This document shows positions 1 through 64,000 of a DNA stretch of 64,000 bases, piece after piece. The translations under genes were made by a program, and so were the position numbers. This DNA comes from an uncultured Candidatus Saccharibacteria bacterium. GTDB taxonomy: Bacteria; Patescibacteriota; Doudnabacteria; UBA920. The stretch is from NCBI GenBank assembly GCA_964473815.1, contig CAYYQK010000002.1:105128-169127 (forward strand), given 5' to 3'. The notes below the pieces were generated by a model. It saw nothing but the letters and a program-made list of their open reading frames with translations, did no database searches and was not told the DNA's origin. Positions within the stretch are counted from its first letter, which is position 1. Each line of letters begins with the position of its first letter.

Positions 1-52
1 TTTTGAAGTTTGTGCGCAATCGCAGTTCGAATCTTACGAACATGCCAAAGAT

Positions 53-412
53 ATGCAGGATTCTTTGCCGGACATCACAGTTCGCTGGAGGGATTGCCGG
101 CAAATTTACCGAAACATTCAGACTTTGCGCCATTCCGAGACAAGCTTCAAACAGGGCCTCGCTGAGTTGAGGCAATGTTTCGCTGACTCGTCTGCTGACC
201 GGCAGAAATATACGGAAGTCGCCGCCCTGATCAACTTTTTGAACGACAAAGGTCCTGAAGAGTTGCAAATTGAGGGTTGGAGCAAAGACCAAGCCAACGA
301 GGTTCCGCAGTGGTGGAAGAAAGTTTGCAATTTCTACGAGAAGTTAAGGGTTCAGGAAAAGACGGGACCGAATTATAACCAAATTTCTACTTTTCTCGAG
401 AAGTTCGGCTAG
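53..412 (+). CDS. hypothetical protein
   Basis: 119-aa ORF, moderate GC, no recognisable motif. Confidence 0.35.
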   Translation: MQDSLPDITVRWRDCRQIYRNIQTLRHSETSFKQGLAELRQCFADSSADRQKYTEVAALINFLNDKGPEELQIEGWSKDQANEVPQWWKKVCNFYEKLRVQEKTGPNYNQISTFLEKFG

Positions 413-473
413 CCTACTGCTTGTTCATTTATGAGCTGGGGTCGATGTAGCGTTTGCATCGACCCATTTTTTA

Positions 474-1082
474 TTGCATTATTTATTTATGACTAAATTT
501 TTAAAAGATATAACTTTTGATGAAATGTTTCGAATTTGGATCAATAACGAAATTGGTCAGGTCGAAAATCGTGATGTGTTGCCCGTGGCTAAAGCAAAAG
601 GTTTTAGTTCAGTTGCTGAGTGGCGGTTAACAACTGCGCTGCGTTTAGGGTTAGATAAATTAAATTGGCGTTTGGAAGAAATTGAAAATCCAGGAGAAGT
701 ATTGCCAAATGTGATTGTTGGTCCGTACCGCGGATGGTCGTTTCAAAAAGGAACTGAATTTTTTCAAAATGATTTAACTATCTCTTTTGCTCAAGCTTTG
801 GAAATTCCGGAGTTCTTTGAATTTTGTAATCATCATGATCGCGTTGTGCCATTGTCAGAAAATTTTCCATTACCAACTACAATTATTTTGGCACGCAAAC
901 CAGATGGTAAATTAATTCACATAGAAGGTGGTCATCGTATTTGCGCGGTGGCGTATGCTCAGAAAATTGGTAAACCTATTTTGTTCGAAGATCAACCACC
1001 AATAACCGCAGCAATTGCAGATGTAACAGAGGAAGACATTGCGCGCTTTATCGAAAAAGCCAAATCAGGTACGCAGAAATAA
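474..1082 (+). CDS. hypothetical protein, possible ParB/sulfiredoxin-like nuclease fold (motif IEGGHRICAV)
   Basis: 202-aa ORF; DGxHR-like motif resembles ParB N-terminal/Srx domain; followed by a rho-independent terminator. Confidence 0.4.
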   Translation: MHYLFMTKFLKDITFDEMFRIWINNEIGQVENRDVLPVAKAKGFSSVAEWRLTTALRLGLDKLNWRLEEIENPGEVLPNVIVGPYRGWSFQKGTEFFQNDLTISFAQALEIPEFFEFCNHHDRVVPLSENFPLPTTIILARKPDGKLIHIEGGHRICAVAYAQKIGKPILFEDQPPITAAIADVTEEDIARFIEKAKSGTQK

Positions 1083-1092
1083 TTTGCATAAC

Positions 1093-1122
1093 AAAAAACT
1101 CTCCTTTAGGGAGAGTTTTTTG
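1093..1122 (+). terminator. rho-independent terminator (aactctcc-ttta-gggagagtt + T-run)
   Basis: perfect 8-9 bp GC-containing stem followed by TTTTTT directly after stop of 474..1082. Confidence 0.7.
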
Positions 1123-1127
1123 ATGGA

Positions 1128-1152
1128 GCTCCATAGTACAGGACGTTAGAAC
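1128..1152. repeat. 25-bp direct repeat copy 1 (gctccatagtacaggacgttagaac)
   Basis: identical 25-mer recurs at 4611-4635; lies at the GC-content drop into the AT-rich region. Confidence 0.85.
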
Positions 1153-1175
1153 ATCTATTCTAGGAAGCAACTCAA

Positions 1176-1946
1176 TTACTTCCTTACAATTAGCAAAGAG
1201 TTAAAGTATGTTAATTCGTTATTTGTTGAAAATTTTAAAATTTCAGGCTTACATTGTACGTAAGTCTTAAGATCCATTTCAAACCATAACTTTACTGCTT
1301 CGCATAATTCATTGGGAGTATTAGCCCGAACGGTACATTCGATTTCTATTTCCTTAATATTACTATTGGATTTATCTAGAATATTAATCAGTTTGTCGTA
1401 CGAGTACGCGTAGTTTCTTTTAAAGGCCAAATCTTTAATACGTTTGTAGTCACCTTTGGGTTTATGAGTAACGAATAAAATCACTCCATCCTTATTAAGT
1501 AAAGAAAGCATCTTATCTATTGCATCGGTTTTATTCTGAAAATAGTAAAGTACATGACAAGCTAGGATCACATCATACTTTTGACTAGAGTTCCATTTCT
1601 CAAAGTCTTCGTTTACTATAGCCACATTCTTTTTATTGTAGGTATGTGCGTAATTAGAACTTTTTTCCAAGAGAGTTATATTTTTAACACTTGTTGGAAA
1701 TAGATGTGAACTAGTTAATGTATCTAACCCAGCCCCTATATTAAGAATTGATTTTGGTTGTATCTTATTAAGCAAGTTTAATATTTCACTCTCAACCTTT
1801 ACCTTTTCATTAGAGTGCTTAACAAATTGCTCAAATAATTTTTCAGGGAACTCAAATAGTATATTCATCTTATTTTGTAATAGAGAACTAAAGATAGTGA
1901 TTAAATCTGTCCTTTTTAGTTCTGATATAGTTGTGGTTATATTCAT
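1176..1946 (-). CDS. class I SAM-dependent methyltransferase (start may be internal Met at 1868, avoiding overlap with upstream gene)
   Basis: motif LNIGAGLDTL (SAM-binding motif I-like) and downstream acidic/hydrophobic motif II (YDVILACHVLYY). Confidence 0.55.
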   Translation of the reverse strand: MNITTTISELKRTDLITIFSSLLQNKMNILFEFPEKLFEQFVKHSNEKVKVESEILNLLNKIQPKSILNIGAGLDTLTSSHLFPTSVKNITLLEKSSNYAHTYNKKNVAIVNEDFEKWNSSQKYDVILACHVLYYFQNKTDAIDKMLSLLNKDGVILFVTHKPKGDYKRIKDLAFKRNYAYSYDKLINILDKSNSNIKEIEIECTVRANTPNELCEAVKLWFEMDLKTYVQCKPEILKFSTNNELTYFNSLLIVRK

Positions 1947-2460
1947 TGCTTTCGGTGATTAAATTAATTCTCTCAGTTACATTAATATCTAGGTTTTTTA
2001 TTGCAGTTACTTTGTCTGGATTATTTGTAAGTAGCTTAATGTTACATATTCCTAAGCTATTCAATATTGTCTTTACCTGTGAATACTCTCGAGCGTCTGG
2101 TAAATGCCCTAACATAACATTCGCATCATATGTGTCATACCCATTATCTTGTAATTGATAAGCTTTAACTTTTTCGTACAGGCCAATCCCTCTTCCCTCT
2201 TGTCTTAGATAAATGAATATTCCGTTTTGGGAGTTATTGATTAGTTTAAGAGCGAGTTCTTTTTGAGGACCGCAATCACATCGCAAACTCTTGAAGTTGT
2301 CGCCCGTAATACATTCACTATGAATTCTTACGATTACGGATTGTGTCTTATCTAGATTGGGGGTTTGAAGTACCAATGGTTCTTTACCATCTTTATCTTT
2401 CCAAACACTCATTACGAAATGACCGTATTTGGTCGGCAATATTGTAGATACAGATTCCAT
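1888..2460 (-). CDS. GTP cyclohydrolase II (RibA-like) stand-alone
   Basis: RIHSECITGDNFKSLRCDCGPQ zinc-binding Cys motif and RQEGRGIGL...KVKAYQLQDNGYDTYDAN signature typical of GCH II. Confidence 0.8.
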   Translation of the reverse strand: MESVSTILPTKYGHFVMSVWKDKDGKEPLVLQTPNLDKTQSVIVRIHSECITGDNFKSLRCDCGPQKELALKLINNSQNGIFIYLRQEGRGIGLYEKVKAYQLQDNGYDTYDANVMLGHLPDAREYSQVKTILNSLGICNIKLLTNNPDKVTAIKNLDINVTERINLITESNEYNHNYIRTKKDRFNHYL

Positions 2461-2461
2461 A

Positions 2462-3133
2462 TTATTTTTTCTTCCATTGCAGAATCATGTAGCCAGGATA
2501 GGTGTCTACGATTTTTTCTGCGGCTGGATCAAACTGCTCCTCAAATAACTCAAGGGTGAAGTGAGTCATCATAAAGGTCGAAAAGTATTCTTTAAGAGTA
2601 TGAGTCGGCTCTTTGAATGTAAGTAACCCATCAAAGCATACTGAATCTACTACTTCCTTTTTGAAGTAGTCTTTCCCTATTTTCTTCTTTTCGTACAGTT
2701 GTCTGATTGGATGCGCTACTAGAAAAGTAAAAGTCCCACCAGGTTTAAGTATCCGATAAACTTCCTTAAAAATTGGTTCTAATTCTTCGGCAGTCTGAAG
2801 CGCATATTTAGAGAATACGAAGTCGAAAGTACTGTCTTGATGAGGCAAAGAATCAAACACTCCGTATTTAAATTTAATACCCGAATATTTTTTTGATGCT
2901 ATATCAAGGAGTTCTTTTGAAGCATCTATACCATAAACAAGATCCGCACCTTGATCTTTGAAGAACTTACAGTCACTACCGTCACCACAACCAATATCTA
3001 ATACAACTCCTCCCTTAATAGTAGGAACTAGATTGCGATAAACTCTACGATTGTACTGCGCACCTTTTTCATAAACAGACTCAAAAGTGTCTGCGATCGA
3101 ATCGTATTGATGACTTAATTGATTTGAATTCAT
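2462..3133 (-). CDS. class I SAM-dependent methyltransferase (UbiE/COQ5-like fold)
   Basis: VLDIGCGDG motif I, acidic residue after beta2 (DAS), RILKPGG motif. Confidence 0.75.
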   Translation of the reverse strand: MNSNQLSHQYDSIADTFESVYEKGAQYNRRVYRNLVPTIKGGVVLDIGCGDGSDCKFFKDQGADLVYGIDASKELLDIASKKYSGIKFKYGVFDSLPHQDSTFDFVFSKYALQTAEELEPIFKEVYRILKPGGTFTFLVAHPIRQLYEKKKIGKDYFKKEVVDSVCFDGLLTFKEPTHTLKEYFSTFMMTHFTLELFEEQFDPAAEKIVDTYPGYMILQWKKK

Positions 3134-3144
3134 ATTGTAGCGAG

Positions 3145-3546
3145 TTAAAAATGTTTCTTAAAATCCAAAGAGGTATTCGCAATTTCATATGCCATATAAT
3201 CCATCTCTTTCCCTTCGTCGCAGATGAATTCATGTTTAACACCCTTTGGCACTATAACTACATCCCCTTGTTCTACGGGAATGTTGCCTTCTTCTGTTTG
3301 AAGAAAAGCCTTTCCTTTAATGATTACGCCGACAACGTGGGATATGTGGTGGTGCATTGGTTCGTTGTCATAACCATTAATGTGTACATAGTTAGCTGAT
3401 ACCTCGGTATTATGAGTGGAATCGAATAGGTCATTGATTCGTACAGGTGGAAGGGAAATAAATGCTGAGTTTCCATCTTTTATAAGTGATGATGAACTAG
3501 GTAAAACAGTACATTTATTTAGTTGTAGTAAATTAGCAATATTCAT
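3145..3546 (-). CDS. cupin-domain protein
   Basis: two-His/Glu cupin motifs HHHISHVVGVI...G...E...PKGVKHEF. Confidence 0.55.
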   Translation of the reverse strand: MNIANLLQLNKCTVLPSSSSLIKDGNSAFISLPPVRINDLFDSTHNTEVSANYVHINGYDNEPMHHHISHVVGVIIKGKAFLQTEEGNIPVEQGDVVIVPKGVKHEFICDEGKEMDYMAYEIANTSLDFKKHF

Positions 3547-3652
3547 AAGTTATAGAATTAATATTCTACGGACGCATCATACTATAAATTCTTGACTTAA
3601 TCATATTTTTGTGGTATTATTACAATATAGTGAACTTAAAGTGCAATAATAT

Positions 3653-4480
3653 ATGTTATTTTCTCCCAACGAATCAATAGAAGATGCCACAATTCGCCTT
3701 GTTTCTATGGGAAAAACGTCCCCTACTGATATCTTCGAAAGTCTTCAAAAAGAAGGCAATTCTATATCAAAAAGAGGGGTGTATAAAGCTATTCATTATT
3801 TGTTAGAGCACACAATTCTTGTAAAGAGTGGTAAAAAACTCTCGATCAGCCAAGAATGGGTAGATTCTGTAACTAGGGCATTAAAGAATAACTTTACTAT
3901 GCCTGTTCTAGCCGACGGAGAATCTGCTACATATAAGTACAAATCCTTAGTAAACCTTGATGCGTATTGGAAGCATCTAACTAAATCTCTCAAAGACCAG
4001 TACAGTACCTACCCTGTATTTTTGTACAGTCCTTATAATATTTGGCTACATTTAGCAGATAGAACTGAAAGTCAATTGGAGTATTATAGATCGTTTGAAA
4101 AGGAGCGAAGATATGGGTACCTCGTACTAGGCAATAGATCAGAATTAGATATGGAGTTTAAAAAAACACTGCAAAGTGAATTTTTGCAGATAGATACGTG
4201 GGACAAGCCTCCTTTCAAGGAAACAGAATACTACACTATAATTGATGACATTATCGTAACTACTAAGGTAGGACCGAAATTAACAAAGATTATAGCTAGT
4301 TTTTATAAAACCACTCCTACAATAGAAAGTAAGTCTAAGTTAAATCGTATTCTAGATATTACAGACATATCTAAGATTAAAATTGAAAGAAATAAAAAGA
4401 AAGCGAAATATCTTCGAAAAAGACTCTCTAAGAATTTCTACATACCAAAAGAGATTAAAGAACAGTTTGGTTTGTTCTAA
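3653..4480 (+). CDS. hypothetical protein
   Basis: 275-aa ORF inside AT-rich island, no recognisable motif. Confidence 0.4.
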   Translation: MLFSPNESIEDATIRLVSMGKTSPTDIFESLQKEGNSISKRGVYKAIHYLLEHTILVKSGKKLSISQEWVDSVTRALKNNFTMPVLADGESATYKYKSLVNLDAYWKHLTKSLKDQYSTYPVFLYSPYNIWLHLADRTESQLEYYRSFEKERRYGYLVLGNRSELDMEFKKTLQSEFLQIDTWDKPPFKETEYYTIIDDIIVTTKVGPKLTKIIASFYKTTPTIESKSKLNRILDITDISKIKIERNKKKAKYLRKRLSKNFYIPKEIKEQFGLF

Positions 4481-4610
4481 AATAAATAAAGCACCTGTAT
4501 AAGGTGTTTTATTATTGTTACCCCCTAATGAAATTCAATCGAATCAATTTGGAGTAGATTTTACAGCATCTTTGTGATTTTCCTAAGAAATTTGAAGGGT
4601 TCAAAATAGT

Positions 4611-4635
4611 GCTCCATAGTACAGGACGTTAGAAC
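4611..4635. repeat. 25-bp direct repeat copy 2 (gctccatagtacaggacgttagaac)
   Basis: identical to 1128-1152. Confidence 0.85.
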
Positions 4636-4658
4636 TAGTCTAGTAACTGTTTTATGAG

Positions 4659-5369
4659 TTACGGATTAGTGTCAGATTGAGCTACAAAATGTGGATTTTG
4701 AAACCTAATACTACACTCTGGGCAAATATAAGAAGTAACTGTTGTACTTATGTTTCTCGGGTATTTACAGGAAGGGCAAGGTAAATACTCATTAGAATGA
4801 GGTGTTTGTTTTATATGTTCTTCCCAAGGAAGTATAAAATCTTTTACATAATCTATATCACCTCTTTTGTATCTATGAAACATCGTCTTAAGTACGGCCT
4901 CGCATGCCATCTCTGTAATTCTCTTTTCGTCTTCTGTAAATGCTTCGTATTCGTCTAATGGTTCATATTGCTTAGTATTCTGTATATGTATACGATCTCG
5001 TAACTTTTTAACTCTTTCTAATAAGTCATAAAATCTTTCATCTGGAGCTGAGAAAATATTGTGTTTGCGAGAGTTATCTAAATACTTCTGAAACGCATTT
5101 ATTTCTTTCCCTCTAATCTCGTTAATAATATCTGTGGCTATATTTCTTACTCCTTCAATTGTGAATTTATTTACTCGGTAGTAAAAATCATGAAGCACTG
5201 CTTCAATAATTGAGCTTATAAATATAATTATAGGTTTACATAAATAACGTTTTTCGTTTGTTGAGGCTCTATCGTATTGACGGTAAAGATAGATAAGTAT
5301 TTTAGTATTGTGGTTAATGTTATCACCGACTTTGTATGAACCGATGAAATTAGATTTTACTGTAAACAT
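4659..5369 (-). CDS. hypothetical protein with C-terminal zinc-ribbon (CPSCKY...CPEC)
   Basis: 236-aa ORF; CxxC...CxxC at C-terminus; start abuts stop of upstream SRAP gene (operon). Confidence 0.45.
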   Translation of the reverse strand: MFTVKSNFIGSYKVGDNINHNTKILIYLYRQYDRASTNEKRYLCKPIIIFISSIIEAVLHDFYYRVNKFTIEGVRNIATDIINEIRGKEINAFQKYLDNSRKHNIFSAPDERFYDLLERVKKLRDRIHIQNTKQYEPLDEYEAFTEDEKRITEMACEAVLKTMFHRYKRGDIDYVKDFILPWEEHIKQTPHSNEYLPCPSCKYPRNISTTVTSYICPECSIRFQNPHFVAQSDTNP

Positions 5370-6038
5370 TTATTTGCTATTCTGGGCTGGTAACAATATG
5401 TCAGGGTGATCGTTACTAGGTTTATTTACTAAAGTAGAAATAGGGTAAGAAACCATCTCAGTTGCAGGATAAGGCTGTAATAAATTAATTGCTTCCTCTG
5501 CTTCTATGTCAGGATTCATCCAATCTTTCTCACTAGTAGGTGTTAATATCACGGGCATTCTGTTGTGAACATTCTCAACTACCTCGTTAGGTGTAGTAGT
5601 AATGATAACACTGTGGGGTACTTTGTTTCCTTGAGCGTCTGTTTCGTATTGCCATAAACCTGCAAAGGCAAAAGGTTCCCTATCCTTAAGTTCAAATCTG
5701 TAAGGAACCTTGAGTTTCGAATCTGGTTGTTTTTGCCATTCATAGAATCCATCAGCAAGAATTAGACAACGTTGTTCAGCAATCATCTTTTTCCAAGTTG
5801 GTTTTACCATGCTGTCATTACGGGCATTTATAAAGAACATCTTACCAGTCTTGTCGTAAAATGGATGAATCCCCCATTGCGTATAAACTATCTCGTTCGG
5901 ATCTGTATTCAAGATGGTAGGTATAGGCTGGGAAGGTCGGACATTATATCTGGGATCAACTGGGCTTTCGTTATAGCCTGCGTTGAATCTTTGAGATAAG
6001 TCTCTAAATGGATGAATTACTGAAAATGCTCCGCACAT
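5370..6038 (-). CDS. SOS-response associated peptidase (SRAP/YedK/HMCES family)
   Basis: N-terminal MCGAF (catalytic Cys2), length and conserved W/H pattern typical of SRAP. Confidence 0.7.
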   Translation of the reverse strand: MCGAFSVIHPFRDLSQRFNAGYNESPVDPRYNVRPSQPIPTILNTDPNEIVYTQWGIHPFYDKTGKMFFINARNDSMVKPTWKKMIAEQRCLILADGFYEWQKQPDSKLKVPYRFELKDREPFAFAGLWQYETDAQGNKVPHSVIITTTPNEVVENVHNRMPVILTPTSEKDWMNPDIEAEEAINLLQPYPATEMVSYPISTLVNKPSNDHPDILLPAQNSK

Positions 6039-6402
6039 GATGAATTTGTTAAGTTATGTAAAGTTTTGTGTGGATAACTGATTGATAAAATATAAAATAT
6101 GGCTTATTTGTGAGGAGAGACCATCTTTTATACCTGCCAAATCACTCTGATATACTGAAGTTAGTAGAACTTTACAACCTGTATTCCACTTTTTGACCAT
6201 CTTTTGGAGTACCGGGCTAAGGGCATCCCTTTTAGGGACTTGTTCTACGCCCGACTATCAATTATTTCTGAGTGGAATCGGAAATGGTTGATTGGCCCGG
6301 AACTCTAGCAGGTGGTTTTATTTTACCACTTGTTGGGAAAAACCAATGGGGCGCCCCTGTAGCAGTCGACTGATTGGATTATTAATCCGAAAGGAAGCAA
6401 TA

Positions 6403-6558
6403 ATGCCTATCCCCGTTGGAATGATCTGTCGCCCGTACATTACGGTAGACGGTCAGAAGATTTGGGCTAAGGATTACGGTAAAAAAGCCTTTTGTTTCTT
6501 CCCTTCTCTTAAGAAGGGGAAAAAGAAAAAGCCTGAAGCCGTAAAACTTCAAGCCTAA
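6403..6558 (+). CDS. small basic ORF (51 aa, Lys-rich C-terminus) with SD and downstream terminator
   Basis: AGGAAG 6 nt upstream of ATG at 6403; followed by hairpin+T-run at ~6575-6615; no homology recognised. Confidence 0.2.
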   Translation: MPIPVGMICRPYITVDGQKIWAKDYGKKAFCFFPSLKKGKKKKPEAVKLQA

Positions 6559-6574
6559 CTTCACCTTATAAAAC

Positions 6575-6615
6575 ACTCGTTTGGGTACCCATTCGGGTGT
6601 TTTATGTTTTAGGAG
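6575..6615 (+). terminator. rho-independent terminator (aaacactcg...cgggtgttt + T-run)
   Basis: 9-bp stem with G-U, loop containing gggtaccc palindrome, followed by TTTTATGTTTT. Confidence 0.5.
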
Positions 6616-6765
6616 TATAACCCCCAAATCACAGTCTCTAGATTCTGGGTTTAGGGATTATTGAACAATACTATCTTATATAAGAAATATAGTCAATTCA
6701 TATCATTTGTACATGAAATGTATATCTATTATACCATATTCTTATCCACAACCTTTAACACCCTT

Positions 6766-7857
6766 TTAGGTACCTGATTTAAGACGATTGTCTTCTTTGC
6801 ATAACATTTGGCAATTTTCTGATGTAGTTTTACCACCCTCATGCCATGGTTTGATATGATCTGCTTCCATCTCTTCTATCTCAAAATGTTTCTTGCATTT
6901 TGGACAAACTCCTTTTTGCCTTTCGTATGCTTCACGTTTCATCTTATCGTTGAAAGCTCTAATAGAAAGAAGTCTTTCTTTTCTGGTTAACACATAAGGA
7001 TATATACCAGACTTCTTTGTTACATCTTCATCCTGCATAAGTTTAGATACTTCTTCTTCTAATTCTTTAGGATTCAATGTTGTCTCTTTAAATTCATTGT
7101 ACAATTCACCCCAGTTCACTCCAGCCATTTCTTTACGGTAGTTGGTGAAAGTGCTTCTAGACCAAGATATAACTTTCTGGAAATATTCCCAAAGTTCTTT
7201 AGCATCTTTGTCATGTTGATGGGATGCCATGTATCCAGCTATGTCGCCATTATTAATCCAACTCAATGCTGTTTCTAAATAGTCTTGTCTTATAGGAGAT
7301 CCATGTAACAAAGAACCGCCATCATTAGCTAACAGATATGCTGCACAATTTGATTTACTAAACTTTAATTTTGCATCTGATAACCAAGGTCCTGTATAGA
7401 CAGCATTACGTAATTCTTGTTCAGTTAATCGTTCTCCTGCAATATTGATAGTTCTGAACCAGTTCAATCTTTCTATGTCTGTTCCTTCGCAAAAGTAAAC
7501 CATTAATTCATAGTTCAGAATTTGCTCTTGCTCCTCCTTGGTAAGATTATGGAAATATCGATCATTTAAAGAAAAGTCTCCTGTCACATACTGACCAATA
7601 CTTATAGTTCGCTGTTGTCCGTCCAATACTTCGAAGTTTCCATCTTCTCGAACCATCCAATACATAACATTCAATGGAAAGTCGTGAGTTATAGTGTTGA
7701 TTACTGCATCTCGTTGCTGGTCTTTATACACAAACTCTCTTTGATATTTTGGACGAACATCTAGTTTACCAGCATATGCAACTACACCTTCTTCTGCACT
7801 ATCTTTGTAACCTTCAGTAATTTCTCGTATAGAAATTTTATTTAGTTCAATTTTCAT
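6766..7857 (-). CDS. DUF262 (ParB-like nuclease, DGQQR motif) fused to C-terminal HNH endonuclease; GmrSD-related putative restriction endonuclease
   Basis: VLDGQQRTISI motif of DUF262; C-terminal CPKC...ADHIKPWHEGG...N...LC HNH motif; start overlaps stop of upstream MTase (ATGA). Confidence 0.7.
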   Translation of the reverse strand: MKIELNKISIREITEGYKDSAEEGVVAYAGKLDVRPKYQREFVYKDQQRDAVINTITHDFPLNVMYWMVREDGNFEVLDGQQRTISIGQYVTGDFSLNDRYFHNLTKEEQEQILNYELMVYFCEGTDIERLNWFRTINIAGERLTEQELRNAVYTGPWLSDAKLKFSKSNCAAYLLANDGGSLLHGSPIRQDYLETALSWINNGDIAGYMASHQHDKDAKELWEYFQKVISWSRSTFTNYRKEMAGVNWGELYNEFKETTLNPKELEEEVSKLMQDEDVTKKSGIYPYVLTRKERLLSIRAFNDKMKREAYERQKGVCPKCKKHFEIEEMEADHIKPWHEGGKTTSENCQMLCKEDNRLKSGT

Positions 7858-8963
7858 TAGGATTCCTTATTTCTAATTAAAAGTCTAGCATACACAGCTT
7901 TAAAGCCTTCTGGTGTTTTTAGTACACTCCTTGCGTTCAAATCATTATATTTAGGGTGATCATCTATTGTATATTTTTTCTTACGCATCCCTGATGTATT
8001 TTGTCTATCGGTAATACCAAGTATTTCAAATTGTTCAGGATTGTACTTATCTAAGAAAGTAATAGGTACGCCCATTGTATCTTTGTAATCTTTAGGAATA
8101 TCAGAAGTTTTACTTACTTCAATTGCATCATAGTTGTCATAGTGTGGATACTCTTCCGGAGAATAATTTTTGTATAAGACTAAATCCGTATGACGTTCTG
8201 TGTAATCTAGATTTGTAAACCAACGAACACCTTTCACTCGAATAAATTTATTACCCTCACTATCCACTCTTGTCCCGGCTGCATTGAGAGGGTAATCATC
8301 AGGAACTCTGAACTCTCTATCACCACTATGAATACTTTGCCCTAACCACATTTTGTTATGTTGGACTAGAGGAAATACTTCTTTGTAAGTTATAGCATTG
8401 ATGTTTCCAAGTACTAGGAACTTTTTATTGTGTTCGACTAGCTGTGCTATAAATTCTCGGAATAAAGAGAATGGTGGATTCGTAACAACAATATCTGATT
8501 CCTTTAACAGATTAATACATTCGTCGCTACGAAAATCGCCGCTACCTTTTAATGGTGTTGCTGAGTTTTTGTCATGCTGAAGTAGAAACTTAACATCATC
8601 TAAATTAATAGCACCATCCCCGTCTGTATCAGGTACAGCATTGATCTCTAACTTAAATGGTTCTAATCCTGTTGGCTTCAGTCCCTCCATCTCAAATAAG
8701 GGTAATTGTCTTCCCACAATTGGAGACTTCATGTAGCTAGTGCTGATAAGTTTCTTCAAACCTAAAGCATTAAAGTTTGCAGCAAAGTATTTAAAAAAAT
8801 TACTTTCAAAAGGGTCATCACAGTTACAATACACCACCTTATCCCTAAATTGTTCTTTATAATGTTTAAGCTCTTTTTCAATATCAACTAGTTGAGTATA
8901 AAACTCATCTTTTTTAGCTTGTCCTGCTTGGTTTAAATTTGTGTTTAAGGGAGTATTAGGCAT
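7857..8963 (-). CDS. N6-adenine DNA methyltransferase
   Basis: catalytic motif IV NPPF (IVVTNPPFS), N-terminal DEFYTQ motif; SAM-binding fold. Confidence 0.75.
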   Translation of the reverse strand: MPNTPLNTNLNQAGQAKKDEFYTQLVDIEKELKHYKEQFRDKVVYCNCDDPFESNFFKYFAANFNALGLKKLISTSYMKSPIVGRQLPLFEMEGLKPTGLEPFKLEINAVPDTDGDGAINLDDVKFLLQHDKNSATPLKGSGDFRSDECINLLKESDIVVTNPPFSLFREFIAQLVEHNKKFLVLGNINAITYKEVFPLVQHNKMWLGQSIHSGDREFRVPDDYPLNAAGTRVDSEGNKFIRVKGVRWFTNLDYTERHTDLVLYKNYSPEEYPHYDNYDAIEVSKTSDIPKDYKDTMGVPITFLDKYNPEQFEILGITDRQNTSGMRKKKYTIDDHPKYNDLNARSVLKTPEGFKAVYARLLIRNKES

Positions 8964-9267
8964 TAAAGTTGACTTAACTAAAGTAATTATAGACTTATCC
9001 GAGGAAAAAGAGAATATGAGTGTGTATAATGAAAGGTATACTATCGTACACCTATGAAACTGATAATATTTTTCTTCGTAAAACTACCTCGACATTCCCC
9101 TTGTCCTGACCATTGGCTAATGCTACCCCCCACTGCTCAAAATTACGGAACCATTTGTAAAAAGTGCCTTTGGAAGACACTACCAACAGGAGGAAATATG
9201 AGACCAGTAAAGTTATTTAACAGGTATTGGAATCATTAAAAAATTGGTATAATACCAACACAACACA

Positions 9268-9672
9268 TTGCCTAACCCCTACTTTGTAGGATATGGCATT
9301 AAATCCGATCAAGATATAGAACCTCTCGTCAGGGTCCTTGATCGGTCGTATCTGGAAACGGATATGTTGATCCGAAAGGGTCAAACTTGGCGGGGGGCTT
9401 TTTGTTCCCCAGTCATACAATTAAAACCGATCAAGGAAATGTCTAAATTGAATACTAAAAAAGTAATAGGTTTCCTATTACGACCTTTGTCATTATTTAT
9501 AGTATTGGTGCTACTGTACTGGGGGTTTACTTCTTCTGGAGATGTTAAGGAAATAGCGTTGAACTTCATTATTATTGCTATGTCCATAATGGTTGTCGGA
9601 ATTATATTTAATGATGTTTGGGATAGTGATGAAGTGCCTAATTGGATTCGTAAGTATTTTAGAAAGAGATAA
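9268..9672 (+). CDS. hypothetical small membrane protein
   Basis: 134-aa ORF with TM helices (LLRPLSLFIVLVLLYWGF; IIIAMSIMVVGIIF). Confidence 0.3.
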   Translation: MPNPYFVGYGIKSDQDIEPLVRVLDRSYLETDMLIRKGQTWRGAFCSPVIQLKPIKEMSKLNTKKVIGFLLRPLSLFIVLVLLYWGFTSSGDVKEIALNFIIIAMSIMVVGIIFNDVWDSDEVPNWIRKYFRKR

Positions 9673-10235
9673 TGTCAGCAGAATTAATAACATTTTTCCA
9701 TAACTCCGACGAATTACGTTCGGAGTTTTCTCATAAGGATTCAAATAGACCATGTTTCTATTGGTTTGCTGACAGATTCCATAGTCATACTGGTTATCTA
9801 AAAAAAGATAAGTATTTCTATATGTTTGTAAAAGACCCAATTAAAGAATCAATCACATTAATACCTCGTAATAATGAGGACCATAGTTTTCATGCTTTGT
9901 ACAACGACTTCCTTTTCTTTAAACACAATACAGATTATCAGGAATATTTAGAGCCTCCTATTTTAATGTCGTATGATAGAATCGTTCCTGATTTGATTGC
10001 AGAATACTCAGAAGAAACAAATGAGTATAAGATTGTGAAACCAGATATCTTTAAACATATGCGATTCAAGTTATATGACGATTCATATAAACATCAATGG
10101 GCTAAAGGTCCAAAATTTACAGATATTCAAGTATTGAATAAATCGCTCCCTTTACTAGCAAATTCATTGCCGCTAACTGATCCTAAAATCAGAAATGGAA
10201 AGTATATTTTCAAAAACTGGTTAGGTGCATATTAG
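9672..10235 (+). CDS. hypothetical protein
   Basis: 187-aa ORF in island, start overlaps preceding ORF. Confidence 0.4.
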   Translation: MSAELITFFHNSDELRSEFSHKDSNRPCFYWFADRFHSHTGYLKKDKYFYMFVKDPIKESITLIPRNNEDHSFHALYNDFLFFKHNTDYQEYLEPPILMSYDRIVPDLIAEYSEETNEYKIVKPDIFKHMRFKLYDDSYKHQWAKGPKFTDIQVLNKSLPLLANSLPLTDPKIRNGKYIFKNWLGAY

Positions 10236-10371
10236 TGCATATTTTGAAAAACTAAGATTACGTCACTTTAGGTCGTAATTAAATACCTTTGATAATTAGG
10301 TTAAACGCTATGTATTTCGCGCAAAACTAGCTCAAATTCATGCGTTTATATCGGAAACCAAGAGTTATATA

Positions 10372-10400
10372 TTGACGCACAGAAAACTCTAAAGTACAAT
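10372..10400 (+). promoter_or_regulatory. sigma70-like promoter (TTGACG-17-TACAAT)
   Basis: near-consensus -35/-10 with 17-bp spacer upstream of 10511 ORF. Confidence 0.4.
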
Positions 10401-10510
10401 GCTTTTACTGGATAAAGAAAATTAGAGAAGAAACCTCTCGTTTCGGCAACTAATGCCCCAGATAAAAAACTCGTGCTAACCATGGCACCATAATTAAGTT
10501 TTTTATCGGG

Positions 10511-10882
10511 GTGTTGTTTTTTACCAACACACTCGATGTTGGTTTTATTATGCCTAGAATAAAGTTTGGTTATGATTCAAATTACATTAAAGTGTATGGA
10601 CGAGCTCAATCGCATTTCAATTTAAGACCCATAGAAGGTTTACTTTTGGGTTTGGTAGAAAGTATGTCTTCTCAAAAAGGTTATTGCTATGCAACCAAGG
10701 AAACTTTGGCAGGAATATTGAATGTAAATACAAGCACTGTCTATTACACAATGAACAAGTTAATTAGAAAAGGTTTATTGATTTCCAAACCAGTAGGATT
10801 CAGTAAAGCGCAATTAATGTGTACAGATGAATGGTATGACTTTATAGGAGAACTTAGACAAAGTTTTTCGCCAGATGATTAA
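10511..10882 (+). CDS. winged-helix DNA-binding protein (MarR/PadR-like), possible island regulator; start may be 10550
   Basis: motif ETLAGILNVNTSTVYYTMNKLIRKGLL resembles wHTH recognition helix. Confidence 0.4.
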   Translation: MLFFTNTLDVGFIMPRIKFGYDSNYIKVYGRAQSHFNLRPIEGLLLGLVESMSSQKGYCYATKETLAGILNVNTSTVYYTMNKLIRKGLLISKPVGFSKAQLMCTDEWYDFIGELRQSFSPDD

Positions 10883-11407
10883 TGTCAATTTGTGGTTCTA
10901 GATCCATTTAGCCTCCGAATTTCAGAATGGCCCTATTAAATTCAGAGTCCTAAGACTATGAAATTAAAAGTAAAAATACTCTTAAATTCAGAGCTAATAT
11001 ATATAATCATATTTATAAATCATATTTAAAGATTAATACCCATATTTTGTAAAATATACAAAATATGGGAAACAGCACAAGATAATGAATCAAATAAATG
11101 AAAAACAAATACAAGAATTTATAGATCTATATAAGTTAAAGTATGGAGTAACTATAAGTCGTGAAGAAGCTATCATTCAATCAAGAAAATTATTAGATCT
11201 TGTTAAGCTTGTTTATAAACCAATAAAAAAAGATTCTGATAAAGAGTAGTTGTCCCCCGTGCCAAGAGGAATCGTATCAGTGATAATGTAATTAACAACT
11301 ATCACGTGCCTAGCTAACAATTTGTTTTGATAATTCCTTTATTGGAATAGTCTTTATCTGAAACATTGGGTTCGGATAGTTGTTGAGACTATTCCTTTTT
11401 TGTATTT

Positions 11408-13081
11408 ATGAAAGTATCTAATCCAAAACTTAGATATGTGGTTTATGCACGTAAATCCACTGATTCCGAAGATAGACAGGTTCAATCAGTAGACGACCAA
11501 TTAAGAGAGCTAGAACCAATTATTACCCAAAACAGCCTAAATGTAGTTAGGTATTTTGAGGAATCTAAGTCTGCCAAAAGACGTGGAAGACCAATGTTTA
11601 ATGAAATGATGGATATGATTCAAAATGGTAAAGCTGATGGTATTATTTGTTGGAAACCAAATCGGTTATCCCGTAATGCATATGACGGAGGACTGATACA
11701 AGGAATGCTTACTGATAATATTATTCAATCCATAGTTACTCCATCTAAAGAGCATTTGCCCCAAGATAACGTTATGTTATTAACTGTTGAATTAGGCATG
11801 GCTAATCAGTTTAGTTTGGATTTGGGGCGTGATGTTAGCCGTGGAATGCAGAGTAAAGCAAATAAAGGGTGGTTACCTGAGAAAGCACCACTAGGATACC
11901 TTAACGATCCGCTAGGTTTGAAAGGTGAAAAGAAAATATTTATTGATGAGGAAAGATTCCCATTAGTTAGAAAAATGTGGGACTTGATGTTAACAGGAAA
12001 CTATACTGTTAAGCAATTAAGAGATCTTTCCCATAATGAATGGGGTTTGAAGACAAGGGCTAGTAGGAATCTATCTAGCAAGATGCTAAGTCTGAGCGGA
12101 GCGTATAGAATATTCACAAATACATTTTATTATGGCGAGTATTCATATAAAGGAGAGGTAATTCAAGGTAAACATCAACCCATGGTAACTAAGGAAGAAT
12201 TTGATCGAGTCCAAAAGTTACTTGGTAGAGCTGGTAAACCGAGACCTAAATATAAACGATTGCCATTTAATGGTGTGATTAGATGTGGAGAATGTGGATC
12301 CATGATTACTTGTGATGAGAAAGTGAAACGTTCAAAACAACCAAATGTACAGCCAAAGCATTATTTATATCACAGATGTACAGGTAAGAGTCATGATTCT
12401 TGTTTTCAAGAACCAATCACCTATCAGGATCTAGCTAATCAAATTACTGGTTATCTTGGTAGTATTACTATATCTCAAGAACTATTAGAATGGTCATTAA
12501 AAATATTGCGTCAAAATAATCAAATAGAAGACACTAATCGCTCCATAATAATAAAAAACCTAAAAAAAGATTTGGAGTCCGTTTCAGAAAAGAATAAGAA
12601 TTTGATTGATCTCTTTCTTTCAGGAAGTAATAAAGATCGAAGTATGCTCACTGAAGAAGAATATATCAATCAGAAGAATACTTTTACAGCTGAGAAATCT
12701 AGAATTGAAGGTGAATTAAGAAAAATTGAAACTAATGACGGTGGTTTACTTGAGTTAACTGAGAAGACATTTGAGTTTGCTACTTATGCTAGATCTCATT
12801 TCCAAAATGGCGACTATGAAACACAAACTCGTATATTACTGAATCTTGGGCAGAAAATAGTCTTAAAAGATAAAAAGCTAGTTATAGAATTACAGAAACC
12901 TTACTCAATTATAAAAAATGGACTAGAAAAAATGAGTTCAATTATGATATCGGTCGAACAAGAAGAACGCCTTATACCTAAAAGGAAAAACACTCCTTTA
13001 GAGAGTGTTTATTCCATGTGGAGCGGCCAAGGGGAATCGAACCCCTATCCCTTCCTTGGCAAGGAAGAGTTCTACCATTGA
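11408..13081 (+). CDS. large serine recombinase (resolvase/invertase catalytic domain + recombinase domain + zinc ribbon)
   Basis: N-terminal YVVYARKSTDSEDRQ...SVDDQ catalytic-Ser motif; CGECGS...HRCTG zinc ribbon; coiled-coil C-terminus; last ~63 nt overlap tRNA-Gly on opposite strand. Confidence 0.85.
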   Translation: MKVSNPKLRYVVYARKSTDSEDRQVQSVDDQLRELEPIITQNSLNVVRYFEESKSAKRRGRPMFNEMMDMIQNGKADGIICWKPNRLSRNAYDGGLIQGMLTDNIIQSIVTPSKEHLPQDNVMLLTVELGMANQFSLDLGRDVSRGMQSKANKGWLPEKAPLGYLNDPLGLKGEKKIFIDEERFPLVRKMWDLMLTGNYTVKQLRDLSHNEWGLKTRASRNLSSKMLSLSGAYRIFTNTFYYGEYSYKGEVIQGKHQPMVTKEEFDRVQKLLGRAGKPRPKYKRLPFNGVIRCGECGSMITCDEKVKRSKQPNVQPKHYLYHRCTGKSHDSCFQEPITYQDLANQITGYLGSITISQELLEWSLKILRQNNQIEDTNRSIIIKNLKKDLESVSEKNKNLIDLFLSGSNKDRSMLTEEEYINQKNTFTAEKSRIEGELRKIETNDGGLLELTEKTFEFATYARSHFQNGDYETQTRILLNLGQKIVLKDKKLVIELQKPYSIIKNGLEKMSSIMISVEQEERLIPKRKNTPLESVYSMWSGQGESNPYPFLGKEEFYH

Positions 13082-13092
13082 ACCATGGCCGC
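13019..13092 (-). tRNA. tRNA-Gly (GCC)
   Basis: cloverleaf read by eye: acceptor GCGGCCA/TGGCCGC, anticodon loop TTGCCAA, T-loop GGTTCGATTCC, encoded CCA. Confidence 0.85.
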
Positions 13093-13122
13093 ACGCTATT
13101 ATAAATATAAGTAAATTTTTGC

Positions 13123-13197
13123 TGGTGCCGCGAGTCAGAATTGAACTGACGACACGACGCTCTTCAGGCGTCTGCTCTACCACTGAGCTACCGCGGC
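13123..13197 (-). tRNA. tRNA-Phe (GAA)
   Basis: acceptor GCCGCGG, D-arm GCTCAGTGGTAGAGC, anticodon loop CTGAAGA, T-loop TTCAATT, CCA. Confidence 0.85.
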
Positions 13198-13220
13198 ATA
13201 AATGTGGTTTTAATTTTTGT

Positions 13221-13297
13221 TGGTGGGCGATAAAGGATTCGAACCTTTGACATCTTCGGTGTAAACGAAGCGCTCTGACCAGCTGAGCTAATCGCCC
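13221..13297 (-). tRNA. tRNA-Val (TAC)
   Basis: acceptor GGGCGAT/ATCGCCC, anticodon loop TTTACAC, T-loop GGTTCGAATCC, CCA. Confidence 0.85.
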
Positions 13298-13332
13298 TAA
13301 TGTTCGCTTGTGCGAAAACTTTGTAAAATTTT

Positions 13333-13419
13333 TGGTGCCCGAGAGAGGACTTGAACCTCCACGGGATTAATCCCACTACCACCTCAAGGTAGCGCGTCTG
13401 CCAGTTCCGCCACCCGGGC
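13333..13419 (-). tRNA. tRNA-Leu (GAG), long variable arm
   Basis: acceptor GCCCGGG, anticodon loop TTGAGGT, long extra arm, T-loop GGTTCAAGTCC, CCA. Confidence 0.85.
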
Positions 13420-13497
13420 TTGGGAACAATTTATCCAAAAATCCTTCTAATTATAGTGCAGATTATGGAAATTGTCCAGTCTCTCTTAATTTTGATG

Positions 13498-14448
13498 CTA
13501 GATAACCTTCCAATGCCCGCGATCATCTTTGGCTAAACGACCGTATAAAGAAAATCCGGCTGCGAGTTTGTGTCCCCCGCCACCCAAAGATTGGGCAATA
13601 GCTTGCACATCAACCCCTTTGTACTCTTCACTGCGCAAGCTGCCTTTAATCAGATCTTCTTTTTCTTGTTTTAAAAACATTGCAAATTTGGCCTCCGGAA
13701 CCTTATTTAAGGTTTCGGCGATACCTTCAAAAGCAGACATTGGCGGATTACCCAAAGATGCCAGTTCATCGCTGGTGATAACTGAATAGATCATTTTTTT
13801 GACTGGATCGTAGTGTGCATTTCCCAGCGCATGCGCCCAGGCTTTTAAACTTTCTAAATCTTTAGTTTGGTAAGTGTGTTTTGTGATAGTCGATACCCGC
13901 GCGCCGTGTTCCATTAATTCCGCTGCAGCTGCGAGCGTGCTCGCCTCTGTGTTGCTGTGCATAAAAATTCCTGTATCAGTAATAATTCCTGTCAGCATGC
14001 ATAGCGCAATGTCATGCGTAATTTCCCAACCGCAAAATTTAAAAAAATCATAAGTTAGTTCAGCTACCGCAGATTTAGTAGAATCAACCACATTCACTGT
14101 ACCGTAATTGGTATTGTCTGGATGATGATCTAAATTAATAATTGGAATTTTTAATTCCATAATTTCTGCGTGTCCCACGCGAGCCAAACTACTACAGCCA
14201 GAAATTACTAATACATCAAATTTTTCATTGGGTAATTTTTCTAGAACTTTGTCCGACATTGGTAAATATTTCAAAGCATCGGGAACACCGCCTTCAATTA
14301 CAACGGCAACCTTTTTGCCAATGCCAGAAAGAAAATTGCCCAAAGCTAAAACCGAACCGAGGTCATCACCGTCGGTTCTCATGTGCGTAGTTAATAAAAT
14401 TGTATTGCTTTCTTCAAGCAATTTTTTAGCCTGTGCAAATTCTGTCAT
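13498..14448 (-). CDS. nrnA: DHH/DHHA1 phosphoesterase (NrnA-like oligoribonuclease/pAp phosphatase)
   Basis: DHH motif (LDHHPDN), DGDDLGS, C-terminal GGGGH (DHHA1). Confidence 0.75.
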   Translation of the reverse strand: MTEFAQAKKLLEESNTILLTTHMRTDGDDLGSVLALGNFLSGIGKKVAVVIEGGVPDALKYLPMSDKVLEKLPNEKFDVLVISGCSSLARVGHAEIMELKIPIINLDHHPDNTNYGTVNVVDSTKSAVAELTYDFFKFCGWEITHDIALCMLTGIITDTGIFMHSNTEASTLAAAAELMEHGARVSTITKHTYQTKDLESLKAWAHALGNAHYDPVKKMIYSVITSDELASLGNPPMSAFEGIAETLNKVPEAKFAMFLKQEKEDLIKGSLRSEEYKGVDVQAIAQSLGGGGHKLAAGFSLYGRLAKDDRGHWKVI

Positions 14449-14449
14449 G

Positions 14450-14806
14450 CTACTCTTCCTCTTCTTCGTGAATTTCTTTGATGATCTCGTCGATGTGTTG
14501 TGCGTATCGCGGCGTTGTATCTAAGAAAAATTGTAAGCGAGGTGTCATTTTCATTCCTAAATGCCGATTCAGCTCGCCTTGAATATCGTAAAGATTTGAA
14601 TTAATTTCGGAAAAAATCGCATCATCATCGCCACCGACAATTGAGATATAAACTTTTGCCCAGCGCGAATCGCCACTGGTTTCTACTCGGGAAACCGTAA
14701 CAAGACCGCCATTGGTTTCAATGGTGTCTTTTAAAATTTCACCAACTTGCTGCTGGATTAAAGAGTTTAATTTTTCTTTGCGATTGGTAGGTTTAGGGGT
14801 AGTCAT
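14450..14806 (-). CDS. rbfA: ribosome-binding factor A
   Basis: length, KH-like RbfA pattern, position immediately downstream of infB operon. Confidence 0.8.
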   Translation of the reverse strand: MTTPKPTNRKEKLNSLIQQQVGEILKDTIETNGGLVTVSRVETSGDSRWAKVYISIVGGDDDAIFSEINSNLYDIQGELNRHLGMKMTPRLQFFLDTTPRYAQHIDEIIKEIHEEEEE

Positions 14807-14945
14807 AAATTTATATGAAAAAATACTATAACAAACTAACTCTATTATAGCAAGGCCGCATAAATTTAATAGAAAAAATGCCCGCCGCCGTGATCTGTTT
14901 ATCAGGGCGCCGGGACTTGGTGTGTCATTCGGTAACGCGATCTTC

Positions 14946-15281
14946 TTACCGTTGCGAAGCGATGAACTCGCGGATCTTGGATTTTACCGCGGCCACCCTA
15001 TCTTCGTTGCAGTCTTCAGGGAACTGAAACACAGGGACCTTCACTGTTCTGAAGGCTTCTTCGTTTTCGTTCCAGGTTCGCTCCGACACCACCATCAGTT
15101 TCGTTACCTTGGGTGGATCCAACAACCCGATAAGCGAACTTTCTAAAATTACACACAGATCTTCTTTGAGCTCCTCGAGAGTTAAGTGAATTTTCTCGTT
15201 CACCTTATCTTCCTCAGGAAGCAATGAGAAGTATGTAGTAGTATAAAGTCTTAGTGATTTAGCCTGAGCCACTTCACTCAT
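14946..15281 (-). CDS. hypothetical protein in infB-rbfA operon (possibly DUF503/YlxP-like)
   Basis: 111-aa ORF between infB and rbfA, position typical of ylxP; no firm motif. Confidence 0.4.
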   Translation of the reverse strand: MSEVAQAKSLRLYTTTYFSLLPEEDKVNEKIHLTLEELKEDLCVILESSLIGLLDPPKVTKLMVVSERTWNENEEAFRTVKVPVFQFPEDCNEDRVAAVKSKIREFIASQR

Positions 15282-15310
15282 TATGCTGTCCTCCTTGCGT
15301 TGATTTTTTA

Positions 15311-15350
15311 GTCTAAATAAAAAGACTCTATATTCTAACTTATAGAGTCT
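15311..15350. terminator. bidirectional hairpin terminator downstream of infB (agactctata...tatagagtct flanked by T/A runs)
   Basis: 10-bp perfect inverted repeat with T-runs on both strands. Confidence 0.55.
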
Positions 15351-17328
15351 TTTGTTTCAAGGTTTCTTCGAAACTTTCGATTGTATCGCCTTCGCGGAGT
15401 TTAACATTAGTTTTCAGTTTCATACCGAATTCGTTACCGCGACTAACTTCTTTGGTGTCGACTTTATTTTGTTGTAAGTCAATAATTTCTCCGCGTCCAA
15501 TTTCGACCATGTCTCCTTCAGCAATATTGCCGGCCTCAACTTCCGGATGTCCGGCTTCAGCTTTACGCCAAATCGCAATTGGTTTAGATTTGCGAAGTTC
15601 GCCATCATCAACTCGCCCGCCAATAATCATTTGTGATTTTTCGGTGCGGAAGATTGCCAGTATCGTGCCTTTACCGAATGTTGCTTTTTCCATTTCTGGA
15701 GTGAACATGGCGATCACAGCGCTGGTAATGTTTTCTAATAGTTCGTAAATAACGTCGTAGCTTTCAACAGCAACTTTCTTTTGCTTGGCAAGATTAATTG
15801 CTTTCGGATTTGTCTTAACCCGGAAAGCAATCACAGTCGCTTTGCTGGAGTCAGCTAGTAAAATATCATTTTCATTAACTTCGCCAATGCCTTCACTTAA
15901 AATTTTAATTTGTACTTCATCGTTTTTCAGTTTCGCAAACGATTGTTGAATCGCTTCCAAAGATCCGGCTACATCAGCCTTCAAAATTAAGTTCAATGTT
16001 TTGCTTTCACTATCACCCTGTAGTTTAGAATGATGAGTCAGCTTGCGACTGTGTTTCATCTTTTGTGCTGTGGTTGCAATAGTGCGTGCTTCTTCCAAGC
16101 TAGCTGTAGTTTGCAAAATGTCGCCTGCTTCTGGTAATTCAGAGAAACCAGAAATCAACGCTGGTCTAGATGGACCGGCAAACTTTAACTTCTTACCGTT
16201 TTCATCTTCTAAAGATTTCACGCGACCAAAACCAGTACCAGCGACCATGATGTCACCAACTTTTAAAGAACCGCTTTGAATAATTACGGTTGCAACTGCG
16301 CCTTTCCCCTGCGCCATATGCGATTCTATTACAGTTCCCAAAATTTTTCCGTCTGGGTTAGCTTTGAAGTCTTCGATTTCGGCTTGCAGTAAAACCATTT
16401 CTAAAAGTTTGTCGATGCCAATATTTTGTTTTGCAGAAATTTCGACTGCAATTGTTTTACCACCCCAGTCTTCTAAGAGCACGCCGTGTTCTGCCAACTC
16501 TTGTTTGGTTTTCATGACATTGGCATTGTCTTTGTCGATTTTGTTAATCGCTACTATTAAAGGAGTGTTGGTAAATTTGGCACGATTAATAACCTCAATG
16601 GTTTGAGGTCGTACGCTGTCGTCTGCAGCAACAACTAAAATAATTAAATCAGTTACGTTCGCACCACGAGCACGCATTTCTACGAACGCTTCGTGTCCAG
16701 GAGTATCTAAAAAGGTAATAACTTTGCCTTCGTGCTTCACCTGGTACGCACCAATGTGCTGAGTGATGCCACCGCTTTCGGTTTCAACAACACTGGCTTT
16801 GCGAATTGCATCTAAAAGAGTAGTTTTACCGTGGTCAACGTGTCCCATTACTGCCACGATTGGGGGACGGGGTTGCATTTGACCGGCGTTGTCATCAGCT
16901 TCTTTATTAAGTTCCTCATGCAAAAAACCAATTCCAAATTCTTTTGTGTCACCCGCAGCTTCTGTCTCAACTTCAAAACCGAGATCCTGCGCAATAATTG
17001 TGGCAGTTTCAAAATCAACTTCTTCGTTAATGGTTGCCATTACGCCATTAGTAATCAAAGCTTTGATTACATCTGTTACTGGTAATTCGAGTAGGTCGGC
17101 AAAGTCACGCACTTTAATGAACGCAGGAAGTGAAACTTTTTTTGGTGGTCCCGCTGGTTTCTTTACTTCTTCTTTCGGCTTTTCGCTTAGTGCTTTAATG
17201 ATGTCATTCGCTAAGTGGTTATCAATTTTGTTAGCACGAGGAGAAATGCGAAAACCGGCTGCGTTCGCTTTGCTTCGCAGTTCTTGAATCGACATATTCA
17301 GTTCGCGTGACAAAGATGATAAATTCAT
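15340..17328 (-). CDS. infB: translation initiation factor IF-2
   Basis: GTPase G-domain [24 protein letters not shown]; full-length C-terminal domains. Confidence 0.95.
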
Positions 17329-17433
17329 AAGATTATTTAAGCAAAATTGCTTATAACTGATTAACTATACTGGATTTTTCATAAAAATGCAAGTGTTTTT
17401 ACAAAAAATTAAAACCACCATTGCTTGGTGGTT

Positions 17434-18276
17434 TTAAAACGTTCGGGTCTTCCCTACTATCATTCGCAGTTGTTTGGGTATTATAGAAATTATTTCTGGT
17501 ACTTTGGCAAAGGTTCGTCCAGCGATTGTTAATGGAAATCCACGCGGTTCTAAAAATTCAACTTGCTTACATTTAATAATTGATGTGCCAGGAATGTTTT
17601 CCATAACACCATTAGCAATGTCAGGTTTGTATTTCATGACATCGATTTTGTTCATGCGTTCCAAAACCATTAAGTCGAGCAACCCGTCGGTTGGGTTGGC
17701 AATGGTTGAATTTGCGCTAGAAGTCGCGCGCGAGTTTGTTACTGTTCCACCAAGACAAGTGATATCCATGGTGTAAGAATTATCAACGCGAATTTTTAAA
17801 TTATGTTCCACTGCAGCCATCCCGCGCAAAGAACTAAAAAATCCCATCTCTTTGGCTTTCGTGGATGCAATGCCGAACTCTACTTGCGAAATAAAATAGT
17901 TGTCGCCCAAAGTCGCAAGATCCATTTTTTCAATCCGACGCGCAGCAACAGTTTTAACTGCTGTGAGCAACGAATCAATTCCTAAAATTTTACTTAAATA
18001 TGTATCTTCAGTCATTGGGATAAAGCCCAATGCAAAATCGCGACCGCGCAAATACGCGAGCATTAAATTAAAAGTGTCATCAGTGCCGCAAGCAATTAAA
18101 GTTTTGACGCCACGGTCACTGGCAGTATCAACAAGTTCTTTAATGCCGCGAATAGAAGTCACTCTCGCCATGTCTCCAGATATCTTAAATTCTGCAAGGA
18201 GGCCTTGCAGTGTAACTTGCGCTTTCTCAAATTGCGCTTCTGGTATATTTGTTCCGTCCAGAATGTAGAAGTACAT
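17434..18276 (-). CDS. diacylglycerol-kinase catalytic domain family lipid kinase (YegS/BmrU-like)
   Basis: N-terminal fold pattern and CGTDDTFNLML resembling GGDGT motif of DAGK_cat. Confidence 0.5.
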   Translation of the reverse strand: MYFYILDGTNIPEAQFEKAQVTLQGLLAEFKISGDMARVTSIRGIKELVDTASDRGVKTLIACGTDDTFNLMLAYLRGRDFALGFIPMTEDTYLSKILGIDSLLTAVKTVAARRIEKMDLATLGDNYFISQVEFGIASTKAKEMGFFSSLRGMAAVEHNLKIRVDNSYTMDITCLGGTVTNSRATSSANSTIANPTDGLLDLMVLERMNKIDVMKYKPDIANGVMENIPGTSIIKCKQVEFLEPRGFPLTIAGRTFAKVPEIISIIPKQLRMIVGKTRTF

Positions 18277-18383
18277 ATAAAATGATAAGACGGCGGGTCC
18301 TGCCGCCTGGTATCTTTTTTCTTCGCGGCACAGCCGACTCAGAAAAAAGTTACTCTGGCGTCACCCGCCTTACCTTTTTTATT

Positions 18384-18806
18384 TTATTCGTCTTCTGGTT
18401 CAGGGTCGGAACTATTTCCCTTGCCGCTAGCAGTAGAACTCTTAAAGCCACCGTTTTGCTTATCAACAACAGCGCCTTTCATGCTGCATTTGCCTGTAAA
18501 TTGAGCGCCGTCTTCCACGCGCAACACCGCACAAGAGATGTCCCCCGCAATACGCGCGGTGCCTTGTAAAATCAAATTGCCGGAAACCTTAATATTTCCC
18601 TGCACTTGTCCGGCCACAATGGCATTGCCTGCTTGCACATCTGCAACTAACATTGCCGCTTCGCCAATGTGTACGCTTTGAGTGGTATTTACTTTACCCA
18701 TTACCCCGCCTTCGATGCGGATGTTGCCTTCAGAGTTTAAATCACCCTGAATTTTTACTGATGGGCCGACAACGGTTTCCGCTGCAGCCATATTATCTTG
18801 TGCCAT
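18384..18806 (-). CDS. bactofilin (DUF583) cytoskeletal protein
   Basis: beta-helical repeat pattern G.I.G.V.G with disordered termini. Confidence 0.75.
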   Translation of the reverse strand: MAQDNMAAAETVVGPSVKIQGDLNSEGNIRIEGGVMGKVNTTQSVHIGEAAMLVADVQAGNAIVAGQVQGNIKVSGNLILQGTARIAGDISCAVLRVEDGAQFTGKCSMKGAVVDKQNGGFKSSTASGKGNSSDPEPEDE

Positions 18807-18863
18807 GTATATAAAATTTTTCCGTACGCGCAGTACTTAATAATGAACTTTTCTTTAACGGTT

Positions 18864-19424
18864 TTATTTTGCTTGATTCTGTTTGTTTTTGGTCAAAGCT
18901 TGGATGAGCGCTTCTTGTTCTTCGCTGCTCAACACATGTTCGCTTGTTCCGCTATCGATTGCTTTGGCATAAATTCTGTTACTTGCCCGACCGTGCAAAC
19001 TGGTAATAACAATTCCTGACTGATGCGCGTCAAGCAACGCTGCACTAAAACTTAAGTTGCCACCATCATCGGCCTTGCTGTCATAACGTACCACTGCAAC
19101 ATTTTGCGTAGCAGTGTTGAGTTGTTTAGCAATCGCTTCGAGTGTAGCAATTGTGTTTGCCGCATGATCATCAAAATGATCCAACTTGCCAATAATGTGT
19201 TCTACTACTTCTTCCAAGTTCTCGGGTTGATTTTCATCTTTGAAGAACTTGCGAAGACTTCGCATTTTGCGAGAAGCAATTACTGCGTAAACGCCAAGAA
19301 CCACAGCGATTAACGAGGCAGCTAAGGCGATGTAAGGTAAAATAGTAGCACTCATAGTAGAGCTATTGTAGCATTGAAAATGCGTCGCTTTCAAGCACTG
19401 AAAAACAGCTTGATTTTGCTCCAC
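18864..19424 (-). CDS. membrane-anchored hypothetical protein (N-terminal TM, coiled-coil-like)
   Basis: 186-aa ORF with single N-terminal TM helix. Confidence 0.4.
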   Translation of the reverse strand: MEQNQAVFQCLKATHFQCYNSSTMSATILPYIALAASLIAVVLGVYAVIASRKMRSLRKFFKDENQPENLEEVVEHIIGKLDHFDDHAANTIATLEAIAKQLNTATQNVAVVRYDSKADDGGNLSFSAALLDAHQSGIVITSLHGRASNRIYAKAIDSGTSEHVLSSEEQEALIQALTKNKQNQAK

Positions 19425-19438
19425 TGTGTTGATATACT

Positions 19439-19753
19439 GTGCATATGTCTAAACGTAATCGATACAAATTTCGCAACAAAGAAGCAATGCGAAATTCAAA
19501 TGAAAGTTCGCAACAATCAACAAGTTCTTCTACTGGTTCAGCAAGTACAACCAGCTCAGCTCCTTCTGCAATCGGCAGTAGTCGTAGCAATGGCGCTTTT
19601 GCTCAGCACGCTGCAGAGTACCGCACTATTCGCAATGACATGATCCGTTTAGTAATCTTAAACGGCATTATGTTGGCCGCTGTAGTTGTTCTATATTATG
19701 CTAATCGTTCTTCAGGAATAGTAGAAAAACTTTACACTCAAATTTTCCACTAA
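19439..19753 (+). CDS. hypothetical Ser/Thr-rich protein with C-terminal TM
   Basis: 104-aa ORF followed by terminator at 19779-19806. Confidence 0.35.
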   Translation: MHMSKRNRYKFRNKEAMRNSNESSQQSTSSSTGSASTTSSAPSAIGSSRSNGAFAQHAAEYRTIRNDMIRLVILNGIMLAAVVVLYYANRSSGIVEKLYTQIFH

Positions 19754-19778
19754 TCGTGGTTAATAAATATAATTGATA

Positions 19779-19806
19779 AAACCGCATAATGCGGTTTTTA
19801 TTTTCT
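19779..19806 (+). terminator. rho-independent terminator (aaaccgcat-aa-tgcggttt + T-run)
   Basis: perfect 9-bp stem then TTTATTTT. Confidence 0.7.
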
Positions 19807-19823
19807 TTCTATATAATAGCTGT

Positions 19824-20294
19824 ATGTTAAAGATCAAGATAATTTGTTTGGGAAAATTTAAAGAAAAGGCTTATGTGGAACTTGAGAAAGAATATCTCAA
19901 GCGGCTCAGGCCTTTTGCCAAAGTCACTATGGTTGAGCTGCCAGAAGTTTCATACCGATCTTCAGATATTCCTGACAAAATCAAGGAAAAAGAAGCCGAA
20001 AGTATTGTGAAACAGCTTCCGGATGATGCTTTGGTAATTTTGCTTGAAGAAAAAGGGAATCAGTATGATTCCAAGCAATTTGCTGACTTTTTAGAAAGAA
20101 TTGGTGGTTTGGGGCAAGAATTAGTGTTTGTTCTGGGTAGTGGTTTAGGGCTGCACAGTTCTTTGAAGGCCTATAGCAATTACACAATTTCCCTTAGTCC
20201 CCTAACTTTTCCGCATAATATGGCCAGAGTTTTGTTGGAAGAACAAATTTACCGGGCTTGTACGATTATTTCTCGCAAAGAATATCATAAATAG
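19824..20294 (+). CDS. rlmH: 23S rRNA (pseudouridine1915-N3)-methyltransferase RlmH (SPOUT)
   Basis: MLKIKIICLGKFKEKAY...EYLKRL N-terminus and SPOUT C-terminal knot region; ORF-track start trimmed to conserved Met. Confidence 0.75.
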   Translation: MLKIKIICLGKFKEKAYVELEKEYLKRLRPFAKVTMVELPEVSYRSSDIPDKIKEKEAESIVKQLPDDALVILLEEKGNQYDSKQFADFLERIGGLGQELVFVLGSGLGLHSSLKAYSNYTISLSPLTFPHNMARVLLEEQIYRACTIISRKEYHK

Positions 20295-21649
20295 TCTGGA
20301 TCTGAGTCTGGGTTGGAATGTTTCACGTGGAAACTTAATCCGATCAAAAGCCACAAAAGCAGCTGAGTTGGCCAGATTGTATAGAAATAATGGTCGAATA
20401 GGAACATAACCGCAAAAGCTGCTGCAATGGCAAGTAAAACCATGTTCCATATGTCCTTTTCACGCTTAAATAAGCCAATTACTGGGTATATTAACAAGAT
20501 AAACACAGGGATTGCACCCAATCCCCATTCCGCCCAAGTGATCAGGTAAAAGTTGTGGATTGGCTGTATTTCCCAAGGCTGAAGAATGGTCTGCTTAAAG
20601 TCTTGGGCATATTGTTTCATGTGCAACACACTCGTTCCTGGCCCAAATCCAAAAATAGGCTTATTCTTAACCATTTCTAGCCCGAGCTGGTTGTAAAACA
20701 ACCGTTCTTTAGTGGAATTGTCAGAAATTGTGGAACGAGAAGCTAAATATGGGAATAAAGTCATCCCCCAAATAAGCAGGATTACCCCCAGCGGTAAAAA
20801 TAGCTTAAATATGTGGGAAAACATCTTTTTTACCACAATGTAAACGAGAATTACAAGCAAGCCTGCAGCAAGTCCGAGAATTGCTGCACGTGAAAGCGAA
20901 ATGAATAAACCAAAAGAGTTCAAAGCCAATAATAGCCATAAAACCGCATGTTGAATAGTTTCACGTGAAAACTTACCACGTGGTAGATTCTCACCACGTG
21001 GTTTTTGGTAAGTTATAGCAAGTAAATATAGGTTTAAGAGCACACAGACGACCAGGAAAGCCCCTAAAAGATTAGAATGGGGAAATGTGCCATAGCCGCG
21101 AATCAAGGTCGTTCCATGGGAAACAATCTTTGCTACCCCGAAAGTGCTTGCACTTAAGTGAGATTCCCCAAGTTTATACAAACCAAGAGAGTGTTGTGTG
21201 TAAAATTGGAAAATGGCAATGAGGGATTCCAAAAACCCTAAAAAGCTAAATAACCAAGCCAGCTTTTCACGTGAAACGTTTATTTGCGAAACCGAAGCAG
21301 CAAAAACAATCAAAAATAGGAATCTGAGTGAAAAATAAGCTTGAAGGGGAAGTGTTGCACGTGAAGCGACGAACAACTCGAGAATCAACCACGCGCCGGC
21401 AATTAATCCACTATATTTCCACACTTTGGGAATTTTCCACTTCCGATGAAACAGCAACATCAAAACTACCAAGGCAACTAGAACTAAATCGCTAATATAT
21501 AGAGAGAGGGAAGTGAAGTCAGAGTAAGCGCCGGTTTGAAAGTTCCACGCGGAGTCGAATACGTGCCGGATGGGAAAAGGAATCAAACAAATTAATAGAA
21601 AAAACAAAAATTGTGTTGCACGTGAAATGTTGATTGATGCTTTGTTCAT
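20285..21649 (-). CDS. O-antigen ligase/polymerase-like (Wzy_C) polytopic membrane protein
   Basis: ~12 TM helices with central large periplasmic loop typical of Wzy_C/O-antigen ligase. Confidence 0.5.
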   Translation of the reverse strand: MNKASINISRATQFLFFLLICLIPFPIRHVFDSAWNFQTGAYSDFTSLSLYISDLVLVALVVLMLLFHRKWKIPKVWKYSGLIAGAWLILELFVASRATLPLQAYFSLRFLFLIVFAASVSQINVSREKLAWLFSFLGFLESLIAIFQFYTQHSLGLYKLGESHLSASTFGVAKIVSHGTTLIRGYGTFPHSNLLGAFLVVCVLLNLYLLAITYQKPRGENLPRGKFSRETIQHAVLWLLLALNSFGLFISLSRAAILGLAAGLLVILVYIVVKKMFSHIFKLFLPLGVILLIWGMTLFPYLASRSTISDNSTKERLFYNQLGLEMVKNKPIFGFGPGTSVLHMKQYAQDFKQTILQPWEIQPIHNFYLITWAEWGLGAIPVFILLIYPVIGLFKREKDIWNMVLLAIAAAFAVMFLFDHYFYTIWPTQLLLWLLIGLSFHVKHSNPDSDPDYL

Positions 21650-21681
21650 GGTATAATTGTAGCATCACAATTAAATTTAAA

Positions 21682-21756
21682 CTCCCTGTAGCTCAATGGA
21701 TAGAGCAGCTCCGTCCTAAGGAGAAGATGTAGGTCCGATTCCTACTGGGGAGACCA
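21682..21756 (+). tRNA. tRNA-Arg (CCT)
   Basis: acceptor CTCCCTG (two G-U pairs), D-arm GCTCAATGGATAGAGC, anticodon loop GTCCTAA, T-loop TCCGATT, CCA. Confidence 0.75.
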
Positions 21757-21762
21757 AAAAAC

Positions 21763-22056
21763 ATGCTGGATAATTTAAAAGACAAAAAGATAGAAGAGTT
21801 AAATGCAAACTTAGGAAAACTAACTCGACAAATGGGTAGTTACTGGTTGGCGTTAGGGAAGGGGTTGTTATATGGATTTGGGACTGTGCTAGGCGCGGGA
21901 GTGGCAATTATTTTGATCGGTTGGTTCTTGAATATTATTGGAGTAATCCCAGCTTTAAAAACTTCTGCGGATCAATGGCGCTCAGCTTTCCAGCAAACAC
22001 AAGATAAGGGTTTGTTGCCTACTAACGATAGTTCGCAAACAACAACACCTCAATAA
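21763..22056 (+). CDS. small membrane protein, hypothetical
   Basis: 97-aa ORF with one long TM helix (GFGTVLGAGVAIILIGWFLNIIGVI). Confidence 0.4.
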   Translation: MLDNLKDKKIEELNANLGKLTRQMGSYWLALGKGLLYGFGTVLGAGVAIILIGWFLNIIGVIPALKTSADQWRSAFQQTQDKGLLPTNDSSQTTTPQ

Positions 22057-22067
22057 AAAGTTTTTCC

Positions 22068-22143
22068 GGGCCCTTAGCTCATCTGGTAGAGCGCTTCCAT
22101 GGCATGGAAGAGGTGAGGGGTTCGATTCCCCTAGGGTCCACCA
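22068..22143 (+). tRNA. tRNA-Ala (GGC)
   Basis: G3:U70 pair in acceptor GGGCCCT/AGGGTCC, anticodon loop ATGGCAT, T-loop GGTTCGATTCC, CCA. Confidence 0.85.
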
Positions 22144-22158
22144 GAAAATATTTCTAAG

Positions 22159-22180
22159 CACGCCGCGAGGCGTGTTTTAT
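22159..22180 (+). terminator. rho-independent terminator (cacgcc-gcga-ggcgtg + TTTTAT)
   Basis: GC-rich 6-bp stem, tetraloop, T-run after tRNA-Ala. Confidence 0.65.
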
Positions 22181-22204
22181 GTTCTATTTTGATATAATAC
22201 TGAT

Positions 22205-22657
22205 ATGGAATTAGTTACAGAAACACGGCTAGATTTTGACCAAACCGTAAGTGATGAAGACCGGTTTGTGATCCGCCGCATCTTGGATAAATTTGCTGAT
22301 GCTGCAAATCGCGGTGATGTAGAAACTTTGAATGCAATGATTGCAGATTCAACAGTAATAGAAGGTTTTTCGGATTTGCCATATATGAAACAAGAGTTTG
22401 TGTCGATTGTATCGCGGTGGCAAACTAGAGGACGAAAGCACATTATGCGGTTTCCAAAATTGAAATTAAGTTATAGTCACTATTTGTATCATCTGGTTGG
22501 AACTTATGAAGAATTTATTGATAACATTTTGGCCACCGAAGGCACGATTGAATTAACTATGGTGAAGCACGACGAGGATGCAGCAGTAGAGGGAAGTGAA
22601 CAGTTTCAAATAGTAAAAATTGTGTTTTACCCGCGCATGCGCTTATCCGAAGAATAG
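22205..22657 (+). CDS. hypothetical protein, possibly NTF2/SnoaL-like fold
   Basis: 150-aa ORF; weak resemblance only. Confidence 0.35.
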   Translation: MELVTETRLDFDQTVSDEDRFVIRRILDKFADAANRGDVETLNAMIADSTVIEGFSDLPYMKQEFVSIVSRWQTRGRKHIMRFPKLKLSYSHYLYHLVGTYEEFIDNILATEGTIELTMVKHDEDAAVEGSEQFQIVKIVFYPRMRLSEE

Positions 22658-22683
22658 TTTATAATAGCGTAAACTAACGATTT

Positions 22684-22771
<88 letters not shown>

Positions 22772-22981
22772 GAAAGTTAAAATGTAAAGTTATGCCAATT
22801 GACGAAGGCTTAAATAAAATTTTGAAAGAGATGTGGCGCTTGGATAACAAGCTCATGAAGAAAGAAGATCTCGAATTGAGTGAGAAAAGTTTTTACAATG
22901 AGAATTTAGAAATTATTCAGGGATACTATTGGGAAAATAATATTCACTGGAAAGAGAAAACTAAATTAAGTTAAAACAAAC

Positions 22982-23362
22982 ATGAAAACAAATTGGTCAA
23001 AAATTCACACATTGTTGCTAACCTCATTTGTACTTGCGGGCGCGTTGTTATTTTTTGGAGGACTCAAAGACAAAGAGTCGAGCGATGTAATTAATTTAAT
23101 TTTAACTATGTCAGTGGCCATGGGTGGATTTGGTTTGGTTGCGTTTCAAATTGCGCATGCATCAAATGAATTGCGCAACGACTTTATTGAGTCAACAATT
23201 TTGATGGTGCTGTCGACCGTGGCCGGATTCTTCTATGTAATTTACCCGGAAGTTAGTTTGTTAAATTTTAACTTTGGCGAAGTTTCAATTTTTATTTTTT
23301 TCTGGGCGCTAATTTTGTTTTTGATGATCTTAATAGACAAACGATTTAACTTTTTAAAATAG
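22982..23362 (+). CDS. hypothetical membrane protein
   Basis: 126-aa ORF with 3-4 TM helices. Confidence 0.4.
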   Translation: MKTNWSKIHTLLLTSFVLAGALLFFGGLKDKESSDVINLILTMSVAMGGFGLVAFQIAHASNELRNDFIESTILMVLSTVAGFFYVIYPEVSLLNFNFGEVSIFIFFWALILFLMILIDKRFNFLK

Positions 23363-23368
23363 TAAAAT

Positions 23369-23935
23369 ATGAAGCGAGTTTTTTTAGTACACAGATGGTC
23401 AGGACAACCGTTAGGGGATTGGCGGCAGTGGTTGAAAACTGAATTGGAAAATATGGGATACGAAGTTTTTGCTCCAGAGATGCCAGATCGCGAACACCCA
23501 ACAATTGAAAATTGGGTTTCATTTTTAAATGAACAAGTTGGCGAAGTTGATGAAGATACTTATTTTGTTGGTCACAGCATTGGGGTGCAAACTATCATGC
23601 GATACTTGGCGCAAACTAAAAAGAAATGTGGTGGCGCATTGTTCGTAGCTGGTTGGTTTAATTTAGAAAACTTGGAGTACGCTGATCTTGAAGTCGTTGC
23701 CCAGCCATGGATCGATACCCCAATCGATATCGATCACCTTCAATTGTCTATGCCAAAATCCACTGTGTTTATTTCCGATAACGATTCGTACGGTTGTATT
23801 GATGAAAACAATCAGAAGTTTGGACAGCTTGGTTCGAAGATAGTATTAGTCCATAATGCCGGCCACTTTACCGATGTTGACGGTTTCACTGAATTTCCGC
23901 TATTATTGGAAGAATTTAATATCATCGCAGAATAA
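23369..23935 (+). CDS. alpha/beta-hydrolase, RBBP9/YdeN-like serine hydrolase
   Basis: VFLVHRWSG start, nucleophile elbow GHSIG, C-terminal His region (HNAGHF). Confidence 0.65.
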   Translation: MKRVFLVHRWSGQPLGDWRQWLKTELENMGYEVFAPEMPDREHPTIENWVSFLNEQVGEVDEDTYFVGHSIGVQTIMRYLAQTKKKCGGALFVAGWFNLENLEYADLEVVAQPWIDTPIDIDHLQLSMPKSTVFISDNDSYGCIDENNQKFGQLGSKIVLVHNAGHFTDVDGFTEFPLLLEEFNIIAE

Positions 23936-23942
23936 AAAAAAC

Positions 23943-23972
23943 GAGCCGCTCATGATTGAGCGGCTTTTCTAG
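23943..23972. terminator. bidirectional terminator (gagccgctca-tgat-tgagcggc flanked by A-run/T-run)
   Basis: 9-bp stem between convergent genes with AAAAAAA upstream and TTTT downstream. Confidence 0.7.
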
Positions 23973-24543
23973 TTTCGTATTCGTCAATCGGATAGATTTC
24001 CGTTGGTTTGATTAGCTTCTTTTGGCGTGGGCCATAATAGACTTTGGCGTAAATCTTTTCTCCTTCTAGCAAAGCTTTGGGAAGCCACGTTTTATCGCCG
24101 ACCATCATCCGTTTCCACGGCAGTCTGTTTATTCGGATCCATCGGGCGTTGATCATGGTGTTGGTGTCATGAATGTTGCCGGTAAATTCTGTTAGCGTGT
24201 AGAAGTGGATTGTAGTGATAAACTTAAATCCGTCTTCAGTGATGTTGTGGAAATCGACAATGGCAATTTTCTCTAGAGAGTCGATGTTCCCATCCAGTCC
24301 CCAATTGTCGCTTATTTCGCCACCGGTTTCTTCTTTGGTTTCACGAATCGCACAGTGTTCTAAAGTTGCGTCTTTATCTTCTTCGAATCCGCCGCCCCAG
24401 CCCATCCAGCAATTCTTGCCGATTTTCTTGGTTTTAAAACCTTTCAGTATTTTACCGTCGCGCATGGGATACACTACGGTTCCAAGATAAAGAACTTTTT
24501 CTTTTTCCATAGCATCTCCTTTAGCATGAGTTTGTTTATCCAT
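23950..24543 (-). CDS. Nudix hydrolase
   Basis: Nudix box G...EHCAIRETKEETGGEI. Confidence 0.6.
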   Translation of the reverse strand: MDKQTHAKGDAMEKEKVLYLGTVVYPMRDGKILKGFKTKKIGKNCWMGWGGGFEEDKDATLEHCAIRETKEETGGEISDNWGLDGNIDSLEKIAIVDFHNITEDGFKFITTIHFYTLTEFTGNIHDTNTMINARWIRINRLPWKRMMVGDKTWLPKALLEGEKIYAKVYYGPRQKKLIKPTEIYPIDEYETRKAAQS

Positions 24544-24700
24544 ACAGTAATACTTTATAAAAACTTTATCAATACTTTAGAAATATTTTAGAAAATCTTT
24601 ATATATATGCCACCCTTTTGTTGCTTTGTCCAATATGTGACATAAATATAAAGTTTTTCTGAAGATTTTAGAAAAGTTTTGGTTTTTCTTTATCAAAACT

Positions 24701-25708
24701 TTATATGGACTTTATCATGCTTTGGTAAAGTGAAAGTTGGCCCATGACACGCGCCTTGTTATGGGCCTTGCGGCTATCGTATTTGGTTTCATCCCAACCA
24801 AAATATGAGTCTTCAACATAGTCATTTAAGAATCTGCAGGCTAGGCCAACCATAAGTAGTTGAGAAGCCTGTGGTATTAGAGATTTCTCTCTTTCCGAGA
24901 GAAGGCTTTTAGAAGTGAAATACCCGTGCAACAAAGCATTGTATACTTCTCTATTAAAAGAGTTGTTTGGATCATCTTCCACTTGCCCGCACCAAGAACG
25001 AACCGCATCAGCTATATCTATAATTGGGGGTAATATCTGGATCGTATCGAAGTCGATCATGCAGATAGCTTTGCCATTCGCATCAAAGAGAAAATTGTTA
25101 ATTTTTGGGTCGGCATGAATAATTTGAGTAGGTAGATCCTTTGGCAAAATTAACTTTGGGAGTAGTTCGTGAATCAACTTGGCTGCTTCACGAATTTGAG
25201 AGTCGGGATTTGAAGTTAAAACTGGCATCAGTCGCTCGAGCTTTTCAATTACCGTCTCGAATTTATGTAAGATGCATCCAATTTCTAACTGGTTTGGGTA
25301 CTCTTTTAAAATTTTGTGCAAACTTCCAAGTGTTTCACCGCCTTGCGTTGCTATTTCTGTTCCAGTGCTTTGGTCATAAGAAGTTCCTTCTACTCCTCGA
25401 AGTAATCTCCATCGCCAATCGCTTTGCTCATCGTCCTCAATCCATAGTTCGTCCTTTTGTGTTTTGATTATGGTTTGAGTTGTGTGTCCGTGTTCGTACA
25501 AAAATTGTGTCACGTGAAAATAATTATTCATTGCCCCATCCATCGAAACAGCCGGATGAACCAACTGCAATACAAATAACTCCTCGTTATTTGGACGAAT
25601 CAAAAAAGTTTTATTAAGCAAGCCACTACTAGCCCGCTTTATAATAGAGGGGTCAATATTTTCTAAGCTGGGCAATGCCCAATTGTGCAACGCGATTTCT
25701 GGTTTCAT
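24701..25708 (-). CDS. phosphotransferase (APH/choline-kinase-like kinase fold)
   Basis: catalytic loop IHADPKINNFL and metal-binding IDFDT motifs of the aminoglycoside phosphotransferase family. Confidence 0.55.
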   Translation of the reverse strand: MKPEIALHNWALPSLENIDPSIIKRASSGLLNKTFLIRPNNEELFVLQLVHPAVSMDGAMNNYFHVTQFLYEHGHTTQTIIKTQKDELWIEDDEQSDWRWRLLRGVEGTSYDQSTGTEIATQGGETLGSLHKILKEYPNQLEIGCILHKFETVIEKLERLMPVLTSNPDSQIREAAKLIHELLPKLILPKDLPTQIIHADPKINNFLFDANGKAICMIDFDTIQILPPIIDIADAVRSWCGQVEDDPNNSFNREVYNALLHGYFTSKSLLSEREKSLIPQASQLLMVGLACRFLNDYVEDSYFGWDETKYDSRKAHNKARVMGQLSLYQSMIKSI

Positions 25709-25745
25709 ATTAGTTTCGTATGTGGATTTATAGTATCATAAAACC

Positions 25746-26873
25746 ATGAAGAAAATTTTGATTTTATACACATCAGTTGGTCTAGGCCACAAATATATCG
25801 CTCTCAATATTGGCTATCATTTACAGAAGGCTGGGTATGAAGTAAAATACGCAGACATCCTCCAAGTGCAAAGTGGGGTGATGGTCGACGTAGGCGAATG
25901 GATGCACAGTTTGATCAATCGCCGCTTTCCATTTATTTGGCGTTGGTTGTATTTAAGTAAATTGTTTTCCAAAGTTACTATGCCGCTTCGGGTTCCTCTC
26001 GCAGGTCGAAATTGCGAACATGTGAAACAGATGATCGCCGAGTTTCATCCAGACATGGTCATTGCCACGCAGACTAGTGCGTCTGCTCCTATGGCTTATC
26101 TTAAAAGAACAAATTGGTTTAAGGGTTTGTTTGTCATTGCTTTTAGTGATTTTCATTTTCATCCTTATTGGTGGTACGACGAAGCCGATTACTATCTTGT
26201 TAATATAGAGGAGCAAAAAGAAGAGCTGTTAAGACTAGGAGTGCCGGATAGCAAGATTGCAGTTTGCGGAATTGCACTTAAGCCGCAAGAGCAAGTGGCC
26301 GAAGAAGCAGTGAAACAAAAACTTGGTTTAACTGGCAAACGGGTTGTGCTAATGGCCAGTGGTTCCCTCGGTATTGGTTTTCCAGAAAGCTTACTGATGG
26401 ACTTTGCAAAAGTATTGAAAGAAAAAGAACCTAACGCACAACTAGTGGTGGTCACAGGGAAGAACGAAGCGATGAAGAAACATCTTGAAGCAGAAATCAA
26501 ATCAAAAAAAATTCCGAACATTACTGTCTTAGGATTTTACGAACCGTTTGGTGAACTCTATGCAATCACGGATGTGTTCCTGACAAAACCGGGGGGACTG
26601 ACCACTGCCGAAGCGATTCGCGACAATGTCAAAATGATCACAACTCACTTTTTACCTGGGCAGGAAGAACTGAATTACAAGTACCTGACCGACCGTCGCT
26701 TGATGTTCCCAATCCCGAACCCAAAGACGGCTGAGAATTTAGTCAAAATCGCGCGGGTAGTAATGGATGGAAAACCAGAAGTAGAAAACCCAAATTCTTT
26801 AGCAATTACACAAAAAAATAACGAAGGAACGGTGCTGGTAAAAAGTATTCAAAATCTGTTTCATAATGTTTGA
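25746..26873 (+). CDS. glycosyltransferase, MGDG-synthase/UgtP-like (GT28 family)
   Basis: N-terminal ILILYTSVGLGHKYIAL (MGDG_synth motif) and C-terminal GT-B domain. Confidence 0.6.
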   Translation: MKKILILYTSVGLGHKYIALNIGYHLQKAGYEVKYADILQVQSGVMVDVGEWMHSLINRRFPFIWRWLYLSKLFSKVTMPLRVPLAGRNCEHVKQMIAEFHPDMVIATQTSASAPMAYLKRTNWFKGLFVIAFSDFHFHPYWWYDEADYYLVNIEEQKEELLRLGVPDSKIAVCGIALKPQEQVAEEAVKQKLGLTGKRVVLMASGSLGIGFPESLLMDFAKVLKEKEPNAQLVVVTGKNEAMKKHLEAEIKSKKIPNITVLGFYEPFGELYAITDVFLTKPGGLTTAEAIRDNVKMITTHFLPGQEELNYKYLTDRRLMFPIPNPKTAENLVKIARVVMDGKPEVENPNSLAITQKNNEGTVLVKSIQNLFHNV

Positions 26874-27613
26874 CGAGGCAAAATGTTTGGGTTAGTATGA
26901 GACAAAGACCATTTAACCGCAAAATTATGCCACGGAAAGAAAAATCATTTTTTGGAAAAATCATGGGAGGAGATGTTACAGATGTAGCAGTGGAAGAAGA
27001 GGAAAATACTGCTGAGTTTGAGGACGTAGAAGATGCTGAGGACGAGGAAGAAGATGAAGGACTTGTCGATGAAGAAGAATTAGAAGATGAAGATTTAGAT
27101 GAGTCTGATGACGGGGACTACGAGGATGATGAAGAGGAAGAAGTATCTGCTCCAATTCAAGCTCCTGTTCAGCAGCCAGCTGCAACTGCCCCAGTTGAGT
27201 ACGAAGATACTGAACCTGAGAATGTTGCAGTTGGAAGTTCCTCTGCCCCAAGCTCGCGCGACGAAGAATGGATGAACGATTACGAAGGCGCATTGAATAT
27301 CGACATGTATCAAACTAAAGACAACGTGATAATTAAATCGACCATTGCCGGAGTTCGTCCGGACGACATCGACATCACAGTTGCCAATGACATGGTAACA
27401 ATCAAAGGGGCGCGCACCCGCGAAGAAAAAATTGTGCAAGACGATTACTTCTACCAAGAATGTTACTGGGGAAGTTTCTCCCGTAGTGTGATTGTTCCAG
27501 TCGACATCGACAGTGAACACATCGAAGCAGATTTAAAAGATGGAATTCTGACTGTAATTATTCCAAAAGCCGCGAAAGCGAAAACCAAAAAAGTGAAAGT
27601 TAAAGGATTATAG
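26870..27613 (+). CDS. Hsp20/alpha-crystallin family small heat-shock protein with long poly-acidic N-terminal extension (start uncertain)
   Basis: C-terminal alpha-crystallin domain (DIDITVANDMVTIKG...ADLKDGILTVIIPK); N-terminal ~60-aa D/E run. Confidence 0.7.
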   Translation: MTRQNVWVSMRQRPFNRKIMPRKEKSFFGKIMGGDVTDVAVEEEENTAEFEDVEDAEDEEEDEGLVDEEELEDEDLDESDDGDYEDDEEEEVSAPIQAPVQQPAATAPVEYEDTEPENVAVGSSSAPSSRDEEWMNDYEGALNIDMYQTKDNVIIKSTIAGVRPDDIDITVANDMVTIKGARTREEKIVQDDYFYQECYWGSFSRSVIVPVDIDSEHIEADLKDGILTVIIPKAAKAKTKKVKVKGL

Positions 27614-27620
27614 TTGCTGA

Positions 27621-27656
27621 AAAAAAACGAGCCGGACAATCTGTCCGGCTTTTGTT
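27621..27656 (+). terminator. rho-independent terminator (gccggaca-at-ctgtccggc + TTTTG)
   Basis: 8-9-bp GC-rich stem then T-run after Hsp20 gene. Confidence 0.7.
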
Positions 27657-27675
27657 TGTAAGTATCTATCGTTTG

Positions 27676-28083
27676 CTAGGAAATTAACTTTAGTGAACCC
27701 CAAACTGAGTATGCGTTTGGATCGTCTATCTCACGACCGTATCTGTCGACTGCAACTGGGCAGAGTTCGACTTTATAGCCTTGAAGTTCGTAGTCCTGAA
27801 TTACCTTACCAGGTCTAGGGGTTCGTAACGACCGACTATTCGCCAGTACGTTAGTCAGGGGTTCATACCCTGCATTGTAAAGCAATGTTCGGCTTTTGGT
27901 GACGTGCGTCCTTTCGAAGATTGCGTTGTACTTCTGATCGTCGAAATGCATAAACATTCCGATGACCCCGACGATTTCGAAAAGGATTAACCCAATGCCA
28001 AGTAGGGTACTTACATAAATGGCCGTCGCGATGAAAAAAAGAGTTACGACCACAACAAGTCGAGTGTCGAGTTTATCTTTCAT
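27676..28083 (-). CDS. hypothetical membrane protein
   Basis: 135-aa ORF with two N-terminal TM helices. Confidence 0.4.
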   Translation of the reverse strand: MKDKLDTRLVVVVTLFFIATAIYVSTLLGIGLILFEIVGVIGMFMHFDDQKYNAIFERTHVTKSRTLLYNAGYEPLTNVLANSRSLRTPRPGKVIQDYELQGYKVELCPVAVDRYGREIDDPNAYSVWGSLKLIS

Positions 28084-28223
28084 AGCATTTCTCCTTGTGG
28101 TTTTTTCTTATCCCACATAATACGCCTAAATTAGACTTTTAGTCAATATTTGCTATGTACAAACAGCCCCAAAAATGGTATAATTTATAGGAAATAAGCT
28201 TTTAAACTAGTAAAACTAGATAA

Positions 28224-30452
28224 ATGGGTAGAAACAAAAAACGCACGAAAGACAAAGACGAGGAATCCAGCGGAATCATCAAATCTATTGGTAAACCAAA
28301 ATTAGATTTACACTCAGAAACAAAACGCGGCATTGCGGTCGTGGTGTTTTTGATTTTGGCCGGGATCACAGCACTGGCAATCATTGGTAGCGCTGGTGGT
28401 TTTGGAGCTGCCATTTTCAAAATTTTTGCAATGCTATTTGGTGTGTTGGCATACTTAATGCCAATTTTGTTTTTGTTGATTGCGTATTTGTTGTTCAAAG
28501 CAAAATCAGAAGAAGAAAATACTCACCCATACACTCGCACTTACTTGGGAATGTTTTTAACTGCAGGCAGCTTAGCGGGTTTAATCTCCTCTATGTATAT
28601 GACACCTGAGATGGGTGCAACTGCTTTGGCAAATGCCGGTCGCGCGGGTGGATACTTGGGCGCGTTGTTTGCCGGACCTGCTCTTAGTGCTTTTGGACTT
28701 TGGGCTGGTGACTTATTGTTAATTGGTTTGTTAGTCATTGGTGTTGTAATTGTTTTGAATTTATCACCATTGCTTTGGTTCAAAAAGAAAACCACAGAAG
28801 AAACTGTTGAAGGTGAAAGCAATGTAAAAATCAATTCGCTTACTGATGCAGTTATGAAAGCCGCGCAAGCTGATGAAGATAATGCAGATGACGATGTAGA
28901 GGAAGAAGTGCGCGCGCCGCTACAGCCAACAATCAACTTAACGCCATCTGGTCCAAGCAAAGCTGATGAAGCCATTGCAAAAATGGATTCTATTATTTTG
29001 GAAGATCGTCGCGACTGGAAGTTGCCCCCGTTTGATTTGTTAGATGACAACAAAACCGAAGTCGATTCTGGAAACATTGAAAGCAATGTGGCAATCATTC
29101 AAAAAACTTTGTCAGATTTCGGAATAGAAGTAGAAATGGGAGAAGTGAATGTGGGTCCTACTGTTACGCAATATACTTTGCGTCCAGCTACTGGAGTGAA
29201 GTTGTCACAAATCGCAGCTTTGCAAAATGACCTCGCACTCGCACTTGCAGCGCATGCGATTCGTATGGAATTGCCAATTCCAGGCAAGTCGCTTGTTGGT
29301 ATTGAAGTGCCGAACAAATCTACTGCTATTGTTCGTATCCGCGAAGTTATGCAAACCTCTGATTTCGTTAACTTTAAGAGCAAATTGGCTTTGGCTTTGG
29401 GTCGTGATGTAGCTGGTCGTCCTCAAATTGCTGACCTGGCTAAAATGCCACACATGTTAATTGCTGGTGCGACCGGAACTGGAAAATCTGTGGCCATCAA
29501 CAGTTTATTCGTTTCTCTATTATATAGAAACACTCCTCAGGACATTAAGTTCATTGTGGTTGACCCGAAGCGCGTGGAATTATCTATGTATAATGGCATC
29601 CCGCATCTTTTGACACCGGCGATTACCGAATCTGACAAGGCCGTAAATGCTTTAAAATGGGCTGTTGCCGAAATGGAACGTCGCTATCGTTTGCTGGCCG
29701 AAGCTGGTAACCGCAATATTGCTGACTACAACGCTGCAACCGAATTAAAGCTTCCTTACATTGTAATTATTGTTGATGAGTTAGCCGACCTTATGGCAGT
29801 TGCGCAGGCAGATGTGGAAGCCGCAATTGTGCGTCTCGCTCAAATGGCGCGCGCGGTTGGTATTCACTTAATTTTGGCTACGCAACGTCCAAGCGTAGAA
29901 GTTATTACCGGATTGATTAAAGCGAACATTACATCGCGTGCTGCCTTTGCTGTTGCATCACAAGTTGACTCGCGTACTATTTTAGATTCAAGTGGCGCAG
30001 AAAAGTTACTTGGAAATGGTGACATGTTGTTTGTGTCTGCTGAGTTTAATCGACCACGCCGCGTGCAAGGTGCGTATGTGGGTGAAGCCGAAGTTCGGAA
30101 AGTTGTTGACTTCTTCAAGAATCAGGCTGGCGCTGTAATCTACAACGAAGAGATTACGGAAAAACCAAAACGCGGTTTGGGAATTCCAGGTATGGGTGGT
30201 GGCAGTGATGACGGTAATGATGAGGATGATTTGTATGATGCAGCAAAAGAAGAAGTGATGCGCGCTGGTAAGGCCAGTGCAAGTTTGTTGCAACGTCGCC
30301 TACGCATTGGTTATGCGCGCGCTGCACGTTTGCTCGATATTCTAGAAGACAAGGGAATTATCGGTCCGGGTGATGGTGCCAAGCCTCGGGAAGTGTACGG
30401 AATATCGAATGCGGAAAAAGAAGAATACGGTAGCGAAGAAAACGAGCTTTAA
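28224..30452 (+). CDS. ftsK: DNA translocase FtsK/SpoIIIE
   Basis: N-terminal TM segments, Walker A GATGTGKS, Walker B VVDELAD, C-terminal gamma wHTH domain. Confidence 0.95.
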   Translation: MGRNKKRTKDKDEESSGIIKSIGKPKLDLHSETKRGIAVVVFLILAGITALAIIGSAGGFGAAIFKIFAMLFGVLAYLMPILFLLIAYLLFKAKSEEENTHPYTRTYLGMFLTAGSLAGLISSMYMTPEMGATALANAGRAGGYLGALFAGPALSAFGLWAGDLLLIGLLVIGVVIVLNLSPLLWFKKKTTEETVEGESNVKINSLTDAVMKAAQADEDNADDDVEEEVRAPLQPTINLTPSGPSKADEAIAKMDSIILEDRRDWKLPPFDLLDDNKTEVDSGNIESNVAIIQKTLSDFGIEVEMGEVNVGPTVTQYTLRPATGVKLSQIAALQNDLALALAAHAIRMELPIPGKSLVGIEVPNKSTAIVRIREVMQTSDFVNFKSKLALALGRDVAGRPQIADLAKMPHMLIAGATGTGKSVAINSLFVSLLYRNTPQDIKFIVVDPKRVELSMYNGIPHLLTPAITESDKAVNALKWAVAEMERRYRLLAEAGNRNIADYNAATELKLPYIVIIVDELADLMAVAQADVEAAIVRLAQMARAVGIHLILATQRPSVEVITGLIKANITSRAAFAVASQVDSRTILDSSGAEKLLGNGDMLFVSAEFNRPRRVQGAYVGEAEVRKVVDFFKNQAGAVIYNEEITEKPKRGLGIPGMGGGSDDGNDEDDLYDAAKEEVMRAGKASASLLQRRLRIGYARAARLLDILEDKGIIGPGDGAKPREVYGISNAEKEEYGSEENEL

Positions 30453-30477
30453 ATCTAAATAAAATTCCGGAAAATCT

Positions 30478-30500
30478 AAAGCGCCGCAAGGCGCTTTTTG
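30478..30500 (+). terminator. rho-independent terminator (agcgcc-gcaa-ggcgct + TTTTTG)
   Basis: after ftsK stop. Confidence 0.65.
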
Positions 30501-30513
30501 CTATCATATAAAT

Positions 30514-31173
30514 ATGGAAAATATAAAGTGGATATTCTTTGATATGGGAGGTGTGCTTTTGGACGACACCGTGCCTGAAAGCAAAAGACAAAATTTTGCA
30601 TTGGAAGTCGCAAAGAAATACATGCCCGAAACTACTATGGCAGAGGTAAAACAGGCTTGGTTGGATGCATCAGGTATACCAGGAAGTATGCGCATGGTTG
30701 CGATGCGAGAACTTTGTAAAAATCTACCCAACATCGAAGAAGTTGTTCACGAGTATGACAAAATTTGTCAGGTAGATTATTACGGACTTTCTAAGATTAG
30801 ACCAGAAGCAAAAAAAGTTTTAGCAGAACTTAGTAAAAAATATAATATTGGCTTGATGGCAAATCAGGGACCGCAAGCTATTGACCATTTAGTAGATGCT
30901 GGTATATTAGAATATTTTTCTCACCAGAAAATGTCTCATCATGTTGGCTTGGCAAAACCTGACCCAGAATTTTACAGAGCTATCTTTGCAGACACCGGAT
31001 CGAAACCCGAAGAGAGTGTTAATATAGATGACAATTGGTTTCGTGGGTGTGTTCCAGGCAAGAAACTTGGTATGAAAACAATTTTGTTTAAAGGACCAAC
31101 TGTGCCTTTTCCTGAAGACGCAAACCCAGACTTTGCTATCAGTCGCCTCGATGAATTACTCGAGATATTTTAA
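30514..31173 (+). CDS. HAD-superfamily hydrolase
   Basis: motif I FFDMGGVLLDD (DxG), C-terminal NIDD motif. Confidence 0.7.
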   Translation: MENIKWIFFDMGGVLLDDTVPESKRQNFALEVAKKYMPETTMAEVKQAWLDASGIPGSMRMVAMRELCKNLPNIEEVVHEYDKICQVDYYGLSKIRPEAKKVLAELSKKYNIGLMANQGPQAIDHLVDAGILEYFSHQKMSHHVGLAKPDPEFYRAIFADTGSKPEESVNIDDNWFRGCVPGKKLGMKTILFKGPTVPFPEDANPDFAISRLDELLEIF

Positions 31174-31254
31174 AAGCGCTATCACGCGCTTTTAAATTTT
31201 CTTTCACATTTTTTATGCTTTTTTAGCATCCCGAAATGTGGTAAAATACACAGT

Positions 31255-32436
31255 ATGCCGATTGAATTTGAAACAAAAAAACTTGAAATGGAAACTCTGG
31301 GGGAGTACTTGTTGGCTGTCCGCAATGAACTTGGCTTAACTCTCGAAGAAGTATCACAAAAAACAGGGGTTTACGAGAAATTCATCCATTATATAGAGTC
31401 GGGCAAATACCATCTATTACCGCCGGGCGTCTATGTTTTGGGTTTTTTAAAGAAATTAGCCGAAGTTTACCATATCTCTGCTGATCAGCTGTTGGCGCAA
31501 TACCGTAAAGAGCTTGGAATTGTTGAACATGCGGCTTCTGAACGCTTGGCTGAACGGAAAACCTGGAAGGCTCGCTGGAGCCGGGTTACTATCACCCCGA
31601 AACTTATTACCATTACTGCCAGCTCAGTTGTTGGCGTGTTTGCTTTCTTCTATATAGTGTTCCAGGTGTTTGCGATCAACAAAACTCCCGCACTGACAAT
31701 TACTGAACCAAAAAATGATGCCGTAATTTCTGGAAGCTCTATTAATGTAGCTGGGAAAACCGAACCAGGAATTGTTGTGAGTATTAACGGACAAAATGTT
31801 TTTGTAGATCAGAATGGTGATTTTCATGCCACCATTGGTGTAGCTCCAGGACAAAAAGAATTACGCATTGATGCGGCAAACAAATTTGGTAAACATGCTG
31901 AACAAGTTCTCGCTCTTCGAGTTGATGATGATCCTAACGCTGCTAAAGTTGCTGGTGCAGAAACTAACATTCCTTCAGAATTAGATTTGCAACTCACCTT
32001 CACTAAAGAAACGAAAATTGAATTAGAACGTGATGGTCAACAAATGTCAGCAGAAATAATTCCTGCTGGAGCAGTAAAAGATATCAATGCTCAAGATAAA
32101 ATTACTGTCACCACCTATGATGCTGGAAACACCAAAGCAACTTTGAATGGGAAAGTAATTGGTTTCCTTGGTAAGCCTGGTGAAAAAATTTCTGTACCGT
32201 TTACAAAAGATGCTGCTAGTTTGTTGAGTCAGCAACCAGTTATTCCTGAACCAACTCCTGCTCCGGCGCCAAAGCCTACCGCAAAAACTACAACGAAGAA
32301 AACCAGTACCACCACAAAGACGACAAATACTAATACAAACAGCAACACCAATACTGCGACCCCTGCTCCTGCACAGACCGACTACCAACAGCCTTCGACT
32401 CCGGCCTCAGAAGCTGATAAACAAAACGGATTATAA
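31255..32436 (+). CDS. XRE-HTH + TM + Ig-like domain protein (RodZ-like architecture), Pro/Thr-rich C-terminus
   Basis: N-terminal HTH (LGEYLLAVRNELGLTLEEVSQKTGV), single TM, extracytoplasmic beta-rich domain. Confidence 0.5.
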   Translation: MPIEFETKKLEMETLGEYLLAVRNELGLTLEEVSQKTGVYEKFIHYIESGKYHLLPPGVYVLGFLKKLAEVYHISADQLLAQYRKELGIVEHAASERLAERKTWKARWSRVTITPKLITITASSVVGVFAFFYIVFQVFAINKTPALTITEPKNDAVISGSSINVAGKTEPGIVVSINGQNVFVDQNGDFHATIGVAPGQKELRIDAANKFGKHAEQVLALRVDDDPNAAKVAGAETNIPSELDLQLTFTKETKIELERDGQQMSAEIIPAGAVKDINAQDKITVTTYDAGNTKATLNGKVIGFLGKPGEKISVPFTKDAASLLSQQPVIPEPTPAPAPKPTAKTTTKKTSTTTKTTNTNTNSNTNTATPAPAQTDYQQPSTPASEADKQNGL

Positions 32437-32538
32437 ATTCAGTAAATCTTTAAAAAAAGTTTATCAAAACTTTACAATAACTTTACGTGGAATTGAACTG
32501 CCCTCTGTTATGATGGCAATGTAATTAAGAACATACAT

Positions 32539-33636
32539 ATGGCAAAAGCAAAAAAGACATCAGCAGCAAAGGCTGCAACAAGCACTGACTCTAAAGCTGG
32601 CAAGTGGGGAGCAGTTGAAAACGCGATGGATCAAATCCGCGACAAGTTTGGTGATGGCAGTATCATGAAAATTTCTGATACTCAGAAGCTAAACGTCGAA
32701 GCAATTCCAACTGGTAGTATTAGCTTGGATATGGCTTTGGGAGTAGGCGGTGTGCCAAAGGGCCGCATTGTTGAAGTTTACGGTCCGGAAAGTTCTGGTA
32801 AAACAACTTTAACTTTGCACATGATTGCTGAAGTACAAAAGCGCGGTGGTTTAGCTGCGTTCATCGATGCCGAACACGCGCTCGACCCGGAATATGCAAA
32901 ACGCATTGGTGTAAATCTGGAAGACTTACTAATTTCGCAGCCAGACAGTGGTGAACAGGCCTTAGATATTACCGAAACTTTAGTTCGAAGTAATGCGTTA
33001 GATTTAATTGTTGTTGACTCTGTTGCCGCCCTAACACCACGCGCGGAAATCGAAGGTGAGATGGGACAATCGCACATGGGATTGCAAGCAAGACTTATGT
33101 CGCAAGCCTTGCGTAAGTTAACTGGAATTATTGCGAAGTCGAATACAACTGTTGTGTTCATCAACCAGATTCGCATGAAGATTGGTGTGATGTTTGGTAA
33201 CCCAGAAACCACTACTGGCGGAAACGCGTTGAAGTTTTATGCAAGTGTTCGTGTTGAGATTCGCCGTACCGCGCAAATTAAAAATGGCGATAAAATTATT
33301 GGTAACCGAACGAAGGCTAAAGTTGTAAAGAATAAAGTGGCACCGCCGTTTAAAGTTGCTGAATTTGATATTATGTACAACGAAGGAATTTCTGCTGCGG
33401 GTGATGTGCTCGACACTGGAATTCTAACCGGCGTTATAAATAAAAGTGGTAACTCATATTCATTTGAAGATATTAAACTTGGTGTCGGCCGCGAAACTGC
33501 CAAAACATTCCTAAAAGAAAATAAAGATATTTTTGCTAAAGTGGATAAAGCATTGCGTGAAAAACTGAGTTCTGGTGAACCACTAATGAATAAAGAAATG
33601 GAAGATCTTGGTTCAGACGAAGAAGACGAAGATTAA
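32539..33636 (+). CDS. recA: recombinase RecA
   Basis: GPESSGKTT Walker [11 protein letters not shown]1/L2 loop motifs; full-length. Confidence 0.97.
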
Positions 33637-33649
33637 TCTATATATAGTA

Positions 33650-33690
33650 GAGCCCGTGGTTGCGATCGCGCCACGGGCTTTTTCTTTTGT
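33650..33690 (+). terminator. rho-independent terminator (agcccgtgg-ttgcgatcgcg-ccacgggct + T-run)
   Basis: 9-bp perfect stem then TTTTCTTTTG immediately after recA. Confidence 0.75.
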
Positions 33691-33709
33691 AATCATTTAT
33701 ACTATATAT

Positions 33710-35911
33710 ATGGTTGATAATAGAAGATATTGTAGTGTTGACCTGGAATTTACGGGTTTTGACCCGGCAATCGACCAAATCTTGGAAATAGGATTTGCGT
33801 TTTTTGAATTGGGGCCAGATGGTTTTGTTGTGACAGAGGAATGGTCGCAAGTTTTTAAGCCAAGCATAGAAGTGCACCCAAAGATTTTGGGTTTAACTGG
33901 TATCACACAAGAAGAGTTAGATAACGCGCCAGAGTTTAACGAGCACCGTGAAGTGTTGCAAGAGAAATTAGGTGATGCAATTATCGTGGGTCATAACCCA
34001 ACCATGGACGTGAAGTTTTTAGAAAGTTACGGAATTAAGTTGTCTGGTCAGATTGTAGACACGCTTGAATTAGTGCAATTTATTTTACCAACCCATCATA
34101 GTTACAACTTGGAAAACTTGGTGCATTACTTTGGCGTGAAGCATCATAAAGCGCATCGTGCGTTGGGCGATGCTCTTTCTACGATTCAGGTTTTGGAAAA
34201 TCTAATTCGTGTTTATCAAAAGTTTCCAGAAAAGTTGCAAAGTGAATTGCAAGAAGTAATTAATCGTAGTGAGTTTTTGTGGCAGAAATTAGTAGATGCA
34301 AAACTACCGGAGAAACAATTAGAACAAAACGATTCCTTAGCTCATAACAATGCACGTCAAAAATTACAGCCATTTAATATTAATAACGAGTTAATTATTA
34401 TTGATGACGATGGCAATGATCATGAAGCACGAGTTGCACTAGGTTTGAAGAAAAGCAATACACCAAGTGTGTTAGCAGTAAGCGATAGCATAACTGCAAT
34501 GCGTTTATGGCGTGCTGGTTTTGCTCACGGAATATTTTTAAGCGAAGATACTTTTTCGGAAGTAGCGTTTAAAAAGTTTTTAGAACGAGCACAAACTCAA
34601 GAAGAGTTACGATTCTGTTTAAAGATAATTGTTTGGCTTCATACCAATTGGCAAACAGAAGTTGTGTTTGATTTAAACATTTCTTTCTTTGGCGGACAGT
34701 TTAGACAATTTATTGTTGGCGGGAAAGCACGAACTACAAATGAGAATGTAATCGTTTTAGATTATGTTACTTTGCAATCACTTGCACTCACCGGAAAGTT
34801 TAAAGATCGCAAACTAGTCATCTGCGACATTTTAAATTTTGAAAAATATATAAGTTCGGGTTTTGGAACAAGACTGGCATGGGGCCAAGTGTTGTATGCT
34901 TTGCGTTTAGTTTACAATCCTGAAACAGAATTTGGTATTTTAGAATTAAAAGATAAAGTCATCGATGCATTGGTTGCAACAGATTTATTTTTTGGTTTAG
35001 TGTTCATGCTAACGCATCAATCTTTACCTAACAATCAATATGCTAATTTACATGACTTAGCTAATAATCATTCCCAGGTTTATTCTCGATTGTCACAGGC
35101 TGCTACAAACCTTAAAGATAAGCTTGTCGACATAGCTGATCATACCAAGTCGGGTGAGCTAGGGCGAGTGGTGAATTTCTTAACGGATTTCTTCGAGGAG
35201 AACCCCGGACATGTAAAGTGGATTACTATCGATGAATATAACTCAACCTTTCATGACCAGCCTATAGATATATCAGAAAGCGTGACAGATATAACCTCTC
35301 ACTTCGCTCAACTACAATTTACTGAGAGCATCACTGACAAGGCTTTACTTTCTTATCTTGTTGATCGTCTCGGGTTACATAATGAAGAATCCGAGATTAC
35401 CAATAAAACATTACCAAAGAACCTGCATATTGAGGTTGTTAATTCAGAGCCATCAGATGAAGAGTTGTTTAATTTAAGTGCAAACTCCGCGCTGCCATTA
35501 GTAATGGTGATGCAGCAACCATCAAATGTAAAAGAATTTTATAACGCGCATTACTCTGAAATAAAGAAAACCGCTAGTCTTTTTGCACAAGGATATTCCG
35601 GAGGCGGTAATAAGATGTTCCGCAACTTCTCTATTAGAGAAAATAGTATTCTTTTAGTCACTGCAGACTTCATGGCAAAGCAAAACTATTTAATTACCGC
35701 AAAAAATTTGGTATTTATAGGTTTGCCCAACATAGAAACTCAACATCCTTACACTGCAGCATTGCTTCAGCACTGGAAAAAACAACACCCACACTTAGAA
35801 GAAGTTATGCAGTTACAAAAAATGGTTGGTGCACTAAAAAAATTAAAATTAGATGGCCAAACTAACGTACAAATTTATACAAACGACAAAAATTTTTCCT
35901 TTTGGGGATAA
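33710..35911 (+). CDS. DEDDh 3'-5' exonuclease (DnaQ-like) domain protein with ~550-aa uncharacterised C-terminal region
   Basis: Exo I SVDLEFTG, Exo II IIVGHNPTMDVKFL, Exo III HKAHRALGDA; no Walker A seen in C-terminal part; start set after recA terminator. Confidence 0.65.
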   Translation: MVDNRRYCSVDLEFTGFDPAIDQILEIGFAFFELGPDGFVVTEEWSQVFKPSIEVHPKILGLTGITQEELDNAPEFNEHREVLQEKLGDAIIVGHNPTMDVKFLESYGIKLSGQIVDTLELVQFILPTHHSYNLENLVHYFGVKHHKAHRALGDALSTIQVLENLIRVYQKFPEKLQSELQEVINRSEFLWQKLVDAKLPEKQLEQNDSLAHNNARQKLQPFNINNELIIIDDDGNDHEARVALGLKKSNTPSVLAVSDSITAMRLWRAGFAHGIFLSEDTFSEVAFKKFLERAQTQEELRFCLKIIVWLHTNWQTEVVFDLNISFFGGQFRQFIVGGKARTTNENVIVLDYVTLQSLALTGKFKDRKLVICDILNFEKYISSGFGTRLAWGQVLYALRLVYNPETEFGILELKDKVIDALVATDLFFGLVFMLTHQSLPNNQYANLHDLANNHSQVYSRLSQAATNLKDKLVDIADHTKSGELGRVVNFLTDFFEENPGHVKWITIDEYNSTFHDQPIDISESVTDITSHFAQLQFTESITDKALLSYLVDRLGLHNEESEITNKTLPKNLHIEVVNSEPSDEELFNLSANSALPLVMVMQQPSNVKEFYNAHYSEIKKTASLFAQGYSGGGNKMFRNFSIRENSILLVTADFMAKQNYLITAKNLVFIGLPNIETQHPYTAALLQHWKKQHPHLEEVMQLQKMVGALKKLKLDGQTNVQIYTNDKNFSFWG

Positions 35912-35917
35912 CACCCG

Positions 35918-35946
35918 TTGACAAAGTGAAAAAATTATGATAAGAT
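35918..35946 (+). promoter_or_regulatory. sigma70-like promoter TTGACA-17-TAAGAT
   Basis: consensus -35 and good -10 with 17-bp spacer at the start of an ORF-free 560-bp region. Confidence 0.55.
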
Positions 35947-35952
35947 ACTTTT

Positions 35953-36425
35953 GTAACGTAAATTGCTCCTTGAAATAAAAATATAAAAAGCAAACTGAAC
36001 TAAGGAAATCTGCGCTTGAGGATCTAGAGCTTCATTTGAGCGTAGGCTTCCTTCTTACTCTTCGTCATAGTCTGTCCTAATTCAGACTGTTTGAAAAACA
36101 AAAATAAAATGTAGGTTCTCCTCTCCTTATAAGAGGCAAAAATTTTTCTAAAACAAAAACAAAACTAAAAGAACAAAAAGTTTAGGTCTAGCGACCACAA
36201 GAGGAGTTTGAAGTGCAGTTTGCAATTAATTAGGGTGTAGACATTCTTCTACCATCGTGGGTGGAAGTAAGGCTTAATCGCATAAGTATTGTCTAGTGCA
36301 GTAGGTCTAGGTTCTCAAAGGTTGGGAACCTGCAGCTACTGCGCTGAGCAGTCAAGCAATTGAGCTCAGCGCCACAACCGGCTCGTTCATTTATAATTTA
36401 GGGGCCCGTGTTGGGGCGCTTTTTA
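35953..36425 (+). ncRNA. candidate non-coding RNA of unknown class (ORF-free, promoter-driven, multiple hairpins, ends at ggggcgcTTTTT)
   Basis: no ORF of 60 aa or more on either strand across ~560 bp in an otherwise gene-dense region; strong promoter; 9-bp perfect hairpin gcgctgagc...gctcagcgc; terminator-like 3' end. Confidence 0.3.
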
Positions 36426-36477
36426 ATTTGTAAATTTTTCTCTATAATATAGACAAGATAAAATAAAGTTTAAAAAT

Positions 36478-36783
36478 ATGCCGTCACAAGAATTTATTGA
36501 TGAAATGCGCGAGAAGCTTCTTTCTGAAAAAGAACGTTTAAGTGCAGAACTTTCCGAATCACCGGAACATACTGAATTGGGAAGTGATTATGATGATCAA
36601 GCGCAAGAAGTTGAACTCGATGATGTAAGCGCAGGTTTGCATAAGCGCGTTGAATCAGATTTAGAAAAAATTGAGAAAGCTTTAGCGAAGATTGAAGCGG
36701 GCACTTATGGCACAGATGATGATGGAAATGAAATTTCCGAAGAACGTTTGCGCGCAATCCCTTGGGCAGATCAAGCAATTTAA
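36478..36783 (+). CDS. DksA/TraR-like protein lacking the C4 zinc finger
   Basis: coiled-coil N-terminus and C-terminal region resembling DksA family, no Cys residues. Confidence 0.45.
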   Translation: MPSQEFIDEMREKLLSEKERLSAELSESPEHTELGSDYDDQAQEVELDDVSAGLHKRVESDLEKIEKALAKIEAGTYGTDDDGNEISEERLRAIPWADQAI

Positions 36784-36801
36784 TTTTAGCAACTGAATTG
36801 C

Positions 36802-37197
36802 ATGCGCTGGTTTTTCTATACGGCAACTTTAATTTTAATTGACCAACTTTCTAAACTGGCAGCAGGTCATTTGGGTTGGTTGATTTTTTTGAATGATCAA
36901 TTTGCCTTTAGCTTGCCAGTTCCTGTTGCATTGATGTACGTAATTTATTTGGTTGTCTTAATCGCAATTTCTATTTACGTTTACAAAACCTGGATTCGAT
37001 TTGATGATTTACAAAAAACCGCTTGGGTGTTTGTATACGCCGGGGGATTGTCCAATGTGGTTGAAAGAATTTTCTTGGGTCACGTTCGAGATTTTATCCC
37101 GATCTTAAATGGCACGTTAAACCTTGCTGACTTTTTTATAATCTTTGGTTTACTTTTATTGCTGTACTCGCAACGCAAATCTTTATCAAAACTTTAG
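36802..37197 (+). CDS. lspA: lipoprotein signal peptidase (signal peptidase II)
   Basis: four TM helices, conserved GGLSNVVER and VRDFI motifs. Confidence 0.75.
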   Translation: MRWFFYTATLILIDQLSKLAAGHLGWLIFLNDQFAFSLPVPVALMYVIYLVVLIAISIYVYKTWIRFDDLQKTAWVFVYAGGLSNVVERIFLGHVRDFIPILNGTLNLADFFIIFGLLLLLYSQRKSLSKL

Positions 37198-37242
37198 AAA
37201 ATCTTTACGTGGAATTGAACTGCGCTTTGCTATGGTAACAGC

Positions 37243-38778
37243 ATGTCAGTTCAGCTAGGTGTGCAGAAAATATTTACCGCCACACTCGTTGGCATTAATG
37301 CTTCACTTGTTCAAGTCGAAGCGGATGTTAGTAATGGTTTACCAACAACAATTATCGTTGGTCTGCCTGATGCCGCAGTGCAGGAAAGTCGTGAGCGTGT
37401 ACGCTCGGCAATAAAACATTCCGGGTTTGGTTACCCGCAAACTAGAGTCTCTTTAAATTTGGCACCAGGCTCTTTGCCGAAAATTGGAACAGGGTTCGAC
37501 GTGCCCATCGCCGTGGCAATTTTGTTGGCCAGCGGTTTGGTATCACGGAAGTCTCTAGTGTTCGATTTAAACAAGCTATTGTTGGTTGGGGAGCTTTCTT
37601 TGGATGGAATAATCAAGCCTGTTAATGGGGTTTTGGCAATGGTTGAAGCGGCCCGCAATGCTGGTTTTGCTGCGGCAATTGTGCCGACCGAAAATATTCA
37701 TACCGCAAAATTGGTTCAGGGAATTCCAGTTTTCACAGCAAAAAATTTAATTGAATTAGTGCAGTTGTTAGTGACTGGTAATGAACATGGCGAGAAACCT
37801 GCTGCACCAGTTATTAATATCTCCAAAACAGTTTTTGATTTTGCCGAAATAGCCGGACAACAACACGCCAAGCGTGCGCTAGAAATTGCTGCAGCAGGTG
37901 GGCACAATATTCTAATGACCGGCCCACCAGGGAGCGGTAAGACGTTACTGGCCAGATCTCTCCCTGGAATATTGCCAGCTCTCGAGGCTGAGGAAATTTT
38001 AGAACTGACAAAAATTTATGACTCAGCAGGCAAACTCGAAATTAATTCAGGACAAAATTTACATCGTCCATTTCGTAATCCCCACCACACCACTTCAACG
38101 ATTGCGTTAATTGGTGGTGGAGCTATCCCAAGACCCGGTGAAATTACATTGGCTCATAGAGGCGTGTTGTTTTTAGACGAACTACCAGAATTTTCTCGCG
38201 CCGTGTTAGAAGTACTCCGCCAGCCACTGGAAGACAACTATGTAACAATTACCAGAGCAAGATACGTATATACTTTTCCGGCAAGCTTTATTTTGGTTGC
38301 AGCGCAAAATCCTTGTCCTTGTGGAAACTTTGGTCAGACATTGTTGCAATGTGATTGTCATCCCACGAGCATACAAAGGTACAAAAAGAAAATTTCCGGA
38401 CCATTGCTCGACCGAATCGATTTGCATATAACAGTGCCACGTCTTTCTTATGAAGAAATATCAGCAATAAGAAATTCCAAAACAGAGAACTCAAAACAAA
38501 TTCAAGTTCGTGTTACAAAAGCTCGCAGTGTGCAAACCAAACGGTTTAACGGAGCGAAAACTAATAACGAAATGTCACCTCAGCAATTAAAACAATTTTG
38601 CCAACTCGACTCAGTAAGCGAAGATTTGTTAAAACAAGCAGCTGACAAATATCAGTTGTCGGGCAGAACAATCCATCGAATAATAAAAGTAGCACGCACG
38701 ATTGCTGATTTATCAAATTGCAAAAACATAGAAATACAACATTTGACAGAAAGCCTGCAATATCGTGTAAGGGAGTAA
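37243..38778 (+). CDS. comM: YifB/ComM family Mg-chelatase-like AAA+ ATPase
   Basis: N-terminal Lon-like domain, Walker A GPPGSGKT, Walker B LFLDELPEF, C-terminal Mg_chelatase_C. Confidence 0.9.
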   Translation: MSVQLGVQKIFTATLVGINASLVQVEADVSNGLPTTIIVGLPDAAVQESRERVRSAIKHSGFGYPQTRVSLNLAPGSLPKIGTGFDVPIAVAILLASGLVSRKSLVFDLNKLLLVGELSLDGIIKPVNGVLAMVEAARNAGFAAAIVPTENIHTAKLVQGIPVFTAKNLIELVQLLVTGNEHGEKPAAPVINISKTVFDFAEIAGQQHAKRALEIAAAGGHNILMTGPPGSGKTLLARSLPGILPALEAEEILELTKIYDSAGKLEINSGQNLHRPFRNPHHTTSTIALIGGGAIPRPGEITLAHRGVLFLDELPEFSRAVLEVLRQPLEDNYVTITRARYVYTFPASFILVAAQNPCPCGNFGQTLLQCDCHPTSIQRYKKKISGPLLDRIDLHITVPRLSYEEISAIRNSKTENSKQIQVRVTKARSVQTKRFNGAKTNNEMSPQQLKQFCQLDSVSEDLLKQAADKYQLSGRTIHRIIKVARTIADLSNCKNIEIQHLTESLQYRVRE

Positions 38779-38821
38779 AAATTCCATTGCGATAGTGGAT
38801 TTTGCGTAGTATAATAGATTC

Positions 38822-39736
38822 ATGACAAAATCTCAGACAGGAGCCAAACCAAGAGTAAGAAAAGCAGTTATCCCGGTGGCTGGATTTGGTACTCGTTTCC
38901 TCCCCGCAACAAAAGCGCAGCCTAAGGAAATGTTGCCTTTGGTAGACAAACCGATCATCCAATATGTAGTAGAAGATGCCGTATCTGCAGGAATTGAAGA
39001 CATTATTCTCGTGACTGGTTGGCACAAGCGTAATATCGAAGACCACTTTGATTACCCGTTTGAACTTGAAAAACGTTTAGAAGAGGCCGGCAAACACTCC
39101 CAACTCGAAGAAATACGCAAAATTGCCAACATGGCGAATTTTTACTATGTTCGCCAAAAAGGCCCTTTGGGTAATGCCACTCCAATTTTGAACGCACGCC
39201 ACATGGTGGGCGATGAGCCATTTATCGTGCTCTGGGGAGATGATTTTATCGAAGCAACCCCTTCACGCTGCCAGCAATTAGTTGATGCTTACAATAATCT
39301 TGGCGGCAGCGCTATTTTAGGTTCGATCCGCTCAGACAAACCCGAAGATTACTCTCGTTACGCCTATGCGACTGGCAGCGAAGTTGAAGGCGGAATTAAA
39401 ATAGAAAATATTATCGAAAAGCCTGGCGCTGGAAAAATTGATTCTGACTATGCAATAGTTTCCGGTTCGCTTTATGGCCCAGAAATGTTTGACGCGTTGG
39501 AAGAGGCAACTAAGCGTCATGAGCAGCAGAACACCCCTGGTGAGTTGGTGTATGTAGACGCAGTAAAAATATTACTCGAACAAAACAAAGATTGTTATGC
39601 AGTAGAAATTAAGAATGGAAAATATTACGACTGCGGTAACAAACTGGAATACTTAAAAGCTGTAGTGGAATTTGGTTTGAAGCATGAAGAGTTAAAAACA
39701 GATTTTGCAACCTTCCTGAAAGAAATTTCGAAATAA
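38822..39736 (+). CDS. galU: UTP--glucose-1-phosphate uridylyltransferase
   Basis: AVIPVAGFGTRFLPATKAQPKEMLP N-terminal signature. Confidence 0.9.
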   Translation: MTKSQTGAKPRVRKAVIPVAGFGTRFLPATKAQPKEMLPLVDKPIIQYVVEDAVSAGIEDIILVTGWHKRNIEDHFDYPFELEKRLEEAGKHSQLEEIRKIANMANFYYVRQKGPLGNATPILNARHMVGDEPFIVLWGDDFIEATPSRCQQLVDAYNNLGGSAILGSIRSDKPEDYSRYAYATGSEVEGGIKIENIIEKPGAGKIDSDYAIVSGSLYGPEMFDALEEATKRHEQQNTPGELVYVDAVKILLEQNKDCYAVEIKNGKYYDCGNKLEYLKAVVEFGLKHEELKTDFATFLKEISK

Positions 39737-39774
39737 AATCGATACAAGAAAAATATAATTTTCAAAAAATAAAA

Positions 39775-41085
39775 ATGAAAATCAAAAACTTTTTTAACAA
39801 AATTAGTAAAGCGTTTGTACTAACTGCAATCGCTGCTTTGCCATTGTTGTCTTTGGGTTGTAATAGCTCTGGTCCCCAAACCGGCCCGGTTGTAATTAAC
39901 ATTTGGAAACCATTTGTGGATACTGACAAAATGGAAAGCATTATCAGCGCGTATCAGTCGAAGCATCCGACGGTAACAATCATGTACACCAAGAAAAACA
40001 TTGATAACTATCAAACTGATTTGTTAAATGCTTTGGCCGCCGGAAATGGACCAGATATTTTTTCCATCAACAATACTTGGGTTCCCCAGTACTTAGACAA
40101 AATTGTTCCTGCGCCGGAAAAAGTTTTTACTGTTAAAGATTATCATGACACCTTTGTTGACCCAATGTCATCCGACTTAATTCGTGACGGAAAAATTTAC
40201 GGCACTGCAATGTGGGTGGACTCACTCGGCCTCTACTATAATAAAGATTTGATGGGCACAGCCGGCATAGCAACTCCGCCAAAAACCTGGGATGAACTCG
40301 CTACAGACACACGCCGTATAGTTCGCCAGGATAGCAACGGTTACTTTGACCGCAGTGGCCCGGCTATGGGTACAAACAAAAATGTAAATCGTGGCACTGA
40401 TATTATTTATTTATTGATGCTTCAGGCTGGCGCGTTGCCTTGGTCTAGCGATGGTAGTACTCCGCAGTTCGGAAATGAAATTACTAAAAACGGTAATTCG
40501 TTTAACCCTGGTGAAAAAGCCGTAGAATTTTACACTTCGTTCTCTGACCCAAAGAGTGCTAACTACAGCTGGAATCAAGATAGCGACTATTCAATAGATG
40601 CTTTTGCCAATGGCCGCGCCGCATTCTTATATGGATATTCTTACACTCGTTCGCAAATCAATTCCAAAGCACCAAACTTAAATTATGATGTGGCGCCAGT
40701 GCCGCAATACAATTTAACTGATCCGACTGTAAATTACTCTAATTATTTCGCAGAAGTTGTTAGTAAGCAAAGTAAGAATCAGGCCGTGGCTTGGGACTTC
40801 TTAAAGTTTGCTACTAGCAAAGACGCTTTGGCTGGATACTATAAAGCAGACAAAGAACCATCTTCTCGCCGCGATTTGATAGAACTGCAAAGTAATGATC
40901 CGGAAATGGGCGTGTTTGCTCATGCCAATTTAACCGGTAAAACTTTTTACAAAGTAGATGAAGCGAAGTTTGATGCAATCATCGGCGATATGATCGATAA
41001 TATTGTACTTCGTGGTCAAACAATTGACCAGGCTGTTCAACGAGCACAGTCGCAGGCGAGTACGTTGTCATTAATTAGAACTTAA
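39775..41085 (+). CDS. extracellular solute-binding protein (ABC transporter, family 1, sugar-type) with lipoprotein-like signal (LGC)
   Basis: signal peptide + LSLGCNSS lipobox; SBP_bac_1-like pattern; no permease/ATPase genes adjacent. Confidence 0.7.
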   Translation: MKIKNFFNKISKAFVLTAIAALPLLSLGCNSSGPQTGPVVINIWKPFVDTDKMESIISAYQSKHPTVTIMYTKKNIDNYQTDLLNALAAGNGPDIFSINNTWVPQYLDKIVPAPEKVFTVKDYHDTFVDPMSSDLIRDGKIYGTAMWVDSLGLYYNKDLMGTAGIATPPKTWDELATDTRRIVRQDSNGYFDRSGPAMGTNKNVNRGTDIIYLLMLQAGALPWSSDGSTPQFGNEITKNGNSFNPGEKAVEFYTSFSDPKSANYSWNQDSDYSIDAFANGRAAFLYGYSYTRSQINSKAPNLNYDVAPVPQYNLTDPTVNYSNYFAEVVSKQSKNQAVAWDFLKFATSKDALAGYYKADKEPSSRRDLIELQSNDPEMGVFAHANLTGKTFYKVDEAKFDAIIGDMIDNIVLRGQTIDQAVQRAQSQASTLSLIRT

Positions 41086-41099
41086 GTTAATTCATTTTT

Positions 41100-41600
41100 A
41101 TGAACCGATTGTTTGCAAAAATTATTCTTGCTTCCGCATTAACTTTAGTTAGCGTTTTAGGTGTATCGATAGTCTCTTCTGCCCCACAAGTTTTTGCGCA
41201 AAACACGCAGCCTACTGACAAGCCAACCAATGGCGAAAAAGGTGGTTTTGTTCCTTGCGGTAATACTGCTGATAATCCTTGCACGGTCGGACATTTGTTT
41301 GCCGCGTTCGTTGTGATTGTGAATTACTTAATTAGTATGGCAGGTTTTGTAGCAGTATTCTTTATAGTGTTCGCGGGGTTGCAAATGGTTTCCTCGCAAG
41401 GACAAGAAAAACTTGCCGCATCAAAAAAAAGATTAACCGGCGCGATTACTGGTTTGGTTATAGTGGCGCTTGCTTTTGTATTAGCTAACGCATTATTCGC
41501 TGGAAGTCTAAGCGTGGGAGTAAAAGATGGCCCAAGCATTTTAGCAAATCCGCTCGACTATATTAGTAAAGCCGAGTTAAGTAATACAAATTCTAAGTAA
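41100..41600 (+). CDS. pilin-like small secreted protein, paralog 1 of 7 (signal peptide, Cys-containing N-domain, 2 TM, conserved Q/S-G-N/Q...K-K/G-R motif)
   Basis: architecture shared with six downstream genes; motif MVSSQGQEKLAASKKRLTGAITGLVIVALAF; resembles CPR T4SS-pilin/TrbC-like family. Confidence 0.6.
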   Translation: MNRLFAKIILASALTLVSVLGVSIVSSAPQVFAQNTQPTDKPTNGEKGGFVPCGNTADNPCTVGHLFAAFVVIVNYLISMAGFVAVFFIVFAGLQMVSSQGQEKLAASKKRLTGAITGLVIVALAFVLANALFAGSLSVGVKDGPSILANPLDYISKAELSNTNSK

Positions 41601-42044
41601 ATGAAATTCTTCTCAAAACTAAAATCCGTCATAACCATTCTAGGCTTTGCCGTTTTGTTGATGGTCTTTCTGAATCAGTTGGTCATATCTACACCACAGA
41701 CTTATGCTGCTAATAGCAACAGTAATACTGTAAAGGCCATTTTAGGAGCGAACGCCAATATCCCCGATGCAAAGGTCGTCACACCGGCAAAAATATCTAA
41801 CCCTGTTGGAACTGACTCATTGCTTGGAGTCGGGACTAAACTAATAAAATTCTTGCTGGGATTAATTGTTATCGTAGCGGTTATCGCTATTGTAATTGCT
41901 GGTTTTAGAATGATCACCGGCGGTGCGAACCCATCACAAATTGCCCAAGCTAAACGCGCAATTATTTGGGCGATTGTTGGGTTAGCAGTCGCATTATTCT
42001 CTTTTGCGATAATCGAAATGGTTAATACCTTTATAGCTAAATAG
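41601..42044 (+). CDS. pilin-like small secreted protein, paralog 2 of 7
   Basis: signal peptide; ITGGANPSQIAQAKRAIIWAIVGLAVALFSF C-terminal module. Confidence 0.6.
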   Translation: MKFFSKLKSVITILGFAVLLMVFLNQLVISTPQTYAANSNSNTVKAILGANANIPDAKVVTPAKISNPVGTDSLLGVGTKLIKFLLGLIVIVAVIAIVIAGFRMITGGANPSQIAQAKRAIIWAIVGLAVALFSFAIIEMVNTFIAK

Positions 42045-42045
42045 T

Positions 42046-42927
42046 ATGAAATTTTACAGGTTTACAAAATGGTTAGCTGTGGCTGAAATTATTATTTCGG
42101 TACTTTTTGTTGTAAATATAAACACTACTTTCGCTCAAACTACAAGTACAGCCCAGAATTCTTGTACAACCGCAACTTTAACTTTAATTAATAGCGCCAC
42201 AGGCCAAAAAGCAACAAGTCAAACGATTAAATCTTCTCAAGCAAGCAAGTACGGCCTTAGGGTAAATATTCATACGAACCCAGTTTGCACACCTACAAAC
42301 TTTAGTTTACTCGGAGCAACATATGAAGATGTAAATGGCTCGCACAGTACACCAGTTCAAACAGTTACATTTTGTAATGAGTGTAGTTATGGTGCCGGTG
42401 ATTTTCAGCAAGATACTCAAGCATTTGGCACGCCGAGTAACACGACTTATTCTTATAATTTACTAGTTAATACTAGTGTAAGCTCAGTAACTACTCATAT
42501 AAATGTAACTTTTACAGACGACAAAGGAAATATTAACAAAAATGGTATTGGTGGTAATTTGAATACTAATTCCCGTGGTGGTAGTAATGCCAACAACAGC
42601 AACACTCCACTTCCCGACGTAAACACTGGTGTGAGCGCGAACTTTAATACGAACTTTGATTCAACAATAAGTTTGTTTCCTAATCTTCTAAATATAGATT
42701 CTGTTCCGGCTTTAATTGCCGCGTTGGTAAAAATATTATTTACGCTCACGGGTTTAGTAGCTGTTGTGGTAATTATTATTGCCGGCTTCCGAATGGTGAT
42801 GTCGCAGGGTAATGAATCCGAAATTACCAAAGGAAAGAAAGCAATCACATGGGCCATTGCCGGATTAATAGTTTCGATTTTAGCATTTAGTATTGTCGCC
42901 ATCATACAAAGCATTATTAGAGGTTAA
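42046..42927 (+). CDS. pilin-like protein, paralog 3 of 7, with expanded Asn/Gly/Thr-rich variable domain
   Basis: signal peptide; long low-complexity middle; C-terminal MSQGNESEITKGKKAITWAIAGLIVSILAF module. Confidence 0.6.
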   Translation: MKFYRFTKWLAVAEIIISVLFVVNINTTFAQTTSTAQNSCTTATLTLINSATGQKATSQTIKSSQASKYGLRVNIHTNPVCTPTNFSLLGATYEDVNGSHSTPVQTVTFCNECSYGAGDFQQDTQAFGTPSNTTYSYNLLVNTSVSSVTTHINVTFTDDKGNINKNGIGGNLNTNSRGGSNANNSNTPLPDVNTGVSANFNTNFDSTISLFPNLLNIDSVPALIAALVKILFTLTGLVAVVVIIIAGFRMVMSQGNESEITKGKKAITWAIAGLIVSILAFSIVAIIQSIIRG

Positions 42928-42935
42928 ATAAAATA

Positions 42936-43346
42936 ATGAAAACCATTCAAAAATATTTTTTAGTAGTTCTGTCATCCGCTACTTTACTTCTGCCACACTT
43001 GGCATTAGCGCAAACTGCAAATAATCAAGGCACTTGCGCGGAATTGAAACAGCAATTTGATAACGCTGGCGGTACAAACGTAGTTGCTAGTGTGCCGTGG
43101 TACTGTTCCGTACCAGACGTTTATACTAAATTCATCAACGTGGCCATGTTCGCAGTTGGAATTGTAGCAGTGTTGGCTATTATTTATGGCGGTTATCTAT
43201 ATATGACAGCGCAAAGCAATGAAGCGCAAAGAAAAAAGGGACGCGACGTATTAACCTGGGCAGTAATCGGATTGGTTGTTGTCATTGCAGCCGCAGTAAT
43301 CGTTGATGTCGTTGTTAAGGGACTTGTTGAAAAATCGTTTGTATAA
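42936..43346 (+). CDS. pilin-like protein, paralog 4 of 7
   Basis: signal peptide; Cys pair; MTAQSNEAQRKKGRDVLTWAVIGLVVVIAA module. Confidence 0.6.
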   Translation: MKTIQKYFLVVLSSATLLLPHLALAQTANNQGTCAELKQQFDNAGGTNVVASVPWYCSVPDVYTKFINVAMFAVGIVAVLAIIYGGYLYMTAQSNEAQRKKGRDVLTWAVIGLVVVIAAAVIVDVVVKGLVEKSFV

Positions 43347-43408
43347 TCTGTGAGATATAGTAAAATAAAGCTAGGTTATTTAAAGCTTAAAACTTTTCCC
43401 GAAAGGCG

Positions 43409-43837
43409 GTGAAAACATTGAAACAAACCCTAAAAAAATTAAATTGGTTAGGAGTGGCTCAGGTAATTATGGTTGGTGCATTTATGTTGCTACCAGTAGT
43501 TCCTAGCGTTGCTCACGGTGCATTGGTTGATACTTTCGTAAACCAGTGTCCGGCTGATACCGGCGTTCGCTGTAGCGAAGGCAGTATCGCTTCCATCTTT
43601 AAATTGATCATCAGCTGGGCTTTGGCTATTGCTTTCATCGCTGCTGTAATCATGCTTATCGTTGGTGGTTTCCGTTACATCACTTCTGCTGGAAACACTG
43701 ATTCTGCTACCAAAGGTAAGACTGCGATCATCAACGCTTTGATTGGTATTGTAATTATCGTTTTGTCTTACATTATCGTTCAGATCGTTTACCGCTTCGT
43801 AGCTGGTACAGGCGGCGGCGGTGCACTTGGTCAATAA
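43409..43837 (+). CDS. pilin-like protein, paralog 5 of 7 (GTG start)
   Basis: GTG start with GAAAGG SD; ITSAGNTDSATKGKTAIINALIGIVIIVLSYIIVQIVYRF module nearly identical to paralog 6. Confidence 0.6.
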   Translation: MKTLKQTLKKLNWLGVAQVIMVGAFMLLPVVPSVAHGALVDTFVNQCPADTGVRCSEGSIASIFKLIISWALAIAFIAAVIMLIVGGFRYITSAGNTDSATKGKTAIINALIGIVIIVLSYIIVQIVYRFVAGTGGGGALGQ

Positions 43838-43949
43838 ACTTACTACAATTTCTTTTCCCGCATTGTTTTTATACTTGCGGGATAGTTCTGGGAACGAAAG
43901 TTAAGACTACTACTTTTGTTTCCAGAACTATTAAAAACATAAAAATCGA

Positions 43950-44369
43950 ATGACAAATAAAATTTTATCCCTAACAGTTTTGCTTAGCAGCGTAATGGTT
44001 GTTGTGATGGCTTTATTTGCACAGCCAGTTGGAGCTCAAGTAACCGGAGGCCCTGGCACCAGTACTGGTGGCGATCAGGTACAAAATGGTTTAGGAGTCG
44101 TTGGGCAGGCGTTCCCTTCAGGTGCTAAAGAACCTATTAGTGTTCCTGATTTTGTACACAAAATTATCAACTGGGCTTTATACATTGCCGCTATTGCAGC
44201 AGTGATCATGTTAATTGTCGGTGGATACTTTTACATTTTCTCTGCAGGTAACTCCGCAAATGCGACCAAAGGCCGAACCACTCTAGTAAATGCTCTTATC
44301 GGATTATCTGTTATCGTGTTGTCTTACATTATTGTTCAAGTAGTTTACAGATTCTTAGTAAGTCGTTAA
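43950..44369 (+). CDS. pilin-like protein, paralog 6 of 7
   Basis: FSAGNSANATKGRTTLVNALIGLSVIVLSYIIVQVVYRF module. Confidence 0.6.
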   Translation: MTNKILSLTVLLSSVMVVVMALFAQPVGAQVTGGPGTSTGGDQVQNGLGVVGQAFPSGAKEPISVPDFVHKIINWALYIAAIAAVIMLIVGGYFYIFSAGNSANATKGRTTLVNALIGLSVIVLSYIIVQVVYRFLVSR

Positions 44370-44382
44370 TTAATTTCGTTTT

Positions 44383-45207
44383 GTGAAATTACTTCAATCT
44401 ATAATTTCTAAAATTTCTATAACCATGCTGGCGACGTTCAGCATGGTTTTACTAGTACCAACCCCTGCTCAGGCACTGAACACTCCTTTCGTGGGGTGTA
44501 TTAATCATTCAACAGGTGATTTGTTTTTATACGATTCAGTGAAAGGTTGTCCAAATGGATTCGAGAGAAGTGAATACATGCGCTCTGATGCTGATGGTCA
44601 TGTGTTTACCGGCGTTTGTATTGTAAAAACTGGTAGCAGTTATGGCGGAATCGAAATTGGCCCGGATGGATTTGATGACTATATGCTTAATACAACAGGA
44701 GATAAATGTGAATCAGCCACCGGCCCTGCATGGCCATACCGGTCTTACGCTTCAATCAAAGCGTATGACGGCGGAGACGATAATGGCAATGGAAATGTAA
44801 ATATCAACACCAATACGAATAACAACACTGGTAGAGGCGGCGGGACTAATTCAAACAACAACGGTTCTTCAGCCCAAGTCCCTTGTGAAAATGAACCCGG
44901 GTTCCATAAAGTTGGACCTTTGTGTGTACCAAATAGTCCGGTATCAGATCCTAACGCAGTAGTAAACAAACATGATTTCCCAAGTTTGGCAGCGATGGTC
45001 ATTAAAATTCTTTTGTACTTTGCAGGAATTGTAGCCGTGATCTTTGCGATCATTGGTGGCTACCAAATTATGACCGCACAAGGAAATGCGGCACAGGCAA
45101 CTAATGGCCGTAAGACTTTAACGAATGCTTTGATTGGTTTGGGTATTGTAATTTTGGCCTATATCATTGTTCAGGCAGTAGTATCATTTTTAACAAAACC
45201 ATTGTAA
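44383..45207 (+). CDS. pilin-like protein, paralog 7 of 7, with Cys-rich and Asn/Gly-rich variable domain
   Basis: signal peptide; MTAQGNAAQATNGRKTLTNALIGLGIVILAYIIVQAV module. Confidence 0.6.
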   Translation: MKLLQSIISKISITMLATFSMVLLVPTPAQALNTPFVGCINHSTGDLFLYDSVKGCPNGFERSEYMRSDADGHVFTGVCIVKTGSSYGGIEIGPDGFDDYMLNTTGDKCESATGPAWPYRSYASIKAYDGGDDNGNGNVNINTNTNNNTGRGGGTNSNNNGSSAQVPCENEPGFHKVGPLCVPNSPVSDPNAVVNKHDFPSLAAMVIKILLYFAGIVAVIFAIIGGYQIMTAQGNAAQATNGRKTLTNALIGLGIVILAYIIVQAVVSFLTKPL

Positions 45208-45246
45208 AAGCTCTTCCCAAACAGGTTTTTATATCGTATAATTAAT

Positions 45247-45285
45247 AACCAGATGGCCCTTTTGGGTAAAATCTGGTTATTTTTG
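45247..45285 (+). terminator. rho-independent terminator after pilin-like array (accagat...atctggt + TTTTTG)
   Basis: 7-bp stem with structured loop then T-run. Confidence 0.5.
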
Positions 45286-45317
45286 AAATATTTTTGAGAT
45301 AACTAGCATATTATTAT

Positions 45318-45404
45318 GCCGGGGTGGCGAAATTGGCAGACGCACCAGCCTTAGGAGCTGGCGGGAGCAATCCTGTGGAGGTTCAAGTCCTCTCCCCGGC
45401 ACCA
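45318..45404 (+). tRNA. tRNA-Leu (TAG), long variable arm
   Basis: acceptor GCCGGGG/CCCCGGC, anticodon loop CTTAGGA, extra arm, T-loop GGTTCAAGTCC, CCA. Confidence 0.85.
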
Positions 45405-45449
45405 AATTGAAAACCGAACAAAGGAAAAGTTTGATAATTAAATTTTTGT

Positions 45450-47333
45450 ATGAGTAAAGTTATAAAAAATATTATTTTAATCCTTATTGGATTCTTGATT
45501 GTCTCAGTAGTTGTGGCTGCATTTACAACTCACAAAGAAACAAAGACTGTCCCATTGTCCGAAGTGGGTAATTTAGTCCGCGATGGAAAAGTCGATAGCT
45601 TGCAGGTTGGATCATCTTCTATTGAAGCGCAACTAAAAGACAGCAGCACAAAAGTGCAAGCTAACTTAGGTGTTAACACTGATATTCCAAAATATTTTGT
45701 AGACAGCGGTGTACCAGCTGACAAAGTTAATGCAGTAAAAATTGAATTTAAAAATCCGAGCACAGCATCGCAAGTTGCTGGTGCGATTTTGCCATTCCTA
45801 ATTCCGTTTATTTTAATCGCGTTATTTATTTACTTCCTGATGCGCCAAGTGCAAGGTTCCAACAATCGTGCCTTAACTTTTGGACAATCTACAGTACGTT
45901 TGTCTGATGAACAAAAAAATAAAGTTCGTTTTGATGATGTTGCTGGTGCAAAAGAAGCAAAGGAAGAGTTGTCCGAAATTGTTCAGTTCCTTCGTTACCC
46001 ACAAAAGTTTTTGTCGCTAGGTGCAAAGATTCCTAAAGGTGTTTTATTGTTAGGAAGTCCTGGTGTTGGTAAAACTATGCTTGCTCGCGCAGTTGCTGGG
46101 GAAGCGAATGTACCTTTCTTCCATATCTCAGGTTCTGAATTCGTGGAAATGTTTGTGGGTGTTGGTGCGTCACGTGTGCGTGACTTGTTTAAAAAAGCAA
46201 AACGCAATGCGCCTTGTATTGTATTCATAGATGAAATTGATGCAGTTGGTCGTCAGCGCGGAGCAGGGCTCGGCGGCGGCCACGACGAGCGCGAACAAAC
46301 TTTAAACCAAATCCTAGTCGAAATGGACGGCTTCGAAACAGACACAAACGTCATTGTCGTGGCCGCAACTAACCGCCCAGATGTTTTGGACCCAGCACTT
46401 CTTCGCCCTGGCCGTTTTGACCGTCAGGTTTACTTAAGTCTTCCAGACTTGAATGACCGCGAAGCAATTCTAAAAGTTCATGCTAAAGGCAAACCTTTTG
46501 CTGACCAGGTTAACTTTAAAAAAGTAGCCCAACGCACTCCTGGTTTTTCCGGAGCAGATTTGGCTAATCTTCTGAACGAAGGAGCCATCCTTGCTGCCCG
46601 TGAAGATAAAAAGACCATCGACAATAATGACTTAAAGGAAGCAATTGAAAAAGTTATCATGGGTCCTGCTCGCAAGAGTCACTTAATGTCTGAACAAGAA
46701 AAGAAGATCACCGCTTTCCACGAAGGTGGTCATGCATTGGTTGGTACTGTTATGCCTGATGCAGATCCAGTGCACAAAGTAACCATTCTTCCTCGTGGTC
46801 GTGCTGGCGGTTACACTTTGAATTTGCCGAACGAAGACCGTAACTATCACACCAAGTCTAGTTTCTTAGACCAAATTGCAATGGCAATGGGTGGATACGT
46901 TGCAGAAAAAGTTGTATTCAACGAATTAACAACCGGCGCTAGCAGCGACCTGGAAAAAGCTACTAAGATGGCACGCATGCTTGTAACTCAGTACGGTATG
47001 AGTGATGCGATCGGCCCAATCGTTTTAGGTGAAATCCATCAGAACGTTTTCTTGGGTCGCGACCTAGGCGAGCAAAAGAATTACAGTGAAGCCAGTGCTC
47101 AAAAAATTGATGACGAAGTGCGTCGTATTTTAGTTGAGGCAGAAACTCGCGCAACTAATGTAATCAATACTCATCGTTCACACTTAGACAAGATTGCAGA
47201 AGCTTTGCTTGAAAAAGAAAGTTTGGAACGCGAAGAATTTGCTGCAATCGTCGACGACATCATTCCTGAACATAAAAAAGAAACTCCTGAATTCACAGAT
47301 GTAACCGGAGAAATGGGCGCCGCCGCTGTATAG
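45450..47333 (+). CDS. ftsH: ATP-dependent zinc metalloprotease FtsH
   Basis: two N-terminal TM, AAA Walker [17 protein letters not shown] zinc motif. Confidence 0.95.
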
Positions 47334-47362
47334 TTGAACGCTTAACTATTAAGTTCAGCGCA

Positions 47363-48259
47363 GTGAATTTTACAAAAATATTCCGCCAAGCTTATCTCTT
47401 AACAATTCACAACCCATTGTTGTGGTTGTTTGGAATAGTATTGCTTGGCGGATTTAATTTATCTTTGGTAAATTTTGCAGCACTGATGCATAACCAAACC
47501 TGGAAAACGTGGCCTCTGCCACTGCACTTGTTTTCTTTTGATGAACCGCGCCAAATTGTGGCAGTGATAATTGTCGTTGTTATTACTTTTGCAATTTTAC
47601 ATTTTTTAAAACTTGCTTTCATCATTTTTTCTCACAGCTTAATTCATAAAGTTGATGAAAGTGAGAACAAAGAAAATATTCATTGCCGACTTTGTGTGCA
47701 CGTAAAAAATAACACCACCCCATTGCTAATTTGGTGGATGAGAATAATGTCCGCGAGTTTAATTACAATCGCCATAACCGCAGGCTTAAGTTTTATTGTT
47801 AATTCTTTACTTAGCCAGACAGGTGGAAATTTTGAAATTGCGCTGGTCATCAATTTACTGTTTTTGATTGTGGTGACTTGTGTCGTTGGAACATGGAATA
47901 CTTTCACGGCATATTTTATTACATTACATGACTTAAATTTTCATGCCGCAATTGCAGCTGCCTTTGACTTGTTGGTGATGCGCTTTCGACGCATTTTTGA
48001 ATTCATAGTGTGCTTGTCTGCGTTTTATACCTTGGCGGTATTAATTGGCAATGCCTTCATTAATGGGTGGCAGCATGGTTTTGATCGGGGCGAGATTATG
48101 GAAGTTCGGGTAGTGTTTTTGGTATTTTTTGCCATTTGGTTTGCGGTTAATAACACTTTCTTTAACCTTGCCTTCTTGTTATTTTTCGACAGCCTTGTAA
48201 AATCAAGTCAAAATAAAGAACCTCTACACAGTACTGAACCATTGGCAGAACCGATTTAA
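47363..48259 (+). CDS. hypothetical polytopic membrane protein
   Basis: 298-aa ORF with ~7 TM helices. Confidence 0.4.
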   Translation: MNFTKIFRQAYLLTIHNPLLWLFGIVLLGGFNLSLVNFAALMHNQTWKTWPLPLHLFSFDEPRQIVAVIIVVVITFAILHFLKLAFIIFSHSLIHKVDESENKENIHCRLCVHVKNNTTPLLIWWMRIMSASLITIAITAGLSFIVNSLLSQTGGNFEIALVINLLFLIVVTCVVGTWNTFTAYFITLHDLNFHAAIAAAFDLLVMRFRRIFEFIVCLSAFYTLAVLIGNAFINGWQHGFDRGEIMEVRVVFLVFFAIWFAVNNTFFNLAFLLFFDSLVKSSQNKEPLHSTEPLAEPI

Positions 48260-48292
48260 ATCGGTATAATGGGTGAGTCTTACCCCTTTTAG

Positions 48293-48368
48293 GGGCGGTT
48301 AGCTCAGTTGGTAGAGCGTCACATTGACGTTGTGAATGTCAGAGGTTCGAATCCTCTACCGCCCACCA
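48293..48368 (+). tRNA. tRNA-Val (GAC)
   Basis: acceptor GGGCGGT/ACCGCCC, anticodon loop TTGACGT, T-loop GGTTCGAATCC, CCA; TATAAT box 25 nt upstream. Confidence 0.85.
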
Positions 48369-48474
48369 TAAGCAATTAATTCAAGAATTGGGAATTTAGA
48401 ATCAAGTTTAGCAGCGTATTTATCTAGCGCAAACTTCATTCGTGATTCGTGATTCTTGGCAAAGCAAGCAGCAT

Positions 48475-49167
48475 ATGCCAAACATAACATCAGAGCAATT
48501 ACAAAAATTAATCGACACTAAGCCGAAAGATTTAGATTTGTATATTTCGGCGTTCACTCACCGGTCGTACTTAAATGAGAATCGCGGTTTTCATTTGCCG
48601 CACAACGAGCGTCTCGAATTTTTGGGAGACGCGGTTTTGGAATTGGTATCGACCGAGCACTTATATAAAAATTATGATCACCCGGAAGGTGAACTTACTA
48701 ACTTCCGCAGCGCGTTGGTTAATTATAAAATGTTATCTGAGATCGCCGCGCGGTTGGGATTCGAACAGTTTCTGTTGATGTCGCGCGGGGAAGCAAAAGA
48801 CACAGGTCGCGCGCGTCAGGTAATTTTAGCGAATTGTATTGAAGCATTCATTGGCGCGTTGTTTTTGGATTTAGGATACGAAGCGACCCAAAAATTTATC
48901 GAAAAAGAAATTTTAGTTGAACTACCAAACATAATTTCCGGCGGAACTTATATGGACCCAAAAAGTAAGCTACAAGAGTTAGTCCAAGAAAAGCATGGCA
49001 TTACTCCAACTTATGGAGTTGTTAGTGAAAGCGGGCCAGACCATGACAAAGTTTTTGTGGTTGCAGCGTACATGGGGAAGAAAGAAATTGGTCGCGGTCA
49101 AGGGCCAAGCAAACAAGAAGGTGAAATTTCTGCTGCTGAGCATGCTTTGAAGGAAATCGAAAAATAG
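48475..49167 (+). CDS. rnc: ribonuclease III
   Basis: RNase III signature ERLEFLGDAVLE, C-terminal dsRBD; start trimmed to MPNITSEQL. Confidence 0.9.
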   Translation: MPNITSEQLQKLIDTKPKDLDLYISAFTHRSYLNENRGFHLPHNERLEFLGDAVLELVSTEHLYKNYDHPEGELTNFRSALVNYKMLSEIAARLGFEQFLLMSRGEAKDTGRARQVILANCIEAFIGALFLDLGYEATQKFIEKEILVELPNIISGGTYMDPKSKLQELVQEKHGITPTYGVVSESGPDHDKVFVVAAYMGKKEIGRGQGPSKQEGEISAAEHALKEIEK

Positions 49168-49237
49168 TTGTTTGTTATTTTGTAAATAGTCAACTCCTGT
49201 CCTTGACAGCAAGTTTATCTTAAGATAAACTTGAAAT

Positions 49238-49489
49238 ATGGATAAAATAATTGGTTTAAAAGAATTTCGTGAAAATGTAGAAGCATATACCAAGCAAGTG
49301 AATGCTGGGCAAACTTTTGTGGTGCTAAAAAAATCTAAACCTATCTTCAAAATTGTTCCTGCGACAGAAGAAAATTGGGAGACAGTTATAGACTTTACCG
49401 AAGTTAACCCGAAAGGCGTTTTAATTGAAGATGTCGTAAATGCTCTTGGGTATGGAAAAACTACAGAAAGCTCTCGCAAAACTTCCTAA
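49238..49489 (+). CDS. Phd/YefM-family antitoxin
   Basis: 83-aa; MDKIIGLKEFRENVEAY...FVVLKKSKPIF typical Phd/YefM N-terminus; overlaps downstream toxin gene. Confidence 0.65.
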   Translation: MDKIIGLKEFRENVEAYTKQVNAGQTFVVLKKSKPIFKIVPATEENWETVIDFTEVNPKGVLIEDVVNALGYGKTTESSRKTS

Positions 49490-49694
49490 AAAACATCAGG
49501 CAAATTTTAAGTTCCTGGCTATCCGTTTGTTAGCAAGGGACTTTTTAGGTTTAGATGTTAAAAAACTAAAGGGGCACAAAGATATTTACAGGGTAAGGCA
49601 TGGTAATTTACGAATTATTTACAAAATGACAAACAAAGAATTACGTATTTTAGAAGTCGGATTGCGCTCAGAGAAAACTTATCGGAACTTCTAA
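49452..49694 (+). CDS. RelE/ParE-family toxin
   Basis: ~80 aa; YRVRHGNLRIIYKMTNKELRILEVGLRSE motif characteristic of RelE/ParE. Confidence 0.7.
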   Translation: MEKLQKALAKLPKKHQANFKFLAIRLLARDFLGLDVKKLKGHKDIYRVRHGNLRIIYKMTNKELRILEVGLRSEKTYRNF

Positions 49695-49846
49695 AAAATA
49701 TATGAAAATGGGGATAACTCGCGTTGACCCTTAATACAGCGATTGATACACTTTAGTTACGAGTTTAAACTCCGAGTAACCAAACAAACACAAATCACAA
49801 AGACGACTTCCTCAGAAAGGGGAAGCCGTTTTTGTTTTGGGTAAAG

Positions 49847-49875
49847 TTGACAATGAGACAGTTTTTGGCCATAAT
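49847..49875 (+). promoter_or_regulatory. sigma70-like promoter TTGACA-17-CATAAT
   Basis: upstream of repeat-protein gene at 49932. Confidence 0.45.
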
Positions 49876-49931
49876 GGAATGCTCAAACTACAAAAGTTTG
49901 GACATAGTTCTATTAAGATAAATAAGGAGGG

Positions 49932-51023
49932 GTGAATATGTGCCCAGTAAAATCTTGGGACCGTGATAAGGTCATCGAAGTAATACTTGAAAGGCATGCC
50001 AATGGATTGCCTCTCAATTCAAATTTTCAGCAGTTGCATAATGCTTCGTTATACTGTGCCGCAACTAATTATTGTGGTAGTTGGCGTAAAGCTATTGAGG
50101 ACGCAGGGTTAAAATATGATGATGTAAAGATTAAGAAACGCGCAACTCCAAAGTGGGGCAAAGAGAAAGTCGTAAAAACTATTCTTAATCGAAAAATTGA
50201 AGACTTGCCACTGAACTCAAACTTCGTTCAGTTAAATGAGCAGTTGCTTTATGCAGCGGCTTGCAAGTATTTCAAAGGATGGCGACAAGCAATCGAGGCC
50301 TCTGGTTTGGATTACAACCAGATTCGCAAAGTTTTTTTGAGAACCTGGAGCAAGAAGGCAATCGTTGCTGAAATTAAACGCCGCAAACGCAAAGGATTAT
50401 CAGTAAACGGCGAAACTGTCAGTTCAGAAGACAGGGGTTTGTATAATGCGGCTCGTCGGCACTTTGGCATTGGTGGTTGGAAAAAAGCATTGCTTTTTGC
50501 CGGCATTAATCCGAAGGATATTGATCCAAACCGTAAATGGACCAAGCGCAGAATACTTTCAAGAATTAGAAAGCTCCATAGAGCAGGTTTACCGGTCTAT
50601 GGCTATGCCCTAATCAAATCCGGACAACAGAATCTAGTTGCTGGAGCGGAAAAATATTTTGGAAGCTGGCGTAAAGCCATTGAGGCCGCGGGTTTACAAT
50701 GGAAAAAAGTCCGAGGGGTGAAGAAGTTTTATTGGTGGACCCCTGACCGTGTAAAATCTCAGATTCGATATTGGGCAAATCGTGGCGAGTCTTTAAGCCT
50801 AAATTCGTTTCGCAAAGATCACGGTGATCTCGTCGGTGCTGCGATTTTACATTTCGAATCTTGGAGCCAAGCGGTATATGCTAGTGGTATTGACTATTTA
50901 GCTCACACTAAGGTATGGTCAACTAAAGCTTGGTTAAGGAATTTATCAGATACGGACGTACAAAATCTTGAACAGCACGTTCGCAAGGCATCACATTTGA
51001 GGAGGAAAAATGCCAGAACTTGA
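49932..51023 (+). CDS. tandem-repeat protein (~7 x 45-50 aa repeats with signature ...LY.AA..YFGSWRKAIEAAGL...), probably nucleic-acid-binding
   Basis: internal periodicity visible in protein: GSWRKAIEDAGL / KGWRQAIEASGL / GGWKKALLFAGI / GSWRKAIEAAGL / ESWSQAVYASGI. Confidence 0.5.
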   Translation: MNMCPVKSWDRDKVIEVILERHANGLPLNSNFQQLHNASLYCAATNYCGSWRKAIEDAGLKYDDVKIKKRATPKWGKEKVVKTILNRKIEDLPLNSNFVQLNEQLLYAAACKYFKGWRQAIEASGLDYNQIRKVFLRTWSKKAIVAEIKRRKRKGLSVNGETVSSEDRGLYNAARRHFGIGGWKKALLFAGINPKDIDPNRKWTKRRILSRIRKLHRAGLPVYGYALIKSGQQNLVAGAEKYFGSWRKAIEAAGLQWKKVRGVKKFYWWTPDRVKSQIRYWANRGESLSLNSFRKDHGDLVGAAILHFESWSQAVYASGIDYLAHTKVWSTKAWLRNLSDTDVQNLEQHVRKASHLRRKNART

Positions 51024-51948
51024 AAGGTCAAAATTTGTGTTCGACATTCCCGTGAATAAGATCGATATGCCTTTCGGAATTCGTCATTTTTACGATGACG
51101 AGAGTATGAAGGATATATCAAGATCAATCGCGGGCGGTGGGTTACTACAGCCGATATTGGTAACAAAATCGGACAAGCCAGGCCGATACAATCTTATTGT
51201 CGGCTCGCGGCGGCTTAAAGGGACCATGGCTAATGGTACTACTGAGATTCCTGGGATTTTGAAAGATAATCTTTCATCCAGAGAGATTAAAATCCTCGCA
51301 CTTTCAGAAAATGTTCAGAGAGAGGATCTGACACCTTTCGAAGAAGCCTGGGTTGTCTTTGATCTCGTTAAAAACGAGAAGATGGGTATCGCTGCAGTAG
51401 CCAAATCCTTAGGAAAGCACGAGACGTGGGTCAGAAGAAGAATGAAGTATTTAAGCGTTCCAGATGAGGTTAAAAACCTTGTTTTGGAGGGCAAGCTTTC
51501 ATTCCATAACGTCGAATGTTTGGTCAGCTCTGTGACGGATCCAGCTTTGCAAATCAAATTTGCTACGGAAGCTGTCTTCCATCGTTTCGGTCCGTGTGAA
51601 TTACGTGAGTATATCGCGGATTACGAGGCGGCAGCGGTTAAATCGAAATTGCAAAAGCCTCAAGATGAAGCTAGTGTTCCTGCCCAGCCGGAGAGATTCC
51701 GGCAAACGCTGGGGGACAGTGAGTCGCGAATGCTGCGCATCATAAAAACCATGACCACTAAAAAGTTGGTCATGAAGCTGACTTTGATTAGGAAAACAAT
51801 GAGAGTTGTATTCCGATCATTCAAACAGCGCAAAGCTGAGGATATCTATAATCTAATCGTGGAAATGAAAAAAGTCCGCGCACAACTTGATAAAGATATC
51901 CAAAAAGCTGAGGAGGAATATGGATATCTCTTGCTATCTTTAGAATGA
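51010..51948 (+). CDS. ParB/Spo0J-like protein (ParB N-terminal domain + HTH), orphan (no parA adjacent)
   Basis: GGLLQPILVTK...YNLIVGSRRLKG (ParB box I/II) and HTH MGIAAVAKSLGKHETWVRRRMKYLSVPDEV. Confidence 0.75.
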   Translation: MPELERSKFVFDIPVNKIDMPFGIRHFYDDESMKDISRSIAGGGLLQPILVTKSDKPGRYNLIVGSRRLKGTMANGTTEIPGILKDNLSSREIKILALSENVQREDLTPFEEAWVVFDLVKNEKMGIAAVAKSLGKHETWVRRRMKYLSVPDEVKNLVLEGKLSFHNVECLVSSVTDPALQIKFATEAVFHRFGPCELREYIADYEAAAVKSKLQKPQDEASVPAQPERFRQTLGDSESRMLRIIKTMTTKKLVMKLTLIRKTMRVVFRSFKQRKAEDIYNLIVEMKKVRAQLDKDIQKAEEEYGYLLLSLE

Positions 51949-52043
51949 TGTAGTAGAACAACACTCAAACTTATAGGTTGCCGAAAGGTGGCCTTTTTTA
52001 TTTGTTAAACTAACAAATCAATGTGGTATAATTAATAGGCAAT

Positions 52044-54671
52044 ATGTACCTGAAACGCTTAGAAATACAAGGCTTTAAATCGTTCGCAAAAAAGACAGTT
52101 TTAGAGTTTGAAACCGGGATCACAGCGATCGTCGGGCCGAACGGCAGTGGTAAATCCAACACTGCTGATTGTTTACGTTGGGTGCTAGGCGAGCAAAGCG
52201 CTAAGCTGATGCGCGGTAAAAAAAGTGAAGACGTAATTTTTGCAGGCTCTGATAAACGATCGCGCGGTGGTTTTGCCGAAGTCATTGCTACATTCGACAA
52301 CCGTGACCACAAAATTCCTGTCGACGCAGCTGAAGTCAGTATTGGCCGCCGCATTTCGCGCAGTGGTGAAAGTGAATATTTAATTAACAATGCCAAAGTG
52401 CGTTTACTCGACATTGTTGATTTGGTATTAAAGTCTAATATTGGAACTTCGCGTTACACTGTTATTGGCCAGGGTACAATTGACTCCATGATTTTGGCCG
52501 GACCGAATGAAATTAAAAATTTACTTGATGAAGCTAGTGGTGTAAAAACTTATTACATCAAACGCGACCGCACACTTCGCCGCTTGGAACAAACTGCACA
52601 AAATTTAATGCGTGCAGAAGACCTGCTTCGCGAACTTGAACCGCGCGTTAAGTCATTGCGTCGCCAAGCCAAACGAATGGAAGCTCGTGAAGTTATTGAA
52701 GTTGACTTGAAAGCCTACCAAAAAGAACATTTGGGCTCACAATGGTGGAGCCTGAAAAATTCTATCGATATTCTAAACAAAGAACTGGACACGCACGCCC
52801 AGAGTCGCGCGCAAATTGATGCAGTTATGAATGCGCACTTACAAAAGATAGAGCTTCATGAAACTGAAAACGCTGCTGCGCTTACAGATTACAAACAGGT
52901 TCAGGAAAAACTGCAACAACTACAAACCGAAAAAAATTCTCTGCTCGAACAAGTCAGCTTGATTCGCGGTAAAATGCAATCGCAAAAAACTGGCAGTGGC
53001 GACAGTGCGTCTTTGGAAATCGACAGCCATACCTTGGAGCAAAAAATTATCGAAACCGAGAATCAGATCAAGGCTGCAGAAGCGCGAATGGTAAATGCGA
53101 CCAAGCAAATTACTGCACAAGAAGAAGCTGTTGCAGTTGTGAATGCACAACTCACCGAACTTTACACAGCACTCAGCAACCCAGCAGGCAGCGACTGGAA
53201 ACAAGTAGAAGACCAGATGTCAGAACTTGATAATACTTTCGTGCAATTCGAAAGAATTATCGATGAAACTAGCGATTTAGGCCAGATTCGTAATGCGACC
53301 GCCGCCGTTGTCCATGCCTGGAACAGTTTTAAAAAAGCAGCGACAGAAGCAGCTAAGCACCCAGACTTCAGTCGCAAATTACAGGAGCAATTACAAGAAC
53401 TAAACACTCAAAAAGACAAACTTATTACTGAGCAAAACTCATTAACTTCGGCTGCTTCTAAAGCTCAAATGAGTAAAGATTTTTTATCAGGCCAATTAAC
53501 TAGCTTGCAAAATGAAAAGTTGCAGGTAGACTTGGAATTAAAAAAAGCGGCCAGTGGTAGCAGTGATTCCTTTGTGCAAGAGCTTGTTGCAGAAGAAAAT
53601 AAAGTTCAGGAAAAGATTAAAGCAGTCACACAAAAAATTACAGAACTCGAAGAAAAGATGCAAAATTTTTATGCGTCAGAAAACAGTTGGAAAGCTTCAA
53701 TTGCCGAAGAAGATAAGCGTTTCCGTCAACAGCAAGACGAGCTAAGTCGGGTGCGTGATCAAGAAAGCAAAGTACAAATTGAAAAAGCTAAGTTGGAAAC
53801 TCAGAGCGACAACATTGTTTCGGAAATCGTTGCCCAACTTGGCAGTGATATGCTGGAAAAAATACAAGCTGTAGAAATCAAAAAAGAAACCGAAGGCTTA
53901 ACTGAAAAAATTCAAAAACTACAACATCAGTTAAGTTTGATTGGCGGAGTCGATGAGTTAACAATTCAGGAATATCATGAGACTGAAAGTCGTTACACCA
54001 ATTTGGAAACACAGATTACTGACTTGCAAAAGAGTATGCAAGACTTGCGTCACGTGATGGATGAACTCGACGAACACATTAAAACTAAATTCAACGAGGC
54101 ATTCCACAAAGTTAATGCTCAGTTCGAACAATACTTCCGTGTGTTGTTTAATGGTGGCCGTGCGTATCTGTCACTTGTAAAACCGAATGATACTAAAACA
54201 GAAGGTGAACTTGCAGAGCAAGAAGCTGAAGATGCCAAAGAAGAAGCTGATGAAAAAGACGCAATGCGCCCTGAAGAAAAAATTGTGGCTAAGTATGAGA
54301 AGGGAAGTTTGGCAGTTGCCGGCGTCGAAATTCGCGCCACACCTCCAAACAAAAAGCTTTCTGCAATTCAGTCACTATCTGGAGGCGAGCGCTCGTTAAC
54401 TTCAATTGCTTTGCTTTGTAGTTTACTAACTTGCTTCCCATCTCCTTTCGTGGTGCTCGATGAAGTTGATGCTGCTCTCGATGAAGCCAATACAATTCGT
54501 TTTGGACAAATTTTAGGAAAGCTGGCTCACCAAACCCAGTTCATTACAATCACTCACAACCGCGAAACCATGTCCCAAGCCAACACGATTTATGGTGTAA
54601 CCATGGGCGACGACGGCGTTTCGCAGCTACTATCTATTAAAATCGCCCAAGCAAAGGCCTACGCTAAGTAG
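52044..54671 (+). CDS. smc: chromosome segregation protein SMC (short, 875 aa)
   Basis: N-terminal Walker A GPNGSGKSN, coiled coils, C-terminal LSGGERSLTSIALL signature and Walker B VLDEVDAALD. Confidence 0.85.
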   Translation: MYLKRLEIQGFKSFAKKTVLEFETGITAIVGPNGSGKSNTADCLRWVLGEQSAKLMRGKKSEDVIFAGSDKRSRGGFAEVIATFDNRDHKIPVDAAEVSIGRRISRSGESEYLINNAKVRLLDIVDLVLKSNIGTSRYTVIGQGTIDSMILAGPNEIKNLLDEASGVKTYYIKRDRTLRRLEQTAQNLMRAEDLLRELEPRVKSLRRQAKRMEAREVIEVDLKAYQKEHLGSQWWSLKNSIDILNKELDTHAQSRAQIDAVMNAHLQKIELHETENAAALTDYKQVQEKLQQLQTEKNSLLEQVSLIRGKMQSQKTGSGDSASLEIDSHTLEQKIIETENQIKAAEARMVNATKQITAQEEAVAVVNAQLTELYTALSNPAGSDWKQVEDQMSELDNTFVQFERIIDETSDLGQIRNATAAVVHAWNSFKKAATEAAKHPDFSRKLQEQLQELNTQKDKLITEQNSLTSAASKAQMSKDFLSGQLTSLQNEKLQVDLELKKAASGSSDSFVQELVAEENKVQEKIKAVTQKITELEEKMQNFYASENSWKASIAEEDKRFRQQQDELSRVRDQESKVQIEKAKLETQSDNIVSEIVAQLGSDMLEKIQAVEIKKETEGLTEKIQKLQHQLSLIGGVDELTIQEYHETESRYTNLETQITDLQKSMQDLRHVMDELDEHIKTKFNEAFHKVNAQFEQYFRVLFNGGRAYLSLVKPNDTKTEGELAEQEAEDAKEEADEKDAMRPEEKIVAKYEKGSLAVAGVEIRATPPNKKLSAIQSLSGGERSLTSIALLCSLLTCFPSPFVVLDEVDAALDEANTIRFGQILGKLAHQTQFITITHNRETMSQANTIYGVTMGDDGVSQLLSIKIAQAKAYAK

Positions 54672-54702
54672 AAATTCATCAAAAATCGGCCAAATCTTGA
54701 CT

Positions 54703-54742
54703 AAAAGGACTTTCAATGGTAAACTTTGGAAGTCCTTTTTGT
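54703..54742 (+). terminator. rho-independent terminator (aaaggactt...aagtccttt + TTTG)
   Basis: 9-bp stem with long loop then T-run after smc. Confidence 0.45.
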
Positions 54743-54828
54743 CGCAGAGACCGTCAAACTCCGCAGATAAATACAGATAAACGGCTTATAAAAGCCAGAT
54801 TTAATCAATCTAAATAATATTTCTCCGA

Positions 54829-55338
54829 ATGTTAATTATTCGTTTACAACGTGCTGGTAAAAAGAATAAAGCTGATTTCCGGCTTGTTCTTGCGCAAAAG
54901 ACCGCTGCTAGCCAAAAGAAATTCACTGAAGTAATGGGTTCTTACAATCCACATACTAAGAATTTGCAAATCCGTGATCAGGAACGTTTGAACTATTGGG
55001 TTAATGACCAACATGTAGAAGTCTCTCCTACTGCTTACAACCTTCTTGTTGCTAAAGAAATCATCAAAGGTGATAAGAAAAAAGCATTCACAATTCCTAA
55101 AAAGGAAGTAGTGGCTGAAGAGCCAGCTGCCGAAGCTCCAGTTTCAGCAGAGGGTGCAGCAGTAGAAGAGCCGGCAACTGAAGCAGTTCCAGCAGAAGAA
55201 ACTGCTGCATCTGAACCAGCAGCAGAAACACCGGCAGAAGCTGAAGCTCCAACCGTAGAACCTGTGGCTGAAGAGCCAGCAGCTGAGCCAACTCCAGAAT
55301 CAACCGAACCTGCTGAAACAACTGAATCACAAGAATAA
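54829..55338 (+). CDS. rpsP: 30S ribosomal protein S16 with C-terminal Pro/Ala/Glu-rich repeat extension
   Basis: MLIIRLQRAGKKNKADFRLVL N-terminus; C-terminal EPAAE/PAEE repeats. Confidence 0.9.
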   Translation: MLIIRLQRAGKKNKADFRLVLAQKTAASQKKFTEVMGSYNPHTKNLQIRDQERLNYWVNDQHVEVSPTAYNLLVAKEIIKGDKKKAFTIPKKEVVAEEPAAEAPVSAEGAAVEEPATEAVPAEETAASEPAAETPAEAEAPTVEPVAEEPAAEPTPESTEPAETTESQE

Positions 55339-55343
55339 ATTTT

Positions 55344-55368
55344 AAACCCGCCGAGAGCGGGTTTTAAA
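55344..55368 (+). terminator. rho-independent terminator (aacccgc-cgaga-gcgggtt + T-run)
   Basis: 7-bp GC stem then TTTAAAAT after rpsP. Confidence 0.7.
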
Positions 55369-55456
55369 ATGTGAGTTATCAACTGTTCAGTTGCTTTTTT
55401 CTCTTATTCGTGCTATACTTAACCCAAAGTTAGTCACAAAACAAGAAATAAAAAAT

Positions 55457-55951
55457 ATGAACAACAATAAGAAATGGTTGGCAATTGCAATATTAGTTGT
55501 AGTCGCTGCCGCAGCCTGGTTTTTGCTAGTGAAAATCGATAAAAAGAATTCGAGCAAGAATGTTAAGACTGCACCAATTGTAAAGACCACAAAGACAGAT
55601 GTGGACTTTTCGCGTGCCCCAGAAAAATTCCCAGCAGAAATTCCGATCGAAAAGGACGCAAACATTACCCAAAACTATAACGCAACAACAACTAACGGAA
55701 TCTTCCAAGCAACTAGAGTTTTTGAAAGCTCAAAAGCATCAGCAGACAACTTTAGTATTTACAAAGATTTCATGACTAAGAATGGCTGGCAGATCACTTC
55801 AACTATTGATAAGCCAAATCTAAAGTCATTGGTTGGAACAAAGGGCGCAGAAACTCTCTTGGTGAATATTACTGAAAATACTGTTAACCATAAGAAAACA
55901 GTCAGTATTAACTATAGTACTGATACTCGCGTAAAGGCAACAACAAAGTAA
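55457..55951 (+). CDS. small N-terminally anchored secreted protein, paralog A (shares FPAEIPIE motif with 59665..60144)
   Basis: N-terminal TM/signal anchor; central conserved motif; start trimmed to MNNNKKWLAIAILVVV. Confidence 0.45.
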   Translation: MNNNKKWLAIAILVVVAAAAWFLLVKIDKKNSSKNVKTAPIVKTTKTDVDFSRAPEKFPAEIPIEKDANITQNYNATTTNGIFQATRVFESSKASADNFSIYKDFMTKNGWQITSTIDKPNLKSLVGTKGAETLLVNITENTVNHKKTVSINYSTDTRVKATTK

Positions 55952-55969
55952 TATTTGCTTTAAAATATC

Positions 55970-57166
55970 ATGCACAAAAATATCCAAAATGTAGTTGTAA
56001 GAGTTCTTATTGTACTAACTGCATTACTAAGTTTGCCCGCGACACTAGTAACCACGAAAACAGTTCAGGCTAGCACTTGTGTTGGTTTATGTGAGCCGGA
56101 TGTTAACTATGTTAACAATGGTAACAACAATTTTACCGTTAAAGCCAATGAATCGCTCATGTATAACGCATGCAGCTATGATAATAATAATGGCTTGGAT
56201 GAGGCATATGTATCTGAGAATATTTCTTCGAGCTTTGGTATTTACTTCTTCGGAACTCAAGATCCAGGCAATACTCACACAGCTTACGAGCCGGATATTT
56301 CTATGCCTTACGCGCCAGGCCATACCGATGGTTGGACTTATTGCGGTTTCCCAGCCACTCCAACGGTTCCTACGTGGGCTGGTACATCAGAAAGAACCTT
56401 TAATATACCATCTGGTGAGTCTGGGTTCTTTGTGGGGTTTTTCACTCACGTAACTAGGTGGGAACGCCACCAAGGCGAATACGTTCCACAACAGGATGAA
56501 GATCAATTTGTCATAGTCTTGCAGTACACAGGACCAACCCCAAATTTGAGTTGCACCTTCTTACAGGCCACCCAAAGAATTTATCAAGGTGACTCCGTTG
56601 CTTATTCATTTAAAGTTGATACAGATAAACCTGGGTTTAGTTCTCCGGTAGCACTCTCGGCAAGTATCAGACCAGCATCGAGTGGTAACCAGGTTTCCCC
56701 ATCAGTAAGTATTGATCCGTCATACAACAACAAAGTACCCCCAACAACAGGAGTACTGCTAGTGAATGCGCCGGATAATACAACGCCGAATGATAAATAC
56801 GTTATTACAATGACAGCGACTGGAGGAGGTCAAACAAAAACTTGTATCACCAATTTGGATGTCAAAGAATGGAATCCAGATTTTCAATTACGCATAGAAC
56901 CGGATCAAAAAATGGTAAACGCTGGCCAAATAGAAGAGTACGAAGTATTCGCTGACTGCACAGGAAGTTTTGATGGCGATATAACAGGCTTAAAAGTACA
57001 GTCAACCTTTGTAAACCCTATTATAGAGTTGGGCGCAACTACTTTGCATTGCGGAAGAACAACAACAGTGAGTATAGATACATCTTCAATACCTGAGGAT
57101 CAAAGATCTAATTTAGCTACCCCTACATATCAAAACCTGACAGTAACAGGATCCGCTAATTTATAG
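55970..57166 (+). CDS. secreted hypothetical protein (signal peptide)
   Basis: 398-aa ORF with N-terminal signal peptide ending ...KTVQA. Confidence 0.5.
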   Translation: MHKNIQNVVVRVLIVLTALLSLPATLVTTKTVQASTCVGLCEPDVNYVNNGNNNFTVKANESLMYNACSYDNNNGLDEAYVSENISSSFGIYFFGTQDPGNTHTAYEPDISMPYAPGHTDGWTYCGFPATPTVPTWAGTSERTFNIPSGESGFFVGFFTHVTRWERHQGEYVPQQDEDQFVIVLQYTGPTPNLSCTFLQATQRIYQGDSVAYSFKVDTDKPGFSSPVALSASIRPASSGNQVSPSVSIDPSYNNKVPPTTGVLLVNAPDNTTPNDKYVITMTATGGGQTKTCITNLDVKEWNPDFQLRIEPDQKMVNAGQIEEYEVFADCTGSFDGDITGLKVQSTFVNPIIELGATTLHCGRTTTVSIDTSSIPEDQRSNLATPTYQNLTVTGSANL

Positions 57167-57172
57167 ACACTT

Positions 57173-59644
57173 ATGAAAATAAACACAAAAAAACAAATTT
57201 CAATTTTCAAATACGCTGTCAATAGTTTTGTAGCGGCTTCCATTTTATTTGCTCCAATAGTCTCAAATGTCGCTCCTGTAATTAACACTGCGAAAGCAGA
57301 GGTTAGCTGTACTGACGACGCTTTGCCTATCCCAACTGCGGACATGACTGTCCGTAAGGATAATGCACAGGGCGAGGTTTTAGGTACTTACCATGCACGT
57401 GGGGCAATTGATAGCCCTGATGATCCTGGCAATGGCGAAACAGGCGTTGCTACTTTCCAACTTCAAGTCCCAAAAGGTACCAAATTATATTTTACTGCCC
57501 GCACTGACGGATTTAATGGTCCAAACAGAAGTGTTGGCGGCATGCCTAACTATAGTGGCGGTGGAGTGACAGTAACATCTCCAGACGTAAAAGCTGGCTA
57601 TTACCCAAACGGCTTTTCATTTAGTCGTCTCGATGCAGTTACCGGATTAAGTGATCGGGTTATCAACGGTCCGGTGAGTTTAGGCATGGGTGGTGATTGG
57701 AGTTGTTGGGGTGGAGATCGTGACTCACACGTGCAATTAATAGTAAATGTTGTCACTAAACCATCCACTAATTTAGTTACTCGTACAGCTACAACAAATT
57801 TAGCCGTAATTAATGATCCTGCAGTGTCCTCTCATTGCTCTTCTGCGAATGACCCTGGGAATAATTCAACTTGTCGAGTTGATCTTAATGACGGTGCTAC
57901 TATAAGCTGGAATGCCGAATCAACCACTAATGGAAATTCTTGTATCGCTACGAATGATAATACCTCGAGTAACCCAGACTCAAATTGGAATGGAGCAAAG
58001 GATGGAACAAGTGGAACTCAGGCAGTTGGGCCATTTCCTTCATTGGGAACCTTTACATATCAAATTAAATGCACCGGATTAAACGGTGTAACTTCAACTC
58101 CTTCTACAACAACATTTATTGTTGGAAACACCCCTTCGTACACTTGTCAGGTCGTTCCTTCAGGTATACAACAGGTAGACCAGGGTGGTTACGGCGCAGC
58201 TAGTTTGCATGTAACATCTTTGAGTGGTTACAATAAACCAGTAACCTTCTCGCCTGCGATTGTTTCTCCTTCCGGTGCTGGCTCGCCACAGGTGACAATT
58301 GAAGGTAATAATCCTCAGAACTCCCCATATGCTACAAACAGTCCTGTCTCAATTTTCGCCCCTGCAAACTCGGCTGTGGGTACATACACAATCACCTTTA
58401 AAACTGAAGATGGTATTGTATGTGATGGTAATGTAACTTTGCAAATAAACTCTGCAGCAGACCCAGACGGTTACATTTACTGTGGCGCTTCCGGAGCACA
58501 AACAACTTGTAAAATTAATGGCGGCGATAGTATCCCTATTCGCTGGCATGCTGAAAATGTAAATAATGATTGTGTGGTCATTGCAACTGCTAATGATGAT
58601 ACTCAGTTTGATTTTGCCACAGGCAAAGATGGTAATAAGAGTTCGGGGCCACTGAGCAAGCCAACTCAGTTCTCCTTGGGCTGTAGCGCATCAAATGGAC
58701 ACCAGGATCTTGTCCGGACTGCCTTTGTCGATATTACTTCTATTTGTACCGTAAACTGTGGAACCGGCATGTCGTTGACGGCAAGTAATTCTACTTGTGA
58801 ACAAGTTAACTTGAGCTGGTCTTCAACAGTGAATCCAGCACCAAAGAGCTACAAGCTATTTCGTAGTTTAGACGGCAATACTTATGCGGAATTTGCTACT
58901 GTGAACGATCCAACTAACACATACGTCGATAGACCTCCACAACAACTAGGGGTGTCGAATTATTATAAAATTCAAGCTTACAATGACTATAACGGAAATG
59001 GTTCTGTTGTAGCCAATGGCTCTTCCCAGGTAGTGCCCGTTCCTTGTGCTACCCCGAGTTTGGAAGGTTCTGATAAAGATGTAACAAACAGCAAGGGTAA
59101 AATTACAAAAGCGTTTAACCCACCACCTTGTAATGGTGTGTCAGATTTTGCAGTATTGCCAAACAATGCAATCTTCACTGCTGGCGATGAAGTGACCTTT
59201 AAGATTAATATTTGTAATCCTGCTGATCCTAACACTCCACCTCAGCGCGCAGACCTTACAAATATCACCGTTGAAGATACAATGCATAATCTTTCTGCGC
59301 CTACTTCTATAAAGAGCATGAGTTCAAATGGGGGTGGGACCCGTGGAGCTCCTTGTTTGCTGAGCAGTCAAGCACAGGACAATACTGACGGTGACTTTAC
59401 TGGTTTTATTACGTTTACTGTGAAGGATATACCTCGGGCAAACTTAGGGCAGTATTGTTCAATTATAATCACTGCTAAAATTCAAGCACCTCTTAACCCA
59501 ACTGCATCGATTTACCGCTTCTGGAATGAAGCAAAAATTACTGCCACTGGAAATGGTCAAACGATTACAAAGACCGTGAAAACACCTTTGTATCCATTTG
59601 GTTTAACAAATGTACCAAATCGTAACGAAACCTCTCCTCATTAA
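57173..59644 (+). CDS. large secreted Cys-containing repeat protein (Ig-like 4-Cys repeats, FN3-like domain, DUF11-like domain) with conserved C-terminal tail ...VPNRNETSPH
   Basis: signal peptide; repeated C...C..W...C modules; C-terminal 60 aa paralogous to 60146..63073. Confidence 0.6.
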   Translation: MKINTKKQISIFKYAVNSFVAASILFAPIVSNVAPVINTAKAEVSCTDDALPIPTADMTVRKDNAQGEVLGTYHARGAIDSPDDPGNGETGVATFQLQVPKGTKLYFTARTDGFNGPNRSVGGMPNYSGGGVTVTSPDVKAGYYPNGFSFSRLDAVTGLSDRVINGPVSLGMGGDWSCWGGDRDSHVQLIVNVVTKPSTNLVTRTATTNLAVINDPAVSSHCSSANDPGNNSTCRVDLNDGATISWNAESTTNGNSCIATNDNTSSNPDSNWNGAKDGTSGTQAVGPFPSLGTFTYQIKCTGLNGVTSTPSTTTFIVGNTPSYTCQVVPSGIQQVDQGGYGAASLHVTSLSGYNKPVTFSPAIVSPSGAGSPQVTIEGNNPQNSPYATNSPVSIFAPANSAVGTYTITFKTEDGIVCDGNVTLQINSAADPDGYIYCGASGAQTTCKINGGDSIPIRWHAENVNNDCVVIATANDDTQFDFATGKDGNKSSGPLSKPTQFSLGCSASNGHQDLVRTAFVDITSICTVNCGTGMSLTASNSTCEQVNLSWSSTVNPAPKSYKLFRSLDGNTYAEFATVNDPTNTYVDRPPQQLGVSNYYKIQAYNDYNGNGSVVANGSSQVVPVPCATPSLEGSDKDVTNSKGKITKAFNPPPCNGVSDFAVLPNNAIFTAGDEVTFKINICNPADPNTPPQRADLTNITVEDTMHNLSAPTSIKSMSSNGGGTRGAPCLLSSQAQDNTDGDFTGFITFTVKDIPRANLGQYCSIIITAKIQAPLNPTASIYRFWNEAKITATGNGQTITKTVKTPLYPFGLTNVPNRNETSPH

Positions 59645-59664
59645 TAGTTTTTAATTAAAACACA

Positions 59665-60144
59665 ATGAACAAAAGACTCTTAGTTCTTGGTGGTGTACTT
59701 ATCGTACTCATAGTTGCGGTTGGTGCTTATTGGCATTCACCCCACAAAAACGCAAGCATGCCTGACAATGTTATTACAAAGCAAAGTCAAACTACGGGCG
59801 CAAAGAAAGATGTAGATGCAGAGCAGCTGCCAAAAAACTTCCCTGCTGATATTCCAATCGAAGAAGGTGCTTCTGTTGTCCAAAACTTTAATGTTGATGA
59901 TAAAGGTTACCAGCAAGCAACCCGGTCTTTTGAAACACAAGTAAGTCTTGATAAAAACTTAGCGCTGTACAAAAAATATTTAACCGCAAACGGTTATAAA
60001 ATTACTGTTACTATAGACCAGCCGACCTACAAAATGGTCTCTGGTACTAAAGACAAAGATAATTTACGCATTGAAATGACTGATAATTCAGTGTCTAAGC
60101 AAAAGACAGTGAGTATCACATTCATTCAAACGGGATCAAACTAA
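59665..60144 (+). CDS. small N-terminally anchored secreted protein, paralog B
   Basis: MNKRLLVLGGVLIVLIVAVGAYW anchor; FPADIPIEEGASVVQNFN motif matching 55457..55951. Confidence 0.5.
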   Translation: MNKRLLVLGGVLIVLIVAVGAYWHSPHKNASMPDNVITKQSQTTGAKKDVDAEQLPKNFPADIPIEEGASVVQNFNVDDKGYQQATRSFETQVSLDKNLALYKKYLTANGYKITVTIDQPTYKMVSGTKDKDNLRIEMTDNSVSKQKTVSITFIQTGSN

Positions 60145-60145
60145 A

Positions 60146-63073
60146 ATGTTAAATATCAATTACTTATTCAATAGTAAGTTTCTAAAAACAGTCATTTTTA
60201 GTGCGGCTTTTCTATTTGCGTTTATTGCCTTTGCCATGGTTTCTAAGCCACACGCAGCCCATGCGGCAGTGCAGGATTTTACCATTAGTTGTAACAGCTA
60301 CCAACAATCAGGAATAACTGTTATGGCCGGGATCTCTACGGGTATGATAATTAGAATTTCAGGACCAAATAATTCTACATACACCGGTCCGGCAATTACA
60401 GTTACTCCATCGATTTCTCCAACTCCAGCAAGCGGCGCACCTACATACACATATGAAAACAACCCCACTACTGACTCCTGGCTATATACAGTAGTAAAGA
60501 TAAAGACATATAATTCGCCTCAAACAACACCGGGTACTTATGTAATGACCTTTACTGGATCTAACGGAACCTATTCACATTCTTGCAGTTGGAACTTTTA
60601 TGTTACTGCCTATAACGCATCTGTTAGTGGTGCAACTATGAAATGCAATGGCAGTACCAATCCTTGTAATGTAGGTTACAATGACCGTCCAGTGGTTTCA
60701 TGGACAAGTTCGGGAACTACTAATTGTTTTGTCTATGGCCCACCTGATACAAATTATTCAAGCAACCATACAGGGTCATCAGGTAGTTATACCGCGTATA
60801 ATTTTCAAGATGAATCAGAATTTATCGAATTAAATTGCTGGAAGAGTGATTGGTCTGCTAATTTTGGAACTATAGCCTCGAACTCCATTAACACCTTGCC
60901 GTATGCGGATATACACTGTGGGAGCTATCAAACTGCTTGTACCATTAATGCCGGAGATTCAATAAATATTTCTTGGTTTAGCATGCATGCTTTTAGCTGC
61001 ACAGTATCTCCTCCAGGTTGGACCGGTACCGGTACAAATTCATACACCAGATCAAGTGGTCCACTGGTGGCAACCACAACCTTCACCTCAACCTGTACCG
61101 GGTATAACGGTGGAACTTCCTCGGCCAGTGTAACAGTTACAGTCATCCCAGGTCCGTACGGGATCATCACATGTAATGGCTCAGATACTTGCACGATTCC
61201 ATACAATACTGCAGCGACAATTGCGTGGAGCTCTAACCAAGCTACATCATGTTCGATAACACCGTCAGGATGGACTGGTACTTCGGGCTCTAGGTCTACT
61301 GGTAATTTAACCTCGGATCAAACTTACACAATTAATTGTAGTGGTGCTGGTGGTGCGATGACGCCTCATACTGCTACGGTGACAGTTTCTCCTCCGCCTT
61401 TGCCTACCGGTACTATTACTTGTAATGGCGCATCTAGTTGTACAATAGCTTATAATTCTGCGGCTACAATTGCCTGGACTACCTCTGCTGCAACTTCGTG
61501 TACGGTAACTCCTTCGAATTGGAGTGGGACTTCTGGCTCAGTATCTACTGGCAACTTAATTTCAACAACTACTTATACAGCTAATTGTTCAGGCCCGGGT
61601 GGCAATGCTACTATTGGTTCTGTTGTGGTAACGGTTTCACCTCCACCACCGGTAACTGGAAATATTCTGTGTAATGGCGGCGGCAACTGTTCTATTAACT
61701 ACAATACGAGCGCTACTATCTCATGGTCATCTGCAAATGCAACTTCTTGTTCAGTTGCTCCAAACAGTTGGACCGGTCTCAGCGGTTCTCAGTCAACCGG
61801 AAACTTAACATACACAACAGTTTACACTTTAAGTTGTACAGGACCAGCTGGACCACTAAGTCCGCAGCCTTCTGTAACAGTAACAGTGCTTACAGACTTT
61901 ACTTTGAACTGTACGCCAATGACTACAGCTATTGCTTTGGGTGACACAACTTCGTTCCAACTGGCTGTTACCAGACAGGGAATTGGTACTGTCACTTTTG
62001 CAGCTCCTACATTTAGTCCAAATAATGCCAATAATCCGTCTAATTCGTATGTGAATAATCCGAATGCTAGTGGTAGTGGTGTTACCTCTTCAGTAATTTC
62101 TACCACCATGGGTACAACTTTGGCGGCTCCTTATGTAATTACTTTTTCAGCCAGTGCTGCTGGCGCCACCGGCACCGTAACTCATACTTGTACAGTAAAT
62201 CTATACATTTCTGCAACACCTCCAGTTCAGCCAACTAATATTGTTGCTTCCAACCAAGTTTGTGAAACCGTAGATCTTACTTGGGATAAGGGCGCAGGCA
62301 CAACTCCTGCTGGTTACCGTGTTTACCGCCGTACCCAAGGTACTGGCACAGCAACTGATTCCTGGAATCGCGTTGGTTCAGATATCCCTACCACAGGGGC
62401 AACTAGTTATAGCTACCATGACGGAGGTCCATTGTTGGTTCATGGCTCTAACTATTACGCCGTATCTTCTTATGATGTTAATAATTTGGAATCTGCCAAA
62501 GCTAATGCAAGCCCATCATCAATTGTTCCAAGATATTGTGGACCAAGCTTAACAGCTTCTGACATCGATTTGACTCAGGTTGCCGGGCATATAACCAAAT
62601 CATTTACCGGACAGGCATGTAGTGGTACTTCCGAAGTTGCATCATTGCCAGCAAACAGTTTGTTCTCACCAAATGACACCGTTACCTTTACATTGAACAT
62701 TTGTAATTCCGGTACACAAGATATGACAGGTATTGTAGCGCACATCACTGCGGCGAATTTGACCAACTATTCAATGCTGGTGCAACCAAGCCCAGCAGGT
62801 TGCGCGACCATTACAAACCTTTCTTCTACCGCAATGGACTTCACTGTAAATACTTTAACCGCTCCACCACTTGGAGTAATTGCTACTTCTTGTACAATTA
62901 CTTACCGCGCAACTGTAACCTTACCTCCTGGAGTAAGTAACCAGTATCAGCGCTTCCAAAGCGTGGCTGACGTAACAGCTGATGGTGGCTTGAGTGACCA
63001 CATTGTTACTCCAACCTATTTGTTTGGCACGGGACAAAACCAGCCGAACCGTAACGAAACCTCTGCTCATTAA
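60146..63073 (+). CDS. giant secreted Cys-containing repeat protein (at least 5 tandem ~75-aa 4-Cys Ig-like repeats, FN3-like, DUF11-like) with conserved C-terminal tail ...QPNRNETSAH
   Basis: signal peptide/TM at N-terminus; near-identical internal repeats ITCNG..C.I.YN..ATI.W....ATSC...P..W.G..GS.STGNL....YT..C.G; shared C-terminal domain with 57173..59644. Confidence 0.6.
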   Translation: MLNINYLFNSKFLKTVIFSAAFLFAFIAFAMVSKPHAAHAAVQDFTISCNSYQQSGITVMAGISTGMIIRISGPNNSTYTGPAITVTPSISPTPASGAPTYTYENNPTTDSWLYTVVKIKTYNSPQTTPGTYVMTFTGSNGTYSHSCSWNFYVTAYNASVSGATMKCNGSTNPCNVGYNDRPVVSWTSSGTTNCFVYGPPDTNYSSNHTGSSGSYTAYNFQDESEFIELNCWKSDWSANFGTIASNSINTLPYADIHCGSYQTACTINAGDSINISWFSMHAFSCTVSPPGWTGTGTNSYTRSSGPLVATTTFTSTCTGYNGGTSSASVTVTVIPGPYGIITCNGSDTCTIPYNTAATIAWSSNQATSCSITPSGWTGTSGSRSTGNLTSDQTYTINCSGAGGAMTPHTATVTVSPPPLPTGTITCNGASSCTIAYNSAATIAWTTSAATSCTVTPSNWSGTSGSVSTGNLISTTTYTANCSGPGGNATIGSVVVTVSPPPPVTGNILCNGGGNCSINYNTSATISWSSANATSCSVAPNSWTGLSGSQSTGNLTYTTVYTLSCTGPAGPLSPQPSVTVTVLTDFTLNCTPMTTAIALGDTTSFQLAVTRQGIGTVTFAAPTFSPNNANNPSNSYVNNPNASGSGVTSSVISTTMGTTLAAPYVITFSASAAGATGTVTHTCTVNLYISATPPVQPTNIVASNQVCETVDLTWDKGAGTTPAGYRVYRRTQGTGTATDSWNRVGSDIPTTGATSYSYHDGGPLLVHGSNYYAVSSYDVNNLESAKANASPSSIVPRYCGPSLTASDIDLTQVAGHITKSFTGQACSGTSEVASLPANSLFSPNDTVTFTLNICNSGTQDMTGIVAHITAANLTNYSMLVQPSPAGCATITNLSSTAMDFTVNTLTAPPLGVIATSCTITYRATVTLPPGVSNQYQRFQSVADVTADGGLSDHIVTPTYLFGTGQNQPNRNETSAH

Positions 63074-63224
63074 TTTCTACAAAATAGATTTATCTAAAAG
63101 TCACACCTGTAGGGTGTGACTTTTGACATCAGAAAATAAAAATGGTATGATGTTGGGGCAATAGAGGCTTACATGCAAGGTCGAAGCCGCTCTCCTATAG
63201 CAGAAATACTTAACTGAAAGACAC

Positions 63225-63599
63225 ATGGAGAAAGATCAAGAATTTGTTGAATTTATCATCAAGGCGTTAGTAGATAATCCACAAGATGTTCGCACTGATC
63301 GCACTGTTGATGAAATGGGTGTGTTAATCACTCTTCACATCAATCCTGCTGACATGGGCCAAGTAATTGGTCGCATGGGTCAGACTGCAAAAGCAGTTCG
63401 AACATTGTTGCGCGTAGTTGGTGCGAAGCACAAAGCTCGTGTGAACTTGAAGATTGATGAACCAGAAGGTTCTCACCGTGGACCTCGCCGCGATCGTTCT
63501 GAACAACGCGATGATATGGGTGCATCTGATGCCGGCGACGCTGGCAACAACGATGCCGAAATGGCCGGTGCTCCGGACATGGACGACTTCAAGCTTTAA
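63225..63599 (+). CDS. KH-domain RNA-binding protein (KhpA/YlqC-like) with disordered acidic/basic C-terminal extension
   Basis: KH motif MGQVIGRMGQTAKAVRTLL; normally encoded next to rpsP. Confidence 0.75.
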   Translation: MEKDQEFVEFIIKALVDNPQDVRTDRTVDEMGVLITLHINPADMGQVIGRMGQTAKAVRTLLRVVGAKHKARVNLKIDEPEGSHRGPRRDRSEQRDDMGASDAGDAGNNDAEMAGAPDMDDFKL

Positions 63600-63611
63600 T
63601 TTGAAGATAAA

Positions 63612-63646
63612 AACAAAATCCGCACCCTTTGCGGATTTTGTTTTTG
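63612..63646 (+). terminator. rho-independent terminator (aaatccgca-ccctt-tgcggattt + T-run)
   Basis: 9-bp perfect stem then TGTTTTTG. Confidence 0.75.
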
Positions 63647-63694
63647 CTAGAGCTTGCGCTATTAGTGATAGCGATTTTTTGATAACATTAGTTT

Positions 63695-64000
63695 ATGATA
63701 TCTAAAGATAGACATAAGATAGTTCCAGCTAGTTACCTATTGTTAGAAAAAGATGGTAAGTTTTTAATGTTGAGACGATTTAATACTGGTTACCGAGATG
63801 GAGAATATAGTTTAATTTCAGGACATGTGGATCCAAATGAAAGCCCTCGCCATACCATGGTCCGTGAAGCGCAAGAAGAAGCGGGAATAGAAATACTTCC
63901 TGAGGATTTAACTTTATTCCATGTTTGTAGTCGTAAAGCTGCCGATTTTGAGCGTATCGATTTTTTTTGGAGTTGCTCAAAATGGACTGGAGAACCTACA
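63695..64000 (+). CDS. Nudix hydrolase (partial, runs off window end)
   Basis: Nudix box GHVDPNESPRHTMVREAQEEAGIEI; no stop before window end. Confidence 0.6.
   Translation, partial: MISKDRHKIVPASYLLLEKDGKFLMLRRFNTGYRDGEYSLISGHVDPNESPRHTMVREAQEEAGIEILPEDLTLFHVCSRKAADFERIDFFWSCSKWTGEPT

Follow-up and report, generated by a model that had tools for sequence, protein, structure and literature searches.

We analysed a window of 64,000 nt from an uncultured Candidatus Saccharibacteria bacterium (assembly GCA_964473815.1, contig CAYYQK010000002.1, positions 105,128 to 169,127), in which positions 35912-36477 contain no open reading frame (ORF) of at least 60 aa on either strand. The initial annotation had described this stretch as the only long ORF-free region; it is the longest in the window, but a second one of 525 nt exists at 10883-11407, which contains a 54-aa ORF and an AT-rich spacer. 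The plus strand of the RNA region described here has no ORF of at least 30 aa. Coding potential was considered and rejected: the AUG-UAG of linker 1 (Table 1) is changed to AUGAAG in two relatives (L007 and L009), the resulting read-through peptides are unrelated, and indels are out of frame. All 18 related loci are flanked by a gene for a DinG-like exonuclease on one side and a DksA-like gene on the other, the latter starting 47-143 nt downstream of the RNA in the relatives and always on the same strand, and recA-dinG-RNA-dksA-lspA-comM forms a syntenic block as a whole. The upstream protein of 767 aa is a DinG of the Staphylococcus aureus type, with a DEDDh exonuclease and an XPD-like helicase fold, and a role for it as a partner of the RNA was rejected because DinG is a DNA-repair protein. 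The DksA-like protein (DksA/YteA family) retains a DxxDxA-type tip, DYDDQA. The window holds one copy of the RNA, and phages, plasmids and viral contigs gave no matches to it; judged from these sequence searches, a mobile-element origin is rejected and the RNA appears not to be mobile. A type III toxin-antitoxin repeat array was also rejected, as only a 1.9-copy, 11-nt A-rich repeat is present and the downstream protein is DksA-like.

The promoter proposed for this region, TTGACA-17-TAAGAT, was present and proved to be its top promoter-like site, with 10 of 12 matches. The TG ahead of the -10 hexamer makes it an extended -10 promoter, and both TTGACA and TGnTAnnAT are kept in every homologous locus that was aligned. 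The region had also been said to end in GGGGCGC-UUUUU, and this sequence was found at 36413-36424 as part of a hairpin and U-tract. The terminator was overlooked by a simple terminator scan because its loop is itself a hairpin. In every homologue a terminator hairpin with a U-run folds at this place; compensatory variants of the stem occur in six relatives (L007, L008, L010, L011, L019 and L025), and CAAC/GUUG is swapped for AUCA/UGAU, CUUC/GAAG or UUGC/GCAA among the relatives. Homology detected by nhmmer spans 35942-36429, and the predicted transcript and its parts are listed in Table 1.

Table 1. Features of the predicted RNA gene and its immediate context (window coordinates).
Feature	Position	Strand	Description
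Sigma-70-type promoter	35918..35946	+	-35 TTGACA 35918-35923, 17-nt spacer, TG 35938-35939, -10 TAAGAT 35941-35946
Predicted primary transcript of ncRNA	35953..36424	+	about 470 nt; 5' end inferred from promoter geometry, 3' end from terminator U-tract
5' A-rich single strand	35968..35983	+	CCUUGAAAUAAAAAUA; consensus YYUUGAAAAYAAAAUA, from alignments
H1 hairpin	36002..36053	+	AAGGAAAUCUGCGCUUGA ... UUGAGCGUAGGCUUCCUU; 95-98% of cells paired, double changes at 5 pairs
H2 long-range helix	36057..36063 with 36201..36207	+	ACUCUUC with GAGGAGU; 100% paired; closes 5' domain
H3 hairpin	36068..36089	+	double changes at 4 of 7 pairs
H3-H6 loop-loop pseudoknot	36077-36082 with 36228-36233	+	6 bp, CUAAUU with AAUUAG; 96% paired
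A-rich linker 1	36090..36119	+	UUUGAAAAACAAAAAUAAAAUGUAGGUUCU; constant length of 28-31 nt; AAUGWAGGUUCU invariant
H4 hairpin	36120..36136	+	covarying stem, double changes at 6 of 6 pairs; conserved loop CCUUA
A-rich linker 2	36137..36184	+	CAAAAAUUUUUCUAAAACAAAAACAAAACUAAAAGAACAAAAAGUUUA; A5U5 palindrome, then 2-5 AAAAAC-type repeats
H5 short hairpin	36185..36196	+	GGUC-UAGC-GACC; loops variable, tetraloop-like
H6 hairpin	36218..36242	+	AAUUAG loop pairs with H3 loop
H7 variable hairpin	36246..36267	+	CUUCUACC/GGUGGAAG; 7-10-bp hairpin here in every homologue, sequences differ
H9 long irregular hairpin	36288..36352	+	27 consensus pairs; conserved internal loop GGUCUAGG/CCUGCAGC
H10 variable hairpin region	36353..36367	+	flanks able to form alternative 9-bp stem in the window, 36341-36349/36364-36372
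Intrinsic terminator	36368..36424	+	outer stem AGCGCC-A-CAAC / GUUG-G-GGCGCU around H11; U-tract 36420-36424
H11, inside terminator stem	36380-36406	+	conserved loop GUUCAUUUAUA
TATAAT box, outside the RNA	36443..36448	+	spacer ahead of DksA-like gene
DksA-like gene	36478-36783		downstream of the RNA

Searches with nhmmer identified the RNA in 18 other loci (E = 1e-53 to 1e-156). RNA identity among related loci is 62-83%, and the flanking proteins are less conserved than the RNA (38-64% identity for the exonuclease, 33-69% for LspA). In a metagenome pattern scan, 10 of 19 matches were attributed to chance and discarded. The plus strand, for which the initial annotation had reported stable hairpins, has a fold with a z-score of -6.2 relative to shuffled sequences, compared with -2.4 for the minus strand, and a large number of G-U pairs are conserved solely on the plus strand. 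RNAalifold returned 81 pairs, 38 of them compensatory. We found that a curated fold of 12 helices and 88 pairs, built on a 17-sequence alignment, leaves 95.4% of cells paired (36-51% in slid controls) and has double changes at 44 pairs (10-23 when slid), a result matched by none of 500 shuffles, in a covariation sample of 17-19 sequences from a single lineage in which part of the events are shared by descent. The non-helical segments are very highly conserved in sequence. The structure is thus conserved with covariation in 18 other loci, beyond chance, and the data fit neither a long 5' UTR without conserved structure nor a frame-shifted pseudogene, the two outcomes that had been named as contradicting a structured RNA.

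Covariation shows a fold of two domains. The 5' domain is closed by H2 and contains H3, H4, H5 and two conserved, mostly unpaired A-rich strands, and the 3' domain comprises H6, H7, H9 as its long helix, H10 and the terminator. The loops of H3 and H6 kiss through 6 bp, again shown by covariation, and so join the two domains. Four of the six pseudoknot pairs are compensatory, and slid controls reach 4-45% paired. H2 has a U-A/C-G exchange at one pair and G-U/A-U/G-C changes at two, and H9 is 97.5% paired with double changes at 17 of its 27 pairs. Length varies in the apical part of H1, and some relatives carry an optional, variable hairpin inserted 3' of the CCUUGAAAUAAAAAUA segment. The A-rich linkers have a mean predicted unpaired probability of 0.56-0.77 in 17 of 17 sequences; their repeat unit is AAAACAAAAAC, and linker 2 ranges from 41 to 61 nt across relatives. 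The window showed no enrichment of complements to two conserved single strands, which were searched as possible trans targets. The perfect 9-bp stem gcgctgagc/gctcagcgc pointed out in the initial annotation does exist, but outside the conserved fold: it consists of the H9 3' strand and the terminator 5' strand and competes with both, and the minimum free energy (MFE) structure of the window sequence uses H9 and the terminator and leaves this stem unused. A 5'-3' closing helix suggested by RNAalifold (A3 columns 29-33 with 626-629) was rejected, since three relatives with an altered terminator strand (L007, L010 and L025) show no compensation and its supposed 3' strand covaries instead with the nearby terminator 5' strand. 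Several further tertiary candidates are unproven because their partners are invariant or inconsistent, namely the H4 loop CCUU with the H9 apical loop AAGG or an upstream UAGG, the 5' UGAAC with the H11 loop GUUCA or with GGUUCU, GGUUCUU with AAGAAC, and the 5' CUUUGA with the H9 loop.

Three identities had been considered in the initial annotation, namely RNase P RNA in a divergent form, some other housekeeping RNA, and a large ncRNA of a novel kind. Promoter, terminator, conservation and covariation strongly support a structured ncRNA gene with its own promoter, and RNase P is not supported. No RNase P, tmRNA, SRP or 6S model of Rfam 15 matched the window or 17 loci at gathering score in cmscan, and at E <= 10 the window locus and two homologues (L027 and L028) gave no match to RF00010, RF00011, tmRNA, SRP or 6S. 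The earlier exclusion of tmRNA holds, as ARAGORN found none; end-to-end pairing is absent, and the A-rich tract lengths differ between relatives by 2, 4 and 6 nt, not all multiples of 3, which leaves no tag frame. In its consensus fold the RNA has several domains rather than the rod shape of 6S RNA. The size, the single copy, the strong promoter and the conservation across the lineage are what one would expect of a housekeeping RNA, which might be a very divergent RNase P RNA or else tmRNA or SRP RNA, and RNase P RNAs of the CPR are divergent, some being detectable only at very low RF00010 scores (PMC8172020). We nevertheless regard such an identity as hardly credible, given the lack of any cmscan match at E <= 10 in three independent homologues and because the three look-alikes of RNase P conserved regions sit in local, covarying or variable helices. 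The P4 5'-like string AGGAAAUCUGCGCU (36003-36016) is the 5' strand of H1, a local hairpin, and covaries with 36036-36053; the J11/12-like GGGUGGAAG (36259-36267) is the 3' strand of H7 and varies in sequence among relatives; and the P4 3'-like ACAACCGGCUCG (36374-36385) belongs to the terminator stem and its inner hairpin, where ACAAC becomes CUAUC, ACUUC or CUUUG with compensating 3' changes. We found neither a P4 between CR-I (GAGGAAAGUCC...) and CR-V (ACAGAA..CGGCUUA) with invariant unpaired A's, both strings being paired locally, nor a J11/12-J12/13 module (GGGUGAAAG-type), and a P1/P2 pairing of the ends around the whole molecule had no supporting covariation. The topology is itself incompatible with P4, as the sole long-range helix is H2 and about 220 nt of further structure follow it. 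The RNA therefore resembles bacterial RNase P RNA (RF00010/RF00011) in size, strong promoter, single copy and these three strings, but it lacks P4 and the P1 closing helix. This removes a false lead and illustrates that unrelated helices can give rise to short strings resembling the conserved regions of RNase P RNA.

The downstream gene raises two further explanations. A cis-acting leader or attenuator of the DksA-like-lspA-comM genes, with the alternative 9-bp stem as antiterminator, would agree with the constant strand and short distance to the DksA-like start and with the mutually exclusive pairings that the H9 3' strand, the H10 flank/terminator 5' strand and the terminator 3' strand can form in the window and several lineages. 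However, the shared GCGC core is self-complementary, so that alternative pairing easily arises, and the MFE structure favours H9 and the terminator. The spacer to the DksA-like gene has its own TATAAT, a -10 box found in most relatives and often as TGnTATAAT, and in three of them (L004, L007 and L027) a second terminator hairpin precedes the DksA-like promoter, which indicates selection against read-through; both features favour a trans-acting RNA over a leader. These features do not point to a dependence of the downstream gene on regulated read-through, as in a riboswitch or attenuator leader, and a 470-nt RNA with A-rich arrays is unlike any known leader. We regard a leader as very improbable. 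Slightly better, though still improbable, is an RNA polymerase (RNAP)-directed regulator, a functional analogue of 6S or Ms1 RNA linked to the adjacent DksA-like secondary-channel factor. The RNA lies directly upstream of a DksA/YteA-family gene in 18 of 18 loci, the protein keeps its DYDDQA tip, and the promoter is strong and looks constitutive, so that a strong promoter, an expected abundance and here an adjoining gene for an RNAP-binding factor are points of likeness to 6S and Ms1 RNA. Against this, Rfam gave no 6S or Ms1 match, the RNA is 2-3 times as long as 6S RNA, and it forms no rod with a central open-promoter-like bubble, H9 being nearly continuous. Adjacency to the DksA-like gene also carries little information, because the whole recA-to-comM block is syntenic throughout. 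We consider it unlikely, but less so than either of these, that the RNA is a new ribozyme or an RNA-only 'ornate' large RNA like OLE, ROOL, GOLLD or raiA, with the compact core as functional unit, A-rich strands making A-minor or tertiary contacts and the A5U5 palindrome of linker 2 mediating homo-oligomerisation. The joining of both domains by H2 and the covarying kissing loop speaks for such an RNA, as do the very high conservation of the non-helical segments and the palindrome AAAAAUUUU(U) in 15 of 17 sequences (L010 and L014 carry another palindrome, UUGCAA); homo-oligomers are formed by large ornate bacterial RNAs (PMC12286853). Yet the palindrome is low-complexity A/U and may be due to chance, and the 20-nt length variation of linker 2 is more easily reconciled with a repeat array or a flexible tether than with a tertiary element that must be precise.

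The locus carries a promoter and an intrinsic terminator of its own, lacks a conserved ORF and shows covariation on a single strand, as expected of an independent ncRNA gene. Based on these sequence features, we are highly confident that it is a genuine RNA gene in its own right, whose structured product belongs to a new family without a match in Rfam 15. Its action is probably in trans rather than as a leader, while the fixed synteny with the DksA-like gene gives a role in cis or one related to RNAP a limited chance. As a whole, the explanation that we favour, with a probability of roughly one half, is a stand-alone ncRNA gene of about 470 nt across Saccharibacteria that acts in trans as an RNP-type RNA with A-rich titration or scaffolding. 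Transcription would start from the near-consensus extended -10 promoter and stop at the RNA's own terminator, and the abundant product would use its rigid core to display (A4-5N)n single strands of variable repeat number as binding surfaces. These strands may hold or titrate a partner that binds single-stranded A-rich RNA, either a protein or the ribosome, in a mode resembling that of CrcZ or CsrB with a far more constrained core. In keeping with a titrating RNA, three A-rich tracts show an AAAA(A)C period; they are predicted to be unpaired, and they vary in copy number. The scaffold or titration mechanism itself is drawn by analogy and is offered tentatively.

A search of the published literature returned no description of this RNA. 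To our knowledge, few bacterial RNAs of more than 400 nt combine many covarying helices with a conserved tertiary contact, and nearly all such large RNAs so far understood are ribozymes, RNP cores or RNA-only assemblies. The genomes of the ultra-small, episymbiotic Saccharibacteria hold about 700-1000 genes, and the retention of a strongly promoted, lineage-wide RNA in genomes of this size makes its importance likely. One might speculate that it represents a class of large housekeeping RNA that has so far escaped description and is confined to Saccharibacteria or perhaps found more widely in Patescibacteria. Such an RNA would be at the heart of a new RNP, act as a new ribozyme or assemble with itself, would do something that proteins could not take over in these ultra-reduced episymbionts, and would be conserved there like RNase P RNA or tmRNA. 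Cultivation and genetics are now feasible for two Saccharibacteria, which opens a direct way to deletion, pull-down and imaging of the RNA.

Among known systems, OLE, raiA, ROOL and GOLLD resemble this RNA in having several hundred nucleotides, many covarying helices and highly conserved unpaired nucleotides, and in being lineage-restricted, probably abundant and of a function not deducible from gene context. In contrast to them, it is encoded by a core gene of the chromosome whose synteny is fixed and which is not associated with phages or prophages, and its A-rich single strands are long; none of them matched it in sequence or structure in Rfam 15. With CrcZ/CrcY of Pseudomonas and CsrB/RsmZ, which come from a different phylum, it shares a stand-alone gene of about 400 nt with its own promoter and Rho-independent terminator, and hairpins between which lie conserved single-stranded A-rich (AAN)n motifs in numbers that differ from species to species. 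Its only cmscan similarity is to CrcZ (RF01675), a weak match of 14.3 bits against a gathering score of 95 (E = 0.57) that covers the A-rich part of one homologue (L027) only, is compositional and does not make it a member. Known sponge RNAs are simple hairpin arrays without a long-range helix or a covarying tertiary contact. The RNA described here has both a long-range closing helix and a covarying kissing loop, and this constrained core hints at something more than a sponge, for example catalysis or an RNA-only architecture.

Loci homologous to the structured RNA element (about 470 nt, predicted at approximately 35953-36424 on the plus strand) were gathered by three routes: tblastn-confirmed genome loci, exact look-ups from exonuclease homologues reaching down to 38% identity, and a scan of metagenomes for a pattern that combined the invariant blocks, from which 10 of the 19 matches were discarded as chance. 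The element was found at full length in 18 loci in addition to the window (nhmmer, E = 1e-53 to 1e-156), in every case between the exonuclease and DksA-like genes and on the same strand. It has a single copy in the window and no match in phage, plasmid, and viral collections. The RNAs are 62-83% identical to the window copy, and the neighbouring proteins vary more (exonuclease 38-61%, LspA 33-69%, and DksA-like protein 51-73% identity). When compared with dinucleotide shuffles, the plus strand folds with z = -6.2 and the minus strand with z = -2.4. RNAalifold on 17 sequences gave 81 pairs, and compensatory double changes support 38 of these; removing an unsupported 5'-3' pairing and adding the terminator yielded a curated structure of 88 pairs in 12 helices. 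In this structure, 95.4% of cells were paired, compared with 36-51% when partners were slid by 1-3 columns, the covariation score was 0.41 compared with about 0.10, and none of 500 shuffles equalled it. Two-sided changes in 44 pairs, as against 10-23 in slid versions, bear out the conserved fold for which the initial annotation had proposed a covariation check in related genomes. Conserved G-U pairs occur only on the plus strand (for example, alignment columns 145-213, 238-259, 501-549, and 512-538).

The H3 loop is complementary to the H6 loop over 6 nt in every sequence, as CUAAUU/AAUUAG in the window and as CUAAUC/GAUUAG, CCAAUC/GAUUGG, UCAAUC/GAUUGA, CCAAAC/GUUUGG, or GCAAUC/GAUUGC elsewhere. 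In the 17-sequence alignment, this contact has 96% of its cells paired compared with 4-45% when slid, and four of the six pairs show double changes. By joining the 5' and 3' domains, the contact points to a compact three-dimensional fold. Both A-rich linkers are predicted to be mostly unpaired in all homologues (0.56-0.77). Linker 1 has a steady length of 28-31 nt and ends in an invariant AAUGWAGGUUCU, and linker 2 (41-61 nt across homologues) starts with an A5U5 palindrome followed by two to five AAAAAC-type repeats. This palindrome, AAAAAUUUUU at 36138-36147, is conserved at homologous positions in loci L001-L028, except that L010 and L014 have AAAAAUUGCAAAAAC in its place, which contains another palindrome, UUGCAA. 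Two RNA molecules may pair with each other at this site.

Features of the RNA and its flanking genes (window positions)
Feature	Position	Strand	Remarks
767-aa neighbour	33608-35911	+	Staphylococcus aureus-type DinG: N-terminal DEDDh exonuclease and XPD/DinG-like helicase fold
5' single-stranded segment	upstream of H1	+	carries CCUUGAAAUAAAAAUA
H1 hairpin	36002-36053	+	
H2 long-range helix	36057-36063 with 36201-36207	+	encloses H3, linker 1, H4, linker 2, H5
H3	36068-36089	+	inside H2
A-rich linker 1	36090-36119	+	inside H2
H4	36120-36136	+	inside H2
A-rich linker 2	36137-36184	+	inside H2
H5	36185-36196	+	inside H2
H6	36218-36242	+	3' of H2
H7, variable hairpin	36246-36267	+	
H9, 27-pair helix	36288-36352	+	
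9-bp stem strands	36341-36349 / 36364-36372	+	
H10, variable	between H9 and terminator	+	
Terminator	36368-36424	+	stem encloses H11 with conserved loop GUUCAUUUAUA
DksA/YteA-family protein, 101 aa	36478-36783	+	acidic coiled-coil tip DYDDQA (DxxDxA-type) kept

The 9-bp stem singled out in the initial annotation can pair, but only as an alternative that competes with H9 and the terminator. The 3' strand of H9, the 5' strand of the terminator together with the H10 flank, and the 3' strand of the terminator can form mutually exclusive pairings in an attenuator-like topology, and these also occur in loci L003, L002, L008, L009, L011, and L019. Alignment column 547 covaries with both 503 and 580. 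Because the GCGC core common to the alternative pairings is self-complementary, we leave them without explanation.

The RNA has its own predicted promoter and terminator. The promoter recognized earlier holds up (TTGACA at 35918-35923, a 17-nt spacer, and TAAGAT at 35941-35946) and, with TG at 35938-35939, is of the extended -10 type; the -35 and extended -10 are kept in all relatives. The 3' end reads GGGGCGC-UUUUU (36413-36424), and every homologue ends in a strong hairpin and a U-run, with compensatory changes in the outer stem (as in L007, L010, and L025) and in its CAAC/GUUG segment (as in L008, L011, and L019). The spacer to the DksA-like gene (47-143 nt in homologous loci) contains a TATAAT box, often TGnTATAAT, and in L004, L007, and L027 an additional terminator-like hairpin and U-run. 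In L007 and L008, further ones separate the RNA promoter from the exonuclease gene, and these putative terminators insulate the RNA gene on both sides in some relatives. We take this arrangement to mean that selection favours a separate RNA gene and disfavours read-through. The region at 35912-36477 indeed has no ORF of at least 60 aa on either strand. No other gap of this kind in the window is as long, but a second one exists at 10883-11407 (525 nt). This AT-rich gap holds a 54-aa ORF (11087-11249) and, at 11037-11071, a perfect 13-bp palindromic hairpin; it has no Rfam match and resembles small-gene or mobile-type DNA more than structured RNA. Across the window, just 7 of 56 likely genes have a Shine-Dalgarno-like motif, and in many a TATAAT-like box stands 6-12 nt 5' of the ATG (for example at 19824, 20285-21649(-), 22205, 30514, 31255, 38822, and 52044), which suggests that leaderless mRNAs are widespread.

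The gene order is recA, DEDDh-exonuclease/DinG-like, the ORF-free region, DksA/YteA-family, lspA, comM-like Mg-chelatase-family ATPase, and nucleotidyl transferase. Relatives of the 767-aa protein come from MAGs labelled either Candidatus Saccharibacteria or Patescibacteria group. Its helicase fold was not recognized by Pfam or NCBIfam, and its AlphaFold model (pLDDT 88) resembles the DinG structure of Staphylococcus aureus (8zef_A, E = 1.4e-29); the protein belongs to DNA repair and is no obvious RNA partner. The DksA-like protein lacks cysteines, including all four of the zinc finger.

Rfam 15 at gathering score gave no match to the element in 17 loci. At E<=10, RNase P, tmRNA, SRP, and 6S had no match in the window locus and two short homologous loci, and ARAGORN likewise found no tmRNA, in agreement with the initial annotation. 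The best match at E<=10 was CrcZ (14 bits), which is compositional and falls on the A-rich part. Divergent CPR RNase P RNAs exist and may score very low (PMC8172020); therefore, we also tested the structural definition of RNase P, to which three strings had been likened. Their places in the fold speak against RNase P: the CR-I-like string forms the 5' side of H1, a local hairpin, the J11/12-like one forms the 3' side of the variable hairpin H7, and the CR-V-like one belongs to the terminator stem and H11, varying with compensation. A 5'-3' closing helix is unsupported in the alignment, and a P4 topology is incompatible with a sole long-range helix (H2) that precedes about 220 nt more structure. 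Elsewhere in the window, Rfam matched only tRNAs and one full-length LOOT RNA (RF03000; 9269-9383, plus strand; 76 bits, with the gathering score at 46), a second structured RNA of likewise obscure function in this genome. Clusters of four tRNA genes (13019-13419, minus strand) and three (21682-22771, plus strand) are present, and in both the ARAGORN ends reach 3 nt past the Rfam matches, consistent with genomically encoded CCA ends.

We found no description of this RNA by full-text search of the literature, in Saccharibacteria genetics and transcriptome papers, or in a 224-motif survey that analysed TM7 intergenic regions; 26-genome and 50-genome surveys, which do not cover Saccharibacteria, do not describe it either. 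Therefore, we regard this RNA as the first of a new family. Its strong promoter of constitutive type, its rigid core with covariation, and its long, conserved (A4-5N)n single strands of varying copy number point to an abundant trans-acting RNA, whose A-rich strands would bind some partner; complementary targets within the window are at chance level. The RNA may have a 6S-like connection with its DksA-like neighbour, but the one basis for this, synteny, lies inside a wholly syntenic block. With a constrained core that sets it apart from CrcZ and CsrB, the RNA may instead be a ribozyme or an RNA-only assembly; the conserved linker 2 palindrome would suit the latter. For an abundant trans-acting RNA, these two titrating or scaffold RNAs nevertheless offer the closest working analogy.

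Follow-up and report, generated by a model that had tools for sequence, protein, structure and literature searches.

Tandem arrays of VirB2-like pilin genes have already been published for Patescibacteria (in 2018, 2023 and 2025). They were first noted in Saccharibacteria TM7x (bioRxiv 10.1101/258137) and later surveyed by Quinonero-Coronel et al. (2025, PMC12102498), who report 2-11 genes per array in 383 Patescibacteria assemblies, most abundantly in Microgenomatia and Saccharimonadia. In the monoderm patescibacterium Southlakia epibionticum ML1, which has no recognisable relaxase-type conjugation function, a row of six divergent VirB2-like pilin genes (SEML1_0006-0019), essential by Tn-seq, lies inside the T4SS cluster (Wang et al., 2023, PMC10633639). 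Several divergent tandem VirB2 genes are likewise found in host-dependent bacteria such as Bartonella and Anaplasma phagocytophilum, where they are read as antigenic or host-range variation. The conjugative pilins VirB2 (Agrobacterium T-pilus), TrbC (RP4), TraA (F) and CedA1 (Aeropyrum pernix) share a long leader and two hydrophobic helices connected through a short loop that is polar or basic. Some of them are known to be cyclised or acetylated and, in solved VirB2-type pili, the termini point outward and the loop lines the lumen.

The array described here is another such case. It comes from an ultrasmall bacterium of the Patescibacteria, to which Doudnabacteria are the closest among labelled relatives. 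Like the arrays of PMC12102498, it consists of tandem PF18895/PF04956 genes in a CPR chromosome, with Sec signal peptides, seven copies (against 2-11) and low identity between copies (18-26% to the first copy, W1, over the whole protein, against a reported mean of 25% and maximum of 54%). Unlike them, it belongs to a Doudnabacteria-like lineage and has no T4SS gene within 81 kb; unlike the pilins of Southlakia, its seven copies are unlinked to T4SS genes. One of the copies looks like the principal structural subunit, and two have outer domains that change fast; positional orthology, a single invariant copy, hairpins and large ectodomains are not described in the part of PMC12102498 available to us. 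The array also resembles the conjugative pilins in the architecture outlined above and in its profile matches to TrbC/VirB2, whereas those pilins are encoded by a single gene per system, together with the machinery, and have mature forms of about 7-12 kDa devoid of an ectodomain.

The window, i.e. the whole stretch of DNA that was analysed, comprises 64,000 nucleotides, and the features of the locus are listed in Table 1. Our best explanation, which we hold as a whole with moderate confidence, is that seven VirB2-like (PF18895) T4SS pilin paralogs (W1 to W7), which diverged long ago, form an operon on the chromosome; W5 would be the abundant major subunit and the other six minor subunits. The analysis establishes to which family the proteins belong, their architecture and positional orthology, the unequal rates of evolution, the codon bias and a conserved RNA structure, whereas the formation of a pilus, the division into major and minor subunits, the role as adhesins and the need for a T4SS are inferred from these.

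Table 1. Features of the pilin array and its flanks (positions in the window).
Feature	Coordinates	Strand	Length (aa)	Evidence
SBP_bac_1 orphan solute-binding lipoprotein gene	39775..41085	+		Pfam 104.7 bits; LSLGC lipobox-like site
W1, VirB2-like pilin paralog	41100..41600	+	166	PF18895 29.0 bits
W2, VirB2-like pilin paralog, no Cys	41601..42044	+	147	PF18895 42.2 bits; PF04956 28.0 bits
W3, long paralog	42046..42927	+	293	PF18895 38.5 bits at residues 218-286
W4, short paralog, one Cys pair	42936..43346	+	136	PF18895 43.8 bits; hydropathy; positional orthologs
W5, candidate major subunit	43409..43837	+	142	PF18895 39.0 bits
Tandem double RNA hairpin, directly 3' of W5 stop	43856..43930	+		Folding; conservation in relatives
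W6, short paralog, no Cys, Gly-rich N-part	43950..44369	+	139	PF18895 35.3 bits
W7, long paralog	44383..45207	+	274 from GTG 44383 (260 from ATG 44425)	PF18895 30.5 bits
tRNA-Leu(UAG), 3' boundary of array	45318..45404	+		ARAGORN; Rfam

All seven consecutive plus-strand genes of the preliminary description were confirmed as open reading frames with the coordinates in Table 1, and the architecture it had proposed holds for every copy. The N-terminal leader is hydrophobic and ends in a small-x-small site; it is followed by a variable region with 0-6 Cys per protein and N/G/S/T-rich stretches, and by a C-terminal module of two strong hydrophobic segments around a short loop with K/R at its end. 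The loop motif it had reported, SAGN(T/S)...ATKG(K/R)T, is present in its literal form only in W5 and W6 and is missing from the other copies; the form general to all is [STG][AQG][GSA][NQ]-x(5-9)-[KR]. When the seven C-modules were used to build an HMM, its matches in the window were exactly the seven array ORFs, which cannot be attributed to chance. In W1, the leader (to about residue 33) and a short N-part with a Cys pair precede the two-helix module (hydropathy segments at 8-26, 71-89 and 115-133), and a C-terminal tail of about 30 aa occurs in no other paralog. Most of the genes are separated by 0-14 nt, the stop codon of W1 abutting the start codon of W2 (gap of 0 nt), and a promoter scan gave no signal higher than the shuffled background.

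All seven proteins score above the curated cutoff (26.6) of PF18895 (Pfam T4SS_pilin, VirB2-like), at 29.0-43.8 bits, and W2 in addition passes that of TrbC/VirB2, PF04956 (28.0 versus 27.9 bits). The HMM searches with these two models bear out the earlier view that a CPR bacterium here encodes pilin-like proteins of the VirB2/TrbC T4SS type. It should be considered that these might be unrelated small two-pass membrane proteins, matching a pilin profile through hydrophobic composition alone: the same scans gave many weak matches to unrelated membrane families, and sequence and fold searches of the PDB returned nothing significant. Indeed, no sequence similarity to solved pilins was found, only generic helical hairpins came back from the fold searches, and the top fold match of W5, the Aeropyrum pernix conjugation pilus (PDB 8dfu), is non-significant (E 1.3, prob 0.8, TMt 0.66). 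Such a coincidence appears most improbable, considering that seven of seven proteins independently exceed the cutoff of one family, that three match TrbC/VirB2 at E 6e-4 or better, and that all seven match NF045849, a Mycoplasma ICE pilin-like family, if below its cutoff (E 1.5e-9 to 6.4e-4; W2, 35.2 bits against a cutoff of 40). In addition, 52 homologs share the conserved loop motif and G/A positions, and PF18895 was found in 120 out of 120 listed homologs of W5, which has 235 in total.

Comparison with nine relatives containing a 7-gene array revealed that the nearest neighbour of a C-module in another genome is the same-position paralog in 70 cases out of 70, with no lineage-specific duplication in these nine; two other relatives have an extra eighth copy. 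Copies from relatives find their best match in the window in their positional counterpart by a wide margin. Each of the seven paralogs, W1 included, thus has an ortholog of its own at the corresponding position in relatives, and that of W6 is distinct in all of them. An array unchanged in distant relatives would have told against the preliminary description, and here the picture is mixed: within the clade the genes keep their order, their location and the identity of each paralog, but differ in sequence, in the size of the N-domain and in copy number (5-8). The C-modules of W5 and W6, previously described as almost identical, share only 62% protein identity (range between C-modules, 19-62%), and the longest similarity that they retain at the nucleotide level covers 51 nt (73% identity). 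The recent duplication that had been proposed for this pair is not supported, in view of the separate orthologs in every related genome and the absence of concerted evolution and of any long nucleotide repeat.

These data bear on the possibility that the paralogs are used alternatively or serve antigenic variation. Each would then form its own homopolymeric pilus, switched or diversified to suit host strains or to evade recognition, as proposed for the VirB2 paralogs of Bartonella and Anaplasma and tentatively for Patescibacteria (PMC12102498). High divergence of the paralogs and rapid N-domain turnover between relatives would agree with it. However, each copy here is stable and has orthologs of its own, W5 and W6 are about as similar within the genome as between genomes (52% versus 48%), no nucleotide repeats usable for recombination were found, and the short gaps between most genes imply co-expression. 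Moreover, an interchangeable set does not predict that W5 alone should be invariant and codon-biased, and we regard this possibility as distinctly unlikely.

In the major/minor arrangement that we prefer, W5 is probably the major subunit. It has a leader (residues 1-37) and a mature form of 105 aa and 10.8 kDa, which carries a nearly invariant CPxxTGVRC disulphide loop and the helix-loop-helix module (helices 59-91 and 97-131 in the AF2 model; pLDDT of the block 77-92). Mature W5 is 100% identical to its counterpart in the closest relative (L085). At the nucleotide level W5 is 92% identical to that relative, against 74-78% for the other copies, and its dS is 0.28-0.52, against at least 0.8 for all the other genes compared. 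Its codon bias is near that of a ribosomal-protein gene (Nc 38.9, with 36.3 for rpsP and 44-61 for the rest). W5 is also set apart by its own upstream gap of 62 nt and by the double hairpin that follows it.

The double hairpin has two stems, the first of 7 bp (CCCGCA/UGCGGG) and the second of 19 bp, with an MFE of -38.3 kcal/mol (z -8.5; 0 of 200 shuffles equally stable). Most of the 23 relatives whose sequences were folded have two hairpins in the corresponding position, and a 14-sequence alignment contains compensatory changes in 12 of the 24 pairs. The sequence occurs once in the window and matches no Rfam family. Because there is no U-tract 3' of it, a role as a terminator is uncertain; it would probably end or stabilise the W5 transcript, so that W5 would outnumber W6 and W7.

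In four of the seven proteins only 19-34 residues separate leader and module; W3 and W7 are the two long copies. W3 comprises a leader (1-30), a 4-Cys ectodomain (about 31-165), an N/G/S/T-rich linker (about 166-215) and the VirB2-like module (216-293); its ectodomain is an orphan, with only two relatives among 1.84 billion cluster representatives. In W7, the leader is followed by a beta-rich ectodomain with four invariant Cys, a disordered N/G/T linker, a conserved C-x-GFHKVGPLCVPNSPF disulphide hairpin and the VirB2-like module. C25, C42, C65, C95 and C167 are invariant in a 59-sequence alignment, and AF2 predicts a confident beta fold for the N-domain (pLDDT 91-97), a linker (120-148) below 50 and helices at 185-217 and 222-257. 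The hypervariability that had been ascribed to the N-domains is borne out for these two long copies, in which they evolve very fast: compared with the closest relative, the N-domains of W3 and W7 are 40% and 46% identical, against 84% and 83% for their modules and 94-95% for the flanking SBP and FtsH. Their dN is about 0.6, versus 0.03-0.05 for the flanks. The diversifying selection suggested in the preliminary description is nevertheless not demonstrable, considering that synonymous sites are saturated (dS 1.7-2.3) and that the crude omega, at 0.27-0.34, is not above 1. Orthologs of the ectodomain copies elsewhere reach 519 aa and contain FN3-like and PG_binding_1 domains.

According to the proposed mechanism, each pilin would leave the cell through Sec and lose its leader to signal peptidase I. 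The helix-loop-helix would then insert in the membrane so that its two ends face outward and the loop with K/R faces the cell interior, and a T4SS encoded elsewhere in the genome would extract the subunits and polymerise them into a pilus or stalk. The ectodomains of W3 and W7, on their flexible low-complexity tethers, may bind host cells and would most likely act as binding heads for the host surface. The logic of one abundant conserved subunit and scarce others, some with binding domains, recalls by functional analogy the major and minor pilins of type IV pili and the tip adhesins of chaperone-usher systems. There is no homology to either system: the class III signal peptide motif and LPXTG are absent from the seven proteins, and no PilB or usher gene was found in the window.

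Against our explanation count the similarity to solved pilins, non-significant in fold and absent in sequence, and the genomic context. As noted in the preliminary description, VirB4, VirD4 and PilB are absent from the window, and neither these nor other T4SS machinery genes were found within 81 kb (contig positions 97.6-178.7 kb). In favour of the explanation, VirB4 is known from 2,417 of 3,035 Patescibacteria assemblies, including one Doudnabacteria-class genome. On the other side, monoderm T4SSs are generally devoid of pili and, to the best of our knowledge, no T4SS pilus has been reported from any patescibacterium. Furthermore, ectodomains of 170-440 aa, far beyond those of known VirB2 pilins, might fit poorly in a filament lattice. 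The proteins could instead not be filament subunits, the two-helix module being a membrane anchor or part of a secretion channel that holds the ectodomains at the surface or wall, possibly in a cell with no T4SS. The generic hairpins from the fold searches, the tight linkage to an orphan SBP lipoprotein gene rather than to T4SS genes, and ectodomains of up to about 440 aa, with a peptidoglycan-binding domain in one relative (L045; PG_binding_1, 50.1 bits), are in line with this. However, the PF18895 and TrbC matches indicate homology with polymerising pilins, four of the seven proteins have little to display, the extreme conservation and codon bias of W5 suit an abundant structural subunit better, and the pilin series of Southlakia lies within an essential T4SS cluster, which makes the anchor role rather doubtful and leaves the pilin operon as the explanation we prefer.

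The SBP gene, which ends 14 nt upstream of W1 and is possibly co-transcribed with the array, precedes it directly in the closest relative, too. Upstream sequence of 4 kb or more is available for 38 array-bearing loci, and 35 of these have the gene in that position. Of 40 related loci (FtsH identity at least 62%), 38 have the array flanked by this gene on one side and by tRNA-Leu/ftsH on the other. In the window, ftsH starts at 45450, after the tRNA-Leu. Some relatives have an insertion of 2.4-5 kb between array and ftsH, made up of unrelated genes on the minus strand.

The preliminary description had placed seven consecutive pilin-like genes at 41100-45207, and seven ORFs (W1 to W7, numbered in order) are present at precisely these coordinates, separated by gaps of 0, 1, 8, 62, 112 and 13 nt. 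According to hydropathy and alignment, all seven putative leaders are hydrophobic and end in a small-x-small sequence (VFA, TYA, TFA, ALA, AHG, VGA and AQA, respectively). A variable middle part follows, and then two strong hydrophobic segments around a short polar loop that closes with one to three K/R residues. Two starts can be considered for W7, a GTG at 44383, with which the leader gains a basic n-region, and an ATG at 44425, which is the choice of the gene callers and lines up with where the ortholog begins in L085, the closest related genome. In the AlphaFold2 model of W5, a leader helix and a short helix precede a long helix-loop-helix (residues 59-91 and 97-131), with block pLDDT values of 77-92 for the hairpin; a similar helical hairpin is predicted for W7 at residues 185-257. 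The combination typical of PF18895, i.e. a cleavable leader, two hydrophobic helices and a short loop, was therefore found by hydropathy, alignment, sites and AlphaFold2 (the last for W5 and W7). The motif quoted in the preliminary description, SAGN(T/S)...ATKG(K/R)T, is exact only in W5 and W6; its general form is looser.

Features of the window and of loci in related genomes (positions refer to the sequence named in the second column)
Feature	Sequence	Position	Strand	Remarks
Low-GC stretch	window	1-13100		33-36% GC
LOOT RNA (Rfam RF03000)	window	9269-9383		76 bits
Four-tRNA cluster	window	13019-13419		
Exonuclease-like protein	window	33608-35911		767 aa
SBP_bac_1 lipoprotein gene	window	39775-41085		
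W1-W7	window	41100-45207	+	166, 147, 293, 136, 142, 139, 274 aa, consecutive ORFs
Double hairpin	window	43856-43930	+	two adjacent hairpins immediately 3' of the W5 stop codon
Multi-pass membrane protein	window	47363-48259		298 aa
HNH_repeat protein	window	49932-51023		363 aa
Ribosomal protein S16 gene	window	54829-55338		
Two similar cassettes	window	55391-63073		
Pilin-module fusion	L045	8181-9416		411 aa; PG_binding_1, 50.1 bits
Pilin-module fusion	L007	6161-7384		407 aa; FN3-like Pur_ac_phosph_N domain, 30.5 bits
Insert between array and ftsH	L028	5383-10000	-	
Insert between array and ftsH	L036	6663-10000	-	
Insert between array and ftsH	L040	7589-10000	-	
Insert between array and ftsH	L054	4777-10000	-	
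Insert between array and ftsH	L055	4726-8597	-	

The assignment of the proteins to VirB2/TrbC-type pilins, for which the preliminary description had asked for a search with the T4SS_pilin model, proved right. In this search all seven exceeded the curated gathering threshold of PF18895 (26.6 bits), with 29.0, 42.2, 38.5, 43.8, 39.0, 35.3 and 30.5 bits for W1 to W7; that such matches reflect nothing but chance hydrophobic similarity is unlikely. With PF04956 (TrbC/VirB2), W2 scored barely above the threshold (28.0 against 27.9 bits), W4 and W6 stayed below it (20.4 and 20.6 bits), and the profile search gave no match for W1, W3, W5 and W7. All seven also matched NCBIfam NF045849, the Mbov_0395 pilin-like conjugal transfer protein of a Mycoplasma ICE, at 19.3-37.4 bits, where the equivalog cutoff is 40; they are thus related to that family but not members of it. 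According to PMC12102498, a VirB2 array of Patescibacteria consists of at least two tandem PF18895 or PF04956 genes with low inter-copy identity. Here there are seven adjacent genes, whose products are 18-26% identical to W1 over the whole protein and 19-62% identical among themselves in the C-terminal two-helix part (C-module). An HMM built from the seven C-modules matched these seven ORFs alone in the whole window.

Other candidate families were rejected. None of the seven proteins has the class III signal peptide (G / F-T-L-x-E) of type IV pilins and pseudopilins (T4P, T2SS), which a prepilin peptidase cleaves, and a profile search for a PilB-type ATPase found none in the window. The motifs of Flp pilins are likewise absent; the lone G-x4-EY match, in W7, falls within the ectodomain (the part before the C-module) and is due to chance. 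No protein contains the LPXTG motif of sortase-assembled Gram-positive pilins, and no notable PHROG match pointed to phage holins or other small viral membrane proteins. A tblastn search of PLSDB for plasmid-borne relatives returned no match at E up to 1, and PDB searches by sequence with the W5-family profile, the W7-family profile and W2 alone gave nothing meaningful. As to solved conjugative pilins, the top fold match of W5 is that of Aeropyrum pernix (PDB 8dfu), below significance.

For comparison, 80 loci around FtsH homologs were gathered. The order lspA-comM-galU-SBP-[pilin array]-ftsH-rnc, where SBP is the solute-binding lipoprotein gene just upstream of W1, is present in 38 of the 40 loci whose FtsH is at least 62% identical and whose upstream sequence spans 4 kb or more, and in none of the 17 loci with an FtsH identity of 59% or less. 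The array has 5 to 8 copies in the relatives, and each copy finds its best match within the window in the paralog that occupies its own position, mostly with a large lead; the W5 orthologs, for instance, reach about 200 bits with W5 itself, compared with about 95 for the next paralog. Among ten seven-copy genomes, the nearest neighbour of a C-module in another genome was the same-position paralog in 70 cases out of 70. The modules of W5 and W6 are 52% identical within genomes and 48% between genomes, and the longest nucleotide repeat among the paralogs is 51 nt at 73-75% identity. The positional orthology, the near-equal W5-W6 identities and the shortness of the repeats therefore indicate that the seven paralogs are old and have each been maintained individually. 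Copies 5 and 6 are not the recent duplicates proposed in the preliminary description, as their modules are only 62% identical, orthology is positional throughout and long nucleotide repeats are lacking; gene conversion between them is rejected on the same evidence.

The members of the array evolve unequally, as is apparent from the comparison with L085.

Divergence between the window and L085, the closest other genome (6.1-kb Logan contig; SBP 94% and FtsH 95% identical to the window proteins)
Region	Protein identity	dN	dS	Nucleotide identity
Mature W5	100%	0	0.28-0.52	92%
Other C-modules	83-86%	0.09-0.12	mostly saturated	74-78% (whole genes)
W3 N-domain	40%	0.64	2.3	
W7 N-domain	46%	0.58	1.7	
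Flanks (SBP, FtsH)	94-95%	0.03-0.05	0.8-2.2	82-86%

In nine more distant genomes, the mean identity of W5 is 57% in the N-part and 72% in the C-module, against 15-31% and 41-61% for the other six proteins. Codon bias, too, is stronger in W5 than in any other of the seven genes (Nc 38.9 versus 44-61 for the others; rpsP 36.3). Diversifying selection on the N-domains, as suggested in the preliminary description, is unproven: because dS is saturated, the crude omega of 0.27-0.34 for the long N-domains neither establishes nor excludes positive selection, and exact-protein look-ups for strain-level variants returned the same strain only. In the N/G-rich linkers, TRF found no slippage-prone DNA repeats. 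The paralogs might be read as a variation repertoire, but this is disfavoured by the positional orthology of the copies and by the uniqueness of W5. In VirB2 repertoires of the Bartonella/Anaplasma variation type, lineage-specific duplication, recombination or concerted evolution is expected, whereas W1 to W7 display none of these in the genomes compared; being old and individually conserved, the paralogs do not fit a shuffling repertoire.

The N-terminal domains are themselves modular. In an alignment of 59 sequences of the W7 family, the N-domain has four invariant Cys and is followed by a linker that varies greatly in length and composition, either N/G-rich or T/P-rich, then by a conserved C-x-GFHKVGPLCVPNSPF loop and the pilin module. 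In the AlphaFold2 model of W7 the beta-rich N-domain is predicted with confidence (pLDDT 91-97), the linker is disordered, and a small beta-hairpin precedes the helical hairpin; a fold search with the N-domain gave no significant PDB match. Only two relatives of the W3 N-domain could be detected among 1.84 billion cluster representatives, and each is a protein of about 300 aa, like W3. At orthologous positions elsewhere, other and larger ectodomains occur, in the two fusions listed in the table and in further proteins of 471 and 519 aa, all ending in a PF18895 module.

The double hairpin after W5 has a minimum free energy of -38.3 kcal/mol (z -8.5), and none of 200 shuffled sequences folded as well. 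Two hairpins are found at the same site in most of 23 folded relatives despite sequence differences; of the 24 predicted pairs, 12 show compensatory changes across 14 aligned relatives. The sequence occurs once in the window, matches no Rfam family and is not followed by a U-tract. Lying between two cistrons, it may serve to terminate, process or stabilise the W5 transcript. A consensus scan for promoters and terminators did no better than shuffled expectation, and its single terminator-like match falls inside W2.

The array lies in a housekeeping region of the chromosome (recA, ftsK, infB, lspA, comM, a GalU-like gene, ftsH, rnc, parB, smc and rpsP). The nearest relatives of its FtsH (54-81% identity) are from Patescibacteria MAGs, the closest specifically named being Candidatus Doudnabacteria. 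In sequence, the window is identical to ENA ERZ15185866 NODE_13, a contig of 205.6 kb. As already noticed in the preliminary description, there is no VirB4, VirD4 or PilB gene in the window; no T4SS machinery gene was found when the search was extended by 10 kb past each end (contig 97.6-178.7 kb, 81 kb), where only housekeeping genes and an island are present. According to PMC12102498, VirB4 occurs in 2,417 of the 3,035 assemblies of Patescibacteria, among which is a genome of the GTDB class Doudnabacteria with VirB4, and VirB2-like genes lie near virB4 in 1,135 of 1,948 assemblies and away from it in 813 of 1,948, so that unlinked pilin genes are common.

The stop codon of the SBP_bac_1 gene is 14 nt before the start of W1. 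No ABC permease or ATPase gene is beside it, and it holds the same place in nearly all array loci with sufficient upstream sequence; a functional tie between the lipoprotein and the array is possible. On the other side, the membrane protein encoded directly after ftsH has no Pfam family and keeps its position in many related loci, where, with an identity of only 22-47%, it evolves much faster than its neighbours. Several relatives, listed in the table, carry inserts of 2.4-5 kb between the array and ftsH; the genes in them lie on the minus strand and belong to no known family except for one cold-shock domain. Those of L028, L036 and L054 were judged unrelated to the array. Since the inserts sit where the window has a tRNA-Leu gene, an integration hotspot is suggested.

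The best-supported interpretation is that the locus is a VirB2-like pilin operon of the kind already described for Patescibacteria (bioRxiv 10.1101/258137; PMC10633639; PMC12102498; review PMC12857230), and some comparative detail of the array adds to what this literature gives. Because the paralogs are old, one looks structural and others carry fast-changing modular outer domains, a heteromeric structure at the cell surface is predicted, in which certain subunits are dedicated to host binding. W5 would be its major subunit and the other six its minor subunits; two of the latter, W3 and W7, would expose heads for host binding, attached through flexible tethers. After Sec export and leader cleavage, the subunits would be inserted into the membrane with the basic loop inside, from where a T4SS encoded elsewhere would extract and polymerise them. 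In assembled pili of solved structure (F, T and archaeal conjugative), the termini face outward. It is possible, albeit doubtful, that the VirB2-like module is a universal C-terminal polymerisation module for swappable orphan beta, FN3-like and peptidoglycan-binding ectodomains. In the resulting T4SS pilus, minor or adhesin subunits would be built in around a single invariant major pilin, and the stoichiometry would be set by the conserved intercistronic double hairpin. The reports cited here contain no description of a T4SS pilus of this build. If it exists, these episymbionts would use it to recognise their hosts.

Polymerisation into an extracellular pilus is described as no more than a possibility even for cultivated Saccharibacteria (review PMC12857230). 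A less likely reading is that the W proteins never assemble into a filament and serve purely as membrane anchors or as parts of a channel. This would agree with the normal lack of pili in monoderm T4SSs, with the large size of the ectodomains, one of them peptidoglycan-binding, and with the fact that the array is linked to the gene of an orphan SBP lipoprotein and not to T4SS genes. As to the pilin operon, T4SS pilin arrays are essential to epibiotic growth in the sole genetically tractable Patescibacterium, and the present comparison names proteins to be sought in proteomes and tomograms.

Some other loci of the window deserve mention. The low-GC stretch, which contains the LOOT RNA, looks like an integrated island: it encodes an EcoRI-like methylase, a GmrSD/HNH nuclease, a SRAP peptidase, methyltransferases and a large serine recombinase that overlaps the four-tRNA cluster. 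In the 767-aa protein, only the first 200 residues or so match a known domain, a DEDDh/RNase T exonuclease, and the remaining 570 or so belong to no family. The protein with matches to the homing-endonuclease-associated HNH_repeat is encoded directly upstream of parB; its immediate upstream neighbour on record is a small gene for a PhdYeFM-like antitoxin. Ribosomal protein S16 has an Ala/Glu/Pro-rich C-terminal tail of about 80 residues. Between rpsP and a KH-domain gene, each of the two similar cassettes begins with the gene of a small membrane protein of 186 or 159 aa, which crosses the membrane once and is recorded as Pfam AF_1845. The cassettes then encode large secreted Cys-rich repeat proteins of 398, 823 and 975 aa without Pfam family, which are probably surface proteins; those of 823 and 975 aa share a C-terminal ...PNRNETS[PA]H motif.

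Follow-up and report, generated by a model that had tools for sequence, protein, structure and literature searches.

Saccharibacteria (TM7, Patescibacteria) are very small and live on the cells of other bacteria, to which they attach. In the WxL/Csc clusters of the Lactobacillales, small membrane- or wall-anchored proteins are encoded together with larger secreted proteins in paralogous cassettes, and the secreted proteins, which have no covalent anchor, are retained through a C-terminal module that is conserved. Classical S-layer proteins contain almost no Cys and vary little within a lineage. In Southlakia epibionticum, a cultivated oral Saccharibacterium, the gene for ribosomal protein S16 (SEML1_0591) adjoins the gene for a KH-domain protein (SEML1_0590), which is followed by that for TrmD (Table S1, PMC10633639).

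The locus described here lies in a stretch of 64,000 nucleotides, from the genome of a Saccharibacterium of an environmental lineage, that was analysed as a whole (the window). Relative to the rpsP-khpA-(rimM)-trmD-rplS string, the genes for S16, KH, trmD and L19 keep their usual order, with NUDIX and pseudouridine synthase genes interspersed and no rimM called; on the public contig L025 the order 3' of KH is NUDIX, trmD, pseudouridine synthase and rplS. The string is split by a 7.9-kb operon of five plus-strand genes (55457-63073), located between rpsP and the KhpA-type KH gene. This gene content had been claimed in a preliminary description, and all seven ORFs (rpsP, the island genes and KH) were confirmed at the coordinates and on the strand given here:

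54829-55338, + strand: rpsP, ribosomal protein S16 (Pfam PF00886, E 9e-10; TIGR00002, E 5e-11)
55344-55369, + strand: terminator-like hairpin AAACCCGC-CGAGA-GCGGGTTT plus T/A run, from the sequence (listed on the - strand by the scan)
55391-55419, + strand: weak promoter-like site for the island, TTGCTT-17-TGcTATACT, by inspection only
55457-55951, + strand: sA, 164 aa, N-terminal membrane helix and Mog1/PsbP-like ectodomain; paralog of sB
55970-57166, + strand: p398, exported protein, 398 aa
57173-59644, + strand: p823, exported stalk protein, starting with a signal peptide
57299-57805, + strand: p823 N-terminal region, no recognised fold
57806-58108 and 58454-58732, + strand: p823 4-Cys repeats
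58121-58456, + strand: p823 D module
58760-59047, + strand: p823 FN3-like module, by alignment
59048-59596, + strand: p823 CLIPPER-like domain with K/D/N triad
59597-59641, + strand: p823 tail
59615-59641, + strand: p823 tail motif PNRNETSPH, immediately 5' of the stop codon
59665-60144, + strand: sB, 159 aa, N-terminal membrane helix (residues 4-22), disordered linker and Mog1/PsbP/DcrB-like domain (46-155)
60146-63073, + strand: p975, exported stalk protein, starting with a signal peptide
60266-60616 and 61892-62221, + strand: p975 D modules
60617-61891, + strand: five p975 4-Cys repeats
62222-62530, + strand: p975 FN3-like module, by AF2 model and Foldseek
62531-63025, + strand: p975 CLIPPER-like domain, K/D/N triad lost
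63026-63070, + strand: p975 tail
63044-63070, + strand: p975 tail motif PNRNETSAH, immediately 5' of the stop codon
63096-63124, + strand: terminator-like hairpin AAAAGTCACACC-TGTA-GGGTGTGACTTTT, 3' of p975, from the sequence
63123-63151, + strand: promoter-like site TTGACA-17-TATGAT with TG, 11/12, best match of the region, by consensus match only
63225-63599, + strand: KhpA/B-type KH-domain protein (PF13083, E 2e-21)

We read this block as a clade-specific, diversifying surface-adhesin operon whose tail-bearing proteins would be anchored by a tail and a receptor, the latter provided by the co-encoded small proteins, an anchoring mode that is possibly new; the probability of this reading is put at about 0.55. 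Its gene content, paralogy, synteny and co-occurrence, the conservation of the tail and the folds of two of its parts are directly supported.

The island is bordered upstream by rpsP and downstream by the KH gene, and it forms an operon in its own right, with hairpins at both ends and its own promoter-like sites. The first hairpin, with its T-run, agrees with the earlier claim that rpsP has its own terminator, and would set the island apart from rpsP. The candidate island promoter scores under the scan threshold. At the other end, the terminator-like hairpin would close the island, and the strong promoter-like site of KH, a consensus match just 5' of that gene, would restart its transcription. 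The S16 protein itself carries an acidic, Pro/Ala/Glu-rich C-terminal extension of ~90 aa.

Adjacency of the S16 and KH genes, which the preliminary description had proposed to check, was found not only in S. epibionticum but also in L015, L016 and L018 (two Paceibacterota among them) and in two genomes from unrelated phyla, one of Christensenella and one of the Acidobacteriaceae, the last five having gaps of 54-362 bp. Direct neighbourhood of the two genes is thus the conserved state in the phylum, and the island is confined to one lineage, as had been proposed. Within that clade, a same-family island follows rpsP in 13/13 of the nearest species-level genomes (SMC 66-85% identical) and ends at the KH gene in all seven of those whose compared DNA reaches it, so the island is ancestral to the clade and not private to this genome. 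Tail-bearing genes lie directly 5' of KH in six further contigs (L027, L028, L029, L031, L033 and the short L034), bringing the count to 13/13 loci beyond the window whose compared DNA includes KH; in the six relatives outside this count the same families follow rpsP, and the upstream neighbour of the island is rpsP in all but one locus. The second half of the possibility raised earlier, of an insertion both ancestral and unvarying, does not hold: island size ranges from 5.5 to >13.7 kb, gene number, order and families vary, and the island proteins are only 25-47% identical to those of relatives, versus 66-85% for the flanking SMC and 73-87% for KH.

These data also bear on whether the gene string was disrupted by a mobile or horizontally transferred island that arrived recently. 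The string, otherwise conserved, is indeed interrupted, but nothing points to an insertion of recent date. The G+C content of the island (0.39-0.47) matches that of the flanks (0.41-0.43), a pairwise repeat search of the island revealed neither flanking repeats nor long direct repeats, neither the island ORFs nor those called genes that have a Pfam annotation include an integrase- or transposase-like gene, and no tRNA lies in or beside the island, the nearest being at 48293-48368. Together with the shared position upstream of KH and downstream of rpsP in relatives, this contradicts a recent transfer, which is very improbable.

Each of the five island proteins has one hydrophobic segment, at its N-terminus, and none later (15-aa Kyte-Doolittle means of 2.0-3.3), a segment missing from S16 and KH, and inspection revealed A-x-A-type sites after it in the three large proteins (VQA/S, AKA/E and AHA/A). 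This is in agreement with the earlier assignment of N-anchored small proteins and secreted large ones, although 'giant' overstated proteins of 398-975 aa. No match above chance was obtained for the five proteins against Pfam-A and NCBIfam at E <= 0.1. A protein identical to p975 exists in public assemblies. The richness in 4-Cys repeats described before applies to p975 (five copies) and p823 (two), with domain E values of 1e-24 to 1e-32 against the repeat profile, but not to p398, which has none. Four Cys and one Trp are invariant in this putatively Ig-like repeat, which gave no PDB sequence match and no profile link to the CLIPPER-like domain. The FN3-like modules reported earlier were recovered in both stalk proteins. 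In p398 the signal peptide is followed by an N-terminal region that contains Cys and then by two D modules rich in beta structure, with neither a CLIPPER-like domain nor a tail; p398 gave no Pfam, NCBIfam or PDB sequence match, its N-terminal region has no detectable relatives in the PDB or in profile libraries, and homologs occur in the islands of L001, L002, L004, L011 and L013. No recognisable binding fold was found in the N-terminal regions of the large proteins.

The C-terminal module of p975 (residues 676-975) was modelled by AF2 with a pLDDT of 82.2. Foldseek matched it (E 5e-7 to 3e-4) to the collagen-binding domains of Cnm and RspB, to SdrD, ClfA and UafA, to FN3 tandems, to the pilins SpaD, BcpA and PilB, and to CLIPPER 9IFR (E 3e-4, TMt 0.56). 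The window proteins fall below the Pfam CLIPPER and fn3 thresholds; the L033 ortholog has a precomputed Pfam CLIPPER match and a faint fn3 match. A profile of the C-terminal domain retrieved at least 33 separate 50%-identity clusters with a single copy ending in the tail or a near variant, and also very long proteins in which as many as 52 stretches matched. An isopeptide signature of Lys, Asp/Glu and Asn occupies three aligned positions in 40/46 distinct C-terminal domains; in four, Ile/Leu replaces Lys and Ser/Thr replaces Asn, and the remaining two have Gln, Leu and Asn. The domain of p823 is predicted to be stabilised by an isopeptide bond. These fold matches (MSCRAMMs, pilins, CLIPPER), together with the export signals, lend support to the surface or adhesin interpretation made before, adhesion itself being inferred.

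Two other roles for exported proteins of this kind were considered. Surface-layer or sheath components of ultrasmall cells, placed beside ribosomal genes for high expression and not acting as specific adhesins, would suit the location next to rpsP, the existence of several exported, beta-rich paralogs whose partners are anchored in the membrane, and the presence of CLIPPER domains in archaeal S-layer-associated porins (PMC12617251). This is improbable, given the hairpin between rpsP and the island, the 8-30 Cys of the large proteins, the variation in number and architecture between close relatives, and the failure of Pfam-A and NCBIfam to detect a lattice-forming or SLH-type domain. Equally doubtful is that the proteins are released as soluble binding, scavenging or host-envelope factors, the C-terminal module serving in folding or oligomerisation. 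Their signal peptides, the lack of a recognised anchor (in p823 and p975 there is no LPXTG, no second membrane helix and no NCBIfam sorting domain) and their unique N-terminal regions, which could be enzymatic or ligand-binding, would be compatible with release. However, a repeat stalk with FN3 and CnaA/CLIPPER-like domains is the architecture of cell-attached fibrillar adhesins and pilins (PMC12617251), no catalytic domain was detected with Pfam-A or NCBIfam, and the genes are tightly coupled to those of membrane-anchored partners.

These partners, sA and sB, are 39% identical over 157 aa (E 2e-32) and share the core FPA(E/D)IPIE...QN(Y/F)N, confirming the paralogy that had been noticed; both are devoid of Cys. 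The hydrophobic segment of sA spans residues 10-24 and its precomputed Pfam family is PF27226. Their fold relatives include chaperones (the Eag proteins SciW and PA0094) and lipoproteins of envelope biogenesis (DcrB, LpqN); such relatives are as compatible with a part in assembly as with one in anchoring. Tail-bearing and small-protein genes share a cluster in the window, L001-L013, L027, L028, L029, L031 and L033, and they do so as well in two further contexts, L032 (between hisS and comEC) and L035; in the short contig L036 a tail-bearing gene whose upstream region runs past the contig end has no detectable small-protein gene. Many of these pairs are separated by 1-20 nt or overlap, and in the window the stop codon of sB is 1 nt 5' of the p975 start. 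Small-protein genes outnumber tail-bearing ones and are found before genes for tail-less proteins too (p398-like ones and a 465-559-aa family in relatives), so their role is not limited to tail binding.

Neither the fold of these proteins nor the tail had been mentioned in the preliminary description. The tail, P-x-R-x-E-(T/S)-x-P, stands at the end of a flexible Gly-rich linker and matched no curated model. Its P, R and E show no substitution in an alignment of 20 sequences with a mean identity of 38%, and in nearly all sequences 1-5 residues follow the Glu. Arg is encoded by CGT, AGA, CGC and CGA and Glu by GAA and GAG, indicating selection at the protein level; from the first codon of the motif to one base past the stop, p823 and p975 are identical at 28/31 nt. 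The pLDDT of the p975 tail is below 50 in the AF2 monomer, where it is therefore flexible or disordered. The tail may be how the large proteins stay on the cell. Alternatively, it might be the substrate motif of an unlinked enzyme (a transpeptidase, sortase-like enzyme or protease) that attaches the proteins covalently to the wall or trims them, the small proteins being extracytoplasmic chaperones or assembly factors and not receptors. A short, invariant motif exposed after a Gly-rich linker is typical of sites that enzymes recognise, and both the Eag, DcrB and LpqN relatives and the small-protein genes preceding tail-less proteins would suit that role. This is nevertheless unlikely: no candidate enzyme lies in or beside the island in any of 20 loci, in known sorting signals the motif is followed by a hydrophobic helix and a basic end instead of so few residues, and the variation of those residues argues against chemistry at the terminal residue.

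In the preferred adhesin-operon reading, the window contains two cassettes, sA-p398-p823 and sB-p975, each opening with a helix-anchored small protein whose Mog1/PsbP/DcrB-like domain would be displayed outside the cell, followed by genes for Sec-exported, Cys-rich modular proteins. Because LPXTG, a C-terminal membrane helix and an NCBIfam sorting domain are all absent, the C-terminal module and tail are the candidate holdfast of p823 and p975, most likely docked on the co-encoded small protein. The N-terminal ends, which vary, would face away from the cell and bind the host bacterium or a substrate; surface retention, tail-receptor docking and adhesion are what we infer. The locus has occupied the same site since the clade ancestor, and duplications, losses and shuffling of domains diversify it there, as is expected for host-contact proteins of an epibiont.

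With the WxL/Csc clusters the analogy is one of organisation only, as both folds and phylum are unrelated and the WxL motif is absent (there is no Trp in the C-terminal 185 residues of p975). The small proteins differ from the DcrB/DUF1795 (Eag)/LpqN/MTC28/PsbP group in being tethered by an N-terminal helix, not by lipid, and in being encoded in cassettes with adhesin-like proteins; they have no sequence similarity to that group (best PDB sequence match E 0.31). A literature search did not find the Mog1/PsbP fold paired with adhesin-like protein cassettes, and we know of no such pairing. The closest likeness is to the fibrillar adhesins or MSCRAMMs of Gram-positive bacteria (Cnm, SdrD, ClfA), with which p823 and p975 share a signal peptide, a variable N-terminal region, a beta-sandwich stalk with FN3 and a CnaA/CLIPPER-like domain with a Lys/Asp/Asn signature. 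Unlike in fibrillar adhesins, the CLIPPER-like domain is not repeated in the stalk but present as a single C-terminal copy, and in place of the LPXTG, C-terminal helix or known sorting domain of MSCRAMMs, both proteins end in the free P-x-R-x-E-(T/S)-x-P tail.

The ORF list places seven genes, all on the + strand, from rpsP (S16) to the KH gene, with exactly the coordinates of the preliminary description. The five genes enclosed by these two (hereafter the island) encode two small membrane-helix proteins, sA and sB, and three large exported proteins named by their length in amino acids, p398, p823 and p975.

Genes and transcription signals of the rpsP-KH interval (window positions)
54829-55338, + strand, rpsP (S16), identified by Pfam and NCBIfam
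55344-55369, hairpin and T-run 3' of rpsP, from the sequence
55391-55419, weaker TGcTATACT promoter-like site, by inspection only
55457-55951, + strand, sA, 164 aa, ORF list
55970-57166, + strand, p398, ORF list
57173-59644, + strand, p823, ORF list
59665-60144, + strand, sB, 159 aa, ORF list
60146-63073, + strand, p975, ORF list
63096-63124, hairpin 3' of p975, from the sequence
63123-63151, sigma-70-like site TTGACA-17-TATGAT with TG, consensus match and top match of the region
63225-63599, + strand, KH protein of the KhpA/B type, identified by Pfam and NCBIfam

The island genes are separated by gaps of 1-20 nt, and the outer gaps measure 118 and 151 nt. Because the outer gaps contain hairpins and promoter-like sites, the stronger of which lies right after the second hairpin and ahead of the KH gene, the island reads as a transcription unit of its own behind which the KH gene would be restarted, although consensus matches of this kind are no proof. 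Scans of all five island proteins against Pfam-A and NCBIfam gave nothing above chance. A protein identical to p975 is present in a 205-kb public contig, where the KH gene is followed by NUDIX, trmD, pseudouridine synthase and rplS genes, as in the usual rpsP-khpA-trmD-rplS string except that no rimM was called.

Both genes bordering the island encode acidic C-terminal extensions. That of S16 (residues ~88-169, window 55090-55338) comprises ~80 aa of low complexity, rich in Pro, Ala, Glu and Thr; S16 ORFs of relatives have 152-181 aa, with extensions alike in composition and unlike in sequence and length. The extension of the KH protein (residues ~81-124, window 63465-63599) has ~45 aa, and its last seven residues, DMDDFKL, were identical in all relatives examined (L003, L005, L007-L010 and L012), the remainder being variable; DMDDFKL may thus be a short linear motif conserved on the KhpA of this clade. 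Upstream, a 363-aa protein (49932-51023, + strand) is made up of roughly five repeats of ~70 aa, in each of which a motif like YFGSWRKAIEAAGL occurs, and its public record has a faint HNH_repeat match only. Its gene immediately precedes, and overlaps with, a ParB-like gene (51010-51948), with SMC next. Between ~52000 and 63000, where all genes are on the + strand, the cumulative GC skew reaches its maximum near 53.5-54.5 kb and then decreases steadily over the island. The Thr/Ser/Asn-rich coding alone may account for the fall, and a replication-related switch is conceivable for the peak near parB-smc. Elsewhere in the window, an Rfam LOOT RNA (RF03000; 9269-9383, + strand; 76.1 bits, gathering score 46.4) overlaps a TTG ORF (9268-9672) at its start, and four tRNA genes (Gly-GCC, Phe-GAA, Val-TAC and Leu-GAG) lie within 400 bp at 13019-13419 on the - strand, five others being scattered.

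Synteny was compared with loci from other genomes, since the interval had been described as a normally adjacent gene pair split by a lineage-specific insertion. The KH gene comes 54-362 bp after the S16 gene in two Paceibacterota, one further genome, a Christensenella and an Acidobacteriaceae genome (loci L015-L018 and L023), and in the cultivated oral Saccharibacterium Southlakia epibionticum ML1 the genes of S16 (SEML1_0591), KH (SEML1_0590) and TrmD (SEML1_0589) are consecutive (PMC10633639, Table S1). In the window 7,886 bp separate the two genes. A search with S16 found 13 genomes with a Saccharibacteria or Patescibacteria label (54-78% identity). In all 13 nearest species-level relatives (SMC 66-85% identical), tblastn and ORF inspection revealed SMC and S16 followed by a run of homologs of sA/sB and of p975, p823 or p398, and the KH gene ends the island in every one whose 10-kb flank extends far enough. 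The S16-to-KH distance was 5.5-9 kb in seven of these relatives, more than 10 kb in six, and about 13.7 kb in contig L028. Contigs L027, L028, L029, L031, L033 and L034, found through homologs with the conserved C-terminal tail considered below, all carry such tail-bearing genes directly upstream of KH. In L027 (GCA_041389225.1) rpsP lies upstream of RNase III and SMC, and the island is located between SMC/GIY-YIG and KH, so that there it stays with KH and not with rpsP. This genome is labelled Candidatus Doudnabacteria, a label that may be doubtful because the remaining gene order matches the Saccharibacteria loci. A scan of metagenome contigs gave three loci.

Adjacency as the normal state, its interruption here and the lineage-specific character of the insertion were all corroborated by these comparisons. 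The preliminary description had also considered that the insertion might be ancestral and unvarying among relatives; ancestral to the clade it is, but unvarying it is not. The island is therefore clade-specific within Saccharibacteria and variable in content. Its proteins are 25-47% identical among relatives and the neighbouring proteins 66-87%, and the evidence supports a quick diversification of the island. Recent horizontal transfer is a less likely origin, and acquisition through a mobile element was rejected, since the G+C content is like that of the flanks, no tRNA lies in or beside the island and the repeat search revealed no flanking repeats. A diversity-generating retroelement or other repeat-mediated variation was likewise discarded: there are no long direct repeats, no template/variable repeat pair and no notable tandem DNA repeats, and the repeat search of the island returned only a 31-nt tail-coding match and weak repeat-unit matches.

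Two additional families occur in the islands of relatives. One comprises exported proteins of 465-559 aa with few Cys and has no member in the window; in L003, L007, L008, L012 and L033 its gene comes after a small-protein gene, and in L005, L009 and L010 it follows rpsP directly. The second (~470-508 aa, ending ...ITLP/VNLP) was observed in L004, L011 and L013.

Genes of the 465-559-aa exported family (positions within each comparison locus)
L003, 11233-12894
L005, 10768-12447
L007, 11257-12711
L008, 11205-12707
L009, 10664-12061
L010, 8919-10316
L012, 11421-13010
L033, 8356-9930

The large proteins had been described as secreted and rich in 4-Cys repeats and FN3-like modules. A hydrophobic N-terminal segment and an A-x-A-type site were found in p398, p823 and p975, which heuristically agrees with secretion. 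The 4-Cys repeat (~85 aa, with four invariant Cys and a Trp) is present in five copies in p975 and two in p823, but p398 is not among its carriers. The p975 query gave 197 matches, several with DUF11, fn3, PKD or other surface-protein domains; because most among the matches listed span only about one third of the query, they were attributed to the 4-Cys repeat, which would then occur widely in Patescibacteria and outside them. No Pfam model covers it, and its profile found no relative among PDB sequences. All three large proteins contain a ~110-aa beta-rich unit (D module), with two bracketing Cys in most copies. The N-terminal regions of p398 and p823 are unique, without any Pfam, NCBIfam or PDB sequence match. 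Fibrillar adhesins combine a signal peptide, a ligand-binding adhesive domain, a repeat stalk and a surface anchor; 4-Cys repeats, D modules and FN3 together provide the tandem-repeat stalk.

The last ~320 residues are common to p823 and p975 (33% identity, E 4e-33). The AF2 model of p975 residues 676-975 (pLDDT 82.2) consists of two sandwiches, first an FN3-like one whose strands span residues 22-101 of the segment and then a larger one. Foldseek matched the first with FN3 tandems of sDscam, Ihog and integrin beta4 (E 4e-5 to 2e-4), so the predicted structure bears out an FN3-like module in this segment. Neither p823 nor p975 matched Pfam PF00041 (fn3) at E <= 0.1; the family profile A3 finds PF00041-annotated proteins at E 4.5e-12 to 7e-4. 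The C-terminal model was similar to the collagen-binding domains of Cnm (E 5e-7) and RspB, to SdrD, ClfA and UafA, to the pilins SpaD, BcpA and PilB, and to the recently solved CLIPPER (DUF11) structure 9IFR (E 3e-4, TMt 0.56). This domain is thus predicted to adopt a CnaA-like beta-sandwich fold. No match of p823 or p975 to Pfam PF01345 (CLIPPER/DUF11) was obtained at E <= 0.1, nor any significant one when p398, p823 and the C-terminal-domain profile were searched against PDB sequences. Precomputed PF01345 matches exist for a tail-bearing homolog (P0003) and for the 849-aa product of the last island gene of L033, and a word-indexed search with the C-terminal-module profile found at least five proteins. 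In very long proteins, which are probably DUF11 arrays, the domain profile matches 8 to 52 stretches each. Profile-profile comparisons showed no relation of the D module or the 4-Cys repeat to the CLIPPER-like domain, and a common fold is not claimed for them.

CLIPPER is a CnaA-like domain of fibrillar adhesins, often with an intramolecular Lys-Asn isopeptide bond (PMC12617251). At the corresponding columns, 40 of 46 distinct C-terminal domains have Lys, Asp/Glu and Asn. Four have Ile/Leu in the Lys column, all four with Ser/Thr in the Asn column, and the remaining two have Gln, Leu and Asn. The columns behave as expected of a Lys-Asn isopeptide with a catalytic Asp/Glu; p823 (K/D/N) is predicted to form the bond, and p975 (I/I/S) would have lost the triad.

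The two small proteins, previously taken as paralogs, are indeed related (39% identity, E 2e-32), and 34 further copies were found in the 13 relatives; a word-indexed search with the family profile gave at least ten proteins. The Pro and Asn of the FPxxxPxE...QN core are invariant. Two sequence types exist in the window and relatives. The GFPxxLPVE.GS.VLQNYE...QSTR type is always immediately upstream of a tail-bearing large gene, and the KFPxxIPIE...QNYNAT...QATR type, to which both window copies belong, precedes p398-like genes, genes of the 465-559-aa family or large tail-bearing genes. In the AF2 model of sB, built from 11 sequences (mean pLDDT 80.5, core >90), a disordered linker joins a helix (residues 4-22) to a beta-beta-alpha-beta4 domain. 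Fold comparison gave DcrB (9.6), the Eag chaperone SciW (9.0), and Mog1, MTC28, LppA, LpqN, PsbP and TiME (6.5-7.7), which assigns the modelled domain to the Mog1/PsbP-like fold, an antiparallel sheet on a helix shared by DcrB, DUF1795/Eag, LpqN and MTC28. Bacterial members of this group are mostly envelope-tethered and bind proteins. Public records of sA, sB and several homologs carry a precomputed match to Pfam PF27226 (AF_1845), for which literature searches returned no relevant paper; a Pfam scan of 23 homologs gave chance-level matches only, and a PDB sequence search with sB nothing significant.

All large proteins of the p823/p975 family end with TPPYLF, a Gly-rich stretch of 5-6 residues, the tail P-x-R-x-E-(T/S)-x-P and 0-2 more residues. 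Its P, R and E do not vary among 20 sequences that are on average 38% identical, and an exhaustive search brought in at least 33 more clusters (50% identity) with the tail or a near variant at the end. In nearly all sequences 1-5 residues come after the invariant Glu (four in p823 and p975). Since different synonymous codons are used for Arg, Glu and Pro, the constraint acts on the protein, and a DNA- or RNA-level cause was rejected. In the p975 model the last eight residues have pLDDT <50, which depicts the tail as a free peptide outside the fold. Within the window, 28 of 31 nt from the first motif codon to one base past the stop are identical between p823 (59615-59645) and p975 (63044-63074), despite only ~33% amino acid identity of the adjoining domains, which suggests gene conversion or a shared partner. 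Because of this match and of their common S-(P/A)-H end (A-P-(Q/N) in most other genomes), concerted evolution of the two window tails is suggested. In L036, a 338-aa ORF (3027-4040, + strand) downstream of a divergent tail-bearing gene ends ...LRNEK, like its neighbour's shortened tail VPTRNEK.

Tail-bearing and small-protein genes occur together in the window and in 19 other clusters whose flanks are long enough, the small-protein gene often lying 1-20 nt upstream of the other or overlapping it. In L032 the cassette is located between hisS and comEC, with the small-protein gene 1.5 kb upstream (E 1e-45), and in L035 that gene is just downstream. Judged from gene order, the pairing survives relocation. 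Within the 64-kb window both families are confined to the island. Taken together, these results support a clade-specific operon that encodes exported surface proteins of the fibrillar-adhesin type, in keeping with the surface or adhesin island initially proposed from sequence alone. Its genes form cassettes, in each of which one or two cargo proteins go with a Mog1/PsbP-like protein anchored in the membrane; most likely, the C-terminal module and tail would hold the large proteins on the cell, with the small proteins as their membrane-side partners. In the main rival reading, an enzyme recognizes the tail and the small proteins act as chaperones, like the Eag protein SciW among the fold matches. 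Release of the large proteins into the medium, which their lack of a known anchor would allow, is less likely, as is an S-layer role. Literature searches on the locus, on Patescibacteria sorting signals and on Saccharibacteria S-layer proteins gave nothing relevant. A 2026 preprint on Actinobacteria defence concerns host proteins and not those of the island.

Saccharibacteria and other Patescibacteria in cultivation are attached to host bacteria. Of the molecules that make this contact, little more is known than type IV pili and, in oral strains, a few adhesin-like proteins that are essential; the nearest experimental context is Tn-seq of Southlakia, a strain without the island, in which several adhesin-like envelope proteins are essential (PMC10633639). 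The island offers a concrete, clade-wide set of candidate contact proteins at a conserved and easily located site, directly upstream of khpA and after rpsP in nearly all genomes. Since even close relatives differ in what it contains, the island could be used as a marker of host-range evolution in environmental Saccharibacteria and as a test bed for it. The folds found here were already known, and an adhesin locus that varies is nothing unusual. Three features appear to be undescribed in the curated libraries and literature searched: the island position inside the rpsP-khpA string of one Saccharibacteria clade, a tail motif without a membrane anchor, and its pairing with Mog1/PsbP-like membrane proteins. 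Should this be merely a variable adhesin locus with an ordinary non-covalent anchor, five proteins nameless in the public sources searched and matching no curated local model are still annotated.

The tail and the paired small protein suggest sortase-free protein holding on a Gram-positive-like envelope. We give a chance of roughly three in ten to the full proposal: that TPPYLF, the Gly-rich linker and the tail, with the co-encoded Mog1/PsbP-like protein, form a previously undescribed sortase-independent adhesin-retention system of this clade, in which each cassette brings its own receptor and cargo and hypervariable cassettes set the hosts that can be attached. The large proteins have no later hydrophobic segment, no LPXTG or C-terminal helix and no match to NCBIfam sorting-domain models; on these grounds the tail does not belong to the LPXTG, PEP-CTERM or similar tripartite signals. 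Sortase and exosortase signals combine a motif with a hydrophobic helix and a basic end, whereas the tail, without a helix, closes the protein 1-5 residues after its Glu.
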